Shown: positions 1 to 64,000 of the stretch, in pieces
How positions within the stretch are numbered: position 1 is the stretch's first letter
How the letters are laid out: each line of letters opens with the position of its first letter
Assembly (NCBI GenBank): GCA_001821765.1
Contig: MHOA01000008.1
Coordinates: 167-64,166, forward strand
DNA from: Candidatus Ryanbacteria bacterium RIFCSPLOWO2_12_FULL_44_26
GTDB taxonomy: Bacteria; Patescibacteriota; Minisyncoccia; Ryanbacterales; HO2-45-13
Length of the DNA stretch: 64,000 bases
Direction: 5' to 3'
Position numbers and translations under genes: made by a program
Notes under the pieces: model-generated
Databases searched by the model: none
The model's input: the letters and a program-made list of their open reading frames with translations, nothing else
Told to the model about the DNA's origin: nothing

Positions 1-2
1 AT

Positions 3-3000
3 GTGGGGTCCGCGACTCGCAAACAACTCAACGATCTGATTGCGGATCGTGACAGTCTCTCGCCATCTCCGCAACCGCCGTCACCCACTCCTACTCCCAC
101 TCCACAGCCCACGCCCCCGCTTTCCACTGCTACTCGCATCATACACACATGGACCTTTAGCGATGGCAAGGCCCAGATCTCACATATCTTCAACCGCACC
201 GACCAGGAATATCTGAACTACATTGCAAGTGTTGAGGCGCGGTGTCGCGCGATTCCAATCACTCAATTCCGCTGGAGCGCTCGCGTGGCAGACAGCAATT
301 CCTTAAACTGGCAAAACTACGGCATCCCGGATTGCACGGGCACGCCGCTGTTGCCCACACCACAGCCAACGCCGACCAGCGTCTGCGGCAATGCAATCTG
401 CGAAACGGGAGAAACCCAAAACAGCTGCCCGAGTGATTGTGGCCAAGTCTCAACCTCCACATGGATACTCCACACCTGGACTTTCAGCGATGGAGCAATC
501 GTCCAATCAAAGATTTTCAACCGCACCGACCAGGAATATCTCAACTATGTTGCAAGTATTGAGGCGCAGTGCCGCGCCATCCCACGGTCGCGGTTCGTCT
601 GGAAACCCAATGCCGCTAACAGTGATCCCTCAAACTGGCAAAACTACGGTATCCCAAATTGTTCTTCCTTTCTATCAGCGCCTATCTGCGGCAATGCAAT
701 CTGCGAAACGGGAGAGACCAGCGCCGTCTGCGCGCAGGATTGTCCGCTGACCTGTACGACGACTCCCTCCAAATGCACCACTGCATTCTCCTGCGCTGCT
801 GCCGGTTATGCCTGGTGCAGTAACGCCTGCTATGCCTCCAACGCCTCCTGTCCCGTCCTCTCATGCGGTGATAACATCATCACTGCTCCGGAAGAATGTG
901 AGATCGGCGTGCAGCGTATTGCCCCCACCTGTATCCAAAAGGGGTTTGATAGCGGAGGGCCGATTACCTGCAGCACGAACTGCCGATGGAATACTGACTC
1001 TTGTGTGAACTATGTCTGCGGCAATAACGTCCGGGAAGGAACAGAAGCGTGCGATGGGAATACTGAAATACTCTCCTGCACGACGCTTGATGGGTACAAA
1101 GGCACGAAGACCCGAGCCTGTAATCCGCCTGCCGGCACCAATGCCTGCCAGTGGGGCAGTTTCGGCAACTGCATTCCAAACGAATTCTGCGGCGATGGAA
1201 CAATCCAGACTTCGGCAAGAGAAACGTGCGAGGGCTCCAACCTTGGAGGAAACACTTGTCGTAGTCTTGGGTACGATAAAGGCACGGTGTCGTGTAATAC
1301 AAACTGCACGCTCAATACTGCACAATGCAGCAACATTGATTCTGATGAACCCGTGTTACCCGGTACAGGTTCAGTGGATATAGGAATCGTTTTCCCAGGA
1401 GCCAGCTGGGCAGCGCGTAATCCTGAAGACGTGGGACTTAAACAATCGGGAGTCGACCAATTTGTTTCTGCTGTTAGGAATTTCAGTAGCAATGGCATGG
1501 TTATCAAAGATGGTTATCAGGTCGCTTCTTGGGGAAGCCTGAGCGATAAAAACGACTGGGCATCCGCTGCAAAGCCGGTACATTCCACACTGCTTTTCTT
1601 TGCGGTCAAAGAAGGAAAACTTTCAGGCATTGGCGATCGCATTGCATCTTACGTTAACAAGGTTTTGGGTAAGAGTTTAAGATCGGCTGACCTCCCTATG
1701 ACCTTTCGTCATCTCTCCAACATGACGAGCGGATACACCCTTCCTGAAGGGCCGGGGGAAGCTTGGGCATATAATGACTATGCTATCAAACTTTATGTCC
1801 GCATGCTCTATGATGGCGTTTATGGCACTTCAAATGCCAACCAAGTCGCCATCAATACAAATCGTCTGGGTGCCTTGGGCTTTCAAGATGGTTCGATTTT
1901 TTCCAGCAGGGATGGCTATGGATTGAGCACCTCTGTGAGAGATTTTGCCCGAATTGGATGGCTTTGGGCAAACAAAGGTTATTGGAACGGACGACAACTG
2001 TTCCCCAAAGAATATTTTGACCTGTACGTGAATGTCCAGGTGCCATCCAATCTTCCTAGGACAACAGGAAGCTCTGTGGATGACTACCTAGGTGTTGGCA
2101 CAATAGGAGGAGGCAATGATCTATCAAGTCTGGGACCTGGTGTATATGGAGCTAACTTCTGGTTCAATGCAAATAAAAAATTATTTCCAGACTTACCTGC
2201 TGATACTTATCAAGCCGTTGGTCACTGGGGCACGAAAGTGCTTACTGTATTTCCATCTCAAAGAATGGTTGTTGTTCATTGGCAAAGCGGAACTCGCGAC
2301 CAAAGTGGCTATAATCGGGACTTCAACAGCGTGGCACGATCTCTTATCAATGCCGTAGTTGCTCAACCTGAGCCCACCCCCACCCCAACAAGTAAAGGTA
2401 AAATAATCGTTGATCCCACTAATCCTGAGTGGCTTATCTATGAAAATGGAAAACCTTTCTTTATGTGTGGCCCGGGAGATCCGGAAGACTTTTTATATCG
2501 CGGAACACTCCTGAACGATGGAACCCGAAGTGGTGACCAACTCAATCTTATTAACAAACTTAAAGGAACCGGGGCTAACAGCATTTACCTCCAGGCCATT
2601 CGTTCTCATGGTGGAGATGGTAATAACACACACAATCCGTTTATTAATCATGATCCTACAAAAGGATTAAATGCCAAGGTTTTAGATCAGTGGGAGAGTT
2701 GGTTTAGCGAGATGGACAGAAATTCTATCGTGATCTACTTTTTCTTTTATGATGATAGCGCAAATATTTGGAATACGGGTGATATCGTTGGATCTGCTGA
2801 AAAAGCCTTTATTGAAGGTATTGTTAATCGATTTGAACACCACAAAAATTTGATTTGGGTTGTTGCTGAAGAATATGGAGAAAAGTTCTCGGCTACTCGC
2901 GTATCCAATATTGCACAAGTGATTCGTTCAGCAGACAACAATCAACATGTCATTGGGGTCCATAAAAATGAAAGTATTTCATTTTCAGAATTTGCAAACG

Positions 3001-3557
3001 ATCCAAATATCGGACAGTTTGCTATGCAAATCAATAGTCCTTCAACCCCTACAGAAATGCATGTTGAGGTATTGAAGGCTTGGAATAATGCTTCTGGAAG
3101 ATACAACTTAAACATGTCGGAAGCGGCTAACCAGCCGATTGATTCATCGGCACGAAAAATGAATTGGGCTGCTGCGATGGCAGGTGCTTACGTCACGGCC
3201 CTTGGATGGACAATAGATAACACCCCGAAAGAAACCCTGGTTGACTGTGGCCGACTTGTAAACTTTATGGAGAGCACAACCTTAAACAAAATGTCCCCCA
3301 GAGATGATTTGGCAAGCGCTGGAACCCAATACCTACTGGCAAATCCAGGTCAAAGTTATATTGCCTATTCCGCATCTCTATCTGGAGATATCGGGATCAA
3401 AAACATGAGTGCCGGTACATATTCCTTCAAATGGCTTGACATTCTGACAGGTTATTCTTTAACCCAAACAAGAGTACAAGTCTTGTCAGGAACTCAAAAT
3501 TTTAAATTACCTCCGGGAATCGGCAAAGAGGTCGCTGTTTTTATTCTGAAAGAATGA
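3..3557 (+). CDS. Large modular secreted protein, 5'-truncated by the window edge. It has two copies of a ~105-aa domain, Cys-rich (CGNAICETGET / CGDGT..ETCEG type) repeats, a beta-lactamase-fold serine hydrolase domain and a C-terminal glycoside-hydrolase-like (DUF4038/GH5-like) domain.
   Basis: The ORF is 1184 aa with no start codon in the window. The motif block IIHTWTFSDG...NWQNYGIP(D/N)C occurs twice, at nt ~131-340 and ~463-665. Pro/Thr-rich linkers are present. SAAK (SxxK), FAVKEGKLSGIGD and MTFRHLSNMTSGY match the beta-lactamase/PBP family pattern. The C-terminal region resembles the GKPFF...GDP...G.N.IY family. Family assignments are from memory, not a search. Confidence 0.6.
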   Translation: MGSATRKQLNDLIADRDSLSPSPQPPSPTPTPTPQPTPPLSTATRIIHTWTFSDGKAQISHIFNRTDQEYLNYIASVEARCRAIPITQFRWSARVADSNSLNWQNYGIPDCTGTPLLPTPQPTPTSVCGNAICETGETQNSCPSDCGQVSTSTWILHTWTFSDGAIVQSKIFNRTDQEYLNYVASIEAQCRAIPRSRFVWKPNAANSDPSNWQNYGIPNCSSFLSAPICGNAICETGETSAVCAQDCPLTCTTTPSKCTTAFSCAAAGYAWCSNACYASNASCPVLSCGDNIITAPEECEIGVQRIAPTCIQKGFDSGGPITCSTNCRWNTDSCVNYVCGNNVREGTEACDGNTEILSCTTLDGYKGTKTRACNPPAGTNACQWGSFGNCIPNEFCGDGTIQTSARETCEGSNLGGNTCRSLGYDKGTVSCNTNCTLNTAQCSNIDSDEPVLPGTGSVDIGIVFPGASWAARNPEDVGLKQSGVDQFVSAVRNFSSNGMVIKDGYQVASWGSLSDKNDWASAAKPVHSTLLFFAVKEGKLSGIGDRIASYVNKVLGKSLRSADLPMTFRHLSNMTSGYTLPEGPGEAWAYNDYAIKLYVRMLYDGVYGTSNANQVAINTNRLGALGFQDGSIFSSRDGYGLSTSVRDFARIGWLWANKGYWNGRQLFPKEYFDLYVNVQVPSNLPRTTGSSVDDYLGVGTIGGGNDLSSLGPGVYGANFWFNANKKLFPDLPADTYQAVGHWGTKVLTVFPSQRMVVVHWQSGTRDQSGYNRDFNSVARSLINAVVAQPEPTPTPTSKGKIIVDPTNPEWLIYENGKPFFMCGPGDPEDFLYRGTLLNDGTRSGDQLNLINKLKGTGANSIYLQAIRSHGGDGNNTHNPFINHDPTKGLNAKVLDQWESWFSEMDRNSIVIYFFFYDDSANIWNTGDIVGSAEKAFIEGIVNRFEHHKNLIWVVAEEYGEKFSATRVSNIAQVIRSADNNQHVIGVHKNESISFSEFANDPNIGQFAMQINSPSTPTEMHVEVLKAWNNASGRYNLNMSEAANQPIDSSARKMNWAAAMAGAYVTALGWTIDNTPKETLVDCGRLVNFMESTTLNKMSPRDDLASAGTQYLLANPGQSYIAYSASLSGDIGIKNMSAGTYSFKWLDILTGYSLTQTRVQVLSGTQNFKLPPGIGKEVAVFILKE

Positions 3558-3931
3558 ACTTTATAGGAAGCGCCAGAGCTCGGAAAAGAAGGATTGAGAT
3601 ACATGATATGATGAAACAAGTATGATGAAATAATTAAAGAATTTTGCACATTGATTCGCAATTTTTTCCCATGCATCCCATTTCTTGAGATGCTACCCAA
3701 AACAGGAATAATTTCCTGACAAAACCCAGGTCATATACAACAACGGTGAGCGGGAGAAATTTTCCTTAAAAAAACTTCTTTGACCTCCCATAGTATAATT
3801 AACATTATGCTTTTTATCTGTATGTTTGTCGAGAAAAGCGTTTTACCTTAAAAGATTCATTTCTTTTCAGCATGATTCCCGACACCATGCTAAAATAAAA
3901 ATACAGCCTCATATCAGTTCTTTATTTTATA

Positions 3932-4936
3932 ATGACAAAAAAGAACTTATACGTCGTTACAATCCTGATGGCACTTACAATCATGCCGATCTTCTATGCT
4001 CACGGGGAAACCCAAACGCTCACGAATGTCGGCTTTATACAGGGCAACATTTGGTATTCCGAAGAACCTTTTTTTGACGGTGATCATATAAGAATTTATA
4101 CCGTCCTTCATAATAATAGCGGACAGGATATTACCGGAACAATCGTATTCTATGACAATGAGACTCCAATAAACAGCAATAATTTCTCCATCGCGAACGA
4201 GAGAGTTCAAGACCAATGGACTGATTGGCAAGCAGTGTATGGCTCTCATAAAATCTCCGCATCCATTACGAATGCGAAGATGATATTGCCCGGCGGCGAG
4301 GAAGTTACTATTGTTTTACAAAACAGTCAGACCGGAGTCAGCGACCGTTTTGTTGACATTGATACCGATGAAGACGTTATTGGAAATAGCGCGGATGCCG
4401 ATGATGATAACGACGGCATGCCGGATACGAAAGAAGTCAGCATTGGAACAAATCCTCTCAAACAAGACACCGACGAAGATGGGATAAACGATGCCAAAGA
4501 CACAGATCCCCTTATTCCAGAAAAACCAGCCGCTTCCCAAACACCCCAAACAACGGAAACCTCTCCCGAGCAGGCAAACAGCATCCTTCCTTTTGCAACA
4601 CATGCAATAGCATTAATAGCCAACAAGATAGAAACAGCAAGGAAGGCGTTACTTGCGCAGATTGAAAGAAGGATCGAACACTTAAAAGCGGAGATGAAGG
4701 AGCAGAACATAAAAAAAGAATCCGTTCAGCCGACAACGAAAAAGAACGGAGCGGAGGCACGACTAGGGACAAAAGCGATGCTGAAAGATTCCGGTATTTT
4801 CCAATATCTCAATCTCTATATACATTATGCGCTGCTTTTCATTTTAAAATATAAAATACTTTTTTACTTCGTTTTAGCGCTTCTGTTTTACTATCTTACT
4901 CGGTTGTTTTACAGAAAAGTGTTCCGTTCATATTAA
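3932..4936 (+). CDS. Secreted Asp-rich Ca-binding (thrombospondin type-3-like repeat) protein with a C-terminal membrane anchor.
   Basis: N-terminal signal peptide MTKKNLYVVTILMALTIMPIFYAHG. Repeats DIDTDEDVIG, DADDDNDGMPD, DTDEDGINDAKDTD are present. The C-terminal stretch is hydrophobic. Confidence 0.55.
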   Translation: MTKKNLYVVTILMALTIMPIFYAHGETQTLTNVGFIQGNIWYSEEPFFDGDHIRIYTVLHNNSGQDITGTIVFYDNETPINSNNFSIANERVQDQWTDWQAVYGSHKISASITNAKMILPGGEEVTIVLQNSQTGVSDRFVDIDTDEDVIGNSADADDDNDGMPDTKEVSIGTNPLKQDTDEDGINDAKDTDPLIPEKPAASQTPQTTETSPEQANSILPFATHAIALIANKIETARKALLAQIERRIEHLKAEMKEQNIKKESVQPTTKKNGAEARLGTKAMLKDSGIFQYLNLYIHYALLFILKYKILFYFVLALLFYYLTRLFYRKVFRSY

Positions 4937-5000
4937 CGGCGGAAATTTATATGACAATCATAATATGTATGATTGAAAACTACTCTTATACATAAGATAT

Positions 5001-5471
5001 ATGCGACATGTAAAAGCAGGGAATAAAGCGCCGGATTTTTCCGGAAAAGACCAAAACGGCAACATCCATAGGATTTCCGACCATAAAGGAACATGGGTGC
5101 TGCTGTATTTTTATCCCAAAGACGACACACCCGGATGCACAAAAGAGGCATGCTCCATTCGGGATACACATAAAACCTTTAAAGAAAAAAATGTCGTGGT
5201 ACTTAGAGTAAGTAAAGACTCCGTTGAGAGCCATAAAAAGTTTGCAGACAAATACACGCTCCCCTTCACCTTGATTGCTGATCCGGAGAAAATTATTGTG
5301 AAACGCTACGGCGTTTGGAAAAAGAAAAAATTTCTTGGAAGAGCATATATGGGAACGGCGCGGGAGTCTTTTTTAATAAATCCGAAAGGCGTCATTGCAA
5401 AAGTATATGAAAAAGTCAAACCGGCCGAGCACGCCGACGAAGTACTTGTTGATGTAAATACACTTGCGTAA
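5001..5471 (+). CDS. bcp: Thiol peroxidase, Bcp-type peroxiredoxin.
   Basis: APDF...LYFYPKDDTPGCTKEAC is the peroxiredoxin/AhpC-TSA active-site context. Size is 156 aa. Confidence 0.9.
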   Translation: MRHVKAGNKAPDFSGKDQNGNIHRISDHKGTWVLLYFYPKDDTPGCTKEACSIRDTHKTFKEKNVVVLRVSKDSVESHKKFADKYTLPFTLIADPEKIIVKRYGVWKKKKFLGRAYMGTARESFLINPKGVIAKVYEKVKPAEHADEVLVDVNTLA

Positions 5472-5591
5472 GCAAAAAAAATCTTTCTACTATGCCGATC
5501 TGTACGTTGTCGTGTTTATTGTACAACTCCTACTGAAAAATCATTTACTATTCTTAAAATCAAAAAGCTTTAAGCAAAAACACTGGCAAAC

Positions 5592-5617
5592 AAACGCCCC
5601 GCTTCAGCGGGGCGTTT
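5592..5617. terminator. Bidirectional intrinsic terminator hairpin between bcp (+) and a small membrane-protein gene (-).
   Basis: AAACGCCCCGC-TTCA-GCGGGGCGTTT forms an 11-bp GC-rich stem flanked by A/T runs. Confidence 0.7.
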
Positions 5618-5629
5618 GTGTTATGCTGT

Positions 5630-5872
5630 TTATGCCTCTTCCTGCGGAGGTGATGCCTGCGCGGAGGACTCTTGAGACTTTCCTGATATACACTCCCTGC
5701 AACGATGCGTATGTGTAACTATTTCGTAAATAGCTGCGGCACCGATCAAAATTCCCAAACCCCGCCAGAATGTACTGGGCAGAAACGCAAAATAAATATT
5801 GAGGGCGTTGAGAAGAGCCAACAGTCCTCCCAATATCAGCAAACCAAATGCTATCTTGTGAAGATTTTTCAT
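5630..5872 (-). CDS. Small membrane protein (two TM helices, Cys-rich tail); hypothetical.
   Basis: 80-aa ORF with hydrophobic segments IAFGLLILGGLLALL and GLGILIGAAAIYEIV, then HRCRECISGK. It overlaps an antisense 70-aa ORF that I judged less plausible. Confidence 0.35.
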   Translation of the reverse strand: MKNLHKIAFGLLILGGLLALLNALNIYFAFLPSTFWRGLGILIGAAAIYEIVTHTHRCRECISGKSQESSAQASPPQEEA

Positions 5873-6181
5873 ATGATAAAGTTTTTTGCGCCGGCGACCT
5901 TTAAAGTAACTGGTTGATATTATTTTACCAAATATTGATATTATTGTAACCGTAAATCATATAGTTCCCATATAATACTGGCGCGCAATCACTCAAACGG
6001 AACTTCAATGCTCTGCTGGCTGTCTTTTATGAAACTGCGAACGAGTATATAGGATATTTATACAACACAACCTTTTTCACCGACAAGTAGGCTTGCATTG
6101 AGACGGAAATGAAGATTTAGAGACTATATAAAAATTGACACTGGCATACTCTCCGGTAAGATACGTCTATAAGAAAACCTC

Positions 6182-6340
6182 ATGGAAAAAGAACCTGAAA
6201 AACCAAAAAGACGGCCCTGCATGCAATTAGGCCACTGTGATTTTATAAGAGATGGTGATGAATTCAGATGCACGAAATGCAGGATAAGAGTTAAAATTCA
6301 CCAAGAAAATAATCCGCCCCTACAAAAACCTGAGCAATAA
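6182..6340 (+). CDS. Tiny Cys-pair (zinc-ribbon-like) protein, 52 aa, hypothetical.
   Basis: ATG at 6182. The protein MEKEPEKPKRRPCMQLGHCDFIRDGDEFRCTKCRIRVKIHQENNPPLQKPEQ has C-x5-C...C-x2-C. It is below the 60-aa cut-off of the ORF track. A TTGACA-N17-TAAGAT promoter-like sequence lies at 6135-6163. Confidence 0.25.
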   Translation: MEKEPEKPKRRPCMQLGHCDFIRDGDEFRCTKCRIRVKIHQENNPPLQKPEQ

Positions 6341-6476
6341 CTACTGGAGCTTTATACCACAAACAAGGTTCTTTACTGCGAAGTGCCGATCCGCTCTTAC
6401 GGATAATTATTAAAAAATGAAAAGTAATTTCATAAATACAGCTTACTATTTTTGAACTTGCATATAAAAAACAGTT

Positions 6477-6504
6477 TTGACAAAAAGGATGGTTTGGGTA
6501 TAAT
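6477..6504 (+). promoter_or_regulatory. Near-consensus sigma-70-type promoter (TTGACA-N16-TATAAT) driving the small zinc-ribbon gene.
   Basis: TTGACA at 6477-6482 and TATAAT at 6499-6504 with a 16-nt spacer. The ~95-nt leader contains a hairpin (AGGCAA...GGGTTTATATATACCC...TTGCCT). Confidence 0.6.
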
Positions 6505-6605
6505 AGGTAGGTTAGATGAGACTAGGCAAAGGCGGGTTTATATATACCCATTGCCTAAACAAATCGCAAAGGTCTCTTTTTTATTAGAATAATTACACAG
6601 GCAAA

Positions 6606-6788
6606 GTGGCATACAACGAAAATCAAGGCGGTGGAGAACGGAAGATGTATCAGGGAGATTGGAAATGTTCCAAATGCGGAGCTGATATAAAGGAACTTCC
6701 ATTTAATCCTGATCCAAGCCGGGCGGACACCCTGCAGTGTCGGGATTGTTATCGGCAGAACCGACCGCCCCGCCGCAACAACTTCTAG
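6606..6788 (+). CDS. Small CxxC-x20-CxxC zinc-ribbon protein. The likely true start is ATG 6645, giving MYQGDWKCSKCG..., 47 aa.
   Basis: GGAGAA lies 7 nt upstream of ATG 6645. The motif is WKCSKCGADIKELPFNPDPSRADTLQCRDCY. An intrinsic terminator follows. Confidence 0.5.
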   Translation: MAYNENQGGGERKMYQGDWKCSKCGADIKELPFNPDPSRADTLQCRDCYRQNRPPRRNNF

Positions 6789-6805
6789 TGATAAAGCTAG
6801 TCAAA

Positions 6806-6839
6806 AACCCTCGCGTTGGACGCGAGGGTTTTTGATTTT
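6806..6839 (+). terminator. Intrinsic terminator.
   Basis: CCCTCGCG-TTGGA-CGCGAGGG followed by TTTTTGATTTT. Confidence 0.8.
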
Positions 6840-7004
6840 GTGTCAAATCTTCATATTTTTACCTGCTAAGCGTAAAAACACTTGATAGACAGGGGTTTTT
6901 ATACTTTATTATTTCGTCTTACTGCTGCATTACAATATCCACTTTTATGTCTTTTTAGAAAAAATTCCAAGAAGGAGTACAATATATGTTAGAGTCATTT
7001 TAAA

Positions 7005-7436
7005 ATGGGAGTGCCCACGATGAGGTACTACTCGCTTTTGCAAGATATGTGGAACCGAGTAAGTAATTATGCGTGTAAGCAATGCGGCAGTCTCGCCATT
7101 GTCTCCCATGAAGACGGTTTCCCAGATGTATGGGGCTGCAGGATATGCAACTACACTACCTATGCGCGAGATGTATTCTTCGGCGAAGTGATTGACGTCA
7201 TAGTGCTCGGCGTGATACTGCGATGTGTCATCGTCGCACAAAGCAAGCAGTTTGTACGTTTAATGATTAGCCGTGAAGAAATGCTTGAAATACAGGCGGA
7301 GTCAGGCGATCTTGCTGAAAACGCGACCGTTGAAGTGTATCACTTTATTCCGCGGAAGTATGCCCAAAGCAAGAGATTCGTAACAGCCGGTGAGTTCCAC
7401 ATGCCAAAAGACAAGCTCGTTGAAATTCTTTCCTGA
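7005..7436 (+). CDS. Hypothetical protein with an N-terminal CxxC...CxxC zinc ribbon. The start is possibly ATG 7020.
   Basis: CKQCGS...GCRICNY. GGGAG lies 8 nt before ATG 7020. A strong terminator sits immediately downstream. Confidence 0.45.
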   Translation: MGVPTMRYYSLLQDMWNRVSNYACKQCGSLAIVSHEDGFPDVWGCRICNYTTYARDVFFGEVIDVIVLGVILRCVIVAQSKQFVRLMISREEMLEIQAESGDLAENATVEVYHFIPRKYAQSKRFVTAGEFHMPKDKLVEILS

Positions 7437-7437
7437 A

Positions 7438-7467
7438 GACTCTCCGGTCGTTGGAGAGTCTTTTTTT
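7438..7467 (+). terminator. Intrinsic terminator.
   Basis: GACTCTCC-GGTCGTT-GGAGAGTC followed by TTTTTTT. Confidence 0.8.
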
Positions 7468-7548
7468 GTTGGAAAAAACGCTTCTTCCTGCACAGTAATA
7501 CTTGAACAGATGCGGGAATGAGCTGGAGCTACACCCTTCTAACGGGAT

Positions 7549-8367
7549 TTACTTATCCATGCGTCTGTTGTACGACCTCCCCAAAAGGGTCGCGATAAAA
7601 ATAAAAATGCTAAATAAGACAATGGTCGCGCCGGAGGCCGTATTGAAATAAAAAGAGCCCATCAGCCCCATGAATACGCTTAATACCCCTATGAGCAATG
7701 CGTATACCATCATCTGGCGGAATGTTCGGCTGATGTTTTTGGCTGCCGCGGCGGGGATGACCAGAAGCGCCGGGACAAGAATAATGCCGACCACCTTGAT
7801 GCTCATAGCGGTTACAACGGCGAGGAGTCCCAGAAACAGATATTCATAGAAACGAACTCTTACTCCAGAAACTTGAGCGATTTCCCGATTAAAGGTGATT
7901 TTGAAAAGAGGCTTCCAAGTAAGAAAAAATATAATGCCAACGAGAACGGAAATGAAAAGGGCAGTTATTACATCCTGAAAGGAAATGGCAATGATATCGC
8001 CAAAGAGGAATTGAAAAAGGTCAACACGGTATCCTTCAAGAAGCCCGATAATAAAGATGCCAAGAGCTGCCGCTCCAGAGAAAAAAATTCCGATAATGGT
8101 ATCAAGCGACTGCGTTGGCGCATGGTTTTGGAGATATCCCATGCCGAGTGCCAAGAAAAGCGATACAAACACCGCCGCCACTATGGGATTCATCGCAAAT
8201 AAAAAGCCGAGAGCGATTCCCGCAAAAGCAAAGTGAGCCACCGCGTCGCCGAAAAACGCGGAACGCCTCAGCACCACAAAAACGCCGAGAAGCGAGAGCG
8301 TCGCCCCCATGAGAACGCCGGCAACGAGCGCCCTTTGCATAAATTGAAGCTGAAAAATCTCAAACAT
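7549..8367 (-). CDS. Metal (Zn/Mn) ABC transporter permease, ABC-3 / ZnuB-like.
   Basis: 272 aa and polytopic. GDAVAHFAFAGIALG and the overall pattern are typical of ZnuB/MntB-family permeases. Its 8-nt overlap with the upstream ATPase gene indicates an operon. Confidence 0.85.
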   Translation of the reverse strand: MFEIFQLQFMQRALVAGVLMGATLSLLGVFVVLRRSAFFGDAVAHFAFAGIALGFLFAMNPIVAAVFVSLFLALGMGYLQNHAPTQSLDTIIGIFFSGAAALGIFIIGLLEGYRVDLFQFLFGDIIAISFQDVITALFISVLVGIIFFLTWKPLFKITFNREIAQVSGVRVRFYEYLFLGLLAVVTAMSIKVVGIILVPALLVIPAAAAKNISRTFRQMMVYALLIGVLSVFMGLMGSFYFNTASGATIVLFSIFIFIATLLGRSYNRRMDK

Positions 8368-9079
8368 TTCTTTTTTCTTTATGCGCGTATACGGCTTGAT
8401 TGCCGCCGTAAAGTTTTTCTATGACTTCTTTAGTAAGAGCTTTTTCCGGAATGCCTTTACAGAGAAGCTTGTGATTTACGCAAAGTACGGAGTTCGCGTA
8501 CCGATACACCACATCTACATCGTGAGAAACGAGAACTGTGGTTATCGCTTTTTCTTTTCTTAAAGTTTCCATCAGTTTATACACCTCAGCCGCGCCTTCA
8601 ATATCTATACTCGCAGCTGGTTCATCAAGAAACAAAATCTCCGGCTCATTGAGCATAGCCAATCCCAAAAGCACGCGCTGGAATTCTCCGCCTGAAAGCG
8701 AACCAAGGCTTTGGGAAAGAAGCGCCTTCACCCCTATCAATGCGAGCGTATCTTTCGGCAAAGAATTTTTAGCTGAAAGATGCGCCTTTAGAAGTTCTTC
8801 AACAATTACCGGCATGGTGCGGTCAAACTCAAGCCGCTGTGGGACATACCCTATCTTTGAGGCGATTTCTGCCAGTTCCCATGGCGCCCTTCCTAATATC
8901 TGAATCTCGCCCTGATATGGCACAAGACCAAGCATCGCTTTCAAAAGCGTTGTCTTGCCAGAACCGTTAGGGCCTATAATTGCGGCGATGTCGCCTTTTT
9001 CAATATTAAAAGATAAACCATCAAGGATATGGTGGCTATTGAGGGTGACATGAAGATTACGAACAGAGATTGTTGCCAT
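8360..9079 (-). CDS. Metal ABC transporter ATP-binding protein (ZnuC-like).
   Basis: Walker A GPNGSGKTT, signature LSGGEFQRV, Walker B ILFLDEP. Confidence 0.9.
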   Translation of the reverse strand: MATISVRNLHVTLNSHHILDGLSFNIEKGDIAAIIGPNGSGKTTLLKAMLGLVPYQGEIQILGRAPWELAEIASKIGYVPQRLEFDRTMPVIVEELLKAHLSAKNSLPKDTLALIGVKALLSQSLGSLSGGEFQRVLLGLAMLNEPEILFLDEPAASIDIEGAAEVYKLMETLRKEKAITTVLVSHDVDVVYRYANSVLCVNHKLLCKGIPEKALTKEVIEKLYGGNQAVYAHKEKRNV

Positions 9080-9081
9080 AG

Positions 9082-10062
9082 TTACTGTAGTGCTTCTTTT
9101 AGAAGCTCTAAATTCTTCTGCATAATGAAGATGTAAGAATCTTTCGCGAGATTGCCGGTTTCTACGGGATCGAGCGCATACACTTTAAGATTCAAATCGC
9201 GCGCAATCACCTCAACGACTTTTGGAGAAAACTGCGGTTCTGAAAAAATCGCGGTGATTCCAAGCTCCCGGATAAGTTTTATTACTTCGGAAAGATAGCG
9301 CGGAGACGGTTCTTTGCCGGGAAATTCTTCAATAGTTGCCGCTTCATTAAGCCCGTAGCGCTTAGCAAAATATTGGAACGCGGAATGAAACGCGATGAAA
9401 TCTTTCTTGGAAAGTTTGGCAATCGCTTCTCGAATCTCTTGATCAAGCGCGCGGAGTTCCTCAATATACCGTTCCGCGTTCTTATGATACAAATCGGCAT
9501 TTTCTGGATCGTTGGCGATGAATGCGTCGCGGATATTTCCAACCTGAATAATCGCATTATTGGGGTCAAGCCAGATGTGCGGATCAACAGGGCCGTGTTC
9601 ATCTTCCTTATGCCATTCACCTTCTTTAAGTTCTATGCCTTTAGTGGGGGTAATGGTGGTAATGCCTTTGCTGGTATCGATTACTTCAATATCAGTGTGA
9701 TCGCTTGAGGCAATCAGGTCATCGAGCACCGGTTCAAGACCGGCCCCGTTTTTAATCACCATATCGGCATTGTTGATTTTCTGAATATCGGCCGGGAGGA
9801 AGGAAGAAACTTCGGGGGTTTGGCTAAAAAGCATATCAAGCCCGATTCGACTCCCGCCCACTTGTTTTGCGAAATCGTACATTGGGAAAAATGTCGTAAG
9901 CACCCGCAATCCTGATTCCGATTGCGAAACAGGCGTTTCTTTCGGGGCGAAAATCCCGCTTCCCCAAAAGAAACTTAAAAGTCCGATAAAGATGAAACCA
10001 GCGATCACCAGAAGCTCTATAATTCTTTTTTGTTTCACCCGGTTAAAAATTTGTGTACTCAT
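9082..10062 (-). CDS. Metal-binding periplasmic/solute-binding protein, ZnuA/TroA family.
   Basis: N-terminal TM/signal peptide. DPHIWLDP and FHSAFQYFAKRYGL motifs are typical of cluster-9 SBPs. It is adjacent to the ATPase and permease. Confidence 0.8.
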   Translation of the reverse strand: MSTQIFNRVKQKRIIELLVIAGFIFIGLLSFFWGSGIFAPKETPVSQSESGLRVLTTFFPMYDFAKQVGGSRIGLDMLFSQTPEVSSFLPADIQKINNADMVIKNGAGLEPVLDDLIASSDHTDIEVIDTSKGITTITPTKGIELKEGEWHKEDEHGPVDPHIWLDPNNAIIQVGNIRDAFIANDPENADLYHKNAERYIEELRALDQEIREAIAKLSKKDFIAFHSAFQYFAKRYGLNEAATIEEFPGKEPSPRYLSEVIKLIRELGITAIFSEPQFSPKVVEVIARDLNLKVYALDPVETGNLAKDSYIFIMQKNLELLKEALQ

Positions 10063-10308
10063 ATCAGTTTATGATATTACTCCCCTTTAGATCAATATGT
10101 TCAATTTCTAACAGGGTTCCATAATAATTTATCTTTTAGTTATTAATTTGTTGTCGCATGATTTGCAAACCCCGAAAAGATCTAGCGCGCGAGCCTTTAC
10201 GGCATTGAATTGTGATGGCTTTCGAAAGTTTGATTGGGCGGAAGAATATAAGTATCCCACCGTTATCTTGGAACAAATGAACCAACTGCTCACCGAATGC
10301 CGAGAGGA

Positions 10309-10575
10309 TCAACCCGTTTCTGCCCCGTAATTGTTTACCCCGTAAGAAGCCGTAGGCTTACAATCCTTCTGAGGAGTACCCAAGGTTAAAAACAATTCTA
10401 CAATCTCGTAGTCATGAAAACCACCTAGTCCTGATTGCAGAAATCTTTCCCGAAGGCGCTTTCTATGCCCTTCGCTTTTGTGTTTTTCACTCGTTTTATC
10501 AACTTTTGGCGCTTCGACTTTGTTTACAGTGAGCATAGTCGAACCGCTCAGCATAAATAAATCCTTGATTTTCAT
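10309..10575 (-). pseudogene. RadC-like (UPF0758) N-terminal fragment lacking the JAB/MPN domain; likely a truncated remnant.
   Basis: MKIKDL...HRKRLRERFLQSGLGGFHDYEIVELFLTLGTPQKD matches the RadC N-terminal pattern (MxIKDLP..ERPRERL..G...LSD.ELLAILL.TG). The ORF stops after 88 aa. No HNHPSG-type motif is present in any downstream frame. Confidence 0.4.
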
Positions 10576-10576
10576 T

Positions 10577-10933
10577 TTATAAATCAGCGATGTAAGTTTT
10601 GATAAACTTTTCAGTTGCTCGAACTGTTTCTTCTTTTAACTTTGGGTTTGACTCCGCTACCCATTTTGCAAAATTATATAGTTCTTGGTTATCAACCCGT
10701 AGCCACTTCTTATTTCTGTATAAAAAATAAAGCATAGTGGTCATTGCGATTCGTTTGTTGCCGTTCTGAAAAGGATGATTCTTAACCATTAAATAAAAAA
10801 GAGTGGCGGTTTTATTCAGCAAACCCCTATATGCATGTTTTCTCTGAAAAGTCTGGAATGGTACAGCTAAACAGCTTTCTAGAATATTCGGAAATCTAGT
10901 TTCAAAGGACGGAATCGGTTCATTCCATTTCAT
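10577..10933 (-). CDS. doc: Doc (death-on-curing) family toxin with a Fic fold.
   Basis: The HPFQNGNKR motif fits the Doc signature HxFx(D/N)(A/G)NKR. Size is 118 aa. It lies immediately downstream of a small HTH gene. Confidence 0.75.
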   Translation of the reverse strand: MKWNEPIPSFETRFPNILESCLAVPFQTFQRKHAYRGLLNKTATLFYLMVKNHPFQNGNKRIAMTTMLYFLYRNKKWLRVDNQELYNFAKWVAESNPKLKEETVRATEKFIKTYIADL

Positions 10934-10989
10934 GGTTTCTTTCGCCAGACGAAAAGCAACATATTCTACCTCTCCTATAGTCAGCGATT

Positions 10990-11244
10990 TTATTCTTGTC
11001 CTAAGAGCCGCAATGTTTTTCCATATTCCTTAACAGCTTTCTTTACAGCAGCTTCAATGGCGTTCTTTTTTTCTTCTGTGAGAGTTTTCCCTAGGATATC
11101 GGGTAAATCGTTTTTATGAATGGCAAAATTACGGCCAATTTTTCGGGCCTTTATGGCGCCGGATTTAATTTTCTTAAAAACCGCTATTCGGCTTATACCC
11201 AATAACTTCGCCACCTCGCTTGTGGAAAGAAATTCTTTGTCCAT
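10990..11244 (-). CDS. Small excisionase-family HTH DNA-binding protein. It is a putative antitoxin to Doc, or alternatively the Xis-like factor of the decayed element.
   Basis: LSTSEVAKLLGISRIAVFKKIKSGAIKARKIGRNFAIHKNDL is a typical HTH_17/Xis-type domain. Size is 84 aa. It sits 56 nt upstream of doc on the same strand. Confidence 0.55.
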   Translation of the reverse strand: MDKEFLSTSEVAKLLGISRIAVFKKIKSGAIKARKIGRNFAIHKNDLPDILGKTLTEEKKNAIEAAVKKAVKEYGKTLRLLGQE

Positions 11245-11302
11245 ATTATTGAATAATAGTCCATGTTAACTGCTGTGTCAATGGTTAACGTATGTTAATT
11301 TA

Positions 11303-11790
11303 AACCGTCTCACTCGTGTCCGGAGAAATAATCGCGAAGGTTCGAACCCCGAAGGAAAGCTCGACCTGCTTTTAGACGCTCATTTGGACGGCACGATTTC
11401 ACGCGAGGAATACACTGCCAAGAAAGAGAAACTTATTACCGAAAAGGCCGAGCTTTCCGAAAAATCAAAGGATTTTGAACGAAACGGCAATCATTGGCTC
11501 GAACCCGGCCCGGCAATTCGTTTTAGCGGCTCAACAAGCCAAAATTATCGCTTTGCAAGAAAATCCCGTCGCGAGACGGGATTTTCTCAAAAGAATTGGC
11601 TCGAACCACGCCCGGCAATTCGTTTTAGCGGCTCAACAAGCCAAAATTATCGCTTTGCAAGAAAATCCCGTCGCGAGACGGGATTTTCTCAAAAGAATTG
11701 GCTCGAACCACGTTTTGCGCTCCCAAGCGATTTGCTTTGAACCCAAAAAGTCGTGGAAAATTCTCGCCGATTTGCCCGCCGACCCCGCCG
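11303..11790 (+). pseudogene. Decayed C-terminal remnant of a large serine recombinase (coiled-coil/tail region only), carrying a frameshift and a tandem duplication.
   Basis: Frame A reads ...LDLLLDAHLDGTISREEYTAKKEKLITEKAELSEKSKDFERNGNHWLEP, the recombinase C-terminal coiled-coil pattern. The tail continues in another frame (EPARQFVLAAQQAKIIALQENPVARRDFLKRIGSNHVLRSQ...). No catalytic N-terminal domain lies upstream; a stop occurs at 11300. Confidence 0.5.
11494..11712 (+). repeat. 102-bp tandem direct repeat (2 full copies plus a 15-nt partial third) inside the recombinase remnant.
   Basis: Copies are at 11494-11595 and 11596-11697 and differ by a 2-nt substitution. The unit is bounded by the 13-nt microhomology ATTGGCTCGAACC. 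Each copy contains the hairpin CCCGTCGCGAGACGGG. Confidence 0.9.
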
Positions 11791-11822
11791 TGGCGGGGGA
11801 GGTGAACTCGTATCATCCTATT

Positions 11823-11897
11823 TGGCTCCGCGGGCAGGACTCGAACCTGCAACCAACGCGTTAACAGCGCGCTGCTCTACCATTGAGCTACCGCGGA
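11823..11897 (-). tRNA. tRNA-Asn (anticodon GTT), CCA encoded.
   Basis: Reverse complement is TCCGCGG-TA-GCTCAATGGTAGAGC-A-GCGCG-CTGTTAA-CGCGT-TGGTT-GCAGGTTCGAGTCCTGC-CCGCGGA-G-CCA. Cloverleaf folded by eye. Confidence 0.85.
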
Positions 11898-12102
11898 CTA
11901 GATGCACTAAAAGTGCAACGAATAACTCATTACAAATAACGAATAACAAACGGCCACTCAACAGTATACGATTATTCCGGCGATTTATCAAATACCGGGA
12001 TTGTTTACCAGTATTAAAACAAAACTTGCGCGCATTCCTATATACCTATAACCCTTGAAAACGAAACACCGTTATTCGTTACCAGTACAGACGAACAGGA
12101 CA

Positions 12103-13338
12103 TTAATATCCTGTTAGTCTGTCCGACTTTCTGTGCTGACGGATTTTTTCAATTGCTTTCGCTTCAATCTGACGGATGCGTTCACGCGTCACTCCAAACT
12201 CTCTCCCCACCTCCTCAAGCGTATGTGTAATGCTGTCATCAAGACCAAACCGCATGCGCAAAATTTTCTGCTCTCGCGGAAGAAGATCTTCAATGATCGC
12301 CCGTATCTGGTCTTTAAGCAATTCTCGCGACGTCTGGTCAGCCGGCGAGAGTACTTTTTCATCTTCAATAAATTCACTTAAGGTGGAATCTTCTTCATCT
12401 TCTCCGACCGGCATTTCAAGAGAAATGGTTTCTTGAGAAATCTTCATAATATGATGTATCTTCTCCGGCTCCATTCCCATCTCCGCTGCAATCTCTTCCG
12501 GGAGCGGCTCGCGTCCCAAGTCTTGTGTGAGGCGTCGCCGCATCTGATGGAATTTTGAAATAGTTTCCACCATATGCACCGGTATTCGGATAGTGCGCGC
12601 CTGATCCGCAATCGCTCTGGTAATTGCCTGCCGGATCCACCACGTCGCATACGTTGAAAATTTAAATCCGCGCCTCCAGTCGAATTTCTCAACCGCGCGA
12701 AAAAGCCCGATATTTCCTTCTTGAACAAGATCAAGCAGTGAAAGATTATGACTTCTCCCCACATATTTTTTCGCGATTGAAACAACAAGCCGCAAGTTTG
12801 CCTGTGCTAAGCGTTTTCTGGACTCAATGTCTCCTTTTTCTATCCGCTTTGCAAGCTCCCGCTCTCCTTCGGCAGTAAGAAGCGGGATGCGTCCTATCTC
12901 CTTTAAGTACATCTGCACCGAGTCATAATGTTCCGTGCCGGTGAGCATCTCTTCAAATTTTTTCTTCATTATTCCTTCCCTCTTTGACGGGCTTTTTTCC
13001 TTTTTTTCCTTCTCCAACTCAATAAGGTTTTTTACTTCCAGCACATCAATATGGAGATCCGAAAGACGCGCATACAACTCCTCTAACCGGAAAATGTCGT
13101 CCTCAATATGGGGAAAGAGATTTAAAATTTCAGCATAGGTAACAGCACCACGCTCTTTACCTTTTTTTTCCAAGATTGCGAACTTTTTCTCAAATTCCTC
13201 CTGTTTTCGGCTGTTTCTTTTTTTCTTCTGCTCTTTTTTCTTATCGACACGACCCGTGGGCATATCCTCCTGTCTTGTTTTCTTTTTTGGAGCACCTGTT
13301 TTCTTTCTTGTTTTTATCGCGCTTTTTCCTTTTCTCAT
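12103..13338 (-). CDS. rpoD: RNA polymerase sigma-70 factor RpoD (primary sigma) with a Lys-rich basic N-terminal extension.
   Basis: Region 2/3/4 motifs are present: [54 protein letters not shown] and a C-terminal HTH. It sits downstream of dnaG. Confidence 0.95.
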
Positions 13339-13400
13339 TTTTCTAATGTTATAAACAACTTAAAAAGCATAAAATAAATCCGCACAAACGCACTACGGCA

Positions 13401-15317
13401 TCACCTTATACGCGCCGTGAGAGAATAAATCTCTCCAAGGATGCGAATACAGTCATCGCTGTTTTGCTTCTCCTCCGCGTCCCGTAATTTTATCTGAAGA
13501 TCGGCCATCTGTGCTCTTATATGCTCCATCTCCCACTCTTTAACGCAAATACGAAGCTCCTCGGCGACATCTTTAATAAACTCGGCTGTTTTCTCAATCT
13601 CAAAAATAAGTTCATGCACAAATATCTTTTCATCATCGTCCAACAGATTTACCACATCAGCATGGTTTTCGGACAGGTTTTCTTGCATCCCAATAAATTG
13701 AAATAACTTTCCTGCCTTTTCGCTTGTGCAGTGTTCTTTTTTGGGAAGTGTCTTTATGGAAGACATGAGATGTGGGTAAAGAAGCAACAACCCTAAGATA
13801 CGCCTCTCGAGCAATACTTTGCGGTTTGAAGTTCCAGCAACTCCTTCAGACCCGGCAAATTCCTGAACTCTTTTTTGCTCTTCATTCATGTCGAGCTTTG
13901 CGTAATAACGAAGCTCCTTCCAACATGCTTCCTCACTTAAAGAAAGCCGGCGGGCAATTGCACCAATCCAATGCGCTCGTTCTATTTCACTGAAAAGCCG
14001 CGCTACAAGCGGCAACACTTCAGCGCCAATTTTTCGTTTGGAAACAGCGTCTTTCAAAGAATATTTTTCAATAGCGCGGGAGAGAAAAAATCCTATACTT
14101 TCAACCGCATTTTTTACTTGTTCCTTCCAGCGCTCGGGAGACGCACATGCTACATCAGCTGGATCGGTACCGCTTTCAAGCTCAATAAGCGCCGTTTGCA
14201 TGTTTTCCCGGACGGCCAGTTCAACAGCCCGCCTTGCCGCCTTCACTCCCGCCTCATCCATGTCAAAAGCAAACAACACCGCATCTGTAAAACGCTTTAT
14301 GAGCCGCAGGTGCTGCGCGGTAAGAGCGGTTCCGGACACCGCAACAACGTTTTTTACCCCTGATTGATATGAAAGCAGAACATCCATATATCCCTCTACT
14401 ATCACAGCTTTCTCCTCTAATCGTATTGCATGGCGCGCCTTATCAAAACCATAAAGAAATCCCGATTTATCATAAAACATCGTGGCAGGCGTATTAATAT
14501 ATTTTCCACCAGAGACAGACTTACCTTTGGTTGGTCCGCCTAAGACGCTTCGGCCGCCAACCGATGGAAACCAGCTTTGAGTTGGCGCTTCACCAGATTC
14601 AAATATCCTGCCGCCGAAACCAATGACGCGATTGCCTGTGTCAATAAGCGGGAATATAATGCGAGAACGAAAGCGGTCGTAATGCCCCGACTCAGACTCA
14701 CCAAAACTCGTCCGCTGACTTGCACCAGCATACCTCTTAGTTACCTCACGTTGCACCACAAGTCCTGCTTTTTTCATTTCCGTCAATGTGTATCCACGCT
14801 CTTTCAAAAAAACAATAAGATTTCTCCATCCATGCGGCGCAAACCCCAGACGAAATAATTTCATCGTCTGGGGCTGAATGCCTCTTTTAATCAAATACTG
14901 CTTTGGCGGCTCCGACGCTTCAAGCGCTCTTTCAAAAAATAATGCTGCGTTATCAAGTAAATCAAGGAGGCGCAAACGTTCGCTTTTTTCTTTTGTGTCT
15001 TGTGTGCCCAGCTGTACTCCGGCACGTTCAGCAAGAATGCGCAGAGCTTCACGAAACTCAATATTCTCAATTTCCATTAAAAATTGAAATATGTCGCCTC
15101 CTTTGCCGCACCCGAAACAGTGCCAGATCTCTCTCGAGGGAGAAACGTTAAACGATGGGGTTTTTTCCGCATGAAACGGACATCGCGCCTTAAAGTTTGA
15201 ACCGCTTTTTTGAAGCCTCACATATCCCTGAATAAAGGAAACGATATCTAAACGGGATTTAATTTCTTCCACTGGTGAACTCATAACATTCTTCTTAACC
15301 TTTATGTTATACATCAA
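13401..15317 (-). CDS. dnaG: DNA primase DnaG.
   Basis: Zinc-finger CPFHAEKTPSFNVSPSREIWHCFGCGKGGD. Toprim motifs EGYMDV and DMDEAG are present. Size is 638 aa. Confidence 0.95.
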   Translation of the reverse strand: MMYNIKVKKNVMSSPVEEIKSRLDIVSFIQGYVRLQKSGSNFKARCPFHAEKTPSFNVSPSREIWHCFGCGKGGDIFQFLMEIENIEFREALRILAERAGVQLGTQDTKEKSERLRLLDLLDNAALFFERALEASEPPKQYLIKRGIQPQTMKLFRLGFAPHGWRNLIVFLKERGYTLTEMKKAGLVVQREVTKRYAGASQRTSFGESESGHYDRFRSRIIFPLIDTGNRVIGFGGRIFESGEAPTQSWFPSVGGRSVLGGPTKGKSVSGGKYINTPATMFYDKSGFLYGFDKARHAIRLEEKAVIVEGYMDVLLSYQSGVKNVVAVSGTALTAQHLRLIKRFTDAVLFAFDMDEAGVKAARRAVELAVRENMQTALIELESGTDPADVACASPERWKEQVKNAVESIGFFLSRAIEKYSLKDAVSKRKIGAEVLPLVARLFSEIERAHWIGAIARRLSLSEEACWKELRYYAKLDMNEEQKRVQEFAGSEGVAGTSNRKVLLERRILGLLLLYPHLMSSIKTLPKKEHCTSEKAGKLFQFIGMQENLSENHADVVNLLDDDEKIFVHELIFEIEKTAEFIKDVAEELRICVKEWEMEHIRAQMADLQIKLRDAEEKQNSDDCIRILGEIYSLTARIR

Positions 15318-15530
15318 TTAAAACGCAGATTCAATGAGGATATTATTATATGACACAGTTTGGGGAATCCCCGCATGTCATATACAGATAACAGGCAAAA
15401 AGGAACGGCCATCGCTTTATAACATAAGCGCCATGAATATATTGTAAACCGGCACTGCACATGTTGATTGCCCTATAAGTAAGTGTATTTTATAATAAAA
15501 ACAGCTCAGCATAACGTATATAAAATTGCA

Positions 15531-16661
15531 ATGACACACCAAAACAACCTACGGACAAGGGATGGGTTTACTCTTATAGAGTTGCTGGTCGCGGTATTTA
15601 TTTTCACCATAGTGATGCTGGTAGCTGTTGGGGCAATCATCGCGGTTAATGACGCCTCGAAAAAGGTGCGATCCCAAAAAACAGTAATAAATAACCTCGA
15701 TTCAGCTTTAGAACAGATGTACAGAAACATCCGTGAAGGATATAACTACCATTGCGGAAATGAATCACTCATTCGTTTCGACAAATCGCAGGGATGTCCA
15801 AGCGGGGAAAGCATATTCGCATTTGAACCAAGAGAAGGAAATCCAAAAAACCGTAACGATCAGGTGGTATATAAACTACAAAATAAAAGAATTATGCAGT
15901 CACTTGACGGTGGTACAAGTTTTTCTCCAATCACCGGCTCCGACGTTATAGTGGAAGAACTCACATTTAAAACTGTGGAAATCTCATCTGCTGGAGATCC
16001 TCAGCCAAGAGTGCTTATTACGCTCAAAGGAAAAGCAGGCACGAGCGGAAAAACGGCATCAGGATTTAACATTCAAACAACAGTATCTCAACGATTAAAA
16101 CCAACACATGCAGAAAGTCTCATTCCGCCCGGCTCACCTTGGCCGCAAAATGCCTATTGCCCGTTTAACGAAACGGTGCCCGGAAGAATCATCGTCAATT
16201 TCAGCGATATAAAAAAAAGCGGCACAACGCTCGGGGCCATCAGCTGTAATAAAGCAACTATAAAACAAGTCATAAACTATGAGCTTCCGATCGCAACACA
16301 AATACCACCCGGGACATATGATATTACGCTTGCAAATTGGGACGATCATTGCGACGCAAATGGGAAGAACTGTGCTTCTCATTATCAACCATATGAAAAA
16401 ATAAAAATTGAGCTCTTGGCCGCTAATGGAACTTCACTATATACATCAGGCATTACAGAAGACGTCAAGGCCGACAAAAATGTTGTTTTTCCTCCTACTG
16501 TTGTTGGAACCAATGTGAAAGTAAGAGCGCTGGTCACAGAAATTAACGCACGGATAGGGGATGTCAGTTGGCCCTACTGTAATAGCGTCGTTGCCGCATG
16601 CGTCGCTTTTGATTTGTCGGGAGCTGAAGGCGGCGAAGAAATAGATATCCATGAGTTCTAG
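15531..16661 (+). CDS. Large type IV pilin-like protein (prepilin-type N-terminal cleavage/methylation domain) with a ~190-aa C-terminal extension domain.
   Basis: G|FTLIELLVAVFIFTIV is a class III signal. The protein is ~377 aa from ATG 15531 (the ORF-track start at 15483 is probably upstream of the true start). Its tandem paralog lies downstream. Confidence 0.75.
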   Translation: MTHQNNLRTRDGFTLIELLVAVFIFTIVMLVAVGAIIAVNDASKKVRSQKTVINNLDSALEQMYRNIREGYNYHCGNESLIRFDKSQGCPSGESIFAFEPREGNPKNRNDQVVYKLQNKRIMQSLDGGTSFSPITGSDVIVEELTFKTVEISSAGDPQPRVLITLKGKAGTSGKTASGFNIQTTVSQRLKPTHAESLIPPGSPWPQNAYCPFNETVPGRIIVNFSDIKKSGTTLGAISCNKATIKQVINYELPIATQIPPGTYDITLANWDDHCDANGKNCASHYQPYEKIKIELLAANGTSLYTSGITEDVKADKNVVFPPTVVGTNVKVRALVTEINARIGDVSWPYCNSVVAACVAFDLSGAEGGEEIDIHEF

Positions 16662-16703
16662 TTACACGAGACGACATTACTTCTAAAGTAATAACTTTTC
16701 ATA

Positions 16704-17858
16704 ATGCCCCGCCTACTCTTTCAAAACAACCGAAGAAAAAAACATATAAACCCTTGCGCCGTTTTCTTCCCTAAAAATGGCTTCGGATTTACTCTCATTG
16801 AAATCTTGGTAGCTGTCTTTATTTTTACCATTGTAATCATGGTCGCTGTTGGGGCAATCATCGCGGTGAATGACGCTTCAAAAAAAGCGCGATCGCAGAA
16901 AGCAGTAATAAATAACCTGGATTCAGCTTTAGAACAGGTGTACAGAAGCATACGAGAAGGACATACCTATCACTGCGGAACTGCTCCCTTTAACACTGAA
17001 CTTGCATGCCCGAACGGGGAAAGCGTCTTTGCATTTGAGGCGAGGGGCGGCGATCTGAACAATCCAAACGACCAGATTGTATATCGGCTCCAAAATAACC
17101 GCATAGAAAGGTCAATTGACGGGGGGAATACCTATCTCCCTCTTACCGCCCCCGATGTCGTGGTAAATGAGCTAACCTTTAAAAATGTTACCATATCATC
17201 TGCAACCGATCCGCAACCAAAAGTGCTCATTACCGTCAAAGGCAAAGCTGGTATTGACCAAAAGTCTGCTTCTGAATTTAACATTCAAACGACCGTTTCC
17301 CAAAGATTACGACCTACAAGCGATATCGGACTATTGCAGCCCGGCTCTTCGTGGCCACAAAACGCATACTGCCCGTTTAACGAGACGCTGCCCGGAAGAA
17401 TTATTGTCAACTTCAGCGACATAAAAATAACCGACACAACACTTGGGTCTACGTGCAATAACCAAGTCGTAAACTATGAGCTTCTTCCGCTCGCAACGCA
17501 AATACCGCCGGGAACATACGATATCATACTGGCAAGCTGGGACGATCATTGCGATGCAGATGGGAATGACTGTCGTGCTCAAGATCAGCTGTATGAAAGA
17601 ATAAAAATTGAGCTCTTGGATGCGGGTGGAACTTCACTATATACATCGGGCATAACGGAAGACATCGAGTTCGACAAAAATGTTGTTTTTCCTCCAACCG
17701 TCGTCGGAACTAATGTGGTGATAAGCGCGTTGGTCACAGAAATTAACGCACGGATAGGGGATGTCAGCTGGCCCGGCTGTAATAGCGTTGTTGCGGCATG
17801 CGTCGCATTTGATTTATTATCATCAGCCGGCGGCGGCGCCGATATATACGAATTTTAA
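16704..17858 (+). CDS. Large type IV pilin-like protein, tandem paralog of the previous gene.
   Basis: GFGFTLIEILVAVFIFTIV. It aligns with the upstream gene over its full length at roughly 75-80% aa identity, with near-identical N-terminal (AVNDASKK.RSQK.VINNLDSALEQ) and C-terminal (VFPPTVVGTNV...ALVTEINARIGDVSWP.CNSVVAACVAFDL) blocks. Confidence 0.75.
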   Translation: MPRLLFQNNRRKKHINPCAVFFPKNGFGFTLIEILVAVFIFTIVIMVAVGAIIAVNDASKKARSQKAVINNLDSALEQVYRSIREGHTYHCGTAPFNTELACPNGESVFAFEARGGDLNNPNDQIVYRLQNNRIERSIDGGNTYLPLTAPDVVVNELTFKNVTISSATDPQPKVLITVKGKAGIDQKSASEFNIQTTVSQRLRPTSDIGLLQPGSSWPQNAYCPFNETLPGRIIVNFSDIKITDTTLGSTCNNQVVNYELLPLATQIPPGTYDIILASWDDHCDADGNDCRAQDQLYERIKIELLDAGGTSLYTSGITEDIEFDKNVVFPPTVVGTNVVISALVTEINARIGDVSWPGCNSVVAACVAFDLLSSAGGGADIYEF

Positions 17859-17878
17859 TTTACACTGGACGTATTTCT

Positions 17879-18415
17879 ATGATAAAAAATACATATACAA
17901 CCATGAAAGGATTCACACTTATTGAAACACTCGCTGCAATAGCGGTTATTCTTATTGTAACAGTCGGCGCTCTTACACTTGCACAGCGGAGTTTGTCTGC
18001 CGCAACCTTTGCAAAAGACCAGACAACCGCTTTCTATCTGGCGCAGGACGCAACGGAATCCATAAAAAACATACGAGATACGAACATACGGGATAATAAT
18101 CCGGGCGGCTGGCTGAACGGTCTTAGCGGAACCTGCACCGGCGGGAATAAATGCACCATCGATACGTCAAAAACCGACACTATATCAAACATTGTTAAAA
18201 CATGCACCGGTTCGTGCGCGCCACTGCGCTATAATCCTACAACAAATCAGTATGGCCATACCTCAAGCTGGCAAGAATCAAAATTTACAAGGGAAGTGGC
18301 AATCAACGTATTAAATCCGGCAAGGGAAATTGCGGTTTCGGTCACCATACGCTGGAAAAGCGGCGTACTGGGAAGGGAATTCACTATAAGACAAAATCTG
18401 TACGACATTTTTTAA
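17879..18415 (+). CDS. Type IV pilin-like / pseudopilin protein. The start is possibly ATG 17903 (MKGFTLIE).
   Basis: KGFTLIETLAAIAVILIV is a prepilin cleavage motif with Glu at +5. Confidence 0.7.
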   Translation: MIKNTYTTMKGFTLIETLAAIAVILIVTVGALTLAQRSLSAATFAKDQTTAFYLAQDATESIKNIRDTNIRDNNPGGWLNGLSGTCTGGNKCTIDTSKTDTISNIVKTCTGSCAPLRYNPTTNQYGHTSSWQESKFTREVAINVLNPAREIAVSVTIRWKSGVLGREFTIRQNLYDIF

Positions 18416-18434
18416 ACAATCATTGCCGTAAAAT

Positions 18435-18899
18435 ATGTTTCTGACAAAAAAACGAAAAAAAAGAAAAGGACAAAAAGCTGGGTTTACGCTTTTATACTCC
18501 CTTATTATTACAAGTATTATACTCGTCATTAATGCCGGAATTTTCAGTATTATTATAAAAGAAACACAATTTGCCGGTCTTGGAAGAGAGTCCCAATTTG
18601 CGTACTACGCAGCTGAATCTGGTGCAGAGTGCGCCTTTTACTGGGATGCCAAACAATCCTCCTTTGACTCACCCCATACCATCACCTGCAATCAAGACAG
18701 CAATAACCCCTCCAATTCCTTTGCGGTCGGCAACTCATCCATAAGCACCTTTACTATTACATTTCTGCCCAAGTCCTACTGCACCGAAGTGAAAGTAAAT
18801 AAATCGAATCCGGTCAAGACAGTCATTGAATCACGCGGATATAATACTTGCGATACGTCAGCAAACAGGATAGAAAGAGGGGTGCGGATAGAATATTAA
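18435..18899 (+). CDS. Pilin-like protein (minor pilin/pseudopilin candidate).
   Basis: Basic leader MFLTKKRKKRKGQKAG|FTLLYSLIITSIILV. Size is 154 aa. Cys residues sit near the C-terminus. Confidence 0.5.
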   Translation: MFLTKKRKKRKGQKAGFTLLYSLIITSIILVINAGIFSIIIKETQFAGLGRESQFAYYAAESGAECAFYWDAKQSSFDSPHTITCNQDSNNPSNSFAVGNSSISTFTITFLPKSYCTEVKVNKSNPVKTVIESRGYNTCDTSANRIERGVRIEY

Positions 18900-18925
18900 T
18901 ACTGCTTTACCGTACAGCAAAAACA

Positions 18926-19624
18926 TCAAACGACATCAGCAAGCACAAGAGTTTCTTTGACATGCTTGGCGATTTTTGACGGGCACTTTTCTATTGGAAC
19001 ATTCTCATCCCGAAACCGATCAAAAGCGCTTTTCTTTTCTTTTCCGAAAAAAAGAAATATCCCCCGTTCTGACCTGCCCAAAAGCTTCCCCGAGGCACTC
19101 ATTCTTTTAGGAGGCGGCTTTGGCGAATTCTCCACAGTAATAAAATATTCGGAGTCATCGCTCACAGATGCATGATTTGGGAAAAGCGACGCAACATGCC
19201 CATCTTCCCCTACGCCCAACAAAACAATGTCAAAGCTGTTGCCGTAGCGCAAAAACAGTTCCGTATAAGCGCGTACTCCGCCGTCAGCCGCTAAACTGTT
19301 ATATATAAATGGGTGTATATTTTTCTCCGAAAGTTTTCTTTTCTCCGTCAAAACATCAAGAAACCCTTCCTTCGCGTTTTTATAGTTACTTTCATCGTCT
19401 TTAGGCGATACAAATCGTTCGTCCACCCAAAAAATGTGCACGGTATTCCATGGAATGCGGGATTGTTGCAGCAGTTTTAAAACACCTTGAACAGATCGCC
19501 CACCGGAAATTCCGAGCACAGCATTTTCTTTTCTTTTTAAAACATCTCGAACGCCTGTTTCTATAAACCTGACGGCCTGTGTTTCAAGATCTGATCTTTT
19601 AGCTTCGATTATTTGTATACTCAT
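18926..19624 (-). CDS. pgl: 6-phosphogluconolactonase / glucosamine-6-phosphate isomerase family protein.
   Basis: GISGGRS...W..VHIFWVDERFV is the Pgl/NagB family pattern. Size is 232 aa. Confidence 0.65.
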   Translation of the reverse strand: MSIQIIEAKRSDLETQAVRFIETGVRDVLKRKENAVLGISGGRSVQGVLKLLQQSRIPWNTVHIFWVDERFVSPKDDESNYKNAKEGFLDVLTEKRKLSEKNIHPFIYNSLAADGGVRAYTELFLRYGNSFDIVLLGVGEDGHVASLFPNHASVSDDSEYFITVENSPKPPPKRMSASGKLLGRSERGIFLFFGKEKKSAFDRFRDENVPIEKCPSKIAKHVKETLVLADVV

Positions 19625-19764
19625 GCTTTTTTACTTGCGCAAGCCATAGACCAAGCGCTTAAAAGTGCAGATATTATAGGTTATTTGCTGTATGATTTAT
19701 AACTTGATGAAAAACAAAAGCAAAATTGGCGGTAATTTTTTTATTCTTCTCAACTTAAAAAAAT

Positions 19765-19792
19765 GGGTCGGACCACTGCCCGTAGCCGACCC
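19765..19792 (-). terminator. Intrinsic terminator for the lipoprotein gene.
   Basis: On the minus strand, GGGTCGG-N13-CCGACCC is followed by TTTTTTT. Confidence 0.7.
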
Positions 19793-19827
19793 ATAACGAA
19801 CCTCTGCTATCCTTTACAGCATGATCT

Positions 19828-20199
19828 TTACGAGAAGTCGTGCAACTCAAATTTGCCATCTTTTATGATTGTGACTCGCAGGAAGTCAGGTAAGAAATGC
19901 TGCACGACTATGATCTCGCGCGGTACGACTTTGATAGTTTTCCTGAAGTTCTGCGGGATCTTGTCTTGATCATAACCTCCATTGCCGGGAGTGATCGAGA
20001 ACGAGATCTCGTAGGATCCTTTCTCGTAGAACCGAAAGATCAAGCGGTCATTGATGCCCCGTACATAATTCTGCCTGTACTCAATGACAACGGCACCGTC
20101 GAAATACGAACTCTTGGTGAAGTATTCCGCTGGACCGCTGTATCCTACTAGAAACGTGATTCCAATGCATCCCGCAAACAGCGACAGATTCCGAAGCAT
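19828..20199 (-). CDS. Putative lipoprotein, hypothetical.
   Basis: The start MLRNLSLFAGCIG carries a lipobox-like LFAGC. A strong SD (AAGGAGG) lies 6 nt upstream of ATG 20199. The ORF-track N-terminal extension is not supported. Confidence 0.55.
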   Translation of the reverse strand: MLRNLSLFAGCIGITFLVGYSGPAEYFTKSSYFDGAVVIEYRQNYVRGINDRLIFRFYEKGSYEISFSITPGNGGYDQDKIPQNFRKTIKVVPREIIVVQHFLPDFLRVTIIKDGKFELHDFS

Positions 20200-20592
20200 T
20201 GTTGCCTCCTTTCGAGGTTCAATTTTTGCTGTCACACTTTGCAACAGCTGTTATCGGATGTGATACCGATAATGAGTAATACTAGCATAGCCACATCAGC
20301 ATATCAAGGATCAGCATCGAGCCGCTTCTTAAAAAAATCTTATAAAAAACCTCTTTTGCCACTATTGACCCTTCGATTTTGATCAGGGTCAATCCTAGGC
20401 CCGTCGAATGGATTGATAGATCCATTTCCTTTTCGACAAAAAAGCTCTTTCAAATCCTAGCCGAGCGGCGGCTTTACCGCTACGAGACTTCCTTTGTCCA
20501 CTTGCGAAATCCTGACTGGCGGTGTCTGTTTGAAAATATCCGAACGGAACTGGTGTGTATCCGCGCAATGTATTATAGTGCTTGATTTGCTG

Positions 20593-21273
20593 CTATTCCT
20601 TAACGATTTTGAAATTAAACAAAGGTGTTTTGAGCGCACCCCACAGTCGCAACCAAATCGGCAGGAGCATTTCGGTGCCGCGCGCGGTGGTGATATCGCC
20701 GAGATCAATAATATTCTTCCACCCGTAGCTTTTCGCAATCTCGGCAACCTTGGCTTTTGCGTCAGCATCATTACCGCATATAAAAAGATCGTGGTCTGCC
20801 TTTGCTAGTTGCGCTGGATTCACTTGCAAATACGCGTTCAGTGTATTGAATGTCTTAACAACTTTGGTATCCGGCAGGGCTTTTTGGATTTGCTCGCCTA
20901 AAGAATCAGTGTTGCAAACTGAAAGAAACGGCGGCATACCTTGAGAGAAATCTAATGGATTGGCAATATCAACAAGAATTTTACTGGCAAGCTCGGATTT
21001 GAGCATAGAAAGCACAGATACCGCCACCTCGCCTTTGAGCGCATCAAACACTATATCGGCGTCTTTTGCCACGTCTCTAAAAGTAGCAAGTGTTATGTCT
21101 TGGTGATCTTTGTGCCACTCGGCAAACGGTGGATTGCCCATGGCATCTTTTTTAATGTTGGCACGCGTCTTTTCAATATCCTGTGTGCCGAGCATGACTG
21201 TGTGACCAAGCTCCGCGAGGCGCGTGGCATGAATCCTACCTACCATCCCTGTTCCTAAAATTCCGATTTTCAC
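20593..21273 (-). CDS. NAD(P)-binding Rossmann-fold oxidoreductase (NADPH-dependent F420 reductase / ProC-like family).
   Basis: MKIGILGTGMVGRIHATRLAELGH is the dinucleotide-binding motif. Its length and overall similarity fit the F420_oxidored family. Confidence 0.55.
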   Translation of the reverse strand: MKIGILGTGMVGRIHATRLAELGHTVMLGTQDIEKTRANIKKDAMGNPPFAEWHKDHQDITLATFRDVAKDADIVFDALKGEVAVSVLSMLKSELASKILVDIANPLDFSQGMPPFLSVCNTDSLGEQIQKALPDTKVVKTFNTLNAYLQVNPAQLAKADHDLFICGNDADAKAKVAEIAKSYGWKNIIDLGDITTARGTEMLLPIWLRLWGALKTPLFNFKIVKE

Positions 21274-21286
21274 AAGATTATTTTAT

Positions 21287-21679
21287 TTACTGCTCCGTTG
21301 TTTGTCCATTAAAATGCTCTTCTTTTTCTTCGGCTTTGGTTGTATGAATCGTACCGTCTTTATGTTCAGGCGGAGAATACACCGTATATAGTTTCAATTC
21401 CTTATTGCCGGTATTTATGATGTTGTGCCATGTTCCTGCTGGGATAATGATGGCGTAATCATCATGAAGCTCGTACTCTTCAGAATTGTTCAAAATAGCT
21501 TTTGCATCGCCCCGCTCTATGCGAATGAATTGATCAAGCTTATGCATCTCGTTACCTATTTCATCGCCAGGCCGAATATTCATCAAGACTAGTTGTGAAT
21601 TTTTCGCGGTATAAAGTACGCGACGATAGTCTGTGTTTTTAAGGGTTTTTTCTTCAATGTTTGTTATATATCCCTTCAT
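21287..21679 (-). CDS. Cupin-domain protein.
   Basis: 130 aa. GDEIGNEMHKLDQFIRIERG...AIIIPAGTWHNIINTG is a cupin-type metal-binding pattern. Confidence 0.6.
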   Translation of the reverse strand: MKGYITNIEEKTLKNTDYRRVLYTAKNSQLVLMNIRPGDEIGNEMHKLDQFIRIERGDAKAILNNSEEYELHDDYAIIIPAGTWHNIINTGNKELKLYTVYSPPEHKDGTIHTTKAEEKEEHFNGQTTEQ

Positions 21680-21840
21680 GGTGTTATGAATTTAATTTAA
21701 CTATATGGACTCGACTTTTCCATAATTATACAAATCTTCTCATTATTTTATTAAATCTTTCATTGAACATCAAGTTTTTCTTTGGCGGAATACAGATTCG
21801 AGCGTGCGGAGCACGCACAGTAGTTCTTTGTAAAAAAAGA

Positions 21841-21863
21841 GTGGCGAGGATTTTCCTCGCCAC
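21841..21863 (-). terminator. Intrinsic terminator for the HD-like gene.
   Basis: GTGGCGAGG-ATTTT-CCTCGCCAC, with a T-run after the hairpin on the minus strand. Confidence 0.75.
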
Positions 21864-21875
21864 CGTGAAGCGACT

Positions 21876-22459
21876 TCAGTCGCGGACTCGTCTGGCGCCG
21901 AGCCAAGGATCGTTCTCCTGCAAAGGATGGTCAAACCAAAGACGGCCACTAGCCACATCGCACATATGGGCGGCGCAAGCGAGCGGACCCATAACACGAT
22001 GACGATTCGAATAGTCGTTCAATTCGCCCTCGATATACTTCATGCCGTTCTCCTGTTCGGGAGTAAATACGACACCGTATTCGGTGAGCTTCGCCATTCG
22101 GAAACGCTGATGGTCTTTCTTGTTCTGCATAGTTGCCTTGTAATGAAACTGACCATCATCGCGAAACTCGTATTTCCACGGCTTCTCGACATCGTGCAAA
22201 TACACCACGAGAAGCAAATCCGAAAGGGAAAACGGCAGAGGACGAATAAAGCCCAACCGCTCATAAAGAACAACTGCAATGTTCATAATTTCCTGAACAT
22301 GATCGAAGTAGCCGCCGGGCCAATCCTGGTGATTGTTAGTAGAACCCTGTACCGTCTGGAACAGTCTTCGATTGTCCGTGAGGATTCGAGTGCAGGCAGA
22401 ACGGTTGGGCTCGTCAATCATTTCGAGCATTTGTTCTATTGTGTAGTAATTCGGCTTCA
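21876..22459 (-). CDS. Hypothetical protein, possible HD-domain phosphohydrolase.
   Basis: The start MKPNYY has a strong SD (AAGGAGGT). H...YLHDVEKP...AAHMCD suggests an HD fold, but this assignment is weak. Confidence 0.45.
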
Positions 22460-22579
22460 TGAGACCTCCTTTTGATGACAATGAGCTTATTGTGATGTTA
22501 TAAAAAAATGTTCTAAAAATCAAATGAAAACAGAACCCCCTTCAAGTTTCTATTTTTAAGAAATCATTCTGAAAAATTG

Positions 22580-22631
22580 CCCCTACAAAATATGCTTCGA
22601 GCCGATTTGTTTCAGGTTCTTTGGCGGTTTG
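22580..22631. repeat. Copy 1 of a ~52-bp intergenic direct repeat (47/52 identical to 23950-24001).
   Basis: CCCCTACAAAATATGCTTCGAGCCGATTTGTTTCAGGTTCTTTGGCGGTTTG. It lies just downstream of the Hint gene stop and ~120 nt upstream of the HD-like gene start. Confidence 0.85.
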
Positions 22632-22643
22632 TCTTTGAGGCTT

Positions 22644-23927
22644 TTAATGAAGCGTACTATCGAAAAGAATACCATTGGCCCAATAGAATCCGGTTTCGCC
22701 AGACGGCAGTATATCGTGTGTTGCGTCTTTACCGTAAGGAACGCGCTCGGCGCTTACAACAGAAACGCCATCGTACAGGTCGCCGGGCGCAAGATTGCCA
22801 ACAGTGCGTCCATCGATGAGAGGATGTCCGGGAGAAACGAACAACTCCCGGCCATCATCAAGAACCAAGTGAACCATTTGATGATTTAATGCAACCGGCA
22901 CCCTGCTGGTTTTAACGACAATTCCGGCGACACGCTCACCAGACTTGTTGATTGTCCAAACTGATGTTCCTTTCTGTAATTGTTGTACCGGAACCGCACC
23001 AAAAGGTGTATCAATCAATGTATTTAGAGTAAGACATATAGGACAAGGCCGAATATATCCTTTAAGTTGGCAGAAATAAGGGGGAGGGGGCTCGCCTGGA
23101 TACCCAACTGGCGAACCACAACCTTGTACACATTCATAATCTGATGGACAACTTGTATCGCTTGGGCCATTACACTGCCTTCCAACCGGACTAGCACAAA
23201 TATTTTTATGACATAAATTTCCTGCAACACAATCCAAATCTACACTGCACCGATTGCCTTCTTTCAATTTGCACTCTCCTTTTATTACAGTATGAGTGGG
23301 TACGCATGACGGGTCATTCTCTGGGCAAGCGGTTCCAATGCTCTGTGTTTCCTCGCAAATATATTGCTGGGAAGGACAATCAGAATCCTTTTTGCATTCA
23401 GTAACTGGTTGTGGATTTATTGCTGGGCATTTTGCAAATTCACAGTTTTCACCGGTACGGCTCACGTATGATCCATCAGGGCATTGCTTAACTTCTTGGG
23501 TACAGACAAGACCAGTTACTTCCGTCTCTACTTTAAACCCGTGAGATTCCGAAGGAATTTTATTTTTAAGATTCGGCAGATTTCCCAATTCTTTTTCGAG
23601 CATTACTTTAATACAAGGTTCTCCACCACATGCTCCAACTCCAACGCCGACAACGCCCGATTTATCAAGAAACGACTGCGACAAAAGCTCTTTTGCCTGC
23701 TCGATTGTTAATTTTTCAACAAAATGCCTCCCGTCCGGAGTCCAACATTGCCGAGGATAGCTTTCTGCTACAGGATATTCTGCTTTCACACATTCCTCAA
23801 AAGAGTTGATTTCTTTCGCGGGTTTTTGGAAGAAAGTTTGCCGAGTACCAATAAAGTAACCCGCTATGACAGCAAATATCACTATCCCAATAATTATTAT
23901 GATATTTATAAATCCTTTTTGATTCAT
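22644..23927 (-). CDS. Membrane-anchored Cys-rich protein with a C-terminal Hint (Hedgehog/intein-like, BIL-type) domain.
   Basis: N-terminal TM (INIIIIIGIVIFAVIAGYFIG). Multiple C..C..C repeats are present. The C-terminal ~140 aa begins CLTLNTLIDTPFGAVPVQQLQKGTSVWT...VHLVLDDGRELFVSPGHPL and ends ...ANGILFDSTLH, which is the Hint-domain pattern. Confidence 0.6.
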   Translation of the reverse strand: MNQKGFINIIIIIGIVIFAVIAGYFIGTRQTFFQKPAKEINSFEECVKAEYPVAESYPRQCWTPDGRHFVEKLTIEQAKELLSQSFLDKSGVVGVGVGACGGEPCIKVMLEKELGNLPNLKNKIPSESHGFKVETEVTGLVCTQEVKQCPDGSYVSRTGENCEFAKCPAINPQPVTECKKDSDCPSQQYICEETQSIGTACPENDPSCVPTHTVIKGECKLKEGNRCSVDLDCVAGNLCHKNICASPVGRQCNGPSDTSCPSDYECVQGCGSPVGYPGEPPPPYFCQLKGYIRPCPICLTLNTLIDTPFGAVPVQQLQKGTSVWTINKSGERVAGIVVKTSRVPVALNHQMVHLVLDDGRELFVSPGHPLIDGRTVGNLAPGDLYDGVSVVSAERVPYGKDATHDILPSGETGFYWANGILFDSTLH

Positions 23928-23949
23928 AAACTATAAAAAACTTCTTTTA

Positions 23950-24001
23950 CCCCTCTAAAATATGGTTCGAGCCGATTTGTTTCAGGTTCTTTAGCAGTTT
24001 G
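23950..24001. repeat. Copy 2 of the ~52-bp direct repeat, 23 nt upstream of the Hint gene start.
   Basis: CCCCTCTAAAATATGGTTCGAGCCGATTTGTTTCAGGTTCTTTAGCAGTTTG. Confidence 0.85.
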
Positions 24002-24055
24002 GGATGTTCTCGGCTCCGACTTTCATTTTGTCCGCTCACCGAGAAAGTGATAGCG

Positions 24056-24855
24056 TTAGGAATTATCCGTGTATTTCTTTCGCAGGAATTCAGTAAAATT
24101 TCTCATTTCCTGTTGTGTGGTTTTCAAAATTTCTGGAATATGATCTCGTTCCTCCTTTGTTAGTTTATCCCGAAATTGATCTTTCCGATTATTCGGAATA
24201 TAAAATTTCCCGCCTCCGTGAACACGAAAACCCCCAACACTTCTATCTGCAATAATACGCATTTCATCTGTCGCATCTCGCCCATGATAAAACTCCTGTA
24301 GTAAAGTCTCCACTTTTACTAGAAGTTTTTCGTTTTCTTCCTCCCATTTTTTGTACTCTGTAGTTTCCTCTTGTTTTATGATCAATCGGGTTGCCTCCTT
24401 CCAGGCCTCATCATTTTCCGCGTGTAATACCTGATCTACGGTTATTCCGTATTTTTTTGCAACCTGTTCGTATATTTCTTCTTCGTGTTCAAAGCGCCAT
24501 TTCGGTTTGTCAGGAGCCTCCACTTCAACCCACGGAACTGGATATCCGTGTTCTGACTCGCTTTCAAAATGACCCTCACAAGAAGCAGAGGTGGGGATTC
24601 CCATAACATTATACATCGCTACGGTTTCCTTAATGCCTTCATCAACCCCCTTACCCAAGCGATCGCGCCAACTATTAACTTCTTTTATCATCGCTTGTAG
24701 TTTATTCAATTTTTCTGATTCTTGTGAGGGAATTTTTTTGTCTGTTTGCTCTGGTTCCTTGTTCTCAAATTGTGGTGGTCCTTCAGGTTTCATAAAATTA
24801 TTCGCCAATACGCCGCGCGCGAGGAGCATTTCGAGACCTACGCCATCGTTCATTT
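24056..24855 (-). CDS. Hypothetical acidic protein, probable start MNDGVGLEMLL...
   Basis: The ORF-track ORF 24056..25012 reads through tRNA-Ser, so I trimmed it to the first ATG downstream of the tRNA. I recognised no domains. Confidence 0.45.
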
Positions 24856-24928
24856 TCTTCTTCTTCTTCTGCCATTTCCTAACTAGCGGTGTGTACTTAA
24901 AAAAATCCGAATTCTGAATTTTAAAAAT

Positions 24929-25018
24929 TGGCGGAGAGGGTGGGATTTGAACCCACGAGAGACTTGCATCTCTGCTCGCTCTCCAAGCGAGTGCCTTAGA
25001 CCACTCAGCCACCTCTCC
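24929..25018 (-). tRNA. tRNA-Ser (anticodon GGA), type II with a long variable arm, CCA encoded.
   Basis: Reverse complement is GGAGAGG-TG-GCTGAGTGGTCTAAGGC-ACTCGC-TTGGAGA-GCGAG-CAGAGATGCAAGTCTCTC-GTGGGTTCAAATCCCAC-CCTCTCC-G-CCA. Confidence 0.85.
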
Positions 25019-25366
25019 ACTCTAAAGAAAATTAAATTTTCGAGGATCCTCGATTTTGCTATCAAATGCTTTTGAATAAAATCGGGACAAGCGTGTGCAC
25101 GAGACCACTATGCGACCATTCCGGTTTTCATCTCTTTTTAGCACGTTTCTGTATTGTTGTCGAAAGGGTTGACGTGCTTCAGTAGTTTTTAGAAAGTTTT
25201 CTCAACACCGTGCGCGTCGCTTGCGAGTAAGTAGTCCTCATAGCCAAGTATTGTGGCGGGCCGGTAATTCTTGTTGCCTTGATCTTCCCGACCATATGTT
25301 CACGCATCCTATGCTGTAAATCACCCGTTCATTCTTTATAGATAGCGCCATTAGCAAGGAAAAGCG

Positions 25367-26098
25367 CTAAACCACTGGAACTCTTGCCATATCCTTTTTA
25401 TAGAATACACCTCTCATGATAACAAGAAGACCAGCGAGCACCAAAAATGTGGCAACCACCACCATCCAGAAACTTCCGCTCGGCGCGGCGATAAAAGCAA
25501 AAATAGACGCAAACATAAGAATAGCGATACCCGAACCAAGCCAAAACGAACGGCGCACCACAAAAACATCTTCTCTATTTTGAATGCCGTGTCCGATAAA
25601 AAGAAAAGAGGCCAGCCCGGCGGCAAGAACAGCATATACGCCCGTAACCACTCTCATCCATTCTGGGAACACCGGCCTCCAGTATGCATATTGGTCGAAT
25701 AACTCCCGCACCGAAGGTTCAAAAGAAACAATGCGTCCGGCCAGAAACGCAATATTAAATAAAAGCACAAAAAATAAGATTTTCCTCGCAGTGCGTTCCT
25801 TGTTTGAAAGTAAAAAGGGAAAACCCATCATATATCCGATGCTTAAATAAAGGAAAAAATAAGATACAACGTGAAAAATTCCTACCGGAATAGCTCCCGA
25901 TGCATCAATAAACAATAACTGGGATGTCGCGAAAGCAAGATAAAAAATCCCAAAATGAAGATAAAACTTCATAAAGTACTCCTGTGCAGCGCTTTTAAGT
26001 TTTTGGTAGGAAATATAAATCCGCCATGCGATAGCAAGACTTACAATAGCGTTTATCGTGCCAGTAACTGCAACGAGCTGAATTCCTCCGTCAAGCAT
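25367..26098 (-). CDS. Polytopic integral membrane protein, hypothetical.
   Basis: 243 aa with ~7 hydrophobic helices. Confidence 0.55.
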   Translation of the reverse strand: MLDGGIQLVAVTGTINAIVSLAIAWRIYISYQKLKSAAQEYFMKFYLHFGIFYLAFATSQLLFIDASGAIPVGIFHVVSYFFLYLSIGYMMGFPFLLSNKERTARKILFFVLLFNIAFLAGRIVSFEPSVRELFDQYAYWRPVFPEWMRVVTGVYAVLAAGLASFLFIGHGIQNREDVFVVRRSFWLGSGIAILMFASIFAFIAAPSGSFWMVVVATFLVLAGLLVIMRGVFYKKDMARVPVV

Positions 26099-26118
26099 AC
26101 TGCTTTAAAGCGCAATAT

Positions 26119-27018
26119 TTATACCTCAACATTCCGCAACCTCGCCACCCGCTCTTCCATTGGGGGATGCGTCATAAACAATTTGGCAAACCAGTGTGTT
26201 TTTTTCTCACCTTTTGTCGGGTCCGAAAACCACAGATGATTGGTGGCATTATTTACGGCACGAAGAGGAATAGAAACCCGTAAAATTTTTTCAAGTGCGG
26301 CCGCAAGCCCTTCAGGATAACGCGTCAGAAGCGCTCCCGACGCATCTGCCAGAAATTCGCGCTTCCGAGAGATCGCAAGCTGCATAAGCGAGGCAATAAG
26401 CGGGGAAAGAATAGCTAATGCAATTCCTAAGAGAATTACTATCCCGCCGGCGTTATTGCGATTACGGCCTCCAAAACCTCCCCAAAACAATGACCGCAAG
26501 AACATATCAGATAAAAGCGCAATAAACCCCACAAGAATCACAGCCACCGTTGAGACAAGCATGTCGCGATTGCCGATATGACTCATTTCATGGGCAAGAA
26601 CACCTTCTAATTCACTCCTGTCAAGGATGCCCAAAAGCCCTGACGTTACGGCAACAACCGAGTGCTCGGGGTTTCTGCCGGTGGCAAAGGCATTCGGCGA
26701 AGGATCTTCAACAAGAAAAAGCTTCGGCATCGGGAGCCCGGCAGTGATGGAAAGATTCTCAACAATATTGTAAAGCTCCGGCACTGTTTTTTTATCAACC
26801 GGCTTTGCCTTTGCCATCTTGATCACAATCTTATCCGAATACCAATAAGAAGTAATGCTCATGAGAACGCTGAAAAGAACAGCGATATACAAAATGGCCG
26901 GGGATCTATACACATAGGAAAAACCAAAGCCAATGCCAATAACCACGGTAAAAAAAACAAAAAACAACAGCCACGTCTTGCGAATGTTTCTGTCTTTGTG
27001 CGTATATAAAGAAGGCAT
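26119..27018 (-). CDS. htpX: Zinc metalloprotease HtpX (M48 family).
   Basis: HEMSH...E zinc-binding motif, N-terminal TM helices, size 299 aa. It is adjacent to lemA. Confidence 0.9.
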   Translation of the reverse strand: MPSLYTHKDRNIRKTWLLFFVFFTVVIGIGFGFSYVYRSPAILYIAVLFSVLMSITSYWYSDKIVIKMAKAKPVDKKTVPELYNIVENLSITAGLPMPKLFLVEDPSPNAFATGRNPEHSVVAVTSGLLGILDRSELEGVLAHEMSHIGNRDMLVSTVAVILVGFIALLSDMFLRSLFWGGFGGRNRNNAGGIVILLGIALAILSPLIASLMQLAISRKREFLADASGALLTRYPEGLAAALEKILRVSIPLRAVNNATNHLWFSDPTKGEKKTHWFAKLFMTHPPMEERVARLRNVEV

Positions 27019-27140
27019 CGCTGTAATTTTTAATTATTCCAATTCATCTAATAAACTCCCCATCCTCAACATCAGATGACCTAAGACATAAGAACAATTG
27101 AACATGAGGTCCGTTGGGTTAATTCGGTAAAGTCTTGCAT

Positions 27141-27695
27141 TCAAAACTCTACCTTTACCGGTTCTCGTTCAATTTCTTCTTCCGTTTGGAAAAATTCGGC
27201 TCTGTGAAACTTAAACAAGCGGGCAACGATATTGGAAGGGAAAAACCCAACCTTATTATTTAATTCCTTGACTACGGTATTGTAAAAACGACGGGCTGAC
27301 TGGATTTTATTTTCGGTATCGGCAAGCTCCCGCTGGAGATCTAAAAAATTGGCATTGGCCTTTAAATCCGGATAATTTTCAGCAACCGCAAACAAAGTTT
27401 TTAGCGTATTGGAAAGCATATTCTCGGCTTCAGCGCGATCAGTGCCTGTTTTCGCAGCGGCTGTCTGGGCGCGTGCCGCTGTTACCTTTTCAAAAACTTC
27501 CCTTTCATGAGTCATGTATCCCTTTACTGTTTCAACAAGGTTTGGAATAAGGTTAAATCTGCGCTTCAGCTGTACCTCAATATCAGACCAGCCCTCCTCC
27601 ACGCGGTTGCGAAGACGGATAAAAGTGTTATAGGAAAGCACAACCCATAAAATTAACACTACTACTACGGCAATTGCAATATAAAACACCGTCAT
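27141..27695 (-). CDS. lemA: LemA family protein.
   Basis: N-terminal TM followed by [39 protein letters not shown], which is the LemA signature. Confidence 0.85.
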
Positions 27696-27751
27696 AACAT
27701 TATTTTAAGATTAAGCAATAATTGCTTTTCCATTATAACACTCCATTCGGC

Positions 27752-27795
27752 ATCAAACAAACATCCGCGTCTACAGACGCGGATGTTTGTTTGAT
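27752..27795 (-). terminator. Long perfect hairpin (20-bp stem) between groEL and lemA; probable groESL terminator.
   Basis: ATCAAACAAACATCCGCGTC-TACA-GACGCGGATGTTTGTTTGAT. No clean U-tract follows, so its function is uncertain. Confidence 0.5.
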
Positions 27796-27835
27796 GTGTA
27801 TAAGCCATAAACGGACAATCGCATCCGAGACTATC

Positions 27836-29506
<1,671 letters not shown>

Positions 29507-29555
29507 TCACTACTATACGAATTCGCACGGAATCTTAGATTGCGTATATTCGCGA

Positions 29556-29855
29556 CTACTCAATAATTGCGAGTATGTCCTCCTCTTTAGCAATTAAGTA
29601 TTCCTTGCCATCGACCTTGATTTCATTCGGGCCGTACTTTGTAAAAAGAACTCTCTGGCCCGACTTTAGTGACATAGGGACAATTCTACCGTTTTCGGTT
29701 TTCTTGCCCTCTCCAACCGCAATAATTTTGCCCTCTTCGGGACGCTCTTTTTCGGCAGTGTCAGGAATGATGATGCCGGATTTCGTTTTTCCTTCGCGAT
29801 CTTCTTTGGAAACCGGCTCAATTAACACACGATCACCTAATGGTTTGATTTTCAT
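29556..29855 (-). CDS. groES: Co-chaperonin GroES.
   Basis: 99 aa. [14 protein letters not shown]...[12 protein letters not shown]-like. Confidence 0.95.
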
Positions 29856-29941
29856 AATGATGCAACGCTAATCTGCTAATGCATGTAATAATACGAATGA
29901 AATGCCATCATGAGTATTTATTCGTATATGGGTATCATTAT

Positions 29942-29968
29942 TTAGCAGTCTCGACCTAAGAGTGCTAA
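29942..29968. promoter_or_regulatory. CIRCE element (HrcA operator) upstream of groES.
   Basis: TTAGCAGTC-N9-GAGTGCTAA differs from the consensus TTAGCACTC-N9-GAGTGCTAA by 1 mismatch. Confidence 0.85.
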
Positions 29969-29976
29969 TTTGCTTT

Positions 29977-30004
29977 ATTATATGGATTTGAGGAAAGTTG
30001 TCAA
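29977..30004 (-). promoter_or_regulatory. Consensus sigma-70-type promoter for groESL (TTGACA-N16-TATAAT on the minus strand), immediately upstream of CIRCE.
   Basis: The minus-strand read is cTTGACAactttcctcaaatccaTATAATaaagcaaaTTAGCACTC... Confidence 0.75.
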
Positions 30005-30068
30005 GATCCTTGAACAAGCTTTAGATTGGGGTATGCCACAACACTAACGTGGATAAGCCACTTTTTCT

Positions 30069-32924
30069 TTAAAGCACTTTCTTTAACCACCGGCCGGTAT
30101 AGGAGGTTTTAACGCCCGCTAACTGCTGGGGCGTTCCCTCGCCGACAATCTTTCCGCCGCCCTGTCCTCCTTCCGGGCCAAGGTCAACAATCCAATCGGC
30201 ATTTTTTAACACCTCCATATTGTGTTCAATCACCAGCACAGTATTTCCCCTGTCACGAAGCGAAGCAAGCACGGTAAGCAATTTTTGAATGTCATCAAAG
30301 TGAAGTCCGGTTGTCGGCTCATCTAAAATATAGAGCGTCCTGCCGGTGGCTTTTTTGGCAAGTTCCGTTGCCAGTTTGACACGCTGTGCTTCTCCTCCAG
30401 AAAGCGTTGTTGCCGGCTGGCCTAATTTCATATAACCAAGTCCAACATTTATCAGTGTTTCCAACTTGCTTGCAACCGGCGCAATATCTTTAAAAAATTT
30501 ACAAGACTGTTCGCAGGAAAGATGAAGCACATCAGCAATAGTAAGACCATTATATTCAATATCCAGCGCTTCTTTGTTATACCGCTTCCCGTGACATTCC
30601 TCGCATTCCACATAAATATCCGGCAAAAAATACATTTCAATTTTTTTTACGCCCTGCCCCTCGCAAACTTCACAACGCCCTCCCTTGACGTTAAAGCTGA
30701 AGCGGCCCGGCCCATATCCGCGGGATCGCGCGTCTCGGGTTGAAGCAAAAAGCTCCCGGATGGGACCGAAGATTCCTGTATAAGTCGCTGGATTGGAACG
30801 CGGGGTTCTCCCGATAGGCGATTGGTCAACAACAACAGCTTTATCCACCAACGCAAGGCCTTTTATGGTTCGGTATGCGCCGGGAATTTCTTTTGATCCG
30901 TAATAATGTTTCATCAACACCCGTGCAAGCGTATCGTTTATCAGCGTACTTTTCCCGGAACCGGACACACCGGATACACAGATAAGTTTTCCAAGCGGGA
31001 TTTTTATTGTCACATCTTTTAAGTTGTGTTCTCTGGCTCCCTCCAAAATAAGATATTGCTGTTTGGGTTTGTTGTCTTTTATCAGTGGGCTTCTCTCAAG
31101 CGAGACTTGTTTCTTCCCTGATATATATTCTCCGGTGAGTGTGTTTGCTTTCCGCATCTCGCCGGGAGTTCCCTCAAATATCACTTTTCCTCCTTTAAGA
31201 CCAGCGCCGGGACCCAGATCCACAATCCAATCGCTCTCCTCTATGGTTTCACGGTCATGCTCCACAATCAATACGGAGTTTCCGAGATCCCGCAAATGTT
31301 TAAGAGTAGTAAGCAACATGGAATGATCTCTGGCATGCAAACCAACAGACGGTTCGTCAAGCACATAGATAACACCGGTCAGTTGTGATCCTATCTGCGT
31401 TGCGAGACGCACACGCTGGGCTTCTCCTCCGGAAAGCGTTACGCTTGAGCGAAAAAGGGTAATATACCCAAGCCCAACGTTCATGAGAAACTGAAGGCGT
31501 TTTACAATTTCACCGATCAGGGGACGCATTTCACTCTTGGATTTTTTCAGAAGCGCAGTAAAAAAAGAAAGAGACAGTTCAACTGCCATTTGAGACACCC
31601 CCGCAATATTCTTACCTTCAATCGTGACTGCAAGCGCCTCCCGACATACACGATTACCCTTACAACTTTCACAGGTGCGCACGATCATATATTTTTCAAT
31701 TTCGGCCCTCGTCCATTCAGAATCGGTTTCCTTCCACCTTCGCTTTAGGTTTGGAATAACCCCCTCAAATGCGCCACTATTTGTTGTGCGTACATCCGTT
31801 TTCTCTTCATTATTATTTTTATTTTTCCCGTTTTCTCCATATAACAGGATTTGGAGAATGTGCTTGGGCAGTTTTTTGACGGGCACATGGAGCGAAAAAT
31901 GAAAACGCTCTGAAAGGTCTTCAAGCATCCACCAATACCACGATTGTCGTCCTACGCGGTGAGACGCGCGAGCCCACGGCTGTATCGCACCCTCGCCAAG
32001 AGAAAGTTCCTGGTTGGGAATGACCAGCTTAGGATCCACTTCAAGAACAGATCCAAGTCCGGTACAAACAGGACAGGTTCCATGAGGACTGTTAAAGGAA
32101 AACAATCGCGGTTCGAGCTCCGGAAATGAAACCCCGCACGAGGGACAGGCCAAATGTTCCGAGAATAACGTGTCTTTATCGCCATCATAGACTATAACAG
32201 TCCCCTTCCCTATGCTTAAAGCGGTTTCTAAAGAATCCCGTAAACGCATTCGCTCAATTTCCTCGTCTATGATCAAACGATCAACCACTACTTCAATGGA
32301 GTGTTTTTTCTTAGGATCAACATGCAAATCGTGCGCCTCTTCAAGCGTCATGATTTCTCCATCAGCCCGCACTCTTAAAAATCCCCGCTGTTCAATCTCC
32401 TGCAGCACCTTTTTATGCTCCCCTTTTTTATCGCGTATGACGGGACCCAAAAGCACCGCCTTCGTGCCGGGCGAAAATGAAAGTATTTTTCTTAAAATCT
32501 CGTCCGGCGTTTGACGCTTGACCGATAAATTGCAAAACGGACAATGCGGCTCGCCGACTCTGGAAAAAAGAATCCTTAAGTAATCGTAAATCTCTGTAAT
32601 AGTGCCGACAGTACTTCTCGGATTTTTGGAAACGCTTTTTTGGTCTATGGCAATGGCCGGCGAGAGACCCTCAATCGACTCTACATCCGGTTTTTCTTTT
32701 ACTCCAAGAAACTGACGGGCATAACTGGAAAGCGATTCCACAAATCGCCTCTCTGCCTCCGCGTATATGGTATCAAATGCGAGTGAGGATTTTCCCGATC
32801 CGGAAAGACCGGTTATAACTACAAACTTGTTGCGGGGAATATCGAGGTTGATGTTTTTTAAATTGTGCATCCGCGCTCCGCGAACTCTGATATAGCTGGT
32901 GGTGTTCTGTTTGCGCGGCTTCAT
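30069..32924 (-). CDS. uvrA: Excinuclease ABC subunit A (UvrA).
   Basis: 951 aa. Two ABC ATPase modules ([12 protein letters not shown]..., [13 protein letters not shown]...) and zinc-finger Cys clusters. Confidence 0.97.
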
Positions 32925-33072
32925 AAAAATACACTATTGAAATAATGATTATAGTGCATTTTTTCCCAAATTTCAAGCGAGGAGCAAAAAGAAAAAGGGG
33001 ATAAAAACAACTGCATCATAAAAAACCGACTGTGCATTTGTCACGCCAGCTTGTTTTGCTTACTATACAAAC

Positions 33073-34401
33073 GTGCTCAATCTTAAAACCATTAAAAACA
33101 TCCCGCCAAGCTCCGGCGTCTATATGTTTAAAAGAAAGAACGGGAATATTCTTTATATAGGAAAGGCCAATAACCTTAGAAACCGGCTTGCTTCATACCG
33201 GAACATTGGCTCCCTTTCGGCTGCAAAACAGCGCATGTTACAAACATCCCATGGAGTCGACATAAAAATAACCACATCGGAAGTTGAGGCGCTGATTTTA
33301 GAAGCGTCCCTTATTAAAAAACACCAGCCAACATATAACATTTTAATGCGGGACGACAAAAACTACGCTTTTGTCGTCTTCACAAAGGAACGCTTTCCAA
33401 AAATACTGGTCACACATCAACCCTTGCAAAGTCAACGGTCAACGGTCAACGGTCAACAATACGCCGGTGTTATCGGGCCGTTCACCGATGTCGGGGCGCT
33501 TAAGAACGCGTTGAGAGTTTTGCGCAAAGAATTCCCTTATTGCGACTGCGCGAGAGGAAAACGCGGGCACAAACGAATGTGTGTAAACGGTTTAATAAAA
33601 AAATGTCCGGGGATTTGTTGCGTAGAAGACAAGGTGAGAAGCGCCGTGCTGCAGAAACGAGGCATAGAAGAAAAAAATGCGGGGGCGGAGTATAAAAAAA
33701 ATATAAGAGCAATAAAAGACGTTCTTATGGGAAAACAAACTTCATTGCTTAGAAAACTGCAACGAGAAATGAAAACGCTTTCCGACCGAAGATTGTATGA
33801 ACAAGCAACGACAATGCGCGATCAGATACAAAGCCTCGAAAAAATATTCCGTCATAGTCCATACATTAAAAAAGATGAGATTTCAGACCGTGCAAAGGCT
33901 CTCCGGCTGTTAAAAGAAATAGCTCAACTTCCCACCATACCAGAACGCATAGAGGGTTACGATGTTTCCGACATCGGGGGTAAATTCCCGGTGGGCAGTA
34001 TGGTAGTATTTAAAGACGGGGTTCCGGAAAAACAATCATACAGACGCTTTACAATTAAACAGGTGGCTGAAGCAAACGATCCCGCTATGATTGAAGAAAT
34101 GCTGAACAGACGATTTGCACATACAGAGTGGCCTTTGCCGGATTTTATACTTATTGATGGAGGCAAACCGCAATTATCGGCGGCGCGAAAAGCGCTTATG
34201 GCCAGGTACATACACATCATATTCGGCGCAATCGCAAAAAAAGAGGAAGAATTATATCTGGAAAAACGTAAAAAACCAGCGAAGCTGAAAGACTTATCGC
34301 CGCAATTATTGCATCTCTTACAGCATATTCGAAATGAAGCCCATCGCTTTGCTGTTTCGTTCCATCGTGTAAAGAGAAAAAAATCATTACTGAATATATA
34401 A
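33073..34401 (+). CDS. uvrC: Excinuclease ABC subunit C (UvrC), short form (442 aa) lacking the C-terminal (HhH)2 region.
   Basis: N-terminal GIY-YIG (GVYMFKRKNGNILYIGKANNLRNRLASY), the UvrC central region, and the RNase-H-like endonuclease motif RNEAHRFAVSFHR. Confidence 0.85.
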   Translation: MLNLKTIKNIPPSSGVYMFKRKNGNILYIGKANNLRNRLASYRNIGSLSAAKQRMLQTSHGVDIKITTSEVEALILEASLIKKHQPTYNILMRDDKNYAFVVFTKERFPKILVTHQPLQSQRSTVNGQQYAGVIGPFTDVGALKNALRVLRKEFPYCDCARGKRGHKRMCVNGLIKKCPGICCVEDKVRSAVLQKRGIEEKNAGAEYKKNIRAIKDVLMGKQTSLLRKLQREMKTLSDRRLYEQATTMRDQIQSLEKIFRHSPYIKKDEISDRAKALRLLKEIAQLPTIPERIEGYDVSDIGGKFPVGSMVVFKDGVPEKQSYRRFTIKQVAEANDPAMIEEMLNRRFAHTEWPLPDFILIDGGKPQLSAARKALMARYIHIIFGAIAKKEEELYLEKRKKPAKLKDLSPQLLHLLQHIRNEAHRFAVSFHRVKRKKSLLNI

Positions 34402-34487
34402 TATATAACCTGCAATCGTCGCGAGCAAACAGAAAAACGAATGCGATACTATAGCGCAATAGGCAATGATATGATATATTCATTGGT

Positions 34488-34703
34488 ATGCAATTATTGA
34501 TTTCTTATCTGCAGATAGCTGTTTCGGTTCTGCTTGTTGCTGCTATCCTGCTTCAGCAGGGCGGCGAGGGGCTTGGAAGCGCATTTGGAGGCGGAGACAG
34601 CATGCACCATACAAAACGAGGCACCGAGAAAACACTTTTTATCGCGACAATTACACTGGCAGTGCTGTTCATTCTTCTAGCACTCGCGAACATACTTATA
34701 TAG
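34488..34703 (+). CDS. secG: Preprotein translocase subunit SecG.
   Basis: 71 aa. LLQQGGEGLGSAFGGG...RGTEKTL... plus two TM segments match the SecG pattern. Confidence 0.75.
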   Translation: MQLLISYLQIAVSVLLVAAILLQQGGEGLGSAFGGGDSMHHTKRGTEKTLFIATITLAVLFILLALANILI

Positions 34704-34728
34704 ACAAGCGAATTTTTAAATTGCCCAC

Positions 34729-36459
34729 ATGAGCAGTAAGCGGCGTTTTCCTTCAAAACAACAATTTAAACTGTTGCCGCGCCTTATGAACCGAAAGGAA
34801 AGAATCCTGCTTTTTACGGCATCCGCGCTGTTTATACTGTCCGGTATCGGCACGCTGATTATTGCTGACAGAAATTATTCAACTCCCATCCCTGCTGAAG
34901 GCGGCTCCATAAAAGAAGGCCTGATAGGAACACCGCATAGAATAAACCCGCTCCTTGCGGTTTCCAGCGTGGATCGCGATCTCGTTGAACTCATCTATGC
35001 AGGTCTTATGCGGGCAGACGGGAAAGGCGGCCTCGAAGTCGAGCTTGCCGAGTCATATGAAGTTTCTGAAGATGGTCTTGTGTACACGTTCTGGCTGAAA
35101 AAAGATCTTTATTGGCATGATAACGATGTTCACGAAAACGAACGGGTTGATGCTGACGACGTTATTTTTACCATCATGGCCACAAAAAACCCTTTAATAG
35201 ACAGCCCCAAAAGGGCAAACTGGGAAGGGGTCAGCGTCGAAAAAGTCGATGAATATACTGTGAGATTTATTTTAAAGCGCCCCTATACGCCGTTTCTTGA
35301 AAATACTACGCTTGGCATCATACCACAACATATATGGGGGAAGTTGACGCCAGAAAAGTTTAACTTAACGGACCTTAATATAACGCCGATAGGCGCCGGG
35401 CCTTACAAAGTTGAATCATTTAAGAAAAAGCCGGACGGCGAAATTGTAGACTATAACCTTGTCGCACACAAAAAATATAAACCAAGATCGCCATACATCA
35501 ATGAATTATCGTTCTTTTTCTTCCCCAGCGAGGAAAGAATGATTCAGGCGTACAAAAATGGAGATATTGACACTTTCAGCATTTCATCGGACAACGCCTC
35601 CCAGATAACCAACGATAACACATACAAGTTGCTTAGAATTACACTGCCGAGAATTTTTACAATATTTTTGAATCAGTCAAAGTCGAAACTCTTTGAAGAC
35701 GAGATGGTACGATTAGCGCTTGAATCGGCTTTAGACAGAAACGATATTATAAATACTGCGGTAAACGGCTACGCATATCCGCAAGACGCTCCGATTTTTT
35801 ATACAACCAGCAATAAAACATCCATCAACTCAAACGCCATACCGAAGAGCGAGGTAAAAAGTAGGCTTCTTGAGAATGGTTGGGAAGAAAATGAGAATGG
35901 CATACTGCAAAAAGAAACGAAAAAAGAAGTAATTAGCCTGTCGTTCACATTAAGCACATCAGACGATCCGGAACTCATCCGTATCGCGGAGGCACTGAAA
36001 CGTCAATGGAAAAAAGCGGGTATAACAGCAAACGTAGAAATTTTTGAAAGAAACGACCTAGAGCAAAATAAAATAAGGCCGCGCGAATACGAAGCCATTT
36101 TGTTTGGGCAGGTTGTCGGATTCCGCCCAGACCCTTTCGCATTCTGGCATTCATCACAGCGTAATGATCCCGGTTTGAATATCGCGTTATACACAAACCC
36201 AAAGGTAGACTCACTGTTGGAGGAGATACGAGTGAACACAGACAGAGAAATATTAAACGAAAAGTACGGCGCATTTGTAAATATAATAAACGAAGAAAAA
36301 CCGGCTATTTTTCTCTATAGCCCAGTGTATTTATACTTTGTAAAAAAAGACATCCAAGGAATTGCGCTTGAGCGCATTACATTAACTGCTGAGCGCTTTA
36401 CAAAAGTAGAACAATGGTATAAAAATGTAAGTAACGTATGGAATATACTGCTGAAATGA
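34729..36459 (+). CDS. Extracellular solute-binding protein, family 5 (peptide/Ni-type ABC substrate-binding fold).
   Basis: N-terminal TM/signal. DRDLVELIYAGLMR...YTFWLKKDLYWHD is the SBP_bac_5-like pattern. No cognate permease is nearby. Confidence 0.6.
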   Translation: MSSKRRFPSKQQFKLLPRLMNRKERILLFTASALFILSGIGTLIIADRNYSTPIPAEGGSIKEGLIGTPHRINPLLAVSSVDRDLVELIYAGLMRADGKGGLEVELAESYEVSEDGLVYTFWLKKDLYWHDNDVHENERVDADDVIFTIMATKNPLIDSPKRANWEGVSVEKVDEYTVRFILKRPYTPFLENTTLGIIPQHIWGKLTPEKFNLTDLNITPIGAGPYKVESFKKKPDGEIVDYNLVAHKKYKPRSPYINELSFFFFPSEERMIQAYKNGDIDTFSISSDNASQITNDNTYKLLRITLPRIFTIFLNQSKSKLFEDEMVRLALESALDRNDIINTAVNGYAYPQDAPIFYTTSNKTSINSNAIPKSEVKSRLLENGWEENENGILQKETKKEVISLSFTLSTSDDPELIRIAEALKRQWKKAGITANVEIFERNDLEQNKIRPREYEAILFGQVVGFRPDPFAFWHSSQRNDPGLNIALYTNPKVDSLLEEIRVNTDREILNEKYGAFVNIINEEKPAIFLYSPVYLYFVKKDIQGIALERITLTAERFTKVEQWYKNVSNVWNILLK

Positions 36460-36891
36460 TAGAAGGCGACGCTTTTTTTATGAGATGATCCAAGCTGTTA
36501 GGGTTGACAATAGGATAAAAATGACATACAATTGGGATATCTTTACTTAAAAAACGATCCGACCCATACAAACCTGTTTTGGTATTTGGCGACGGATGTT
36601 ATAATAGCGTTATACACTACCACTGCCTTATAATGGCTATATAACTTCAACCTTTTTGCTTACATAAGAACCACTCGTAAGTTTCCGGACCAAATCATAT
36701 TAAAGATCAAAGAACGAACAATTGCGCTGTATGAAGCCGTTGCGTACTATCCTTAAGCATGCGATATTTATGAATTGATGAAACCCCGCGCCACTACACC
36801 GTGCTTCGGCGGTAACATGAGCAAATGTGCGGTGTTTATTGCATGAGATGAACATAGTATTATTTATAAAGTACACCAATAAAGAAGCCGA

Positions 36892-36973
36892 GGGTGCGTG
36901 GCGGAACTGGCATACGCGTACGGTTCAGGACCGTATGGAGCAATCCATGAGGGTTCGACTCCCTCCGCACCCA
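36892..36973 (+). tRNA. tRNA-Leu (anticodon CAG), type II; CCA not encoded.
   Basis: GGGTGCG-TG-GCG-GAACTGGCATA-CGC-G-TACGG-TTCAGGA-CCGTA-TGGAGCAATCCAT-GAGGGTTCGACTCCCTC-CGCACCC-A. Folded by eye. The ORF-track ORF 36898..37155 is its translation artifact. Confidence 0.8.
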
Positions 36974-37222
36974 TAAGATCGTGTACTATCGCGTTTTGTC
37001 ATCTATTCAAGGAGCATATAAGACTGACGGGATCGGTGTCCTTAGAAATTCAAAAAGGATATGCATTTGAAAAAGCGCGCACTCGCAACAACCGAAGCCG
37101 CAACATGCTTACACAAGAAAAGAAAGTAAAATATTGCCAATACGGCTTACTATGAAATTGTTTTTAGCAAAAATGTTTCAGCAACATGTATCTTATAGCA
37201 GTGCAACTGCAACAAAAAAAGC

Positions 37223-39025
37223 ATGATCACAACATATAAAAAGAGGATAAGAAAACCCGTGATGAGGGGGAAGGTTTTGCTCGCCCCTAAAACGATTACG
37301 GAAAGACGACATCCGGTAAAGCCGCATACTGTAAAACCGCATGTGCGCATTGTTCCACTCGGCGGTCTTGAAGAGGTTGGGCGAAATATGATGTACATAG
37401 AATATGTGGACAACACGTCTGCTCATCATGGCGACATCATTATCATTGATATGGGACTTCAATTCCCGGAAGAAAATATGCCGGGTATTGACTATATTGT
37501 TCCCCAAGTTGCTTCGCTTATACCAAAACGAAAAAACATCAAAGGGGTCATTATCACACACGCCCACTACGACCATATAGGAGCAATACCGCATCTGATG
37601 CCGGAGCTTGGAGCAAAGATACCGATGTACGGTACAGACATCACCATCGCTATAATAAAAAAACGTCAGGATGACTTTAAAAACGGGAGACACGAACTGA
37701 ACTTAAAAGAAATCAACAACAACACAAAACTGCAGTTGGGAGCGTTTCATGTTGAATTTTACGGCGTCTCACACAACGTTCCCGGGTCCGTTGGCGTTAT
37801 CATTAATTCCCCTGTCGGGACATTGATACACACGGGGGATTTTAAACTGGACCTTAAATCCGACATTGCCGGCCATACCGAGATTGAAAAAATAAAAAGT
37901 CTGGGGGAAAAGAATGTATTGCTCCTTATGTCGGACAGCACCAATGCGCCGCAGACTGGACATCAGTTTTCGGAAGTTGAGATCCAAACTGAAATTGAAA
38001 AAATCATGCAAAACGCCAAAGGGAAGCTGTACTTTGCGACATTTGCTTCGCTATTGGGACGCATTAACGAAATCATTCAGCTTGCACAAAAATACAAAAA
38101 GAAGGTTGCAATTGACGGGAGAAGCATGAAAACAAATATCGCAATAGCAACGGAGCTTGGTTACATGAAATATGACCCGAAGATTATCATTCCAGTAGAA
38201 AAGGTGAAAGAGTATCCTGATAATAAAGTGATCATTCTTGTAACCGGAGCTCAGGGGGAAGGTCAGGCAGTCCTTATGCGAGTGGTAAATAAAAGACACA
38301 AGTGCCTCAGAATCGAGCCCGGGGACACAGTGGTATTTTCCTCTTCAGTCATTCCCGGAAATGAACGTTCCGTACAGGCGCTTACAGATAAACTGTACCG
38401 TGACGGGGCGGAAGTGGTGAATTACAGAATGCTCGACATTCATGCCGGAGGACATGCAAAACAGGAAGATTTAAAATTGATGATACAATTGATAAAACCG
38501 CATTATTTTATGCCGATTGAAGGGAATCATTCATTTCTTAAAATTCATGCGCGGCTCGCCAGCGAGCTGAACTTAAAAAAAGAACAAATACTGGTCGCTG
38601 ACAACGGACAAGTGGTTGTTGCCACCAAAGATTTGGTGACATTAACGGATGAACGTGTTCCTGCAAACTATGTGATGGTTGACGGCCTCGGGGTCGGCGA
38701 TGTTCAGGAAGTAGTACTAAGGGACAGACAAGCCATGGCGGAAGATGGAATTTTTGTCATCATCACGGTTGTTGACGCACAAACCGGAAAGGTGCGCGGA
38801 TCACCGGATATCATATCGCGCGGGTTTGTATATCTTAGAGAATCAAAGGAGTTAATATTTGAAACCAGAAAACGCATAAGAAAAACAGTGGAAGACATCA
38901 CCCAAGAAATGCATCCCATTAATTTCCAATACATAAAAGAAAGCCTCCGCGATAAAATCGGGCAGTTTCTGTTCCAAAAAACAGAACGCCGCCCGATGGT
39001 GCTGCCGGTTATCATTGAAGTCTAG
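37223..39025 (+). CDS. rnj: Ribonuclease J (metallo-beta-lactamase / beta-CASP RNase).
   Basis: VRIVPLGGLEEVGRNMMYIEY...HAHYDHIGAIPHL (HxHxDH). ~600 aa with a beta-CASP core. Confidence 0.9.
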   Translation: MITTYKKRIRKPVMRGKVLLAPKTITERRHPVKPHTVKPHVRIVPLGGLEEVGRNMMYIEYVDNTSAHHGDIIIIDMGLQFPEENMPGIDYIVPQVASLIPKRKNIKGVIITHAHYDHIGAIPHLMPELGAKIPMYGTDITIAIIKKRQDDFKNGRHELNLKEINNNTKLQLGAFHVEFYGVSHNVPGSVGVIINSPVGTLIHTGDFKLDLKSDIAGHTEIEKIKSLGEKNVLLLMSDSTNAPQTGHQFSEVEIQTEIEKIMQNAKGKLYFATFASLLGRINEIIQLAQKYKKKVAIDGRSMKTNIAIATELGYMKYDPKIIIPVEKVKEYPDNKVIILVTGAQGEGQAVLMRVVNKRHKCLRIEPGDTVVFSSSVIPGNERSVQALTDKLYRDGAEVVNYRMLDIHAGGHAKQEDLKLMIQLIKPHYFMPIEGNHSFLKIHARLASELNLKKEQILVADNGQVVVATKDLVTLTDERVPANYVMVDGLGVGDVQEVVLRDRQAMAEDGIFVIITVVDAQTGKVRGSPDIISRGFVYLRESKELIFETRKRIRKTVEDITQEMHPINFQYIKESLRDKIGQFLFQKTERRPMVLPVIIEV

Positions 39026-39066
39026 TTTGCCTAGCTTGATGAGCCGCTTCAGCAAATGAAGAAAGC

Positions 39067-40050
39067 ATGTCAAAGCAAGTATTATTAACGGGAATGCGAC
39101 CAACTTCGCATCTGCATGTGGGGAATTATTTTGGCGCTCTTAAAAATGTTGTTGAACTCCAGAAACAATACAAAACTTTTTTGATGATTGCTGATCTCCA
39201 CGCACTCACAACGTTAGAAAACACGAAAAATATTGCAGAAGATACTCTAAACATTGCCGCATTGTATATCGCAGGGGGTATTAATCCTAAAAAAGTTACG
39301 CTTTTTATACAATCCGCTGTCCCCGAGCAAGCTGAACTGGCAACGCTTTTTAATATGATAACACCGGTCTCTATGCTGGAGCTGAACCCCGTATATAAAG
39401 AAATGCTTTTAGAACACCCAAAAGCCACAAATCTTGGACTGCTCGCCTATCCGGTATTACAGGCCGCCGACATACTTGCGTATAAAGCAACAGTGGTTCC
39501 TGTTGGAAAAGATCAATCGCCTCATATTGAACTGGCCCGGGAAATTGCGCGGAGATTTAATTACCACTATGGAAAACTGTTTTTGGAACCAAAGACATTG
39601 CTGCAAAAAGAGCTTAAAATTCTATCTCTGAAAGATCCTAATAAAAAAATGTCCAAATCGCACGAAGCACAAACACATATCGGGCTTCTTGATTCACCAA
39701 AAACAATCCATAAAAAAATCAAATCCGCCGTTACCGATTCCGGAAAGGAAATCGTTTACGACCCTTTCAAAAAACCGGCAATTTCAAACCTTATGATGCT
39801 TATGCGCCTCGCATCGGGTACGAGCATCCGGTTGATTGAGAAGAAATTTCAAGAGAAGGGGTACGCAGTATTTAAAGAAAGCGTTGCGGATGCGCTCATA
39901 AAACTCCTTGCCCCCATGCAGGAGCGTTACAACACGCTCGCAGAAAACAAAAAAGCGGTACAAAAACTTTTGGAAACCGGCTCTAAAAAAGCCCGTATTG
40001 TTGCCGCTGAAACGCTCAAAGAGGCCAAACAAAAAATTGGTCTTCTTTAA
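39067..40050 (+). CDS. trpS: Tryptophan--tRNA ligase.
   Basis: GMRPTSHLHVGNYFG is the HIGH-like motif; KKMSKS is present. Size is 327 aa. Confidence 0.9.
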   Translation: MSKQVLLTGMRPTSHLHVGNYFGALKNVVELQKQYKTFLMIADLHALTTLENTKNIAEDTLNIAALYIAGGINPKKVTLFIQSAVPEQAELATLFNMITPVSMLELNPVYKEMLLEHPKATNLGLLAYPVLQAADILAYKATVVPVGKDQSPHIELAREIARRFNYHYGKLFLEPKTLLQKELKILSLKDPNKKMSKSHEAQTHIGLLDSPKTIHKKIKSAVTDSGKEIVYDPFKKPAISNLMMLMRLASGTSIRLIEKKFQEKGYAVFKESVADALIKLLAPMQERYNTLAENKKAVQKLLETGSKKARIVAAETLKEAKQKIGLL

Positions 40051-40098
40051 AAAAGATACGGATATCCCGTCGCCCAATCGTACTGCGCCATACCATGC

Positions 40099-41475
40099 CT
40101 ACGACTTTTCAATCAGTCTTTTTAAGTTTTCTAAATTTTCTTTTAAAAGCCATTCATTATCCGCTTCAACATTTAAGCGCGCAACTGGCTCGGTATTGGA
40201 CATACGCAAGTTAAACCACCAATCATCATATGTTACCGTAAGGCCGTCAAGCCAGTACAACTTCTTTGCGTCTTTAAAATGAAGGGCGATTCCTTCAAGA
40301 AACGTTTCTTGACTGCCAACCTGAAAATTGATCTCTCCAGAAGAAACATACGCTCTGTAAGGAGCAACAACTGAACTGAAGGGCATTTTTTGTAAAGACA
40401 ATATCTCTAAAAAATATAAAAACGCAAAGAGTGCGGAATCAGCAAAGAAAAAATCCTTGAAATAATAATGGCCAGACAGCTCTCCTCCAAAAACAGCGTT
40501 CTCCTTTCGCATCAGCGATTTTATAAATGCATGCCCAACTTTTGACTCAAGCGCCGCTCCCCCATTTGAGGCAATCGTTTCCGGGACAATGCGGCTTGAC
40601 CGCAAATCATATACTATCTTCCCGCCTTTGTGTTTCTTTAACATAGAATCAGCCAAAAAAGCAGTGATAAGATCATTTTGAACAATCCTGCCGTTTTCAT
40701 CCACAAATCCGATCCGATCGCCATCTCCGTCAAACGCAATTCCAAAGTCGGCCTGCACTTCAAGCACCTTTGCAATCAAATCTTTCAGCGTTGACGTATC
40801 GAGAGGGTTTGCTGTGTGATAGGGGAAACGCATATCAATATCAAAATAAAGAGGAAACACCTCAATAGGCAGTCTTTTGAGAAGCAATGGGAGCACATGC
40901 CCAACCATGCCGTTTCCAGTATCAATCACAACGCGAAACGGCTTAACGGACGAAACGCTGATATGTTCTAACAGAAAATCTATATATGGCTTTTTAAAAT
41001 CTTGTTTGTGTGAGAGGTTTTTTTCGCTTCCTTTTTTATCTTCTTTATCAAAGATGCCGCGGAGCGCAATTTGCTTTATTTCCTCCATCCCGGAATCCTT
41101 GCCAATCGGCACTGCCCCTCTACGAGTCAATTTAAAGCCGTTATATGATGCCGGATTATGAGAAGCGGTTACCATAATGCCTCCGTCTGCTCCAGCATGA
41201 TTGACAGAAAAATAATGCATGGGAGTAGTGGCAAGTCCACCGTCAATAATATTGATATGCTCTGCAATAAGACCCTCTATCAAACCGTTTTTAAGCCGCG
41301 GGGAATGTTCCCGGGCATCGGCCTGCACCACAACAGCAAAAAGCTTTTTGGACGGATGAGTATCCTTCATAAATACGCCGTACGCACGCCCGATAATATA
41401 GGCGCCTTGCTCGTCCAATTCTTGTCCGACAATCCCGCGAATATCATATGCCTTAAATATATTCGCCTTTATCAT
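40099..41475 (-). CDS. Phosphomannomutase/phosphoglucomutase family protein (alpha-D-phosphohexomutase).
   Basis: Phosphoserine loop TASHNPASYNGFK and Mg loop FDGDGDR are present. Size is 458 aa. Confidence 0.85.
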   Translation of the reverse strand: MIKANIFKAYDIRGIVGQELDEQGAYIIGRAYGVFMKDTHPSKKLFAVVVQADAREHSPRLKNGLIEGLIAEHINIIDGGLATTPMHYFSVNHAGADGGIMVTASHNPASYNGFKLTRRGAVPIGKDSGMEEIKQIALRGIFDKEDKKGSEKNLSHKQDFKKPYIDFLLEHISVSSVKPFRVVIDTGNGMVGHVLPLLLKRLPIEVFPLYFDIDMRFPYHTANPLDTSTLKDLIAKVLEVQADFGIAFDGDGDRIGFVDENGRIVQNDLITAFLADSMLKKHKGGKIVYDLRSSRIVPETIASNGGAALESKVGHAFIKSLMRKENAVFGGELSGHYYFKDFFFADSALFAFLYFLEILSLQKMPFSSVVAPYRAYVSSGEINFQVGSQETFLEGIALHFKDAKKLYWLDGLTVTYDDWWFNLRMSNTEPVARLNVEADNEWLLKENLENLKRLIEKS

Positions 41476-41595
41476 ATTACTGCATCATATCATAGCTCAT
41501 CTGAAACCTCACACGCATTTCATGTATAAAACACGGCATAGCGCCCTCAATATGTTGCCATTGACCATGCAGTATTTTTCTGATACCATCATAAA

Positions 41596-42015
41596 ATGGC
41601 ACAAGAAACCCAATACTACGAATTGAGCTATCTGCTTAAACCCACGCTCGGAGAAGAAGAGATAAAAGAGTTTAAAAATGAACTGAAAACCGCAATTGAG
41701 GAACGAAATGGGATTGTTGAATCTTCGGATAACGCCCAGAAAAGAAAGCTTGCATACGAAATGAACAATTTTCATGAAGCACATTTCGGTGTAATGCGGT
41801 TTACGATTTTTCCCCACACCGTTGAAGGACTCCAAGAACTACTTTTAAGTAAAGAACACCTGATAAGACATATGGTTGTGAAATGGCAAAGGCATGAACT
41901 TAAAAAACCGCCAGCCCCAAAGCCAACATACACACCAAAAAAGGAAGAAAAAGAAAAAACGACCATAGAAACAATCGACAAGAAGTTAGACGAGATTTTA
42001 CAGGATGAAATCTAA
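41596..42015 (+). CDS. rpsF: 30S ribosomal protein S6 (with a C-terminal extension).
   Basis: YELSYLLKP...RKLAYEMNNFHEAHFGVMRF is the S6 pattern. It is the first gene of the rpsF-ssb-rpsR cluster. Confidence 0.75.
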   Translation: MAQETQYYELSYLLKPTLGEEEIKEFKNELKTAIEERNGIVESSDNAQKRKLAYEMNNFHEAHFGVMRFTIFPHTVEGLQELLLSKEHLIRHMVVKWQRHELKKPPAPKPTYTPKKEEKEKTTIETIDKKLDEILQDEI

Positions 42016-42177
42016 ATGGTTTCCAACCGATGTAAATATATCAATGTCCCAACATACTATTGAAAACAACGATAATGAAGTTTGGGATTCTCAATCCTTG
42101 TGTGGATTGGGAAATGCTCATGAGACAAATATATTTGTATCAATGGCATTGATGAGCAAATAAGTATTATATCAATC

Positions 42178-42609
42178 ATGAATGTAAACAAAGCATTTAT
42201 CATCGGAAATCTCACACGTGATCCGGAGTTGCGGTCACTGCCTTCCGGACAAGCGGTCGCAACCTTTGGAGTCGCAACAAATCGTTTTTGGAAAAATCAA
42301 AGCGGTGAACGCCAACAACAGGTAGAATATCATAACATCGTTGCCTTTGGCCGCCTTGCTGAAATTGCTGGTCAATATTTAAATAAAGGGAAAATGGTGT
42401 TTATCGAGGGAAGAATGCAAACCAGGTCATGGGACGCACAAGACGGAACAAAAAAAACGCGAACTGAAATAATCGCGGAGCGAATGCAACTCGGGCCGCG
42501 TTCCTCTGGCGACGCCGCACGACCACAAGGCACAGAACAACCCGCGGAAGATATACAAACCGTGCAATATCCCGATGAGGTAATTAATCCTGACGAGATA
42601 CCGTTCTAG
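42178..42609 (+). CDS. ssb: Single-stranded DNA-binding protein.
   Basis: MNVNKAFIIGNLTRDPELR...VAFGRLAEIA, an OB-fold with an acidic C-terminal tail DEIPF. Confidence 0.9.
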   Translation: MNVNKAFIIGNLTRDPELRSLPSGQAVATFGVATNRFWKNQSGERQQQVEYHNIVAFGRLAEIAGQYLNKGKMVFIEGRMQTRSWDAQDGTKKTRTEIIAERMQLGPRSSGDAARPQGTEQPAEDIQTVQYPDEVINPDEIPF

Positions 42610-42710
42610 TCCCTGTCTTCCTTATATGCTTTCAAAATTCCAAATAATAATGAAACCATCAAACCAGTAACAAGATGAGACAGTTGACAGAATAAATCAG
42701 CTAAAAAACC

Positions 42711-42923
42711 ATGAGCGAAGCTCAAAAACAATGTCATTTCTGCACCAACAACGCAAAAATCATTAACTACAAAGACAGCGAGTTGCTGCGAAAATATATG
42801 ACGCCGCAAGCCCGAATTATGCCCAAACGCCGTTCAGGAGTTTGCGCAAAGCATCAGCGAATACTTGCCCGGGCCATCAAACGCGCACGAACCATGGGAC
42901 TTGTTCCATTTACGATACGATAA
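42711..42923 (+). CDS. rpsR: 30S ribosomal protein S18.
   Basis: CHFCTNNAKIINYKDSELLRKYMTPQARIMPKRRSGVCAKHQRILARAIKRARTMGLVPF. Confidence 0.9.
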   Translation: MSEAQKQCHFCTNNAKIINYKDSELLRKYMTPQARIMPKRRSGVCAKHQRILARAIKRARTMGLVPFTIR

Positions 42924-43000
42924 GACGAGTCCGAAGTTTAAAATTCGAAACTATATAAATCAAGCGCTGAACGATTGAGCTAAAAGTGTATCTGGCTCTA

Positions 43001-43996
43001 CTAACTTTTCTCTTTCATTGCCTCTTTGAGCGCCTTTTCAAGTTCACCGCGCACTTTCTTGTTCTCTTTTAAAAACTTGCGTGCGGCATCATACCCCTGA
43101 CCGAGTTTTGTCTCCCCAAACGAATAGGAAGCCCCCGAACGTTTTATAAGCTCCCACTTAAGGCACAAGTTAATCAAATCTCCTTCAAACGATATCCCCT
43201 CGTTATAAAGCAAGTCAAACTCGGCTGTTCTAAAAGGAGGGGCGACTTTGTTTTTCACTACTTTTGCGCGCACACGGTTTCCAATGATTTCGTCGCCTTT
43301 TTTAATCTGCGCCGAGCGGCGGACTTCAATCCTGACGGATGAATAAAACTTTAATGCCTTTCCTCCCGGCGTCGTTTCCGGATTTCCAAACATAATACCG
43401 ATCTGCATGCGTATCTGGTTTATAAATATAATAGCGGTATTTGTCTTTGAAACCACTGATGTTAATTTCCGAAGCGCGTGGGACATAAGCCGTGCTTGAA
43501 GACCAATATGCTGCTGCCCCATTTCACCTTCAATCTCCGCTCTCGGTGTTAAAGCCGCCACAGAATCCACCACAATAACTGAAACTTCACCGGATCGCAC
43601 CAAACTCTCAACAATCTCAAGCGCCTGCTCTCCCGTGTCTGGTTGAGATATGAGAAGCTCGTTGGTGTGAACGCCGATTTTTTTCGCATAATCGGGATCT
43701 AAAGCGTGCTCTGCGTCAATAAAAGCACACAAACCACCGCTCCGCTGGGCTTCACGGATAATGTGAAGCGCAAGGGTTGTTTTACCGGACGACTCCGGGC
43801 CGAAAATCTCAACAACTCTTCCTTGCGGAATGCCGCCGACCCCAAGCGCAAGGTTTAATGAATAGCTTCCAGTTGAAATTGATGGGAGGTCACGAACTAA
43901 AATGCTGTCAAGTTTCATAATAGAACCCTCCCCGTACTTCGCCTCAATTTCCTTAAGTGTTTTTTCTATCTCGTGTTTTTTGGTTTCTTTTGCCAT
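43001..43996 (-). CDS. recA: Recombinase RecA.
   Basis: [29 protein letters not shown], the L1/L2 loops, size 331 aa. Confidence 0.97.
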
Positions 43997-44112
43997 ATGT
44001 TCCTCATTTCCCTAACTTGTTAGTTTCACAAGTTTCTGTAACTTTTTCACTGTACCGGTTTTCTGGCGTTTATTCCCAACAAACTTATGAAGCTAACAGA
44101 TAAGAAGCTATC

Positions 44113-44424
44113 CTATTTTACCACAATTGCGCGCGTGACGCGAGCCTCTTTTTGAAACCGATTCCTCACCTCAACAATAATATCATGATAACCCTTGGTG
44201 AGCGGAAGGTTTTCAGAAAAAAATCCATCATCATCGCTATACGCCTCAAACCCGTTGATAGTTAACCGTGTATTGGGGTCAGTTTTTCCGCTGATAAACA
44301 CATTCCCAACAACTGTTTCACCGTTGATTGGATACTCAACAAATAACTGAGGTCCAAATAGAAAATCACTTGCCTGAAAAACAAAATAACCAATTAAAAG
44401 CAGAATAAAGAAGTTCACTATCAT
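44113..44424 (-). CDS. Small membrane-anchored protein with an Ig-like domain, hypothetical. The ORF-track N-terminus overlaps the end of ftsK; the start is probably MIVNFFILL.
   Basis: TM helix followed by a beta-rich ~80-aa domain. Confidence 0.4.
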   Translation of the reverse strand: MIVNFFILLLIGYFVFQASDFLFGPQLFVEYPINGETVVGNVFISGKTDPNTRLTINGFEAYSDDDGFFSENLPLTKGYHDIIVEVRNRFQKEARVTRAIVVK

Positions 44425-44482
44425 AAAAAACGGCACCCGCCTTCTCGGCGTAACTGCAGTTTCTTTCATAATATGAAAATCT

Positions 44483-46777
44483 TCAAACTTGCCCATGTAA
44501 GTCGGCAGGTTCATCGTTTGTAATCAATACCTCTCGAGGTTTTGCCCCGTCTCCAGGCCCGATAACACCGTTTTCCTCCAGCAGGTCAAGCAAGCGTGCG
44601 GCGCGCGCATAGCCAACCCTAAGTCTCCGCTGAAGATATGACGCAGACGCCTTTTGGGTTTTCACAACCATGTCATACGCAGTTTGATATAACTCGTCAT
44701 CCATCTCATCTTCCTGTATGAAGCCGGGATGAGACTCCACGTCATTAAAACTTTCGGCATATTCCGCTTTTCCCTGCCGGCGCACAAAATCGGTCACGCG
44801 GCGCACTTCTTTCTCTGTAATAAAAGCGCCTTGTATTCGGCGCGGCTTTGAGGCGTCTCCCGACTGGTATAACATATCGCCATTGCCAAGCAGTTTATCA
44901 GCTCCCGCGCCATCTAAAATGGTACGAGAATCCACTTGTGATGCAACCTGAAACGCGATGCGGGAAGTAATATTCGCTTTAATAAGCCCCGTAATAACCT
45001 CCACTGAAGGACGCTGGGTAGAAACCACCAAGTGAATACCCACAGCTCTTGCCATCTGCGCGAGACGTACAATGGATCCTTCTATATCGCGAGCGTTGGA
45101 TGCCATAATATCCGCAAGCTCATCAATAATAACAACAATAAATGGAATGGGCTCATCAGTTTTCTCATTATACGAACGGATGTCCCGAGCGCGCATCTCA
45201 GCAAACATTTCATACCGCCGTTCCATTTCCAAAACCATCCAGCGAAGCGCTTTTATGGCTCCTTTAGCCGTTGTCACGACTGGAGAAAGCAGGTGAGGAA
45301 TGTCATGGTAATGCATCAGTTCCACCCGCTTTGGATCAATTAAAAGCAATTTTAAAACACTTGGAGCGTTTTTGTATAAAAGGCTCATAATCATAATATG
45401 AATGGAAATCGACTTTCCGCTTCCGGTACTCCCCGCGATCAGCAGATGCGGCATGGTCGTTATACTCGCAAATACGCTTTCACCGCGCACATCTCTGCCG
45501 AGGGGAAACAGTAAAGGTCCTCCATTTTTAAAAACATCCTTTTCCAATAAACTTCTAAGTCTTACAAGCGCAATGGAACGGTTTGGAATTTCAATTCCGA
45601 CAAGCGACCTTCCCGGAATCGGCGCTTCTAAGCGCAATGGATGCGCAGCAAGAGCAAGGGCAAGGTCATTTTGCAAAGCTGAAATTTTCGAAAGTTTTAC
45701 TCCTTGTGCGGGTTTTAGCGTATATTGTGTGACTGACGGACCAACACTGACTTCACCCATTTCAACAGGAATGCCGAATTGCTCAAGTGTCCGCTGGATA
45801 ATATTGGCATTCGCCTTGATATCGCCGGATGAAGGCGTCCCTTTATCATCTTCCAACAGCGCAAATGGAGGATGAACGTACTTTGGATGCGCAGATAAAC
45901 CGCTGGATAGCTTTTGCCCCATAACATAAGCTTCCTCACCCGGCACACCTCTTGCATCGCGATAAGACGCCGGCGATACATCGTCGACGACGCTGTCTGG
46001 AAGAGTTTTTGACGCTTGCTCTTTTCCTGACACCTCTTCGTTCTTATCATCTTGGGTTTTTGCATCCGTATCCAACACCTCCCCGGAGGTTATTACCCCT
46101 GTATCTACAGCAACAGCTTTGTTCACTTTCCCGTCAGACATTGCTGTATCCTTTTTGCGGACAAGCGGGACGTTAAATGCAACTAAAAACCCGACAACAA
46201 GCACGACAGCCAACAAAACACCCGAAGCCCAAACATCCAAAAAACTGATCAGTGCTGAGGATACAATGTTGCCAATAAAACCAGCCGGGCGCTCGGCAAC
46301 ATCCGTCCCTAAAATATCAACAAACCCAAGGGTGCTTATAAGTATTAAAAATCCACCGAAGAAAACCGAAGGGAAAAAACGGCGTTCAATGGAAAATAGA
46401 AATGAGAAGGCGAGTAAAAACAGTACAAGCGGAAAGAGCAAAAACGCATGCCCAAAAAGAAGAAACGCCGATGCATAAAGAATATTCCCCCCCCATCCTG
46501 CTTTCCCAAACCAAGCAAGAACGGAAAGCGCTGCAAACAAAAACATAAGAAGCCCAATGATACTCTCCTTTGTTTCCTGATTTAGGCTGCGATACCAGTG
46601 GACAGGGAAACTCCCAAAAAACGAGAATGCCCACCATCTCCTTTTTCTTCTACTTTTTCGTGCCACATTCCTTATTATAAAGCAGACCTTATAAAGATTG
46701 AAACAAGGAAGCGATAACGCTGCCAAAACGTACCCAAAAAATAATACACGCGCCGAAGCACAGATAACAAGATGCAA
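44483..46777 (-). CDS. ftsK: DNA translocase FtsK/SpoIIIE.
   Basis: N-terminal TM domain. Walker A GSTGSGKS, Walker B VVIIDELAD, and a gamma-domain wHTH (SYLQRRLRVGYARAARLLDLLEENGVIGP). Confidence 0.95.
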   Translation of the reverse strand: MHLVICASARVLFFGYVLAALSLPCFNLYKVCFIIRNVARKSRRKRRWWAFSFFGSFPVHWYRSLNQETKESIIGLLMFLFAALSVLAWFGKAGWGGNILYASAFLLFGHAFLLFPLVLFLLAFSFLFSIERRFFPSVFFGGFLILISTLGFVDILGTDVAERPAGFIGNIVSSALISFLDVWASGVLLAVVLVVGFLVAFNVPLVRKKDTAMSDGKVNKAVAVDTGVITSGEVLDTDAKTQDDKNEEVSGKEQASKTLPDSVVDDVSPASYRDARGVPGEEAYVMGQKLSSGLSAHPKYVHPPFALLEDDKGTPSSGDIKANANIIQRTLEQFGIPVEMGEVSVGPSVTQYTLKPAQGVKLSKISALQNDLALALAAHPLRLEAPIPGRSLVGIEIPNRSIALVRLRSLLEKDVFKNGGPLLFPLGRDVRGESVFASITTMPHLLIAGSTGSGKSISIHIMIMSLLYKNAPSVLKLLLIDPKRVELMHYHDIPHLLSPVVTTAKGAIKALRWMVLEMERRYEMFAEMRARDIRSYNEKTDEPIPFIVVIIDELADIMASNARDIEGSIVRLAQMARAVGIHLVVSTQRPSVEVITGLIKANITSRIAFQVASQVDSRTILDGAGADKLLGNGDMLYQSGDASKPRRIQGAFITEKEVRRVTDFVRRQGKAEYAESFNDVESHPGFIQEDEMDDELYQTAYDMVVKTQKASASYLQRRLRVGYARAARLLDLLEENGVIGPGDGAKPREVLITNDEPADLHGQV

Positions 46778-46804
46778 ACAGAAGAAACAATATCCCTTAC
46801 TGTT

Positions 46805-49800
46805 TTATTTTTTTCGATGAAAACCTGTGCCGGCGGGGATTAAACGCCCGATAATGACATTTTCTTTAAGTCCTAACAACGTGTCTTCTCTTCCTTCAAG
46901 CGCTGCACGTATGAGTACTTTGGACGTTTCCTGAAACGACGCGGCTGAAAGGAAACTTGTTGTGGTTAAAGCAACTTTTGTGATACCCATAAGGATTTCC
47001 TCAGCGGTAGACGGTTGGCCTCCAGCAGCTATGATCTTGTCATTTTCCTCCATCCACGTGCTTCTCTCAAGAATTTCCCCTTCGGCATATGCGGTATCGT
47101 TTGGTTTTATAACACGCACGCGAGAAAACATCTGCCGCACAATAATTTCAATATGTTTCTGATTAATCGCGGCTCCCTGCAGGGTATACATTTTTAATAC
47201 CTCATTTAAAATGTATCGCACTACAGCCGACTTCCCCGCGGTTTCATATAAGATCTTTAATTCCAGCGGGCCGTCAGATAAAGCGTTTCCTACTTTGACG
47301 GTATCTCCTTTTTTTACAGCCACCATTCTTCCAAAAGGAACGGCATATTCTATAACATCATCCTTCGCAGCCGTTCCGCTTTTCTTTGAACCTCCGCCCG
47401 TTTTCATCACTGACACAACCTTTTCTCTGTTCTTTTTCACTGTAATGTCTAATACCTGTCCATCAATTTCGGTAATGACAGCACTGTTTTTAGGGATTCT
47501 TGTTTCAAATATCTCCTGTACACGCGGCAGACCGAGCGTAATATCAGTGCCACCCGCACCAACAGCGCCACCGGTATGAAATGTGCGCATGGTAAGCTGG
47601 GTTCCAGGCTCCCCAATAGCTTGTGCAGCAACGACCCCTACGGCCTCTCCAAGGTTCACAAACTCATTATGTCCAAGGTCATAACCATAACACTTCCTGC
47701 AAACACCTCTTTTGGTTTGACACGTGACCGGAGAACGCAGAAAAACTGATCGCACCCCCATGTTATCAATACGCTCAGCATCTTCAGGAGATATAAGATG
47801 CCCTTTTTTAAAAATGATAGAGTTCTCATGTTGGTCCCTCACCGCTTCCAAGAGCGTCCTTCCAAATATACGCTGTCGAAACAGCACACCTTCCCTTTCA
47901 AGATCTTCACGACATACCTCAACTCCTTCCTTTACCTTACAATCTTCTTCAATTACCACAACATCATGGGAAACGTCAACCAACCGGCGTGTCAAATATC
48001 CTGCGACTGCAGTTTTAAGAGCGGTATCTGCAGTTCCTTTTCTTGCTCCATGAGTAGATATAAAATACTCAAACACCGAGAGTCCTTCCTTGTAACTGGA
48101 AAGAATAGGAAGTTCAATAATTCTGCCAGCTGGGTTCCTCATAAGCCCCCTTAAGGCCGACATTTGTGTAATAGAGCCCCAGGAACCGCGCGCTGAAGAG
48201 TTGACCATATAGTAGACGGGCCCATCCTTATCAAGGGTTTTCGGAACGTCGTCTGAAATCTCTTTGGTTACGTTACTCCACACCTCAACCACCTTTATAT
48301 ATCGTTCATCCTCAGTCAGGAATCCGTTGTTATACTGCTCCTGAATAGTATGCACTTCCTTTTGGCCTTTTTGTATCAGATCGTCCTTCCGTACAGGTAT
48401 GGTAAGGTCCTCCATACCCCAACTAATACCAGATCTGGTGGCGTACTCAAAGCCAATTTCTTTAATACGGTCCAAAACGTGGCACACCTCACTAGACTCG
48501 TATTTTCGGAGAAGTATATCAATAAGACTAGTCAACTTTCGTTTATTCAACACTTCATTAATGAAATCATAACCATCCGGTAAAACAGCATTAAAAAGAA
48601 TCCTCCCCACCGAAGTCTCCAACAAAAATGTAGATCCGCTGGATTTTCTGTCAACGATCTGCACCCGCGCTCTCAGCGCAACATCACCTACGTCGTGAGC
48701 AAGTACTGCTTCATTTTTTGAAGAAAAAATTCTTCCCTCTCCCTTTGCTCCACCTTCAAAATGTGTGAGCCAGTAACAACCAAGCACCACATCCTGTGTG
48801 GGAACCGCAATGCTTTCTCCGGTGCCAGGTTTTAACAAATTACGGGTTGCGGTCATAATGTCACGAGCTTCTTTCTGCGCCTCATCAGTAAGTGGAACAT
48901 GTACAGCCATTTGATCACCGTCAAAATCCGCGTTGAATGCCTGACAAACAAGCGGATGCAACTCAATGGCATTGCCTTCAACCAATAGCGGTTTGAACGC
49001 TTGAATACCTAAACGATGAAGCGTCGGAGCCCTGTTTAAGAGCACGAATTTATCCTCAATCACCTCTTCCAATATTGCCCACACTTCCGAAGTAGCCTCA
49101 TCAATGAGTTTCCCAGCACCCCGAATATTATAAGCAAGCTCTCTGGCAACAATTTTCTGAATCACAAATGGCCTAAAAAGCTCCAGCGCCATATGCTTGG
49201 GAAGCCCGCATTGATGCAGTTTGAGATCTGCTCCAACAACGATAACCGAACGTCCTGAATAATCCACGCGCTTCCCTAATAAATTCTGCCTAAAACGCCC
49301 CTGCTTACCCTTTAACATATCCGCGAGTGACCGAAGAGGTCTTCGCTGCTCATGTGCATTGACCGGCGAACCTCCGCGACGCATTGAATTATCTAAAAGA
49401 GCATCAACAGCCTCTTGAAGCATCCTTTTTTCATTCCTTGTAATCACTTCGGGGGCACCCAATTCAAAAAGTCTTTTTAAGCGGTTGTTACGGTTGATAA
49501 CACGGCGGTAAAGATCATTCACATCCGAAGAAGCGTGTCTGCCGCCATCAAGTGGAACCATTGGACGAAGATCCGGGGGTATCACGGGGAGCGCTGTGAG
49601 AAACATCCATTCAGGCTTTGACCTCGCTTTCAGCAACGACTTTATAAGACGGAGACGCTGGAGTATCTTTTTCCGAATGGCCGGCGAAACATTCTTGGCT
49701 TTTTCTTCAAGTTCATTCCCCAACGAGAGCAGATCGAGACGTTCTATAATCTTTTTAAGCGCTTCGGCGCCTGTTTCTGCTTCAAAAACGTTGCCATATT

Positions 49801-50395
49801 TGAGAGACAATTTGTGATACTCAACTTCGGAAAGAACAGTATGGGGTTTTAGGATTTTGATTTCATTTCTGGCTCTCTCCGTTGCTTCTCTTAAGGCGCT
49901 CTTAGTAGTTTCCTTTGCTTTCAACTTACTCTCGTGCTGAACGGCTTTGAGAGCAGCAGCGCGTTCTTTTTCATTAACAACTGTCACAATATAACCGGCA
50001 AAGTAAATAATCTTTTCCAAATCAGCGATTGAAAGATCAAGCAAAAGTCCAATTCTACTGGGAATGCTCCTTACAAACCAGATATGTGCGACGGGGGAAG
50101 CAAGGTCAATATGAGCCATGCGCTCACGTCTGACTATTGAACGAGTAACTTCTACCCCGCATTTATCACAAACCACGCCTTTATACCGAATACGCCGGTA
50201 TTTCCCGCAATAGCATTCAAAATCTTTCGTCGGGCCAAAGATGCGCTCACAAAATAGGCCGTCTCTTTCAGGGCGCTGTGTTCGATAATTTATCGTTTCC
50301 GGTTTCAAAACCTCTCCACTGGACCACGAGCGAATAGTTTCAGGAGAAGCAAGACGGAGTATTATTGATTGAAGATCATCTGCGCGTCTTTCCAT
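46805..50395 (-). CDS. rpoC: DNA-directed RNA polymerase subunit beta'.
   Basis: 1196 aa. Zinc-finger CxxC...CxxC, NADFDGD catalytic motif, trigger-loop region. Confidence 0.98.
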   Translation of the reverse strand: MERRADDLQSIILRLASPETIRSWSSGEVLKPETINYRTQRPERDGLFCERIFGPTKDFECYCGKYRRIRYKGVVCDKCGVEVTRSIVRRERMAHIDLASPVAHIWFVRSIPSRIGLLLDLSIADLEKIIYFAGYIVTVVNEKERAAALKAVQHESKLKAKETTKSALREATERARNEIKILKPHTVLSEVEYHKLSLKYGNVFEAETGAEALKKIIERLDLLSLGNELEEKAKNVSPAIRKKILQRLRLIKSLLKARSKPEWMFLTALPVIPPDLRPMVPLDGGRHASSDVNDLYRRVINRNNRLKRLFELGAPEVITRNEKRMLQEAVDALLDNSMRRGGSPVNAHEQRRPLRSLADMLKGKQGRFRQNLLGKRVDYSGRSVIVVGADLKLHQCGLPKHMALELFRPFVIQKIVARELAYNIRGAGKLIDEATSEVWAILEEVIEDKFVLLNRAPTLHRLGIQAFKPLLVEGNAIELHPLVCQAFNADFDGDQMAVHVPLTDEAQKEARDIMTATRNLLKPGTGESIAVPTQDVVLGCYWLTHFEGGAKGEGRIFSSKNEAVLAHDVGDVALRARVQIVDRKSSGSTFLLETSVGRILFNAVLPDGYDFINEVLNKRKLTSLIDILLRKYESSEVCHVLDRIKEIGFEYATRSGISWGMEDLTIPVRKDDLIQKGQKEVHTIQEQYNNGFLTEDERYIKVVEVWSNVTKEISDDVPKTLDKDGPVYYMVNSSARGSWGSITQMSALRGLMRNPAGRIIELPILSSYKEGLSVFEYFISTHGARKGTADTALKTAVAGYLTRRLVDVSHDVVVIEEDCKVKEGVEVCREDLEREGVLFRQRIFGRTLLEAVRDQHENSIIFKKGHLISPEDAERIDNMGVRSVFLRSPVTCQTKRGVCRKCYGYDLGHNEFVNLGEAVGVVAAQAIGEPGTQLTMRTFHTGGAVGAGGTDITLGLPRVQEIFETRIPKNSAVITEIDGQVLDITVKKNREKVVSVMKTGGGSKKSGTAAKDDVIEYAVPFGRMVAVKKGDTVKVGNALSDGPLELKILYETAGKSAVVRYILNEVLKMYTLQGAAINQKHIEIIVRQMFSRVRVIKPNDTAYAEGEILERSTWMEENDKIIAAGGQPSTAEEILMGITKVALTTTSFLSAASFQETSKVLIRAALEGREDTLLGLKENVIIGRLIPAGTGFHRKK

Positions 50396-50403
50396 AAGCG
50401 TAA

Positions 50404-53400
50404 TTATGCTGCACGTTGTTTTTCTAAAACTTTTCCTGACGCCTTAGTTGTCTCCTTTTCACCCGTTTCTTCCTCTTCTTCACGAGACTGTTCGGAGTAA
50501 TTTATAACAACGTCAAGCGCAAGACCTTTTAACTCGTTCACTAATACATGAAATGATGTTGGAATATGAGGACTTTTCCTTCGCTCACCGCGCACTATTG
50601 AATCATAGATAGATGCGCGTCCGCTTACATCGTCAGACTTGATAGTGATCATTTCCTGAAGTGTGCTGGCCGCTCCATATCCCTCCAGCGCCCACACTTC
50701 CATCTCGCCAAAACGCTGTCCCCCTCCCTGTGCTTTCCCTCCAAGCGGCTGCTGGGTGATTAAAGAATACGAACCAATAGAACGCATATGGATTTTATCT
50801 TCCACCATGTGATTTAATTTCATCATATAAATATATCCAACCGTAACTTTCTGACTAAATACCTCACCTGTTCTGCCGTCATACAACCGAACCTTTCCGT
50901 CTTTCGAAAAACCGGCGTGTTCCAGTTCATCCCGAATTTCCTGCTCGCTTGGACTTGTCAGCGCCGGACACACCGCACGATACTTAAGTGTATGCGCGGC
51001 CAACCCCAAGTGTGTTTCCAAAATCTGTCCGAGATTCATACGAGACGCGACTCCCAAAGGATTCAATATCATGTCAACTGGCGTTCCGTCCTCAAGATAC
51101 GGCATATCCTCCTCTGGTAAAATTTTAGAGATAACACCTTTATTTCCATGTCTTCCCGCAAGCTTATCCCCAACAGATATTCGCCTTAATTGCGCTACTT
51201 CCACCTGCACCTGTTTAATCACTCCCGATTCCAAGCGATCACCCTCTTCTCTCGAAAACACCTTTACACCGACAACCCTGCCGTGCTTGCCGTTTGGAAG
51301 CTTCAGCGACGTATCTTTCACATCACGCGCTTTTTCTCCAAAAATAGCATGCAACAGGCGTTCCTCCGGCGTAAGATCAATCTCACCTTTTGGAGAAATC
51401 TTCCCCACGAGAATATCCCCTTCCCGCACTTCCGCACCGATACGCACAATACCATCTTCATCAAGGTCTTTAAGCTTTTCTTCTCCCACGTTTGGAATGT
51501 CTGGAGTGGTTATTTCTTCTCCTAATTTGGTGTCGCGCACATTCACAGTGAATTCTTCAATATGGATAGAGGTAAAACGATCGTCTTTTACAAGGCGCTC
51601 TGAAACAATAATTGCGTCCTCAAAGTTTGCGCCTCTCCAAGAGAGAAAGGCGACAAGCAAATTCTGTCCCAAGGCCAAGTCTCCATCCTTGGTTGATGAG
51701 TTGTCTGCCAAAAGATCTCCGGCACGCACTTTCATTCCCTTCGCCACACGTGGTGTGTGGTGAAGAACTGTTACCTGATTGGAACGCATAAAATTAATCA
51801 GAGGATACTCTCTGCTTCTTCCTCCAGACCGAACAACAATGTTCTGTGCATCCGCATGCACCACTTTGCCGTCCTGTTCGGCGATAATGATTTGTCCGGA
51901 GTCCCTCGCTGCCCTGGACTCCATACCGGTGCCAACGAGGGGAGGGTCGGCTTTAATACATGGAACTGCCTGCCGCTGCATATTTGAACCCATAAGCGCT
52001 CGATTTGCATCATCATGGCCAAGAAATGGAATAAGACAGGTCGCGATACTAAACGCCTGTTGCGAAGAAACATCAATATATTCAATCGCTTCACGGGGCA
52101 CAAAACCAAAACTGCCTTTTATCCTCGCCTCCACTTCCTTATCAAGAATCCTGCTATCATCGTATTGGACACTCCCATGGGCAATGATATGCTGCATCTC
52201 TTCAAATGCAGTCATAAGACGTATCTCATCTGTAATGACGCCGTCAACAACCTTCCTATATGGAGTTTCCAAGAGCCCAAATTCATTAATTGACGCGTAT
52301 ATGGAAAGGTGGCCAACGAGACCGATATTAGGACCTTCTGGGGTTTGGATAGGACAAATCCTTCCATAGTGAGATGGGTGAACGTCACGCACTTCAAATC
52401 CAGCCCGCTCTCGCGTCAACCCTCCCGGTCCAAGCGCAGAAAGTCTTCGTTTATGCTCCAATTCAGCCAGAACATTGACCTGATCCATAAACTGCGAGAG
52501 CTGGTTTGTCATAAAAAAATCTCTCAACACCGTCATAAAGGGGCGGGAATTAATAACCTGCAGAGGTGTTAAGGTTTCGGCGTCTAAAACAGACATGCGG
52601 TCTCTTATATGCCGCTCCATGCGTGCAAGACCGACCCGAAGACGGTTCTGCAACATTTCTCCCATTCCGCGAATTCTTCGATGCCCAAGATGATCAATAT
52701 CATCAGGAAGTTCATCGGGAGTATTGTTTTTCCTGATAATCTCGGAAATAGTACAAACGATGTCATCAAGCGTTAACACACGAACATCCGGTTTGGGCAC
52801 TTTAAAGTGAGCGAAGCGAATATTTGTTTTATACCGTCCAACCGGAGAAATATCATACCGGGCACTGGAAAAGGTATTTTCAATAAGATGCCGGGCATTA
52901 TCAGGAGTTGCGAGATCGCCAGGCCTTATGCGTTTGTATACCTCCACATACGCATCGTCCGCTGTCTTCGCGAGATCCTTGGAAAGCGTCTTTTCCATAA
53001 ATGATATTTCTCCATTATCAATATCACGGAACCGCTCCTTTATGGCACTTTCCTTTTCAAGGCCGAATATGCGGAGCAATGTCGTTGCGGAAATTTTTCT
53101 TTTTCTGTCAATCTTCACCCAAATTACTCCTTCAGCGTCTGTCTCAAACTCAAGCCATACACCACGACCCGGGATAATCTTTGCGCCAAATAACTTCTTT
53201 CCGCGATGATAATGAAGAGTAAAATATACTCCGAACGAACGGACCAGTTGTGAAACGATAACACGTTCTATGCCGTTAATAATAAATGTCCCCCTCTTTG
53301 TCATTAACGGAAAATCGGCAAAGAAAATGTCCTGGGTTTTTATTTCTCCAGTATTTTTATTGGTCAATCGTGCTGTCACTCTCAACGGCGCTTCATAAGA

Positions 53401-53631
53401 AAGATTATGCGCTTTGGCGTGATATTCATCACGACTCACATCATCGAGAGAAAAATTAACAAAGTCCAATGCAAACTCCTTCCCAGTAACATCTTCAATG
53501 GGGCTAAACTCATCAAAGACCTCCTTTAATCCTTTTTTTAAAAGCCATGCATACGAGTCGAGCTGGACTTTTGCCAGATACGGCAGTTCAGTAAGAGGTT
53601 CCTTATACTTAGAAAAATATTTTTTTTGCAT
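50404..53631 (-). CDS. rpoB: DNA-directed RNA polymerase subunit beta.
   Basis: 1075 aa with conserved Rpb2-type blocks (GEMEVWALEGYGA, NADFDGDQM partner region). It is adjacent to rpoC. Confidence 0.98.
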   Translation of the reverse strand: MQKKYFSKYKEPLTELPYLAKVQLDSYAWLLKKGLKEVFDEFSPIEDVTGKEFALDFVNFSLDDVSRDEYHAKAHNLSYEAPLRVTARLTNKNTGEIKTQDIFFADFPLMTKRGTFIINGIERVIVSQLVRSFGVYFTLHYHRGKKLFGAKIIPGRGVWLEFETDAEGVIWVKIDRKRKISATTLLRIFGLEKESAIKERFRDIDNGEISFMEKTLSKDLAKTADDAYVEVYKRIRPGDLATPDNARHLIENTFSSARYDISPVGRYKTNIRFAHFKVPKPDVRVLTLDDIVCTISEIIRKNNTPDELPDDIDHLGHRRIRGMGEMLQNRLRVGLARMERHIRDRMSVLDAETLTPLQVINSRPFMTVLRDFFMTNQLSQFMDQVNVLAELEHKRRLSALGPGGLTRERAGFEVRDVHPSHYGRICPIQTPEGPNIGLVGHLSIYASINEFGLLETPYRKVVDGVITDEIRLMTAFEEMQHIIAHGSVQYDDSRILDKEVEARIKGSFGFVPREAIEYIDVSSQQAFSIATCLIPFLGHDDANRALMGSNMQRQAVPCIKADPPLVGTGMESRAARDSGQIIIAEQDGKVVHADAQNIVVRSGGRSREYPLINFMRSNQVTVLHHTPRVAKGMKVRAGDLLADNSSTKDGDLALGQNLLVAFLSWRGANFEDAIIVSERLVKDDRFTSIHIEEFTVNVRDTKLGEEITTPDIPNVGEEKLKDLDEDGIVRIGAEVREGDILVGKISPKGEIDLTPEERLLHAIFGEKARDVKDTSLKLPNGKHGRVVGVKVFSREEGDRLESGVIKQVQVEVAQLRRISVGDKLAGRHGNKGVISKILPEEDMPYLEDGTPVDMILNPLGVASRMNLGQILETHLGLAAHTLKYRAVCPALTSPSEQEIRDELEHAGFSKDGKVRLYDGRTGEVFSQKVTVGYIYMMKLNHMVEDKIHMRSIGSYSLITQQPLGGKAQGGGQRFGEMEVWALEGYGAASTLQEMITIKSDDVSGRASIYDSIVRGERRKSPHIPTSFHVLVNELKGLALDVVINYSEQSREEEEETGEKETTKASGKVLEKQRAA

Positions 53632-54068
53632 GCTTCAACGCTATACATGAGCGCATACTGCCTGCCTGCTTGGCTTTAAAGCAATAGCGACTCAAAAAAA
53701 TATTAGTTTGCTAAAAGTTGTTCACTTGTAAGAAGAGAACACTATTGGAATAACTCCTCGTTCTCAAACCACAACCGAAAAGGAATAAAGACAACATCAA
53801 ACAAAAAACCCGTTTGTCTTTGGGTCTTTTTTAGTTTTTACCGATTTTAGAATACAAAACCTTTCAGGTCAATTAAACCATTTATAGATACTCATGGTAT
53901 ACTTTTCCGTGTTTTTCGTCAAGAAATTGTTTGATGTCGCTGTGGATATTCCAATCATAACACAGATTAATGATATTGTCCAGTCCAAAAGTCCTTACCA
54001 TACGTCTAAAGAGCTGTTTACAATAACACAAAGTGAATGGGAACAACACCTGATAAAAATCACCGACT

Positions 54069-54980
54069 TCACTTCAACACTCGTGTGTTCTTTTTAAACC
54101 CCTCTAATGTCACCAGCAACGGGCTTGCAATAAAAATAGATGAGTAGGTGCCGAAAAAAATACCCAACACAAGAGCGAGCGCAAAATAGTGTACAGAATC
54201 TCCGCCAAAGAAAAACACCGCGAGCAAGACAAGCAGCGTGGTAAGGGATGTATTCACTGAACGCACGATTGTTTCGCTAATACTGCGAGCGGTCACATCA
54301 GAAAATGAGAAATGCTCGAACTTTTTTAGATTTTCTCTCACTCTATCAAAAACAACGATGGTATCATGGATAGAAAAGCCTAGTATGGTAAGAAGCGCCG
54401 TCACAAACAACGCATCAATCTCAACTATGCCCCATTGCCCAAGAAATGCAAATATACCAGTAGGAATAATAATATCATGGAAAAGCGCAACAAGCGCCAC
54501 CATTCCATATTTCCAGGAAGAAAACCTGTGTGAAACTTTTCTAAAAGCCCACGCGATGTATAAAAGTATAAACACCAACGCAAGGGCAAGCGCAATCAAC
54601 GCCTTTCTGCCAAGTTCCTTTCCGATCACAGGACCTATGGACTCAAAACGCCTCTCTTCAAAATCACTTCCTTCGAGTCTACTGTTCTGAAGCGCGGCTA
54701 TCATTACTTGATGCTCTTGTTCTGAAAGATGCCTTGTGCGTATCAGTAGCCCTTTGTCGCCGATAAATTGTACCCGCGCATTATGAATACCTGATGTAAC
54801 AAGTGCATTGTTGACAACAGCAACCGACGGCCTTTGTTCCGTATATGTAACTTCGAGCAGCGAACCTCCCCGAAAATCTATACCAAGCGGAAGACCCCAA
54901 ACGATAACTGCAGCAAAACTTGCTGTCACTAACAAAAGCGAAACCGCGTAAAAAATATTTCTGTACTTTATAATAAACAT
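54069..54980 (-). CDS. secF: Protein translocase subunit SecF.
   Basis: 303 aa. N-terminal TM plus IDFRGGS, and 5 C-terminal TM helices. It sits downstream of secD. Confidence 0.85.
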   Translation of the reverse strand: MFIIKYRNIFYAVSLLLVTASFAAVIVWGLPLGIDFRGGSLLEVTYTEQRPSVAVVNNALVTSGIHNARVQFIGDKGLLIRTRHLSEQEHQVMIAALQNSRLEGSDFEERRFESIGPVIGKELGRKALIALALALVFILLYIAWAFRKVSHRFSSWKYGMVALVALFHDIIIPTGIFAFLGQWGIVEIDALFVTALLTILGFSIHDTIVVFDRVRENLKKFEHFSFSDVTARSISETIVRSVNTSLTTLLVLLAVFFFGGDSVHYFALALVLGIFFGTYSSIFIASPLLVTLEGFKKNTRVLK

Positions 54981-54984
54981 ACCT

Positions 54985-56289
54985 TCAACGGTGTAACCCA
55001 GAAAGCATAAGTGAACGCATGGCCGAAGTTTCCTTTACGCCAAGCGCTTTTAAGAACGTTCTGGTAACTACTATTGCAGAAAACATGCTTATTGCCACCC
55101 CAAGTCCGAGAGTCAGGGCAAATCCCTTCACCAGACTTGTGCCGAACCACCAAAGAATAAATGCGGTCATAAGACTTGAAACATTTGAATCACGAATGGA
55201 AGTCCATGCGCGCATAAAACCATCTTCAACAGAACCGCGAATGCTTTTCCCCTCTTTCAGTTCTTCTTTCATCCGCTCAAAAATAAGAATGTTTGCATCC
55301 ACTGCCATACCAACCGAAAGAATAAACCCCGTAATCGCCGCAGCGCTCAAGGTAACCGGAATGAGCTTAAAAAGAGCCAACATAATAAAGATGTAAATGC
55401 TTAGCGCAATAACAGCAAGGATTCCCGGCAGGCGATACCAAAGCACCATAAAAACAACGACGGCAATCGTGCCAACAATGGCAGCCGAGAATGTTCGCCG
55501 CAATGCTTCAGCGCCCAGCGATGCTTCAACAGACTGCTGAGTGATCAGTGTAATCGGAACAGGCAAGGCACCGGAATTAAGACGACGTACAAGTGTTCTC
55601 GCCTCCTGAGGAGTAAAGTCACCGGTTATTTGCGCCCTCCCGCCGGTGATCTTTTCTCGTACTACAGGGATACTGATGGGAGTTCCGTCTAAATATATTG
55701 CAATGCTTTTCCCAATGTTTTTTTCTGTAAGTTCAGCAAATAATTCAGACCCCTTATCATCAAACACCAGCGCGACCACCGGCGAACCGAATTGGTCAAA
55801 TTGTAACTCCGATCGCTTGAGAAACTGCCCCGTTAATTCAGTCGGCTCAAAGGAAATCTCGGCTGCAGCCAATGCTTCGCTTGTAGCTGTTGATTGCTCA
55901 ATGCCTTCGCGTTCCTGCTGAAACTCTAAATAGGGTGTATCCCCAATTATTCGTATGGCCTCACTTATATTAAACACCCCTGCAAGCTCAACGATGAGGC
56001 GTTCGTTGCCTCTGCTCCCAGCAATTTGCACAACAGGTTCGGAAACTCCAAAAAGATTCACTCGCCTTTCAATAACATCTCTAAGCCCTTCAAGTGCCTC
56101 GATGCGATTTTGCGAAAGCGCATCGGATTCTTCAAGTTTATAAACAAGGTGTGCTCCGCCGGCAAGGTCAAGTCCCAGCCGATACTGCACATCAAGAAAT
56201 TTGAGTATTCCACCAAATGGGTACGCAAAATATCCAAGCGCTATTCCAGTAATGAGCAAAGAAAATGCCAGAAAGCGAACTTTTAACAT
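54985..56289 (-). CDS. secD: Protein translocase subunit SecD. I trimmed the start to ATG at 56289 (MLKVRFLAFSLL...).
   Basis: RLGLDLAGGAHLVYK... plus a 6-TM C-terminal domain. The longer ORF-track start overlaps tmk and is unlikely. Confidence 0.85.
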   Translation of the reverse strand: MLKVRFLAFSLLITGIALGYFAYPFGGILKFLDVQYRLGLDLAGGAHLVYKLEESDALSQNRIEALEGLRDVIERRVNLFGVSEPVVQIAGSRGNERLIVELAGVFNISEAIRIIGDTPYLEFQQEREGIEQSTATSEALAAAEISFEPTELTGQFLKRSELQFDQFGSPVVALVFDDKGSELFAELTEKNIGKSIAIYLDGTPISIPVVREKITGGRAQITGDFTPQEARTLVRRLNSGALPVPITLITQQSVEASLGAEALRRTFSAAIVGTIAVVVFMVLWYRLPGILAVIALSIYIFIMLALFKLIPVTLSAAAITGFILSVGMAVDANILIFERMKEELKEGKSIRGSVEDGFMRAWTSIRDSNVSSLMTAFILWWFGTSLVKGFALTLGLGVAISMFSAIVVTRTFLKALGVKETSAMRSLMLSGLHR

Positions 56290-56320
56290 ACAGGGATAGT
56301 GTAACGGGGTTCTAAACAGT

Positions 56321-56950
56321 TTACAAGATAAATTTTTCCTCCACCGTTTCCCAAATGGATCTTGCCACTGCCGCTCTTGACTGATGAGCATTAATAATTA
56401 CATGATTTTCTGGATGTGTCTGCGCAATTTGCAAAAAACCTTCTCTGACACGATGATGAAAGAATATGTTTTCTCGCTCAAAAATTGACAGCGCTTCCTC
56501 CCCACGCAACTGCGCGCGTTTAAATGCCTCTTGAGGAGACATATCCAATATCAAAACAAGATGAGGTGTTACCGTTATTCCTCCCACCAAATGCTGTTCG
56601 TGCTCAATGAACTCCAAAGACAAACCTCGTCCGTAATGCTGATAAGCGAGCGTGGAGTCAGAAAAACGGTCCGAGAGCACTATAGCTCCATCAGAAAGCG
56701 CGGGAACAATCACGTTCTCAATATGAACCCTGCGGTCTTGAAGGAAAAGTTTCAGTTCCTCTTTTGGGGAAAGAGTCCCGCTTAATATTTGTTCTTTGAA
56801 TTTTTCTCCTTGGGGAGTTCCACCAGGTTCTTTTGTGACAACAACCTCTCTGCCGACTGCCCGCAGTTTTTCGGCAAGGAGTTTTATTTGTGTTGTTTTA
56901 CCGGTAAATTCACCGCCTTCAAACACAATAAATACCTTGCTCCCTTTCAT
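56321..56950 (-). CDS. tmk: Thymidylate kinase.
   Basis: FIVFEGGEFTGKTTQ is the P-loop; a DRF-type motif is present. Size is 209 aa. Confidence 0.9.
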   Translation of the reverse strand: MKGSKVFIVFEGGEFTGKTTQIKLLAEKLRAVGREVVVTKEPGGTPQGEKFKEQILSGTLSPKEELKLFLQDRRVHIENVIVPALSDGAIVLSDRFSDSTLAYQHYGRGLSLEFIEHEQHLVGGITVTPHLVLILDMSPQEAFKRAQLRGEEALSIFERENIFFHHRVREGFLQIAQTHPENHVIINAHQSRAAVARSIWETVEEKFIL

Positions 56951-57063
56951 ATCTTTTATATTGTCAAATCGTTACAATCGCGATGAATTGACAAACAGTT
57001 ACCTTTGGGCAATGCAGTATCAAACATCAATGCCTTTAGGTTAAGCAGTGCTATCAATGATTT

Positions 57064-57489
57064 TTAAGGCACGATGTCGATGCCCATTGAGCGAGCCGTC
57101 CCTTTAATGGTTTTCATTGCTGCATTTATATTTGATGTATTAAGATCCACAGCTTTTTTTTCAGCAATTTCTTTTACTTTGCCTTCAGAAATCTTTGCCA
57201 CTTTATTCTTAAGCGGATTTCCAGAACCCTTTTCAACCCCCGCGGCTTTTTTAAGAAGACTAGAAGCAGGAGGGGTTTTTAACACGAAATCAAAAGTTCG
57301 ATCCTCATAAACCGTAATCTCAGCCGGCACAATATCATCGCCCATTTCTTTGGTGGCTTCGTTAAACTTATTCACAAAATCTCCAATATTTATTCCGTGC
57401 TGACCAAGCGCAGGTCCGACCGGCGGAGCAGGATTGGCTTTCCCGGCAGGAATTTGTAATTTTAATATTGTTTTTATTTTTTTAGCCAT
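57064..57489 (-). CDS. rplK: 50S ribosomal protein L11.
   Basis: [26 protein letters not shown]. Confidence 0.97.
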
Positions 57490-57717
57490 ACCAATTTCAT
57501 ACGAGCGTTAGCGAGTTCATAAAATTGAGCGCCCCCACACGCAAAATCATGATATGTTCCGTGTAACCCGCATTTCCACCAACCAATAAACAAAGGGAGG
57601 TCTTCGATTTGCCAGGCGTGGGTCTTGAAAAAATGTTGCACATCATAATTTTGAGTGTGGTGATTGTGATTTGGTACCGAAAATGCTACACCTTCGGCTT
57701 GAACGTTTCAGCTCAAT

Positions 57718-58263
57718 CTACAACTTCTTTGCCTGCAACGGGTCAAGTTCAACAGGGGTTTCCCTTCCAAATATCGAAACGAGAACCTTAATTTTTCCGC
57801 GCTCCTCGTCAACAGCGTCAACCCTTCCCTCCATATCCTTAAACGGCCCGTCAACAATTCTTACCATACTTCCATTCGAAACATCAATCTTATGCTTGGG
57901 TTCCTCCTCTCCCATCCGTCTCATAAGCTCATTGACCTCTTCCCTTGAAAGGGGTATGGGAGTGGTTCCAGACCCAACAAATCCCGTCACCCTCGGCGTA
58001 TTTCTTACAACATACCAGGAATCATCTGTAACAATCATGTCAACCAATACATAGCCGGGATAAATTTTTTCCTCGACTATCTTGCGCTTTCCTCCCTTAA
58101 TGCGGATTTTCTTCTCAACAGGAACCAACACCCCAAAAATTTTATCCTCCATTCCCATTGATTCAATACGCTGACGCATGTTGCGCGCGACAGCGTCTTC
58201 ATACCCTGAATAGGTGTGGACAGCATACCAATTCCTCCCAAATTCCGATGTTTGCTTAGGCAT
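57718..58263 (-). CDS. nusG: Transcription termination/antitermination factor NusG.
   Basis: NWYAVHTYSGYE NGN domain and a C-terminal KOW (GSMVRIVDGPFKDMEGRV). Confidence 0.95.
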   Translation of the reverse strand: MPKQTSEFGRNWYAVHTYSGYEDAVARNMRQRIESMGMEDKIFGVLVPVEKKIRIKGGKRKIVEEKIYPGYVLVDMIVTDDSWYVVRNTPRVTGFVGSGTTPIPLSREEVNELMRRMGEEEPKHKIDVSNGSMVRIVDGPFKDMEGRVDAVDEERGKIKVLVSIFGRETPVELDPLQAKKL

Positions 58264-58403
58264 GCCACATTAGCATAAACTTGTAAAAATGTGCGGTGCA
58301 CTCATATATCAAAAAGTAAAACGAAAAATTGCGAAATGGTCAAAATATCTAAGAAAAATTTTAACATCTCTATGTTGATATTTGATTTTTACATTTTGCA
58401 TTT

Positions 58404-58589
58404 TTACAGCACAAACGTCCGCAACAAAAACTGGAAAAACACGTCAAGCGCCCCGAGAAAAGCAGCTACCCCCAACGAAATACCAATGACAATCGCGGTC
58501 GAGATGAACGTTTCGCGCCTGGTGGGCCAATTCACCTTCACCATTTCGCGTTTTGACTCCTTAATGTATGCAATCAATCTGGACAGCAT
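58404..58589 (-). CDS. secE: Preprotein translocase subunit SecE.
   Basis: 61 aa. ESKREMVKVNWPTRRE plus a single TM. It sits immediately upstream of nusG. Confidence 0.8.
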   Translation of the reverse strand: MLSRLIAYIKESKREMVKVNWPTRRETFISTAIVIGISLGVAAFLGALDVFFQFLLRTFVL

Positions 58590-58668
58590 AAATAAGCAAC
58601 ATAAAAATTTATACCATTTTTAAAAGGCCTTTCGGCCCATTGATGGTTTCAACTTATCACAAAGCCAC

Positions 58669-60684
58669 TTAAATGTCAAGATTTTTCACGCCCTTTGCAT
58701 GGGTTTGTATAAAGTGTTTCCTTGGAGCCACATCCGCGCCCATCAGAACATCAAATACGACATCGGCCTCTTTCGCATCCCTTATGCTTACCTGCCGCAT
58801 ATGGCGCGTTTGCGGATCCATAGTTGTTTCCCAAAGCTGATCCGGGTTCATTTCTCCGAGCCCCTTATACCGCTGGATCGTTATACCTTTTATGCTTTCT
58901 TCCTCTGCGGTCTCTTGAGATATTTCCTCGGAAGGCAACTTCGTCTTTATTTTGCTTAACTCCTTGATAATGATGTCTTTCTGCTTTTCAGTGAACGCAT
59001 ACTGCACTGATTTCCCTTTTTGGACTCTATAAAGAGGCGGTTCCGCAATATAAAGATACCCACCCTCAATAACTGGCAGGAAATAGCGATAAAAGAATGT
59101 TAGCAGAAGCGTCCGGATATGCGCACCGTCAATATCAGCATCGGTCATGATGATAATTTTATGATACCGCAGCTTTGCCAAGTCAAATTCATTTTCTATC
59201 CCTGCTCCGAGCGCGATAATAAGCGCCCTTATCTCCTTGAAAGCAAGCATCTTATCAAGCCGGGCGCGCTCCACGTTCAGGATTTTCCCTTTAATAGGAA
59301 GAATGGCTTGAAATTCCCGCGACCGTGCCTGCTTCGCTGAACCGCCAGCTGAATCTCCTTCTACAATGAAAAGCTCCGTAGCTGAAGCATCACGGGATTG
59401 GCAATCAGCAAGTTTTCCGGGAAGAGTCATTCCTCCAAAGGCACCTTTGCGTAAAATAGTTTCCTTAGCGGCTTTCGCCGCCCGGCGGGCTTTCGCCGCT
59501 AAAATGACCTTCTCGATGATGGCTCGTGCATCTTTGGGATGTTCTTCAAGATATGCGTTAAAAGCTGACGAAAAGACAGATTCCACCGCGCTCCGTGCTT
59601 CCACATTTCCCAACTTTGCCTTTGTTTGTCCTTCAAATTGCGGTTCTCTGATCTTTAAAGCAATAATGGCAGAAAGGCCTTCCCTGACATCCTCGCCAGT
59701 AAGGTTCTCGTCGTCCTTCTTTAAAAATTCATTTTTCCTCACATAATCATTCAACACTCTTGTAAGTCCGGTTCTAAAACCGGTCAAATGCATCCCTCCC
59801 TCGGGCGTGTAAATGTTGTTCGCAAACGCCATTTCGTGGACCTGTAAATCATCCACATACTGCAGTGCAACCTCAACCGATATACCCTCATATTCTTTGA
59901 CAACGTAAAACGGGGTTGGATGTAATGGAGTAAAATGGCGAGTAAGAGACGCAATATATGAGAGAATACCACCCTTAAAGTAGAAGGAGTATGAGTTTTC
60001 TTCCCCTTTTTTTCTCCGGTCCTCTATGTGTATGGTAGTCCCGGCAGTCAAATATGCCTGCTGCCGTAAGTGTGAAATAATGGTGTCCCAATCAAACTCC
60101 GGCATTGCTTTTAAGTCTTTTTTGCCAAAAATATCCTGGTCCGGCTCAAAAGTAACAGTCGTTCCATTATGGGAACATTTGCCGCTTTTTTTTACTTTTG
60201 TTGTCGGGGTTCCCCGCTCGTATTCCTGCTCGTATAGACTCCCGTCTTTGCAAACTTCCGCCTTCAGATAACTGGAAAGCGCATTGACCACGGAAACACC
60301 AACACCATGCAGCCCTCCGGCTACCTTATAAGATTCGCCGCCGAACTTTGCTCCGGCGTGCAGTGTGGTCATCACGGTTTCAAGAGCGGATTTTTTTGTT
60401 TGTTTGTGCAGATCAATCGGGATGCCCCGACCATCATCAGCCACTGAAACTCGCCGACCCGGCAAAAGCCTTATCACCACCCTCTTCGCGTATCCCGCCA
60501 TCGCTTCGTCGATTGCATTATCAACCACTTCCCAAATAAGATGGTGCAAACCACTGCTGCCTGTTGAGCCAATATACATGCCTGGACGCTTTCGAACTGG
60601 TTCCAAACCCTCCAGCACGTAAATATCGCTCGCTGTATAGCGCGGTTCTTTCACGATGTTTTGTTTTTTTAAAGACTTCTTCAT
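58669..60684 (-). CDS. gyrB: DNA gyrase subunit B (type IIA topoisomerase B subunit).
   Basis: GLEPVRKRPGMYIGST, EVVDNAIDEA, the Toprim region, and C-terminal QLWETTMDP. Confidence 0.85.
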   Translation of the reverse strand: MKKSLKKQNIVKEPRYTASDIYVLEGLEPVRKRPGMYIGSTGSSGLHHLIWEVVDNAIDEAMAGYAKRVVIRLLPGRRVSVADDGRGIPIDLHKQTKKSALETVMTTLHAGAKFGGESYKVAGGLHGVGVSVVNALSSYLKAEVCKDGSLYEQEYERGTPTTKVKKSGKCSHNGTTVTFEPDQDIFGKKDLKAMPEFDWDTIISHLRQQAYLTAGTTIHIEDRRKKGEENSYSFYFKGGILSYIASLTRHFTPLHPTPFYVVKEYEGISVEVALQYVDDLQVHEMAFANNIYTPEGGMHLTGFRTGLTRVLNDYVRKNEFLKKDDENLTGEDVREGLSAIIALKIREPQFEGQTKAKLGNVEARSAVESVFSSAFNAYLEEHPKDARAIIEKVILAAKARRAAKAAKETILRKGAFGGMTLPGKLADCQSRDASATELFIVEGDSAGGSAKQARSREFQAILPIKGKILNVERARLDKMLAFKEIRALIIALGAGIENEFDLAKLRYHKIIIMTDADIDGAHIRTLLLTFFYRYFLPVIEGGYLYIAEPPLYRVQKGKSVQYAFTEKQKDIIIKELSKIKTKLPSEEISQETAEEESIKGITIQRYKGLGEMNPDQLWETTMDPQTRHMRQVSIRDAKEADVVFDVLMGADVAPRKHFIQTHAKGVKNLDI

Positions 60685-60760
60685 TGAAGATTTTTTTTAT
60701 GCCAGTGTAGTATAATGCCAATCAATTGCAAAGAATATCATGAATGATGCACGATATTAT

Positions 60761-62833
60761 TTACCTCACCTCCCATTCATTGTTCTTCTCAAGATTTTTG
60801 ATAATCCTTTTCATAATGTTATCAACCTCGCCGTCCGTGAGCGTGCGATTAGGCGACTGGAACATAAGATGGAAAGCAAGGCTTTTTCTTCCTTCCTCTA
60901 TCTGTTCTCCCTCATAATAATCAAAAAGGTCAGAATCTATAAGCAAAGAACCTCCAGCGCTTTCTATAATATTTACCACCTCATATACCCGCGTCTTGCT
61001 CGAAACCAAAACGGCAATATCCCTCACAATGGAAGGATATTTTGAAATAGGACGGTATTCCTTTTCTGCCTCGACAACTTTCAGGATGTTACCCATGCAA
61101 AACTCAAAAGCTACAACACGGCCATGAATCCGCAACTTTCTTAATACTTCCGGATGCACTTCGAAAATCGTCCCGACCGTTTCTCTCCCGACATACACAT
61201 ATGCATTTCTGAATGGATGATAAAACTCAAAAGGCGTCAGCGGCCATTCAATGGAATCCGTCGGGTGCAAATCACCAAACCAATAATCTGCTATGCCAAA
61301 CCGCTCAAAAATGGCGCTCACAAATCCTTTCGCCTCTAAAAAAAGGTTTCCCTTTTCCCCTTCAATGCCTGCCCCACCGCTCATCACCGCTGTACAATGC
61401 GTGGTTTCATCAATCTTCCCCTGCAACATGCGGAATACATGACCAATCTCGAAAAGCAGCACGTCTTTCGTATGCTCAATATTCCTTGCGACATTTTCAA
61501 GTAACGGAACTAAAAGACCGTTTCTTAAAAACTGTGCGTCTTCACTTATCGGATTTTGAAGAACTACCAGCGTGTTCGTATTTATTTTTAAATCCCGCAC
61601 AAGTCTTCCGCTTTCAAAAACATAATTAATCTGTTCTATAAAACCGAGATGGGAAAACGTATCGCGCAATTCTTCCGTAAAAAAAAGATCATCGTCGCGC
61701 CCCGCTCCCGCTAACATCCCGTGCGGAGGAGCTGTTTGTATATTGTCATATCCCCATATCCTTCCTATTTCTTCAATAACATCTTCCTTATTGAGAATAT
61801 CAAGCCGAAAAGGCGGCGGAGAAACAACCACAATCTCTCCGTTGTTTCTCTTTTTCAGTATTTCAAACTCAAGACGCTTTAATATGTCTGTTGCGGTTTT
61901 TTGTTTTATCGCCGTGCCAAGAAGATTATTGACGTCGTTTATGGAGAACATGATTTTTGATGATTTTGCGGGTTTTTTCGCCATATCTATGATTCCGGAA
62001 GATATCTCTCCGCCAGCCACTCGTCTGATAAGCACAGCAAGACGGTCAATCCCAAAAGACACGAGATCCGTATCAAGCCCGGAAGAGAATCGCACCGAAG
62101 CATCTGTTATCAAGCCAATGGCCCGACTTGTGCGGCGAATCGATGTTCTCGAAAAATTCGCCGACTCCAATATGATGCGCCTTGTGTTTCCCGTAACCCC
62201 CGTTCTTTTGCCTCCCTTAACGCCGGCAATGGCAATAACGCCCTCTTCGTCCGCGATGACAAGAGTCTTGTTATCCAACACATAGCTTTCTCCATCAAGT
62301 GAAACCATTTTTTCGCCTTCCTTGGCGCGCCTCACAATAATGTGAGCGCCTTTCACTTTATCGGCATCAAAAATATGAAGCGGCTGGCCTGTTTCAAGCA
62401 TGATATAATTTGCGGCATCTACGATATTATTAATGGGTTTGATGCCGCAAGACACAAGACGCTCCCGCATCCACAAAGGCGACTTCTTCACTGTAACATT
62501 ACTCATATAACGGGCAGCATAGCGCGGACAGTCCCTGACGTGTTCTACAGTCACGCGAAGAACATCGGCGGTCCGTTTTTTTCCTTCCAGAACGTGCGGC
62601 TTTTTGAGATATGCGGTTTTTTTTATCACCGCAGCAATCTCACGGGCAAGACCAATGTGCCCGTTGCAATCAGGCATTCGGTTTGGCAACACATCAATAT
62701 GTAATACCGTATCTTTGCCGACCTTGTTTATGCTTTCAACCTCAAATGAATGGAACGTGATAAGCTCCGCAAGCTTATCAGCCGGCGGTATCCCTTTCAC
62801 GATACTCTTTAGCCACCTGTAAGAATATTTCAT
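60761..62833 (-). CDS. pheT: Phenylalanine--tRNA ligase beta subunit (short form, no N-terminal tRNA-binding domain). The start is trimmed to MKYSYRWL.
   Basis: The start is typical of PheT (MKxSYxWL). B3/4 and B5 domain-like regions are present. It sits downstream of pheS. Confidence 0.85.
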   Translation of the reverse strand: MKYSYRWLKSIVKGIPPADKLAELITFHSFEVESINKVGKDTVLHIDVLPNRMPDCNGHIGLAREIAAVIKKTAYLKKPHVLEGKKRTADVLRVTVEHVRDCPRYAARYMSNVTVKKSPLWMRERLVSCGIKPINNIVDAANYIMLETGQPLHIFDADKVKGAHIIVRRAKEGEKMVSLDGESYVLDNKTLVIADEEGVIAIAGVKGGKRTGVTGNTRRIILESANFSRTSIRRTSRAIGLITDASVRFSSGLDTDLVSFGIDRLAVLIRRVAGGEISSGIIDMAKKPAKSSKIMFSINDVNNLLGTAIKQKTATDILKRLEFEILKKRNNGEIVVVSPPPFRLDILNKEDVIEEIGRIWGYDNIQTAPPHGMLAGAGRDDDLFFTEELRDTFSHLGFIEQINYVFESGRLVRDLKINTNTLVVLQNPISEDAQFLRNGLLVPLLENVARNIEHTKDVLLFEIGHVFRMLQGKIDETTHCTAVMSGGAGIEGEKGNLFLEAKGFVSAIFERFGIADYWFGDLHPTDSIEWPLTPFEFYHPFRNAYVYVGRETVGTIFEVHPEVLRKLRIHGRVVAFEFCMGNILKVVEAEKEYRPISKYPSIVRDIAVLVSSKTRVYEVVNIIESAGGSLLIDSDLFDYYEGEQIEEGRKSLAFHLMFQSPNRTLTDGEVDNIMKRIIKNLEKNNEWEVR

Positions 62834-62969
62834 GCGAATGTGACGTATCGCCAATCAGTCGCGAATGACGCCGCGAATGATTACAAATAATGAATTAGCA
62901 GTTAACACGGACTGATGCATATGATTTATAAGTATTCAAGTGGCATATTCGAAATTCATTCGTAATACA

Positions 62970-64000
62970 TTAAAACTGTCTCAAAAAACGCACATCGCCG
63001 CAGCGAAAAAGTCGGACATCCGGTATTTTATATTTCATCATTGCAATGCGATCCAAACCAACACCGAATGCAAAACCTTTCCAGTGCCCGGGAATGTATC
63101 CCGCATTCTTCAACACCTGCTGATGCACCATACCGGCTCCGAGCATCTCAAGCCATTCGCCTTCCGCAGTTCTCATATCAACCTCAAAACCGGGCTCCAC
63201 AAAAGGGAAATAGCTTGGACGCAATCTGATAGCAACCTTTGGAGAAAACATTTTTTGAAAAAACGCCGAGAGCGTGTGTTTGAGATGCGCCACTGAAACA
63301 TTTTTATCAACAAACAGACACTCCAGCTGGATAAATTCGGTATCATGTTTCGCATCCGTGGCCTCATACCGAAAAGTTTTTCCGGACGCAATAATGCGAA
63401 TAGGCGGCTGATGTGATTCCATGTGCCTGACCTGCACCGAACTGGTGTGGGTTCTCAGTAGTACTTTTGAAGTTGGAACTCGAAACGCAGAGCGACCTCG
63501 CGCTTTCCTTTTTTGGTCTATCACTTTTGAGCTTCGGCTGCTAATCCAAAACGTATCCCATAAATCTCTCGCCGGGTGGTCAGACGGGATATTTAAAGCA
63601 TCAAAGTTATAGTATTCAGTTTCCACTTCCGGACCACCCGGGATAACTGAAAAACCCATTGAAGAAAAAATCTCTTCTGCCTCAAGGCGAATGTGTGTAA
63701 GCGGATGAAGATGCCCGCGAGGTCTCTTGGGCGGAGGAAAGGTAATATCAACTGCTTCTTTGCTAAGTATTTCCTGCATTGCATGTTCAGCAAAAATATT
63801 TTTCTTTTTATTGATCTCTTCCAAAAGTTCCAGCCGCAGTGTATTTGCCTCCTGCCCGATACTCATACGCTCTCTGTGAGGCAGCGACCCAAGTCTCCGT
63901 AAAACGGCTGTGAGTTTTCCTTTCTTTCGCCCAAGAAACTCAACCTCGAAAGAACGAAGTTCCTCCTTATGTTTAATACTCCTAAGGCGCCGCAAAGCTG
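62970..64000 (-). CDS. pheS: Phenylalanine--tRNA ligase alpha subunit; the N-terminus runs off the window end.
   Basis: Class II motifs FRVPTSKVLLRTHTSSVQ...FPFVEPGFEVD...GAGMVHQQVL. No start codon lies inside the window. Confidence 0.9.
   Translation of the reverse strand, partial: ALRRLRSIKHKEELRSFEVEFLGRKKGKLTAVLRRLGSLPHRERMSIGQEANTLRLELLEEINKKKNIFAEHAMQEILSKEAVDITFPPPKRPRGHLHPLTHIRLEAEEIFSSMGFSVIPGGPEVETEYYNFDALNIPSDHPARDLWDTFWISSRSSKVIDQKRKARGRSAFRVPTSKVLLRTHTSSVQVRHMESHQPPIRIIASGKTFRYEATDAKHDTEFIQLECLFVDKNVSVAHLKHTLSAFFQKMFSPKVAIRLRPSYFPFVEPGFEVDMRTAEGEWLEMLGAGMVHQQVLKNAGYIPGHWKGFAFGVGLDRIAMMKYKIPDVRLFRCGDVRFLRQF

What the first reader, a model, noticed from the sequence alone, without database searches (positions are those of the whole stretch)
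3..3557. Very large modular secreted protein: duplicated ~105-aa domain, Cys-rich repeats, a serine hydrolase and a glycosidase-like domain.
The protein is >1184 aa in this window and runs off the 5' end. It has two ~85%-identical nucleotide copies of a domain (TWTFSDG...FNRTDQEYLNY(I/V)AS(V/I)EA(R/Q)CRAIP...NWQNYGIP), each followed by CGNAICETGET. Next come several Cys-rich repeats resembling the myxococcal CxxCGDG..E.CD type, then a beta-lactamase-fold domain (SAAK, FAVKEGKLSGIGD, MTFRHLSNMTSGY), then a TIM-barrel-like C-terminal domain. Hydrolytic and binding modules combined in one surface protein fit an episymbiotic or scavenging lifestyle. The differences between the internal copies are not adenine-specific, which argues against a DGR target.
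Basis: partly seen in the sequence, partly recalled or inferred. Interest (0 to 1): 0.5.

Follow-up and report, generated by a model that had tools for sequence, protein, structure and literature searches.

The report
Wall-tethered two-enzyme CPR surface protein
This is a real 1391-residue secreted protein of a groundwater Candidatus Ryanbacteria (CPR) bacterium that probably hooks onto peptidoglycan, carries a stalk of small disulfide-rich modules (one an undescribed, strain-variable 72-residue domain), and ends in a widespread but uncharacterised enzyme pair, an esterase-like serine hydrolase fused to a GH140-like glycosidase; it is unusual in its combination of parts but not a new kind of system.

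Summary
The ORF (window 3-3557, +) is real. The full-length protein (P0001, 1391 aa) was recovered from other assemblies of Candidatus Ryanbacteria. Its order of parts is: signal peptide, 2x PG_binding_1, PT linker, 2x [72-aa orphan domain + CGNAICETGET 4-Cys cap], a Cys module, 3 DUF4215-like repeats, a beta-lactamase-fold serine hydrolase, a GH140/DUF4038-like TIM-barrel glycosidase, and a beta-sandwich.

Both enzyme domains pass Pfam gathering thresholds and fold with confidence (pLDDT 86.9). Their closest solved structures are GH140 apiosidases and beta-lactamase-fold esterases (Lsa45, EstG, family VIII). Catalytic residues are nearly invariant across homologs: S728/K731/Y797 and E1164/E1247. 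The third motif is H-W-G rather than KTG, so this is not a beta-lactamase.

The two enzymes form a conserved unit. More than 1000 homolog clusters exist, fused in both orders or encoded as neighbouring genes in a glycan-degradation locus. None has been characterised.

The duplicated domain is specific to giant CPR-type proteins and has no solved structural relative. The block that carries it (aa 182-449) is swapped for a ~65%-identical allele in an otherwise identical strain. That swap looks like recombination, not a DGR.

Verdict: a wall-tethered, bifunctional glycan-processing surface enzyme, and a new variant of a known kind. The substrate is unknown.

The parts
3..47 (+). C-terminal tail of the second PG_binding_1 repeat (P0001 aa 208-222). 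The signal peptide and both PG_binding_1 repeats (aa 1-222) lie upstream of the window.
   Evidence: P0001 and L001 recovered. Pfam PF01471, E = 6.7e-18, 2 stretches.
48..128 (+). Pro/Thr/Ser-rich linker (aa 223-249).
   Evidence: Read from the translation.
129..344 (+). Copy A of the 72-aa orphan 'WTFSDG...NRTDQEY...NWQNYGIPDC' domain (aa 250-321).
   Evidence: Profile match 6e-38. Alignment A1. AF2 pLDDT 94.7. No PDB or BFVD structural match.
384..440 (+). Four-Cys cap A, CGNAICETGETQNSCPSDC (aa 335-353).
   Evidence: Direct repeat family D2. The same cap follows the domain in relatives P0006, P0007, P0011, P0022 and P0026.
456..671 (+). Copy B of the 72-aa orphan domain (aa 359-430).
   Evidence: Profile match 1.7e-40. 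tblastn places it at 456-671.
687..743 (+). Four-Cys cap B, CGNAICETGETSAVCAQDC (aa 436-454).
1..727 (+). In-window part of the strain-variable cassette (P0001 aa 182-449; window -74..727). An otherwise identical strain carries a ~65%-identical allele here.
   Evidence: L001 against L008: 15.5 kb identical apart from this block and one distal patch. pS = 0.72, omega about 0.1. Further variants P0309 and P0307.
753..851 (+). Small Cys module CTTTPSKCTTAFSCAAAGYAWCSNACYASNASC (aa 458-490), shared with CPR giant proteins.
   Evidence: A similar module is seen in P0006, P0019 and P0026.
864..1328 (+). Three DUF4215-like six-Cys repeats (aa 495-541, 546-597, 603-649).
   Evidence: PF13948 sub-threshold, 3 stretches. 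TIGR02232 not significant. Strong pairwise hits to Myxococcota DUF4215 proteins.
1389..2357 (+). Beta-lactamase-fold serine hydrolase, family-VIII-esterase-like (aa 670-992). Ser728 at nt 1563-1565, Lys731 at 1572-1574, Tyr797 at 1770-1772, Asp799 at 1776-1778, His948 at 2223-2225.
   Evidence: PF00144 at 31 bits against GA 27. Invariant residues. AF2 model. Foldseek top hits are Lsa45 8DC1, 4GB7, EstG 7U1C, 6KJJ and 4IVI. Profile hit to 8DC1 at 3.8e-10.
2358..2393 (+). Pro/Thr linker between the two enzyme domains (aa 993-1004).
   Evidence: Low-pLDDT segment 340-350 of the model.
2394..3278 (+). GH140/DUF4038-like (beta/alpha)8 glycosidase domain (aa 1005-1299). Glu1163/Glu1164 at nt 2868-2873 (after strand beta4), Glu1247 at 3120-3122 (end of beta7), RSHGGDG at aa 1074-1080.
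   Evidence: PF13204 at 34.4 bits against GA 26.5. Foldseek top hits 8T9W (1.7e-17) and 3KZS/5MSY. Profile hits to 3KZS and 8T9W, where E1164 aligns to BT_1012 Asp187. Residue conservation.
3279..3557 (+). C-terminal beta-sandwich (aa 1300-1391) plus the stop codon.
   Evidence: All-beta segment 657-736 of the AF2 model, pLDDT above 90. GH140 structures align across it (8T9W alignment to position 373 of 385).

Best explanation
The gene encodes a Sec-secreted surface enzyme of Candidatus Ryanbacteria.

Proposed mechanism. Steps marked 'inferred' were not shown here.
1. The signal peptide directs export (inferred from reading the sequence).
2. Two N-terminal PG_binding_1 repeats hold the protein non-covalently on peptidoglycan (domain identity shown; binding inferred).
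3. Pro/Thr linkers and a chain of small disulfide-stabilised modules form a stalk and/or a recognition region. The modules are two copies of a CPR-specific 72-aa domain, each with a four-Cys cap, then a Cys module, then three DUF4215-like repeats. The 72-aa domains are the part that varies between strains (shown). That variation suggests they contact a variable partner (inferred).
4. The distal head is a conserved two-enzyme unit that acts on one complex glycan or glycoconjugate. The beta-lactamase-fold domain uses Ser728, Lys731 and Tyr797 to remove an ester- or amide-linked substituent through an acyl-enzyme intermediate, as family VIII esterases, EstG and FmtA do. The GH140-like clan GH-A barrel uses Glu1164 (acid/base position) and Glu1247 (nucleophile position) to cleave a glycosidic bond, most likely with retention of configuration. 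The folds, the residues and the coupling of the two domains are shown. The chemistry and the substrate are inferred.

The substrate is unknown. Candidates are acylated extracellular or cell-wall polysaccharides of a host or neighbour, or of the cell itself.
For: - Full-length protein and signal peptide.
- PG_binding_1 x2, E = 6.7e-18.
- Both enzyme domains pass Pfam gathering thresholds.
- The AF2 model has pLDDT 86.9. Ser728 sits at the N-terminus of a helix, Glu1163/1164 directly follow beta4, and Glu1247 ends beta7.
- Foldseek: GH140 apiosidases 8T9W, 3KZS and 5MSY are the top hits for the barrel. Lsa45 (a PBP with esterase activity), EstG, macrolactin acyltransferase and family VIII esterases are the top hits for the serine hydrolase.
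- Residue-level alignment puts E1164 on BT_1012 Asp187 and E1247 on the beta7 Glu: with PMC4032388.
- Catalytic residues are kept across representatives: S728 57/59, Y797 59/59, E1163 98/98, E1164 96/98, E1247 95/98.
- Coupling of the two enzymes: 19 fusions in this order and 13 in the reverse order among the top 150 representatives; more than 1089 clusters at E <= 1e-20; a fused copy plus stand-alone copies in one Planctomycetales glycan-degradation locus with GH10/5-like, GH65-like, DUF4185, BACON and dockerin genes; DUF4185 or GH99+CBM neighbours in two further loci.
- Precedents for beta-lactamase-fold esterases acting on glycans or wall polymers: EstG (bioRxiv 10.1101/2022.04.12.488081) and FmtA (PMC4752606).
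- The stalk modules are typical of giant CPR proteins.
Against: - No biochemical data exist for any member of the fused family.
- Identity to characterised GH140 and to esterases is only 14-17%, so specificity cannot be transferred.
- An H-x-G third motif also occurs in R61-type DD-peptidases (own knowledge), and NylB-like amidases are among the hits. A peptide or amide substrate is therefore not excluded.
- Genomic contexts are mixed. Three of nine loci hold degradative GHs, one holds polysaccharide biosynthesis genes, and five are uninformative (and this window).
- PG binding and the stalk or recognition role are inferred from domain identity alone.
- pTM of 0.61 leaves the relative orientation of the two active sites undefined.
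- No signal-peptide predictor was available.
Confidence: 0.6

Rival explanations
1. It is a peptidoglycan-directed lytic or remodelling enzyme. The PG_binding_1 repeats target it to murein, of the cell itself or of a host. The beta-lactamase-fold domain acts as a DD-/D-peptidase or amidase on stem peptides, and the GH domain cuts the glycan strand.
For: - PG_binding_1 x2.
- The PF00144 family includes R61-type DD-peptidases, which have an H-T-G third motif (own knowledge), and D-aminopeptidases. JGI labels relatives 'CubicO group peptidase'.
- A NylB-like amidase (4GB7) is among the closest structures.
- CPR bacteria are thought to depend on hosts.
Against: - None of the 120 best family members listed carries a PG-binding domain. 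Instead they carry dockerin, Big_9/cadherin-like, PKD, fn3 or DUF5060 domains, and some sit next to non-murein GHs.
- The barrel resembles GH140 and GH5, not any known muramidase or glucosaminidase fold.
- The YxN motif is Y-N-D.
- EstG shows that homology to PBPs does not imply activity on the cell wall (10.1101/2022.04.12.488081).
Confidence: 0.15
2. It processes the cell's own exopolysaccharide or envelope glycan. On this view it is a PgaB/PelA-like bifunctional de-acylase plus glycoside hydrolase that trims or modifies a self-made surface polymer, rather than a scavenging enzyme.
For: - One close relative (P0188, 53-55% identity) lies directly after glycosyltransferase, epimerase, Asn-synthase-like, hexapeptide acyltransferase and LPG_synthase_TM genes.
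- EstG acts on self-made periplasmic glucans, and FmtA on the cell's own teichoic acids.
- Anchoring to the cell's own wall fits a role in modifying self polymers.
Against: - Other relatives sit in degradative loci with dockerin or BACON modules or next to GH99+CBM genes.
- No polysaccharide synthesis genes lie near the gene in this window.
- It overlaps heavily with the best explanation, because the chemistry is the same and only the origin of the substrate differs.
Confidence: 0.12
3. It is an assembly chimera. A high-GC3 surface-protein fragment from another organism has been joined in silico to a Ryanbacteria enzyme gene.
For: - There is a sharp discontinuity at synonymous sites. GC3 is about 0.6 for aa 1-600 and about 0.38 for aa 630-1391, against 0.40-0.47 for housekeeping genes.
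- Several assemblies break inside the N-terminal half, at aa 151, 152, 208 and 499.
- No homolog found here shares the junction between the Cys-rich repeats and the enzyme module.
Against: - The same uninterrupted 1391-1399-aa ORF appears in GCA_036808025.1, in a 110-kb ENA scaffold and in an SRA-derived entry. The Rifle MAG fragments span the aa 600-665 junction with 100% identity.
- The upstream neighbour, also a giant protein, carries the same Cys-rich repeat and has an intermediate GC3 of 0.49.
- The frame is kept throughout.
- These assemblies come from related Rifle samples, so they are only semi-independent.
Confidence: 0.04
4. It is a beta-lactamase or penicillin-binding protein that confers antibiotic resistance or carries out transpeptidation.
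For: - It matches Pfam PF00144 'Beta-lactamase'.
- The SxxK motif is present.
- A class C beta-lactamase-related protein, PIB-1 (8RLJ), is among the weaker hits.
Against: - KTG is replaced by G-H-W-G, and YxN by Y-N-D.
- The best structural neighbours are esterases, acyltransferases and amidases.
- The domain is recurrently fused to a glycosidase.
- EstB-type enzymes with a non-KTG third motif lack beta-lactamase activity (PMC4752606 discussion).
Confidence: 0.03

Closest known systems
GH140 / DUF4038 (PF13204) apiosidases: BT_1012 (3KZS, 5MSY) and the mangrove metagenome apiosidase 8T9W
   Same: - (beta/alpha)8 barrel followed by a C-terminal beta-sandwich.
- These are the top Foldseek hits (1.7e-17) and the only significant PDB profile hits.
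- An acidic residue sits at the BT_1012 Asp187 position, and a Glu at the beta7 position.
- The Pfam gathering threshold is passed.
   Different: - Only about 15% identity.
- Glu rather than Asp at the 187 position, which is the minority state (17%) in PF13204 (PMC4032388).
- It has its own invariant motifs: CGPGDPEDFLYRG, RSHGGDG and FYDD.
- It is usually fused or paired with a serine hydrolase.
- Apiosidase activity was not shown and should not be assumed.
Beta-lactamase-fold esterases: family VIII carboxylesterases (EstB, 4IVI, EH7), Lsa45 (8DC1), EstG (7U1C), FmtA
   Same: - Same fold.
- SxxK nucleophile motif, a conserved Tyr, and a third motif that is not KTG.
- EstG and FmtA show that such enzymes can act on glycans or wall glycopolymers.
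   Different: - 14-17% identity.
- The second motif is Y-N-D.
- It is covalently fused to a glycosidase.
- No activity data exist.
Bifunctional exopolysaccharide-processing enzymes PgaB and PelA (de-acylase + glycoside hydrolase in one chain); comparison from own knowledge
   Same: The logic of one polypeptide combining removal of an acyl substituent with cleavage of the same glycan.
   Different: - Unrelated folds. PgaB and PelA use CE4-type metal-dependent deacetylases and GH153/GH166 domains.
- This is an analogy only. No homology was found or tested.
PG_binding_1-anchored secreted wall enzymes (PF01471-containing amidases, peptidases and similar)
   Same: Tandem N-terminal PG_binding_1 repeats attached to a catalytic domain.
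   Different: The catalytic cargo here is not a known murein hydrolase. A long Cys-rich stalk also lies between the anchor and the enzymes.
Giant Cys-rich surface proteins of Parcubacteria/CPR (DUF5667-containing proteins such as P0006, P0007, P0011, P0026)
   Same: They share the 72-aa orphan domain, the CGNxxCxxGE...C..DC caps and the CTT...C module.
   Different: Those proteins have a DUF5667 N-terminus and no enzyme module (0 of 42 metagenomic loci). This protein has a PG anchor and two enzymes.
DUF4215 / myxococcal cysteine-rich repeats (PF13948, TIGR02232)
   Same: CG[DN]G...E.C[DE]G repeat pattern with six Cys. There are strong pairwise hits to Myxococcota DUF4215 proteins.
   Different: Both profiles score below their thresholds. 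The repeats are longer, at 47-52 aa.

Membership tests
Pfam PF00144 Beta-lactamase superfamily (serine beta-lactamase / PBP-like fold) | Profile match above the gathering threshold, and the fold itself. | tested here: met
   31.0 bits against GA 27 on the isolated domain. AF2 model and Foldseek hits at 1e-12 to 1e-10 to beta-lactamase-fold proteins.
Pfam PF00144 Beta-lactamase superfamily | SxxK motif with the nucleophilic Ser at the N-terminus of a helix. | tested here: met
   S728-A-A-K731 is invariant in 46 fused homologs and kept in 57/59 and 56/59 representatives. It starts helix 73-89 of the model and aligns to SVTK of Lsa45.
Class C beta-lactamase / DD-peptidase (true beta-lactam-reactive enzymes) | Y-x-N second motif. 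| tested here: not met
   The sequence is Y797-N-D799. Tyr and Asp are invariant, 59/59. In the Lsa45 alignment the Asn position is occupied by Asp.
Class C beta-lactamase / DD-peptidase | K-T/S-G third motif on strand beta3. | tested here: not met
   G947-H948-W-G950. His is kept in 46/59 representatives and Lys is never seen. H-x-G does occur in R61-type DD-peptidases (own knowledge), so a peptidase role is weakened rather than excluded.
Family VIII carboxylesterases (EstB-like) | SxxK plus a conserved Tyr, a third motif that is not KTG, and esterase rather than beta-lactamase activity. | tested here: inconclusive
   The sequence features are met, and the nearest structures include 4IVI, 7PP3, EstG and Lsa45. 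Activity cannot be tested with these tools.
GH140 / PF13204 (DUF4038, apiosidase-like) | Profile match above the gathering threshold. | tested here: met
   34.4 bits against GA 26.5, covering profile positions 6-271 of 320.
GH140 / PF13204 | (beta/alpha)8 barrel plus C-terminal beta-sandwich, closest in structure to BT_1012. | tested here: met
   Foldseek top hits are 8T9W, 3KZS, 5MSY and 4QFU, with TM (target) 0.60-0.65. The PF12904 profile itself was not detected in this protein, although it is present in the Planctomycetales relative.
GH140 / PF13204 | Catalytic pair at the Asp187 and Glu284 positions of BT_1012. | tested here: met
   E1164 aligns to Asp187 (SEQRES index 167 + 20). E1247 aligns to the beta7 Glu of 8T9W. 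The Glu variant occurs in 17% of the family (PMC4032388). Conservation is 96/98 and 95/98.
GH140 / PF13204 | beta-D-apiofuranosidase activity on RG-II-type substrates. | not testable with these tools
   Identity is only about 15%. No pectin or RG-II context was found. The activity should not be assumed.
Clan GH-A retaining glycosidases | Acid/base residue after strand beta4 and a nucleophile at the end of beta7 of a TIM barrel. | tested here: met
   In the model, strand 503-508 is followed by E509/E510 (= E1163/E1164), and strand 588-594 contains E593 (= E1247).
PG_binding_1 (PF01471) | Profile match above the gathering threshold. | tested here: met
   65.1 bits against GA 23, two stretches, on P0001 aa 1-227. 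Actual murein binding was not testable.
DUF4215 (PF13948) / TIGR02232 myxococcal Cys-rich repeat | Profile match above the curated threshold. | tested here: not met
   PF13948 scores 19.8 bits against GA 27. TIGR02232 scores 9.8 bits against 20.8, E = 0.69. The region is related by pairwise similarity only.
Diversity-generating retroelement (DGR) target | Variable-region differences confined to template adenines, and a short VR/TR pair. | tested here: not met
   Copy A against copy B: 16-17 of 69 differing sites are A. Allele against allele: 247 substitutions with an unbiased spectrum, 135 of them at codon position 3, over 802 nt. A reverse transcriptase was not searched for.

The most novel reading that the evidence does not exclude
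The 72-aa 'WTFSDG' domain may be a previously undescribed CPR-specific recognition or adhesion module kept polymorphic in the population. Within one near-clonal Ryanbacteria population it shows cassette swaps, an indel and alternative recombination breakpoints. On this reading its partner is variable, either a host surface or a phage. The domain would position a new bifunctional CAZyme on that partner's glycan coat. That CAZyme would be a beta-lactamase-fold carbohydrate esterase/amidase obligately paired with a divergent GH140-like glycosidase. If so, the protein would be a candidate determinant of host attachment and feeding in an episymbiotic CPR bacterium, and the enzyme pair would define a new carbohydrate-esterase family.
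Probability: 0.15. Interest if true: 0.75.

Novelty: new variant of a known kind. Interest (0 to 1): 0.42.

Why it matters
CPR bacteria have tiny genomes and few known ways of interacting with hosts or polymers, so each large surface enzyme is a lead. This work gives three concrete handles.

1. A widespread, uncharacterised enzyme pair: a beta-lactamase-fold serine hydrolase plus a GH140-like glycosidase. It occurs in more than 1000 clusters across Planctomycetota, Omnitrophota, Poribacteria and other phyla. Fusion in both orders predicts a shared substrate. Characterising one member would annotate them all and might define a new carbohydrate-esterase class.
2. A compact, confidently modelled orphan domain that is specific to giant CPR surface proteins.
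3. Evidence that exactly this domain block is exchanged between otherwise identical strains. That is the pattern expected of a surface part under selection by hosts or phages.

None of this changes the current view of such systems. The protein remains an ordinary type of modular secreted glycan-active enzyme.

Tried and rejected
- **Beta-lactamase function.** Rejected on motifs and structural neighbours.
- **DGR diversification of the duplicated domain.** Rejected on substitution spectra, both between copies and between alleles.
- **Diversifying (positive) selection as the cause of the variable block.** Rejected. omega is about 0.1 with saturated synonymous divergence, which indicates an old allele moved in by recombination.
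- **Contig junction inside the window at 11575.** Rejected. L001 simply ends there, at a ~102-bp tandem duplication, and the window comes from a longer assembly.
- **The search for homologous proteins with the domain profile A1.** It returned nothing. This is a retrieval failure for a short profile, not evidence of absence, because one search found 42 loci.
- **Donor of the alternative cassette.** No nucleotide match was found in any fetched locus.
- **Upstream giant neighbour (L001 3-3269).** No Pfam hit and no PDB sequence hit.
- **Full-length phmmer against the PDB.** Only marginal hits.
- **NCBIfam.** Only a partial, far sub-threshold match to 3-succinylated cholic acid synthase, which is another beta-lactamase-fold acyltransferase.
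- **Antisense ORFs inside the gene (for example 861-1325 and 1010-1507, minus strand).** Not pursued. They overlap a coding region supported by homology.

Full report
**1. Observation**

Window 3-3557 (+) is one uninterrupted reading frame of 1184 codons that runs off the 5' edge. An exact full-length version, P0001 (1391 aa), lies on NCBI contig DAIRLN010000014.1 of GCA_036808025.1 (L001). L001 is 100% identical to window 1-11575. Cluster look-up names the organism as Candidatus Ryanbacteria, a Parcubacteria/CPR lineage known from Rifle aquifer MAGs. The rest of the window is ordinary chromosome: rpoB, rpoC, gyrB, pheT, uvrA, dnaG, ftsK and RNase J.

The internal duplication is real, and both copies are followed by an identical CGNAICETGET. 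Nucleotide identity over the whole unit is 68%. It reaches 79-84% only in the best segments, not about 85% overall.

**2. Architecture (P0001 numbering; window aa = P0001 - 207)**

- aa 1-25: a typical Sec signal peptide, read by eye.
- aa ~27-222: two PG_binding_1 repeats (PF01471, E = 6.7e-18).
- A Pro/Thr linker.
- Two units, each a 72-aa domain plus a four-Cys cap: aa 250-321 with 335-353, and aa 359-430 with 436-454.
- aa 458-490: a small Cys module.
- aa 495-649: three six-Cys repeats. These are related to DUF4215 and the myxococcal repeats only below profile thresholds, although pairwise hits to Myxococcota proteins are strong.
- aa 670-992: a beta-lactamase-fold domain (PF00144, 31 bits against GA 27).
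- A short PT linker.
- aa 1005-1299: an Apiosidase/DUF4038 barrel (PF13204, 34.4 bits against GA 26.5).
- aa 1300-1391: a beta-sandwich.

**3. The enzyme head**

*Size and composition of the family.* A search of 1.84 billion representatives with aa 655-1391 found 2448 relatives, 523 of them at E <= 1e-30. Among the best 150, 19 are fused hydrolase-then-glycosidase, 13 are fused in the reverse order, 86 have the glycosidase alone and 32 have the hydrolase alone. The annotated database holds more than 1089 clusters at E <= 1e-20. Most are ~750-aa proteins from Planctomycetota/Phycisphaerae, Omnitrophica, Poribacteria, Armatimonadota and Deltaproteobacteria MAGs. They are named only 'serine hydrolase', 'DUF4038 domain-containing protein' or 'CubicO group peptidase'.

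*Evidence that the two domains work together.* A Planctomycetales MAG locus (L002) holds a fused copy, a stand-alone glycosidase (46% identity) and a stand-alone hydrolase (51% identity). They sit among GH10/GH5-like, GH65-like, DUF4185, Sde182-NH-like, BACON and dockerin genes. Fusion in both orders, together with neighbouring stand-alone genes, is classic evidence that two domains share one pathway or substrate.

*Catalytic residues.* In 46 fused homologs the following are invariant: S728, K731, Y797, D799, G947, H948, E1163, E1164, E1247 and RSHGGDG. Across diverse representatives the counts are S728 57/59, Y797 59/59, E1163 98/98, E1164 96/98 and E1247 95/98, irrespective of architecture.

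*Structure.* An AlphaFold2 model of the head (pLDDT 86.9) places Ser728 at the start of a helix, Glu1163/1164 right after barrel strand 4, and Glu1247 at the end of strand 7. These are the canonical positions of clan GH-A. In the Foldseek search of the PDB, the top hits for the barrel are GH140 apiosidases (8T9W at 1.7e-17; BT_1012 3KZS/5MSY; 4QFU) and a GH5 mannanase. The top hits for the other domain are Lsa45 ('penicillin-binding protein with esterase activity'), a NylB-like hydrolase, EstG, macrolactin acyltransferase and family VIII esterases.

*Residue-level alignment.* A profile of the barrel hits only DUF4038/GH140 structures in the PDB. It aligns E1164 with Asp187 of BT_1012 and E1247 with the strand-7 Glu. 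According to PMC4032388, Asp187 and Glu284 are the putative catalytic pair, and 17% of PF13204 members have Glu at the first position.

*Motifs of the serine hydrolase.* It lacks KTG (it has H-W-G) and has Y-N-D instead of YxN. EstB-type family VIII esterases and FmtA likewise lack KTG and are esterases. FmtA removes D-Ala esters from teichoic acids (PMC4752606), and EstG acts on a cyclic periplasmic glucan (10.1101/2022.04.12.488081). I therefore read the head as an esterase/amidase-type serine hydrolase coupled to a probably retaining glycosidase, both working on one decorated glycan. The folds, residues and coupling are shown. The chemistry and substrate are inferred.

*Genomic contexts.* Contexts of relatives are mixed. 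Degradative GHs occur in three loci, polysaccharide biosynthesis genes in one, and nothing informative in the others.

**4. The duplicated domain**

Relatives occur in giant unannotated proteins. Several have a DUF5667 N-terminus and one has PG_binding_1; at least one is labelled Parcubacteria. A metagenome scan found 42 further loci, many from 0.1-um groundwater fractions. The host ORFs have a median length of about 1050 aa and carry 1-5 copies. None carries the enzyme head.

**5. Strain variation**

A second assembly, an ENA scaffold of 110 kb (L008), is identical to L001 over 15.5 kb except for two places. One is an 802-nt block, L001 3844-4645, which corresponds to window -74..727 and aa 182-449. 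The other is a patch at the distal tandem repeat.

The block covers the end of the second PG-binding repeat, the linker, both 72-aa domains and most of both caps. It is about 65% identical between the two assemblies. It has 247 substitutions with an unbiased spectrum, 135 of them at third codon positions. pS is 0.72, dN is 0.23 and omega is about 0.1. The remaining 1123 codons of the gene show no difference at all.

This pattern fits replacement by recombination with an old, functional allele. It does not fit hypermutation, a DGR or positive selection on point mutations. Read-derived entries add two more forms. One is the alternative allele lacking cap A. The other is a recombinant with a different breakpoint. 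Several assemblies also break inside the N-terminal half. These entries come from related samples and may include assembly artefacts, so I treat the polymorphism as probable rather than proven.

**6. Composition and the chimera question**

GC3 is about 0.6 for aa 1-600 and about 0.38 for aa 630-1391. Housekeeping genes have 0.40-0.47. So the gene is a compositional mosaic, with the switch at the boundary between stalk and enzyme head.

A chimeric assembly is unlikely for two reasons. The same ORF, including that junction, recurs in several deposited assemblies. The upstream neighbour is also a giant protein with the same Cys-rich repeat. Read depth could not be checked. Evolutionary module shuffling, or GC-biased gene conversion in a recombining region, would also explain the pattern. 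Both of these are inference.

**7. Comparison and verdict**

- The barrel is a distant member of PF13204/GH140 by profile, fold and catalytic positions. It should not be called an apiosidase.
- The serine hydrolase belongs to the beta-lactamase-fold superfamily. It fails the KTG and YxN tests for true beta-lactamases and PBPs, and it resembles family VIII esterases.
- The combination of PG anchor, CPR-type Cys-rich stalk and this enzyme pair was not seen in any other protein examined.

It is a new variant of a known kind, namely modular wall-anchored glycan-active enzymes. It is of moderate interest, mainly because of the uncharacterised enzyme pair and the strain-variable orphan domain.

Noticed in passing
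window -74..727 (L001 3844-4645; P0001 aa 182-449): A sharply bounded 802-nt block is about 65% identical between two assemblies that are otherwise 100% identical over 15.5 kb. Substitutions are unbiased and mostly at third codon positions, with omega about 0.1. Further variants are P0309 (deletion of cap A) and P0307 (a different breakpoint). This looks like recombinational cassette exchange in a surface protein.
   Followed up: yes
window ~1180-1360 (P0001 aa ~600-660): GC3 drops from about 0.6 in the N-terminal half to about 0.38 in the enzyme module. Housekeeping genes in the window have 0.40-0.47. The gene is a compositional mosaic.
   Followed up: partly
window 11493-11696, + strand: A ~102-bp tandem duplication (97.6% identical over 83 bp) lies inside what reads like the C-terminal remnant of a serine-recombinase-type gene (...GNHWLEP...FLKRIGSN...). 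It sits just before tRNA-Asn (11823-11897, minus strand). HTH_17 and Fic genes lie at window ~10577-11244. Together these look like a degraded integrated element, and contig L001 ends exactly here.
   Followed up: partly
L001 3-3269 (immediately upstream of the window): The upstream neighbour is another giant secreted-type protein (more than 1088 aa). It carries the same DUF4215-like repeat (CGNSVIDAGETCDGTNLGGKTCQSLGYNQGSLSCNASCVLNTTQC), and by eye its N-terminal segment looks like a TIM-barrel glycosidase (FPIGVW...WSYKDEPDN). It has no Pfam or PDB sequence hit. Both assemblies end at the same point inside it.
   Followed up: partly
window 3932-4936, + strand: The downstream gene encodes a 334-aa protein with a bacterial thrombospondin type 3 (TSP3_bac) calcium-binding repeat and a weak Ig-like match. 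It is probably another secreted or surface protein. An AhpC/TSA peroxiredoxin follows at 5001-5471.
   Followed up: partly
P0001 aa 27-115 and 132-222 (upstream of the window, in L001): The two PG_binding_1 repeats are themselves an internal duplication with a ~105-aa period and about 62% amino-acid identity. The protein therefore contains two separate tandem duplications.
   Followed up: partly
L002 12 kb cluster; L003 12741-13886: DUF4185 genes lie next to the fused hydrolase-glycosidase gene in two unrelated Planctomycetota loci. From my own knowledge, DUF4185 is a family reported as endo-D-arabinofuranases. This may hint at a furanoside-containing substrate.
   Followed up: no
window 46805-53631, minus strand: RpoB (1075 aa) and RpoC (1196 aa) are short for bacteria, which fits the CPR assignment.
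   Followed up: no

Follow-up and report, generated by a model that had tools for sequence, protein, structure and literature searches.

A probable Doc-family toxin-antitoxin operon with an excisionase-fold partner in place of Phd and an altered toxin start codon

Introduction

Doc toxins are the textbook partners of Phd antitoxins. In class I Fic pairs, the toxin has the AMPylation motif HPFx(D/E)GNGRxxR and the antitoxin an inhibitory helix with the motif (S/T)xxxE(G/N). The Doc motif was reportedly defined by Castro-Roa and colleagues in 2013 as HxFx(D/N)(A/G)NKR, in which Lys takes the place of Gly and the second Arg is missing.

As summarised in PMC7758455, Doc phosphorylates EF-Tu at Thr382 and Phd occupies the NTP site. 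A portable neutralising element, Phd-C, is described in the NetFlax study (PMC10440598), which includes a PanA(Phd-C)-Doc pair from Corynebacterium doosanense. In the survey of Makarova et al. 2009 (PMC2701414), truncated MerR-like HTH antitoxins are paired with PIN toxins, and the partners given for Fic/Doc are AbrB, Xre, YhfG and Phd, and not MerR or HTH_17 proteins. An HTH_17-COG2856 pair is listed in PMC5720513. No description of an HTH_17-Doc pair was found in a full-text search, or in the relevant passages of Makarova 2009, NetFlax, TASmania, a Klebsiella TA survey and a review of PTM toxins.

The gene pair described here lies in a 64,000 nt stretch of DNA (the window). A sequence-only reading had proposed a Doc-family toxin of 118 aa preceded by an 84-aa excisionase-type HTH protein, either a non-canonical antitoxin or a recombination directionality factor (RDF) co-opted from a decayed element, and had considered the pairing unusual. 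The comparisons described below point to an autonomous and horizontally mobile type II TA operon composed of an autorepressing antitoxin other than Phd and a Doc-type kinase, with the toxin arm attenuated in this genome, a reading to which we give a probability of roughly 70%.

Results

The toxin gene

The ORF listing contains the 118-aa frame at 10577..10933 (minus strand), and the catalytic loop HPFQNGNKR is encoded at 10751..10777 (minus strand), as had been read from the sequence. The 118-aa ORF is part of a Doc-family (Fic-fold) protein, and a profile check bears out this earlier assignment with matches above the cut-off to NCBIfam TIGR01550 (DOC_P1; E=3e-14, 53.3 bits, cut-off 38.65) and Pfam Fic PF02661 (E=9.9e-10, 39.6 bits, cut-off 24). 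The complete reading frame is longer, extending over 10577..10993 (minus strand; 138 codons and a stop), and begins with ATA, the homologues having ATG at this position.

The loop, which is followed by IAM, aligns with HIFNDANKR of P1 Doc and is of the Doc type, with Lys where AMPylating Fic proteins have Gly, and with no second Arg downstream. Residues H73, P74, F75, N77, G78, N79, K80 and R81 of the motif are invariant among 41 family members. The toxin shares its family (TIGR01550) and its motif and, as modelled, a small all-helical form with the toxin of P1 Phd-Doc. An hhalign comparison with P1 Doc gave E=7e-5, and the identity of about 34% is confined to the surroundings of the active site. 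The AF2 model has six helices, with a mean pLDDT of 62 and values below 50 in the N-terminal half. Its top Foldseek matches in the PDB are all P1 Doc (3k33, 3kh2 and 3dd7; TM 0.48-0.69, probability 1.0), and a sequence search against solved structures gave marginal matches only. Because the model is of low confidence, the evidence for the Doc fold comes mainly from the sequence profiles. Helix alpha-1 is included in the 138-codon frame and is missing from the 118-aa form.

At position 5 of the motif there is an Asn in place of the Asp of P1 Doc, and a kinase activity specific for EF-Tu is therefore assumed from family membership. The EF-Tu of one CPR host that carries the module retains the target motif REGGKTVGAG, and by analogy with P1 Doc we infer that the homologue would be toxic and would have EF-Tu as its target. 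Class I Fic pairs (VbhT-VbhA and FicT-FicA) likewise have a Fic-fold toxin inhibited by a small helical partner, as would be the case here, but inspection of the consensus sequences revealed neither the AMPylation motif nor the inhibitory-helix motif.

The antitoxin candidate

The gene immediately upstream (10990..11244, minus strand; stop codon TAA at 10990-10992) predicts a protein of 84 aa, as in the earlier reading, with a winged-HTH domain followed by a C-terminal helix. The domain (residues 5-50; 11095..11232, minus strand) would be expected to bind DNA. Over residues 5-47, it matches Pfam HTH_17 (E=2.1e-7, 31.5 bits) and NCBIfam TIGR01764 'excise' (E=4.3e-9, 36.6 bits), above the respective cut-offs of 27 and 28.8. 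No Phd/YefM family of Pfam or NCBIfam, including PF02604, was matched at E<=1, and hhalign with P1 Phd gave a probability of 1%, in agreement with the earlier view that the partner is an excisionase-type HTH protein and not Phd. The class I Fic inhibitory motif (S/T)xxxE(G/N) is also absent, by inspection, from the protein and from the family consensus. A likeness of the antitoxin to either Phd or the Fic alpha-inh motif was therefore rejected.

The AF2 model (pLDDT 81) is a winged HTH (strand 5-7, helices 8-15 and 19-28, strands 33-36 and 39-43, and helix 44-50) with a further helix at residues 57-83. Foldseek matched it to the RdfS excisionase (8dgl; rmsd 1.9 Å, 53 columns), BldC and Pukovnik Xis (4j2n), and the matches to Xis/RdfS/BldC folds have a probability of 1.0 and an rmsd of 1.6-3.1 Å over about 50 residues. 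Matches to solved structures in a sequence search were again marginal.

The amphipathic C-terminal helix (residues 57-84; 10993..11076, minus strand) ends in EYG(E/K)TL(K/R)LLG(K/Q)E. It is proposed to be a toxin-binding and/or dimerisation element, and from its conservation and modelled form we infer that the 84-aa protein would neutralise Doc by means of this helix. Mean pairwise identity in the HTH family is 68% over residues 65-84, 53% in the HTH domain and 34% in the linker, so that conservation in the protein peaks in these last 20 residues (EYGETLxLLGxE), at a level that matches Doc (67%). This pattern argues against a protein that acts as a transcriptional repressor only, with the helix used for dimerisation and Doc controlled through its expression or by some other factor. 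MerR-type proteins dimerise through a long C-terminal helix, a precedent according to which the helix could instead have this role. In addition, a palindromic operator such as that described below needs a dimer while the closest structural matches (Xis/BldC-type) are monomeric folds, and the operator and promoter architecture, which shows regulation, is silent on neutralisation at the protein level. Tight translational coupling and co-occurrence at 78 of 78 loci are, however, typical of stoichiometric TA partners, and we know of no free-standing Doc toxin that is controlled without a protein antitoxin. A role confined to repression is considered decidedly unlikely.

The predicted antitoxin resembles that of P1 Phd-Doc in joining an N-terminal DNA-binding part to a C-terminal helical part. 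It differs in that the N-terminal part is an Xis/MerR-like winged HTH that is unrelated to Phd/YefM in sequence and fold, and the candidate neutralising helix has the motif EYGETLxLLGxE. PanA(Phd-C)-Doc (PMC10440598) is described as a case in which Doc is neutralised by a short C-terminal helical element on an unrelated N-terminal domain, as is proposed here, but its N-terminal domain is Panacea (DUF4065) and its element is Phd-C-like, whereas the present protein begins with an HTH_17 domain and its C-terminal helix has no detectable Phd similarity. The MerR-like HTH-PIN (PMC2701414) and HTH_17-COG2856 (PMC5720513) modules, as presented in those sources, are likewise two-gene systems in which a MerR/excisionase-like HTH protein is the antitoxin or regulator. 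However, the toxin partners are PIN and COG2856, and the extra small domain of the PIN-associated family is N-terminal.

Occurrence of the gene pair

The Doc subfamily is present in at least 526 species-level genomes and comprises thousands of protein clusters. The best 80 loci of the subfamily were compared; 78 had room upstream for adjacency to be assessed, and the junction could be measured in 77. A full-length HTH homologue (48-76% identity) is found immediately upstream of doc and on the same strand in all 78. The genes overlap by 4 nt in 15 of the 77 loci and by 1 nt in 21, and are no more than 18 nt apart in the remainder. As in P1 Phd-Doc, the antitoxin gene precedes the toxin gene and translational coupling is indicated. 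Distance matrices for the HTH and Doc proteins are correlated (Mantel r=0.61, a value reached in 0 of 999 permutations).

The survey of genomic context that had been suggested for homologous pairs revealed flanking genes that are unrelated between loci, the pair being downstream of fusA-tuf-rpsJ in one case, of uvrB and a restriction-modification methylase in another, and of rpoC in a third. The architecture of a type II TA operon, a tight and conserved two-gene unit in changing contexts, is therefore seen across the compared loci. On the sequences compared, the HTH partner is the rule for this Doc subfamily and is unrecognised only in annotation, so that the description of the pairing as unusual does not hold.

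The Doc partners are unusually well conserved, with 63-84% identity among MAGs that have been assigned to several phyla, and the pair is common among ultra-small uncultivated bacteria. It is thus located on chromosomes of uncultivated bacteria and known from sequence, while P1 Phd-Doc is carried by a plasmid prophage. No relative was detected in IMG/VR using either a single-protein scan or a scan with the family alignment. Among plasmids, there was no close relative at >=60% identity; the best plasmid Doc genes are <38% identical and either have AbrB- or Phd-type neighbours or are RhuM-like, and no plasmid carries a full-length HTH homologue.

Some of the homologous loci are beside an MmeI-like restriction-modification gene and others beside a YafQ-type TA pair, and the Doc domain matches PDC-S23 (E=4e-20), PDC-S05 and PDC-M59B, which PADLOC lists as candidate defence proteins. 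These observations would suit a pair that acts mainly in abortive infection against phage and not as an addiction or persistence module. However, the PADLOC matches span only the Doc domain common to longer RhuM-like proteins (about 290-330 aa), and the match of the HTH protein to mad1 is weak (E=1.9e-5). A mainly anti-phage role is judged unlikely, and is in any case compatible with the main mechanism and no true alternative to it.

Neighbouring remnants

The decayed element that had been noted beside the pair is represented by remnants on both sides. A frameshifted C-terminal remnant of a large serine recombinase lies outside the module at 11300..11822 (plus strand), as judged from its reading frames and from homologues P0246 and P0255, which carry PF13408 (Zn_ribbon_recom). 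It contains a 102-bp tandem duplication (11493-11696) and is abutted by a tRNA-Asn gene (11823-11897, minus strand). On the other side, an 88-aa ORF (10309..10575, minus strand) is a remnant of the RadC N-terminal region (UPF0758_N; weak Pfam match with E=0.014, TIGR00608 E=0.0019) and has no JAB domain. This ORF begins 1 nt past the doc stop codon, yet it is not conserved downstream elsewhere and was rejected as a third gene of the module. In an Rfam scan of 9900-12200, the tRNA-Asn alone scored, matches to miRNA families being artefacts of hairpins in the 102-bp repeat.

The presence of the serine-recombinase remnant and tRNA-Asn within 600 bp, together with the assignment of the HTH domain to the excisionase family (TIGR01764) and RdfS and Xis as its nearest solved folds, would be consistent with a leftover or co-opted RDF of an integrative element that decayed at tRNA-Asn and came to adjoin doc by chance. 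However, the HTH-Doc unit is intact at 78 of 78 related loci, and none of the loci with annotated neighbours has an integrase or recombinase near the pair, including those inspected at tuf-rpsJ, uvrB and rpoC. The remnant here is also of a serine recombinase on the opposite strand. Like the excisionases and RDFs (lambda and Pukovnik Xis, RdfS and TorI) and the Xis-like regulator BldC, the 84-aa protein has a winged-HTH fold, but it has no partner recombinase and no att-site association and is strictly coupled to a toxin gene. Its candidate binding site, which is conserved, is palindromic and lies on its own promoter, unlike att-type repeats, and the conserved C-terminal helix of 28 residues is missing from the RdfS, Xis and BldC chains matched by Foldseek (51-69 residues). 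Membership of the excisionases/RDFs was accordingly rejected; the winged HTH is present, linkage to an integrase or att site is not, and it is with Doc that linkage is conserved. Since unrelated chromosomal settings harbour the pair, with no recombinase close by, the earlier RDF proposal is unsupported and an origin of this kind is scarcely credible.

Promoter and operator

The predicted regulatory region of the operon (11253..11299) is just beyond the interval to which the pair had been assigned earlier. A promoter scan identified a sigma-70-type promoter, TTGACA - 17 nt - TATTAT (11253..11281, minus strand; 11/12 matches), which is the best-scoring in 10000-12100 and has the same layout in the closest relative, L095, and in L011. 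The -10 element is only 8 nt from the ATG of the antitoxin gene, suggesting a leaderless-like mRNA.

Directly upstream of the -35 element is a candidate operator, the 16-bp near-palindrome ATTAACATACGTTAAC (11284..11299, minus strand), for which the family consensus is GTTAACATATGTTAAC. A candidate for a second operator half-site, GTTAACAT (11263..11270, minus strand), is within the promoter spacer; it is conserved in the same position in many loci, among them L095 and L011. The pattern GTTAAC-N4-GTTAAC, allowing one mismatch, occurs at a single site in the 64-kb window. Across the family, it was found 54 times in 8.4 kb upstream of HTH genes and 3 times in 427 kb elsewhere, an enrichment of several-hundred-fold. 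At the same threshold, 48 of 77 loci carry the palindrome, and its position is such that it flanks or overlaps the -35 element and spacer. Palindromic operator variants occur in L028, L022, L033 and L045, and the variants GTTGTCATATGACAAC, GGTTATCATATGATAACC and CTTAACATATGTTAAG preserve the dyad symmetry. At the sequence level, this arrangement is that expected if an antitoxin controls its own promoter through an operator, and a palindromic operator in this position, predicted here, is a further feature shared with P1 Phd-Doc.

The toxin start codon

Doc proteins of the family are 138-140 aa long. The frame 5' of the 118-aa ORF is open for 20 further codons, which align with the conserved N-terminus of these homologues, and the codon at the position of the family Met1 is ATA (10993..10991). 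The 118-aa ORF is thus real, as reported, but as a full protein it is an N-terminally truncated call, the additional codons and the change in the start codon having been overlooked. Junctions were compared using the survey of 80 loci and a DNA alignment with L095, L011 and L012. The junction here is ATAA (10990..10993, minus strand), compared with ATGA in L095 and the other relatives whose genes overlap. One G>A substitution (coding strand, 10991) converts the toxin start from ATG to ATA and the antitoxin stop from TGA to TAA.

The change is unique to this genome among the 82 relatives examined (the 80 loci, L085 and L095), and the junction sequence is identical in four independent assemblies from different samples. 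P0032, also listed at 118 aa, was rejected as a second case of start-codon loss; its contig has an intact in-frame ATG where the family starts, and the short call is a contig-edge artefact. The toxin frame has no in-frame ATG, GTG or TTG upstream of codon 21. An SD-like AGGA is retained 6 nt upstream of the ATA, initiation at which is expected to give the N-terminal peptide (M/I)KSLTIGEVEYVAFR.

ATA is a permitted yet weak initiator in translation table 11. The toxin would be initiated only at this very weak codon or at an internal Met, and the latter would produce the 118-aa protein lacking helix alpha-1. As only a weak ATA or an internal start remains, the toxin arm is probably strongly attenuated in this genome, with the antitoxin/repressor intact, and this locus may produce no toxin.

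The module could then be a dying relic, comprising a doc pseudogene and an HTH gene left as an orphan regulator or 'anti-addiction' antitoxin. The unique loss of ATG at the family start, the lack of an alternative start before codon 21 and the flanking genes, which are themselves remnants, would all fit such a state. The remaining toxin gene is nevertheless pristine. It has neither a frameshift nor a stop, shows zero deviations at columns that are >=90% conserved (median of 2 in relatives), and retains every invariant residue encoded by the 20 'lost' codons. The SD-like sequence is still in place, a terminating ribosome could reinitiate at ATAA given that ATA is allowed, and the allele is stable in the four assemblies. 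We regard a relic as quite possible, though short of likely.

Discussion

Proposed mechanism

The earlier suggestion of a non-canonical antitoxin is strongly supported by comparison, through adjacency at 78 of 78 loci, gene overlap, shared history, the predicted operator and the conserved C-terminal helix. In the type II TA operon proposed here, the 84-aa antitoxin-repressor, a winged-HTH protein that is probably dimeric, would bind the 16-bp palindrome and the further half-site. These binding sites overlap the operon's own promoter and the operon would therefore be autorepressed. The conserved amphipathic helix would dock on the toxin and obstruct its active site, a role functionally analogous to that of the Phd C-terminal helices but with an unrelated sequence. 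In relatives, translation of the toxin gene would be coupled to that of the antitoxin gene through the ATGA or TAATG overlap. On loss of the antitoxin, the Doc-type Fic-fold kinase would be expected to arrest translation by phosphorylating EF-Tu at its conserved Thr (T382 in Escherichia coli).

A broader proposal is that the 84-aa protein founds an unrecognised antitoxin family in which an Xis fold is joined to a Doc-neutralising helix that is not Phd-C, making the pair the prevalent Doc module of CPR/Patescibacteria and other uncultivated lineages, spread horizontally as a self-contained cassette of promoter, operator and two genes. The chances of this appear to be about even.

Significance

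The general understanding of how TA systems operate is unchanged by these findings. They define a large Doc subfamily whose partner has a different fold and, because annotation pipelines label this partner only as 'helix-turn-helix' or 'excisionase', half of every such module is invisible to TA surveys. The results also yield, for direct testing, a specific operator sequence, a motif that may neutralise the toxin and a naturally occurring variant of the start codon. The pair supports the view that antitoxins are interchangeable DNA-binding domains joined to short toxin-specific helices, and that the ultra-small genomes of CPR bacteria retain and exchange such cassettes.

Properties of the two gene products

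The two ORFs lie on the reverse strand, with an upstream gene for an 84 aa protein (10990..11244) and a downstream gene annotated as encoding 118 aa (10577..10933), in which the HPFQNGNKR motif is found at 10751..10777 (- strand). As the sequence-only reading had proposed, the 118 aa product belongs to the Doc/Fic family, scoring 39.6 bits against Pfam Fic (curated cut-off 24) and 53.3 bits against NCBIfam TIGR01550 (curated cut-off 38.65), the model for a "type II toxin-antitoxin system death-on-curing family toxin". The 84 aa product is above cut-off for Pfam HTH_17 and NCBIfam TIGR01764 ("excisionase family DNA-binding protein"). Since ORFs, motif and above-cut-off profile matches are all present, the earlier observation is real.

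HPFQNGNKR is a Doc-type motif, ending in NKR without a second Arg; that of AMPylating Fic proteins is HPFx(D/E)GNGRxxR. The Doc catalytic-loop residues are all invariant in the family alignment, and comparison with P1 Doc using hhalign gave E=7e-5, identity around the loop being 34%. An AF2 model has a six-helix layout and low confidence (pLDDT 62); P1 Doc accounts for all of its top PDB matches, with Fic proteins next. Doc is described as phosphorylating Thr382 of EF-Tu, and Phd as blocking the Doc NTP site (PMC7758455). The EF-Tu of a CPR host carrying the module retains the REGGKTVGAG motif around the Thr. Kinase activity, an EF-Tu target and toxicity are predicted for the protein in the window from family membership only.

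The partner is not Phd-like, as had been noted, with no Phd/YefM match in Pfam and NCBIfam profile searches and no similarity in a comparison with Phd. It also has no (S/T)xxxE(G/N), the inhibitory motif that class I Fic antitoxins carry. In an AlphaFold2 model of the partner (pLDDT 81), a winged HTH with the order beta-alpha-alpha-beta-beta-alpha (residues 5-50) is joined through a short linker to a long helix (57-83). Among solved structures, those most similar to its N-terminal domain come from the RdfS excisionase (rmsd 1.9 A over 53 columns, 30% identity), BldC and mycobacteriophage Pukovnik Xis, so the label of Xis-type HTH is right as far as the fold is concerned.

Conservation of the gene pair

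Scanning one genome per species revealed at least 526 genomes with a Doc relative. The best 80 related loci are mostly from Patescibacteria MAGs, the remainder being labelled Omnitrophota, Acidobacteriota/Aminicenantes, Planctomycetota and Elusimicrobia. A full-length HTH homologue (48-76% identity) is directly upstream of doc on the same strand in all 78 loci that include upstream sequence, and pairwise distances of the two proteins are correlated (Mantel r=0.61, reached by 0 of 999 permutations). The adjacency and the correlation together lend strong comparative support to the reading of the partner as a non-canonical antitoxin.

In one context the pair follows fusA-tuf-rpsJ directly and is itself followed by a YafQ-type pair, in another it lies behind uvrB and a gene for an MmeI-like methylase, and in a third behind rpoC; no integrase gene lies beside it in these three contexts. 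These neighbourhoods are unrelated to one another. The other role suggested for the HTH protein, a recombination directionality factor co-opted from the local decayed element, agrees with its Xis-type fold but is rejected because the pairing is conserved in 78 of 78 loci and these three contexts are unrelated and free of integrases.

In L086-L089 (2028-4420), loci of a Parcubacteria lineage, the pair is immediately downstream of fusA-tuf-rpsJ and so adjoins the gene for the presumed target, EF-Tu, with the YafQ-type pair next. Locus L046 includes two copies of the HTH gene (2726-2971 and 6041-6292) approximately 3.3 kb apart, suggesting that some organisms have more than one module in their genome. 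Across L001-L080, the best 80 loci, Doc is 63-84% and the HTH protein 48-76% identical to the window proteins, which is unusually high for a toxin-antitoxin pair, and the MAGs are labelled as different phyla, with one bin labelled Bathyarchaeia; the top-ranking match, P0001, is the window protein itself. The high identity points to wide horizontal transfer in recent times, to strong constraint or to contigs that were mis-binned.

Conservation in the HTH protein is highest over its last 20 residues, with the consensus ...AVKKTVKEYGETL(K/R)LLG(K/Q)E. Mean pairwise identity among 78 sequences is 68% over this segment, 53% over the HTH domain and 34% over the linker, and the segment is as conserved as Doc itself (67%). 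The main rival explanation is that this helix serves in repressor dimerisation only. In the NetFlax experiments reported in PMC10440598, a Doc toxin was neutralised by nothing more than a short C-terminal helical element, to which N-terminal domains of unrelated kinds can be joined. This makes an antitoxin composed of an HTH domain and a helix plausible.

Promoter and candidate operator

Upstream of the HTH gene, TTGACA-17 nt-TATTAT (11281..11253, - strand; 11 of 12 matches) is the region's best promoter-like site. Between its -10 element and the ATG there are only 8 nt and no Shine-Dalgarno sequence (11242-11258, - strand), suggesting from the sequence that the mRNA may be leaderless or near-leaderless. 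The same short spacing without a Shine-Dalgarno sequence was seen in several Patescibacteria loci, and Acidobacteriota-type loci have a GGGAG leader before the HTH gene.

A candidate operator, ATTAACATACGTTAAC (11284..11299, - strand), is directly upstream of the -35 element, and a further candidate element, GTTAACAT, was read on the - strand in the promoter spacer. In the related loci GTTAAC-N4-GTTAAC, allowing one mismatch, occurs at 54 sites in 8.4 kb of upstream sequence (48 of 77 loci) and at 3 in the other 427 kb, and within the 64-kb window the candidate operator is the only such site. Where the hexamers diverge, dyad symmetry is kept, as in GTTGTCATATGACAAC (locus L028), GGTTATCATATGATAACC (L022) and CTTAACATATGTTAAG (L033). 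Type II antitoxins repress their own promoters, and the palindrome has the sequence signature of such an autorepressor that acts as a dimer.

Loss of the toxin start codon

Although a 118 aa ORF is present as had been noted, the true N-terminus is further upstream. More than 5,000 clustered Doc homologues were found, among them an exact match from a Candidatus Ryanbacteria MAG (CPR/Parcubacteria). The best 120 are nearly all 137-148 aa long and share 73-84% identity with the window protein; those inspected begin MK(S/x)(L/I)TI(A/V)EVEYVA.... In the window, the frame is open 5′ of the annotated Met (10577..10993, - strand), encoding IKSLTIGEVEYVAFRLAKET, and E8, L16 and A17, which are invariant in this segment of the family, are all present. 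However, the codon at the family Met1 position is ATA (10993..10991), sharing bases with the TAA that ends the HTH gene. In the 80 related loci doc starts with ATG (GTG once) at or within a few codons of this position, and the junction is ATGA in 15 and TAATG in 21. The junction is TTAGGACAAGAATGAAATCG in the closest relative, L095, versus TTAGGACAAGAATAAAATCG in the window, so that a single G>A has replaced the toxin's ATG start by ATA and, with it, the antitoxin's TGA stop by TAA. It is not a sequencing error, as the stretch containing the junction is 100% identical in four independent assemblies. A further 118 aa homologue, P0032, was rejected as a second case; it is a gene-calling artefact at a contig edge, and its ATG is intact.

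Apart from its start codon, the gene is intact, with no deviations at columns ≥90% conserved (median of 2 among relatives), and an AGGA resembling a Shine-Dalgarno sequence is kept 6 nt upstream of the ATA. Translation of the toxin, if it occurs, would begin at a very weak ATA, with reinitiation at the ATAA conceivable, or the product may be a form of Doc without helix alpha-1. The toxin arm is therefore probably attenuated, and the change may represent either recent decay or tuning.

Remnants of a decayed element

A decayed element does lie beside the pair in the window. A frameshifted C-terminal remnant of a large serine recombinase (11300-11822, + strand), whose homologues carry Zn_ribbon_recom, abuts tRNA-Asn. 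On the other side, an 88 aa ORF (10309-10575, - strand) that begins 1 nt past the doc stop includes the RadC N-terminal segment (UPF0758_N) without the JAB domain and looks like a truncated RadC. Neither remnant accompanies the pair in other loci; intact RadC genes are found near it in L085 and L029.

The recombinase-remnant homologues (P0241-P0263) are nearly all short ORFs of 89-206 aa, most of the stronger matches being 74-96% identical, and those named are from CPR groups (Azambacteria, Uhrbacteria, Roizmanbacteria and Ryanbacteria). On these sequences, the remnant resembles the preserved end of an element more than a product of random decay. It includes a perfect or near-perfect 102-bp tandem duplication (11493-11696), each copy having a 30-nt hairpin, AGAAAATCCCGTCGCGAGACGGGATTTTCT, and then a T-run, with a terminator-like look. 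Here L081, L083 and L084, three further assemblies of this strain, are 102 nt shorter, and hence repeat copy number differs between assemblies.

In L082, from one metagenome assembly (5089-5441, compared with window 11595-11897), the island and znuABC are identical but the left side is joined to tRNA-Arg(tcg), followed by a stretch aligning to the 3′ 25 nt of the window tRNA-Asn; ARAGORN called no tRNA-Asn in this locus. Further left, a tyrosine integrase gene and a gene encoding a Band_7 protein replace tRNA-Asn-rpoD-dnaG. This island edge looks like either a recombination hot spot or a chimeric assembly.

Proposed mechanism and relation to known systems

Together with their promoter and operator, the two genes, antitoxin first and toxin second, would form a self-contained cassette. 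The antitoxin would repress the operon via the palindrome, and its conserved C-terminal helix would bind Doc and cover the active site; once the labile antitoxin is lost, free Doc would arrest translation.

That antitoxin DNA-binding folds mix among toxin families is well established. The Fic/Doc partners named by Makarova et al. 2009 (PMC2701414) are AbrB, Xre, YhfG and Phd, and the truncated MerR-like HTH antitoxins described there accompany PIN toxins only. HTH_17 is listed with COG2856 in a genome paper (PMC5720513). No description of an HTH_17-Doc pair was found in the literature searched, and no antitoxin model for the partner among NCBIfam, Pfam and PADLOC; its public annotation is only "helix-turn-helix domain-containing protein" or "excisionase family DNA binding protein". 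The toxin family and operon logic are known, and what would be new is an unrecognised antitoxin family with a candidate new neutralising motif. In principle the pair would not surprise a toxin-antitoxin specialist, but it is widespread, unannotated and immediately testable, and the window copy is an informative natural start-codon lesion.

What the first reader, a model, noticed from the sequence alone, without database searches (positions are those of the whole stretch)
15483..18899. Four-gene pilin cluster with a tandem pair of unusually large (~380-390 aa) prepilin-like paralogs sharing a conserved ~190-aa C-terminal domain.
All four ORFs start with a class III prepilin signal (G|FTL(I/L)E). 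Typical major pilins are 130-170 aa. The two tandem paralogs are more than twice that size. Their pilin-like N-terminal halves and their Cys-containing C-terminal halves (PWPQNAYCPFNET.PGRIIVNFSDIK...VFPPTVVGTNV...ARIGDVSWP.CNSVVAACVAFDL) are near-identical at both ends at the nucleotide level, while the middle is more diverged. This points to recent duplication with diversification, or to gene conversion of the ends. The C-terminal domain could be a tip adhesin or receptor-binding module. No pilus ATPase or platform gene lies nearby.
Basis: seen in the sequence. Interest (0 to 1): 0.55.

Follow-up and report, generated by a model that had tools for sequence, protein, structure and literature searches.

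The report
Pilus-tip gene cluster with modular pilins
This is a four-gene operon for the tip subunits of a type IV pilus in an ultrasmall groundwater bacterium (Candidatus Ryanbacteria), in which two duplicated tip subunits each carry an extra, so far uncatalogued sugar-binding-like domain that probably sticks the pilus to a host cell; it is an interesting but expected variation on a known design.

Summary
The four + strand ORFs are real. They form a compact operon in a Candidatus Ryanbacteria (CPR/Patescibacteria) genome.

**The small ORFs.** ORF3 is GspI/PilV-like.

**The C-terminal module.** No Pfam or NCBIfam model covers it. It is rare (54 clusters among 1.84 billion representatives). It also occurs, often in tandem, at the N-terminal end of Sec-secreted adhesin-like proteins.

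**Context.** A 43%-identical homolog lies directly downstream of pilD in a complete pilB-pilT-pilC operon.

**Divergence.** It is mosaic. Synonymous sites are saturated in the pilin module but not in the C-module (dS about 0.64), and the breakpoint falls at the module boundary. The ends are not "near-identical"; the best 60-nt window is 92%.

**Verdict.** A new member of the known class of modular minor pilins, probably a tip adhesin. The function is inferred.

The parts
15468..15496 (+). Promoter-like site (TTGCCC-17-TATAAT), upstream of the likely ORF1 start and inside the divergent intergenic region shared with dnaG
   Evidence: Consensus scan, 10/12 matches. The number of sites in the region is not above the shuffled expectation, so this is weak evidence.
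15531..16661 (+). ORF1: modular GspJ/PilW-like minor pilin, 376 aa (the mechanical ORF starts at GTG 15483). Leader MTHQNNLRTRDG|FTLIE.
15567..16100 (+). ORF1 pilin module (mature residues 13-190): alpha1 helix plus beta-sheet, with Cys75-Cys89, ending at FNIQTTVSQR
   Evidence: AF2 secondary structure. The short homologs P0005 and P0006 (212 and 217 aa) end right after QTTVSQR.
16101..16148 (+). ORF1 inter-module linker (residues 191-206)
   Evidence: pLDDT below 50 for residues 191-206 in the full-length model. This stretch also differs most between the paralogs.
16149..16622 (+). ORF1 C-terminal beta-jelly-roll module (residues about 207-364), with six Cys. Residues invariant across the family are D271, E289, D311 and C357; C210, H273, Q286 and S352 are nearly invariant.
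16623..16658 (+). ORF1 C-terminal tail ending in ...EIDIHEF. The motif h-x-h-x-E-F at the very C-terminus is conserved in the pilin-fused family members only.
   Evidence: Alignment A3. pLDDT 28 in the model.
16704..17858 (+). ORF2: paralogous modular GspJ/PilW-like minor pilin, 384 aa. It has a long 28-residue leader ending in ...NGFG|FTLIE. The pilin module spans about 16788-17312 and the C-terminal module about 17352-17855.
   Evidence: identical to NCBI OGZ41338.1, 'hypothetical protein', Candidatus Ryanbacteria.
17879..18415 (+). ORF3: GspI/PilV-like minor pilin, 178 aa (KG|FTLIE), four Cys
   Evidence: N_methyl 22.1 bits. Sub-threshold NCBIfam hits to ComGE, PilV and GspI. 35-37% identical to the pilin modules of two LamG-fused pilins in the L001 pilus operon. 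Occupies the 'I' position of the conserved H-J-I-K array.
18435..18899 (+). ORF4: cap-type minor pilin lacking Glu5 (AG|FTLLYS), 154 aa, with conserved ...ESRGYNTC...ERGVRxxY
   Evidence: 46% identical to the last gene of the L001 minor-pilin array. 153 relatives found in Patescibacteria genomes; in the 80 loci kept, the relative is, with few exceptions, the last gene of the array after pilD.

Best explanation
The region is a four-gene operon for the tip (priming) complex of a monoderm-type type IV pilus in a CPR bacterium.

- **Subunits.** ORF3 (GspI/PilV-like), ORF4 (GspK/PilX/ComGG-like, no Glu5, the cap) and one of ORF1 or ORF2 (GspJ/PilW-like) would form the I-J-K-type complex. That complex seeds pilus assembly and ends up at the distal tip.
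- **Modular J subunits.** ORF1 and ORF2 are modular pilins. A flexible linker joins the J-type pilin module to a ~170-aa disulfide-stapled beta-jelly-roll module, which is thereby displayed at the tip.
- **Proposed function.** I propose that the module is a ligand-binding (adhesin) domain. The ligand is most likely a glycan or another surface polymer of the host cell on which this episymbiont depends.
- **Two paralogs.** They would give two alternative tips. Their amino-acid differences concentrate in loops flanking a family-invariant polar cluster (D271, H273, Q286, E289, D311). Their C-modules have been homogenised or exchanged more recently than their pilin modules.

**Shown:** gene structure, prepilin signals, folds, modularity, family distribution, synteny in relatives and mosaic synonymous divergence.

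**Inferred:** cleavage by PilD, incorporation at the tip, binding function, glycan ligand and alternative use of the two paralogs.
For: - **Prepilin signals.** ORF1-3 pass the Pfam N_methyl threshold.
- **Synteny.** The short homolog P0006 sits in the J position of pilD-H-J-I-K. That array is conserved in essentially all of 80 Patescibacteria genome loci.
- **Machinery link.** The homolog P0004 (43% identity, same two-module architecture) lies immediately downstream of pilD in an operon with pilB, pilT, pilC and two small pilins. Orthologs of ORF3 (fused to LamG lectin modules) and of ORF4 follow it.
- **Separate, mobile module.** P0005 and P0006 lack it. The same domain occurs in 1-4 tandem copies near the N-terminus of Sec-signal proteins that also carry He_PIG, PKD, DUF11, SpaA and SdrD_B stalk domains, and in one case an LPGTG sortase-type anchor.
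- **Fold.** Beta-jelly-roll closest to CBM36, CBM6, CBM86 and CBM35.
- **Selection.** Both copies are under purifying selection (pN/pS 0.157/0.557).
- **Loop divergence.** Paralog differences fall at 40 of 115 loop positions against 5 of 65 strand positions (p = 3e-5).
- **Published precedents.** Modular pilins with lectin or adhesin modules are described in PMC8179133 and PMC9934059. In the Saccharibacterium TM7x, one minor pilin (PilX1) carries a beta-jelly-roll lectin-like C-domain and another (PilX2, beta-propeller C-domain) is required for host binding (PMC11623550).
Against: - No pilus machinery lies in the 64-kb window. I could not inspect the rest of the genome, so assembly by a T4P machine is assumed from the near-universality of T4P in CPR (PMC6744442).
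- A His conserved in 83% of the family (position 342) is Ile in ORF1 and ORF2.
- The GspH-like gene that precedes J in the canonical array is absent here.
- NCBIfam GspJ and GspI models hit only through the N-terminal helix and score far below their cut-offs.
- No multimer model or experiment shows an I-J-K complex.
Confidence: 0.65

Rival explanations
1. The C-terminal module is an enzyme rather than a passive binding domain. It could be a metal-dependent glycan- or cell-wall-cleaving activity carried on the pilus tip to breach or remodel the host envelope.
Against: The best and most compact structural matches are non-catalytic CBMs. In secreted relatives the domain occurs in 2-4 tandem copies at the distal end of stalk domains, which is typical of binding repeats. 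ORF1 and ORF2 have lost the conserved His342.
Confidence: 0.12
2. The cluster serves a competence (DNA-uptake) pilus, and the C-terminal module captures DNA, as ComZ or ComP-type minor pilins do.
For: CPR bacteria are thought to rely on T4P-linked competence (PMC6744442). The best NCBIfam hits to the N-terminal helices are Com pilus minor pilins such as ComGE, at 2e-7 but below the cut-off.
Against: The C-modules are acidic (pI 4.86 and 4.05; K+R 13 and 7 against D+E 20 and 23), which is unfavourable for DNA binding. The fold resembles CBMs, not known DNA-binding pilin modules. In TM7x, the pilin mutants tested kept wild-type competence (PMC11623550).
Confidence: 0.08
3. An orphaned or accessory pilin cluster that is not assembled: either a decaying remnant detached from its machinery, or pseudopilins of a secretion-type system.
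For: It is detached from pilB, pilT, pilC and pilD and sits between dnaG and a 6-phosphogluconolactonase gene. This differs from all 80 reference loci and from L001. The H-like gene is missing. A read-derived variant of ORF1 has a 48-aa deletion in the pilin module.
Against: All four reading frames are intact. The paralogs are under purifying selection. The locus is identical across at least four assemblies and many samples. The cysteine pattern and prepilin signals are conserved. The L001 ortholog set also lacks H, yet sits in a complete pilus operon.
Confidence: 0.08
4. A plain tandem duplication with uniform divergence. On this view the apparent mosaic only reflects stronger protein constraint at the ends, with no gene conversion or module exchange.
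For: Amino-acid identity also peaks in alpha1 and in the C-module. That alone would raise nucleotide identity there.
Against: Synonymous sites differ as well. Fourfold third positions at conserved residues are 30% identical in the pilin globular part and 67% in the C-module (Fisher p = 4e-4). pS is 0.73 against 0.43, and the max-chi-square breakpoint is at residue 210 (p = 0.015).
Confidence: 0.07

Closest known systems
Modular type IV minor pilins (Streptococcus sanguinis PilB with a vWA module and PilC with a concanavalin-A-like lectin module; concept of Raynaud et al. 2021, PMC8179133, and Shahin et al. 2023, PMC9934059)
   Different: The module here is a different domain that is not yet catalogued (no Pfam or NCBIfam model). 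The carrier is a GspJ-like pilin module. There are two tandem paralogs. The organism is a CPR bacterium. No binding data exist.
GspJ / XcpW / EpsJ (T2SS) and PilW (T4aP) minor pilins of the GspI-J-K tip complex
   Different: Sequence models are not met (TIGR01711 scores 22.5 bits against a cut-off of 64.85, through alpha1 only). Known GspJ proteins are 150-200 aa and have no C-terminal module. No GspH-like gene is present in this cluster.
Nanosynbacter lyticus TM7x (Saccharibacteria) PilX1 and PilX2 minor pilins (PMC11623550)
   Same: They are Patescibacteria T4P minor pilins with extra C-terminal domains. [quoted passage not shown] PilX2 is required for host binding. Glycan binding is proposed.
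   Different: PilX1 and PilX2 are reported to lack a predicted PilD signal, so they are X/K-type or PilY1-like carriers. ORF1 and ORF2 have canonical G|FTLIE signals on a J-type module. Homology between the PilX1 jelly-roll and this module was not tested because the sequence is not held here.
CBM36 / CBM6 / CBM35 / CBM86 carbohydrate-binding modules (galactose-binding-domain-like beta-jelly-roll)
CofB / TcpB (T4bP) and ComZ large minor pilins
   Same: They are tip-located minor pilins in which beta-rich C-terminal domains extend from the pilin module and mediate receptor, secreted-protein or DNA binding.
   Different: They belong to a different pilus class and different folds (H-type lectin or beta-repeat in CofB, beta-solenoid in ComZ). 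CofB works as a homotrimer rather than in an I-J-K-type heterocomplex. This comparison rests on my knowledge and on the discussion in PMC8179133, not on a test here.

Membership tests
Type IV pilins (class III signal peptide; Pfam PF07963 N_methyl / TIGR02532) | Short hydrophilic leader ending in Gly, followed by a hydrophobic stretch of about 20 residues with Glu at +5 | tested here: met
   ORF1, ORF2 and ORF3 score 31.9, 26.1 and 22.1 bits against a gathering score of 21.2, with G|FTLIE visible in the sequence. ORF4 does NOT meet this feature: G|FTLLYS with Tyr at +5 and no N_methyl hit.
Type IV pilins | Lollipop fold: a long N-terminal alpha1 helix packed on an antiparallel beta-sheet | tested here: met
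   The AF2 model of ORF1 has helix 15-69 followed by strands 71-185, with pLDDT 70-92 over the module. ORF3 and ORF4 were not modelled.
Type IV pilins | Cleavage and N-methylation by a PilD-type prepilin peptidase, and polymerisation by a PilB/PilC machine | not testable with these tools
   No pilB, pilC or pilD in the window. The homolog P0004 lies next to pilD in L001.
GspJ / PilW-type minor pilins | GspJ-like fold of the globular domain | tested here: met
GspJ / PilW-type minor pilins | Match to the curated sequence model (TIGR01711 gspJ; PRK10557/PpdB) | tested here: not met
   22.5 and 21.4 bits against a cut-off of 64.85, and 17.9 bits against 120. Only residues 28-85 align. The relative P0017 has a weak precomputed PF27121 PpdB hit.
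GspJ / PilW-type minor pilins | Encoded together with I-type and K-type (Glu5-less) minor pilins | tested here: met
   ORF3 and ORF4 follow directly. The module-less homolog P0006 occupies the J slot of pilD-H-J-I-K. The array is conserved in 80 loci.
Modular pilins (sensu Raynaud et al. 2021, PMC8179133) | A pilin module plus an additional module that is not specific to pilus biology, i.e. is also found in non-pilin proteins | tested here: met
   The C-domain profile finds 54 cluster representatives. About 17 are pilin fusions. The rest are Sec-signal multidomain surface proteins with 1-4 copies.
Modular pilins | Modules joined by a short linker and folding independently | tested here: met
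   Residues 191-206 have pLDDT below 50 between two confident domains. The module alone folds with pTM 0.81. P0005 and P0006 end at the boundary. This is prediction only.
Modular pilins | The extra module has a direct role in a pilus function (adhesion or binding) | not testable with these tools
   Needs binding assays or genetics.
Carbohydrate-binding modules CBM6/35/36 (galactose-binding-domain-like) | Sequence-family membership | tested here: not met
Carbohydrate-binding modules CBM6/35/36 | Beta-jelly-roll fold | tested here: inconclusive
Carbohydrate-binding modules CBM6/35/36 | Binds carbohydrate (often through Ca2+) | not testable with these tools
   Conserved D, H, Q, E and D residues exist, but their spatial clustering and function were not examined.
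GspK / PilX / ComGG cap pilins (ORF4) | Prepilin-like N-terminus lacking Glu5; last gene of the minor-pilin array | tested here: met
   AG|FTLLYS. Orthologs in L001 (RG|FTLLYS) and L005 (RG|FALLMA) also lack Glu5 and close the array. ORF4 relatives are, with few exceptions, the last gene of the array in the 80 genome loci.
GspK / PilX / ComGG cap pilins (ORF4) | GspK-type fold with an inserted alpha-domain, or a match to PilX_N or ComGG models | tested here: not met
   No Pfam or NCBIfam family hit and no PDB sequence hit. At 154 aa it is too small for the GspK alpha-domain.

The most novel reading that the evidence does not exclude
The uncatalogued jelly-roll module may be the host-recognition determinant of this episymbiont's pilus tip. 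In this reading the two tandem J-type carriers form a small specificity cassette system. Module-level gene conversion between the copies, together with loop diversification around an invariant D/H/Q/E/D site, would let the lineage shift or broaden host range. A stronger version is that the site is catalytic, making this a pilus-tip enzyme acting on the host envelope.
Probability: 0.12. Interest if true: 0.65.

Novelty: new member of a known kind. Interest (0 to 1): 0.3.

Why it matters
How CPR/Patescibacteria recognise and attach to their hosts is largely unknown. Type IV pili are the leading candidate, and in the one genetically tractable case (TM7x) a minor pilin with an extra C-terminal domain is needed for host binding.

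This locus adds three things:
- a clean example of a GspJ-type tip pilin carrying a previously uncatalogued, rare surface-protein domain;
- a defined domain family, with about 54 clusters and conserved residues suitable for mutagenesis;
- a paralog pair whose module boundary coincides with a recombination breakpoint.

It is useful for annotating CPR pilins and as a candidate for binding studies. It does not change the current picture of how modular pilins work.

Tried and rejected
1. **Word-indexed homolog searches with the C-module.** They returned almost nothing and even missed ORF1 and ORF2 themselves, so I did not use them as evidence of rarity. The exhaustive HMMER scan is the basis instead.
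2. **The search for related loci in genome contigs.** The scans with the pilin-fusion alignments either failed for lack of a conserved stretch or found no relative. This also shows that the window's own genome is not in that collection. I switched to the ORF4 family as an anchor.
4. **AlphaFold-database fold search.** The afdb50 library was unavailable.
5. **PDB sequence searches for ORF1, ORF3 and ORF4.** They hit nothing beyond the N-terminal helix.
6. **Look-up of the contig for the deletion variant P0001.** It failed.
7. **GspK/PilX-type domain for the C-terminal half.** Considered and rejected: the fold is a beta-jelly-roll and the carrier is J-like.
8. **Major pilin role.** Rejected on size, fold and synteny.
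9. **DNA-binding module.** Rejected because the module is acidic.


Full report
**Observation**

The window carries four consecutive + strand ORFs at 15483-16661, 16704-17858, 17879-18415 and 18435-18899. They are separated by 42, 20 and 19 nt. Upstream lie the divergently transcribed dnaG (13401-15317) and an rpoD-like sigma factor gene. Downstream is a convergent 6-phosphogluconolactonase gene.

ORF2 is identical to NCBI OGZ41338.1, a 'hypothetical protein' of a Candidatus Ryanbacteria MAG from the Rifle aquifer, i.e. a CPR/Patescibacteria genome. The locus is identical in several assemblies.

ORF1, ORF2 and ORF3 carry G|FTLIE and pass the Pfam N_methyl threshold. ORF4 reads AG|FTLLYS, with Tyr instead of Glu at +5, and has no N_methyl hit. 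The statement that all four share G|FTL(I/L)E is therefore wrong in a biologically meaningful way.

The ORF1 start is more likely ATG 15531 (leader MTHQNNLRTRDG). A promoter-like site lies inside the GTG extension, and public gene calls give 376 aa.

**Paralogy and the 'mosaic'**

ORF1 and ORF2 are 73% identical in nucleotides. In 60-nt windows, identity is:
- 87-88% over the alpha1 helix;
- 53-73% in the pilin globular region;
- 78-92% over the 3' part.

The longest identical run is 37 nt. 'Near-identical' is therefore overstated, but the heterogeneity is real and extends to synonymous sites:
- pS is 0.73 (saturated) for residues 66-190 and 0.43 (dS about 0.64) for residues 206-376.
- Fourfold third positions at conserved residues are identical at 11/37 sites against 42/63 (Fisher p = 4e-4).
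- A maximum chi-square scan puts the breakpoint at residue 210, exactly where the C-terminal module begins (permutation p = 0.015).

Overall pN/pS is 0.157/0.557, so both copies are under purifying selection. The nearest other homologs are at most 43% identical, so the pair is lineage-specific. I read this as an old duplication whose C-module (and part of alpha1) was later homogenised by gene conversion or exchanged as a module. It is not a recent event.

**Architecture of the large proteins**

Homologs P0005 and P0006 (212 and 217 aa) are the N-terminal half alone and end just after FNIQTTVSQR. This defines the module boundary independently of the divergence analysis.

The AF2 model of ORF1 (20-sequence alignment, pLDDT 75) shows four parts:
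- an alpha1 helix (15-69) and a beta-sheet, forming the pilin module;
- a disordered linker (191-206);
- a beta-sandwich;
- a disordered 12-residue tail.

**The module as a family**

No Pfam-A or NCBIfam model covers the module, either here or in eight other members.

An exhaustive HMMER scan of 1.84 billion cluster representatives finds only 54 at E ≤ 1e-3:
- About 17 are pilin fusions of 345-481 aa with G(F/Y/I)(T/S)L(I/V)E N-termini.
- The others are Sec-signal proteins of up to 1491 aa with 1-4 tandem copies, mostly near the N-terminus. These copies are followed by He_PIG, PKD, DUF11, SpaA-like or SdrD-B stalk domains, and in P0007 by an LPGTG-type anchor.

That is the usual position of the ligand-binding part of stalked adhesins.

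Across 42 aligned copies, G261, D271, E289, D311 and C357 are invariant. C210, Y263, H273, Q286 and S352 are nearly invariant. A His present in 83% of copies is Ile in ORF1 and ORF2.

The module is acidic (pI 4.86 and 4.05).

Between ORF1 and ORF2, amino-acid differences lie at 40 of 115 predicted non-strand positions but only 5 of 65 strand positions (p = 3e-5). The hotspots at 228-247 and 276-290 flank the conserved polar residues.

**Context in relatives**

P0004 (43% identical, same two modules) lies on a 26.5-kb metagenome contig directly downstream of pilD. The operon there also contains PilO-like, PilB (MshEN+T2SSE), a response regulator, PilT, PilC and two small pilins. Downstream of P0004 come:
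- an ORF3-like pilin fused to a LamG lectin module;
- a second J+C-module pilin (P0058);
- an ORF3-like pilin with two LamG modules;
- an ORF4 ortholog that also lacks Glu5 (46% identity).

The module-less P0006 sits in pilT-pilC-pilin-pilin-pilD-H-J-I-K-ligA. Using the ORF4 family as an anchor, 153 relatives were found in GTDB species genomes, all from Patescibacteria. In the 80 loci kept, the order pilB-pilT-pilC-major pilin(s)-pilD-H-J-I-K-ligA-gatA is almost invariant. None of the 80 (861 kb, six frames) contains the C-module.

Compared with that norm, the window's cluster differs in three ways:
- It is detached from the machinery; none is found in the window's scanned ORFs.
- It lacks the H-like gene.
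- It has a duplicated, module-bearing J gene.

**Mechanism proposed**

ORF3 (I-like), ORF4 (K-like cap without Glu5) and ORF1 or ORF2 (J-like) form the tip or priming complex of a monoderm-type T4P. The jelly-roll on J is displayed distally through the flexible linker and binds a ligand on the host or substrate surface, most plausibly a glycan. The two paralogs provide alternative specificities.

The genes, signals, folds, modularity, family distribution, synteny and divergence pattern are shown. Processing, tip location, binding and ligand class are inferred from:
- the GspIJK paradigm;
- the modular-pilin literature (PMC8179133, PMC9934059);
- the TM7x study, in which minor pilins with lectin-like C-domains exist and one of them is required for host binding (PMC11623550).

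CPR genomes nearly universally encode T4P (PMC6744442), which is why I assume a machine exists elsewhere in this genome. I could not check that.

**Rivals**

- A catalytic module is possible, given the conserved D/H/Q/E/D/S residues and PNGase F among the hits. It is disfavoured by the tandem repetition in adhesin-like proteins and by the CBM-like matches.
- A DNA-capture role is disfavoured by the acidity of the module.
- An unassembled remnant is disfavoured by intact frames and purifying selection. The L001 cluster is also H-less, yet sits inside a full pilus operon.
- Uniform duplication is rejected by the synonymous-site tests.

**Comparison and novelty**

By definition this is a modular type IV minor pilin, a class already shown to be widespread and diverse, including in CPR (PMC8179133). 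A beta-jelly-roll example already exists in Saccharibacteria (PMC11623550).

Four things are new here:
- the specific module, an uncatalogued and rare domain family;
- its attachment to a GspJ-type carrier;
- the tandem paralog pair, with a recombination breakpoint at the module boundary;
- the detachment of the cluster from the otherwise rigid pil operon.

I rate it a new member of a known kind, of moderate-to-low interest overall. It is a reasonable target for binding studies on CPR host recognition.

Noticed in passing
window 16623-16658 and 17820-17855 (last ~12 codons of ORF1 and ORF2); alignment A3: 17 of the 18 pilin-fused members of the C-module family aligned here end, at the very C-terminus, in a conserved tail h-x-h-x-E-(F/Y/I). 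Examples are DIHEF, DIYEF, EVFEY, NVEEF and IDIDEI. The Sec-secreted members lack it. AF2 gives it pLDDT of about 28. It may be a docking strand for a partner minor pilin.
   Followed up: partly
protein P0001 (read set SRR3989344), corresponding to window about 15822-15965: A variant of ORF1 with an in-frame 48-aa deletion inside the pilin module (IFAFE...TFKTVE becomes IFTFETVE) plus a P-to-L change in the WPQNAY motif. It could be a population variant or an assembly artefact. Its contig could not be retrieved.
   Followed up: partly
loci L010-L089 (80 Patescibacteria genome contigs): Near-invariant synteny: pilB-pilT-pilC-major pilin(s)-pilD-H-J-I-K, followed by a ~670-aa ligA-like gene and a ~475-aa gatA-like gene. 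The window's cluster breaks this arrangement. Some loci have oversized H (L038 507 aa, L059 466, L087 407), I (L059 336, L038 325) or K (L062 451, L088 402) pilins, presumably other modular minor pilins. In L088 pilD follows K.
   Followed up: partly
L001 11083-12303 and 13838-15802: In the related pilus operon, the ORF3-like (I-type) pilins are themselves fused to one or two Laminin_G_3 (concanavalin-A-like lectin) modules. That tip would carry both LamG modules and the jelly-roll module. The first of these pilins has a degenerate signal (SG|SSLIE).
   Followed up: partly
window 16704-16787: ORF2 has an unusually long 28-residue leader (MPRLLFQNNRRKKHINPCAVFFPKNGFG|F) with no alternative in-frame ATG, GTG or TTG. 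Relative to ORF1 it contains an insertion of about 13-16 residues just before the cleavage Gly, including a duplicated GF-GF.
   Followed up: no
window 3-3557 (+): A large ORF of at least 1184 aa runs in from the left edge, with weak Apiosidase-like and beta-lactamase family hits. The first kilobase has GC 0.56 against about 0.44 for the rest of the window.
   Followed up: no
window 22644-23927 (-) and 3932-4936 (+): A 427-aa protein with a C-terminal Hint (intein/hedgehog-like) domain, and a 334-aa protein with a bacterial TSP3 (calcium-binding) repeat. Both are otherwise unannotated and may be surface or secreted proteins.
   Followed up: no
window 24929-25018 (-): tRNA-Ser (GGA) overlaps the 5' end of the mechanical ORF 24056-25012 (-), which has no Pfam hit. 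The real start of that ORF, if it is a gene, must lie further downstream.
   Followed up: no
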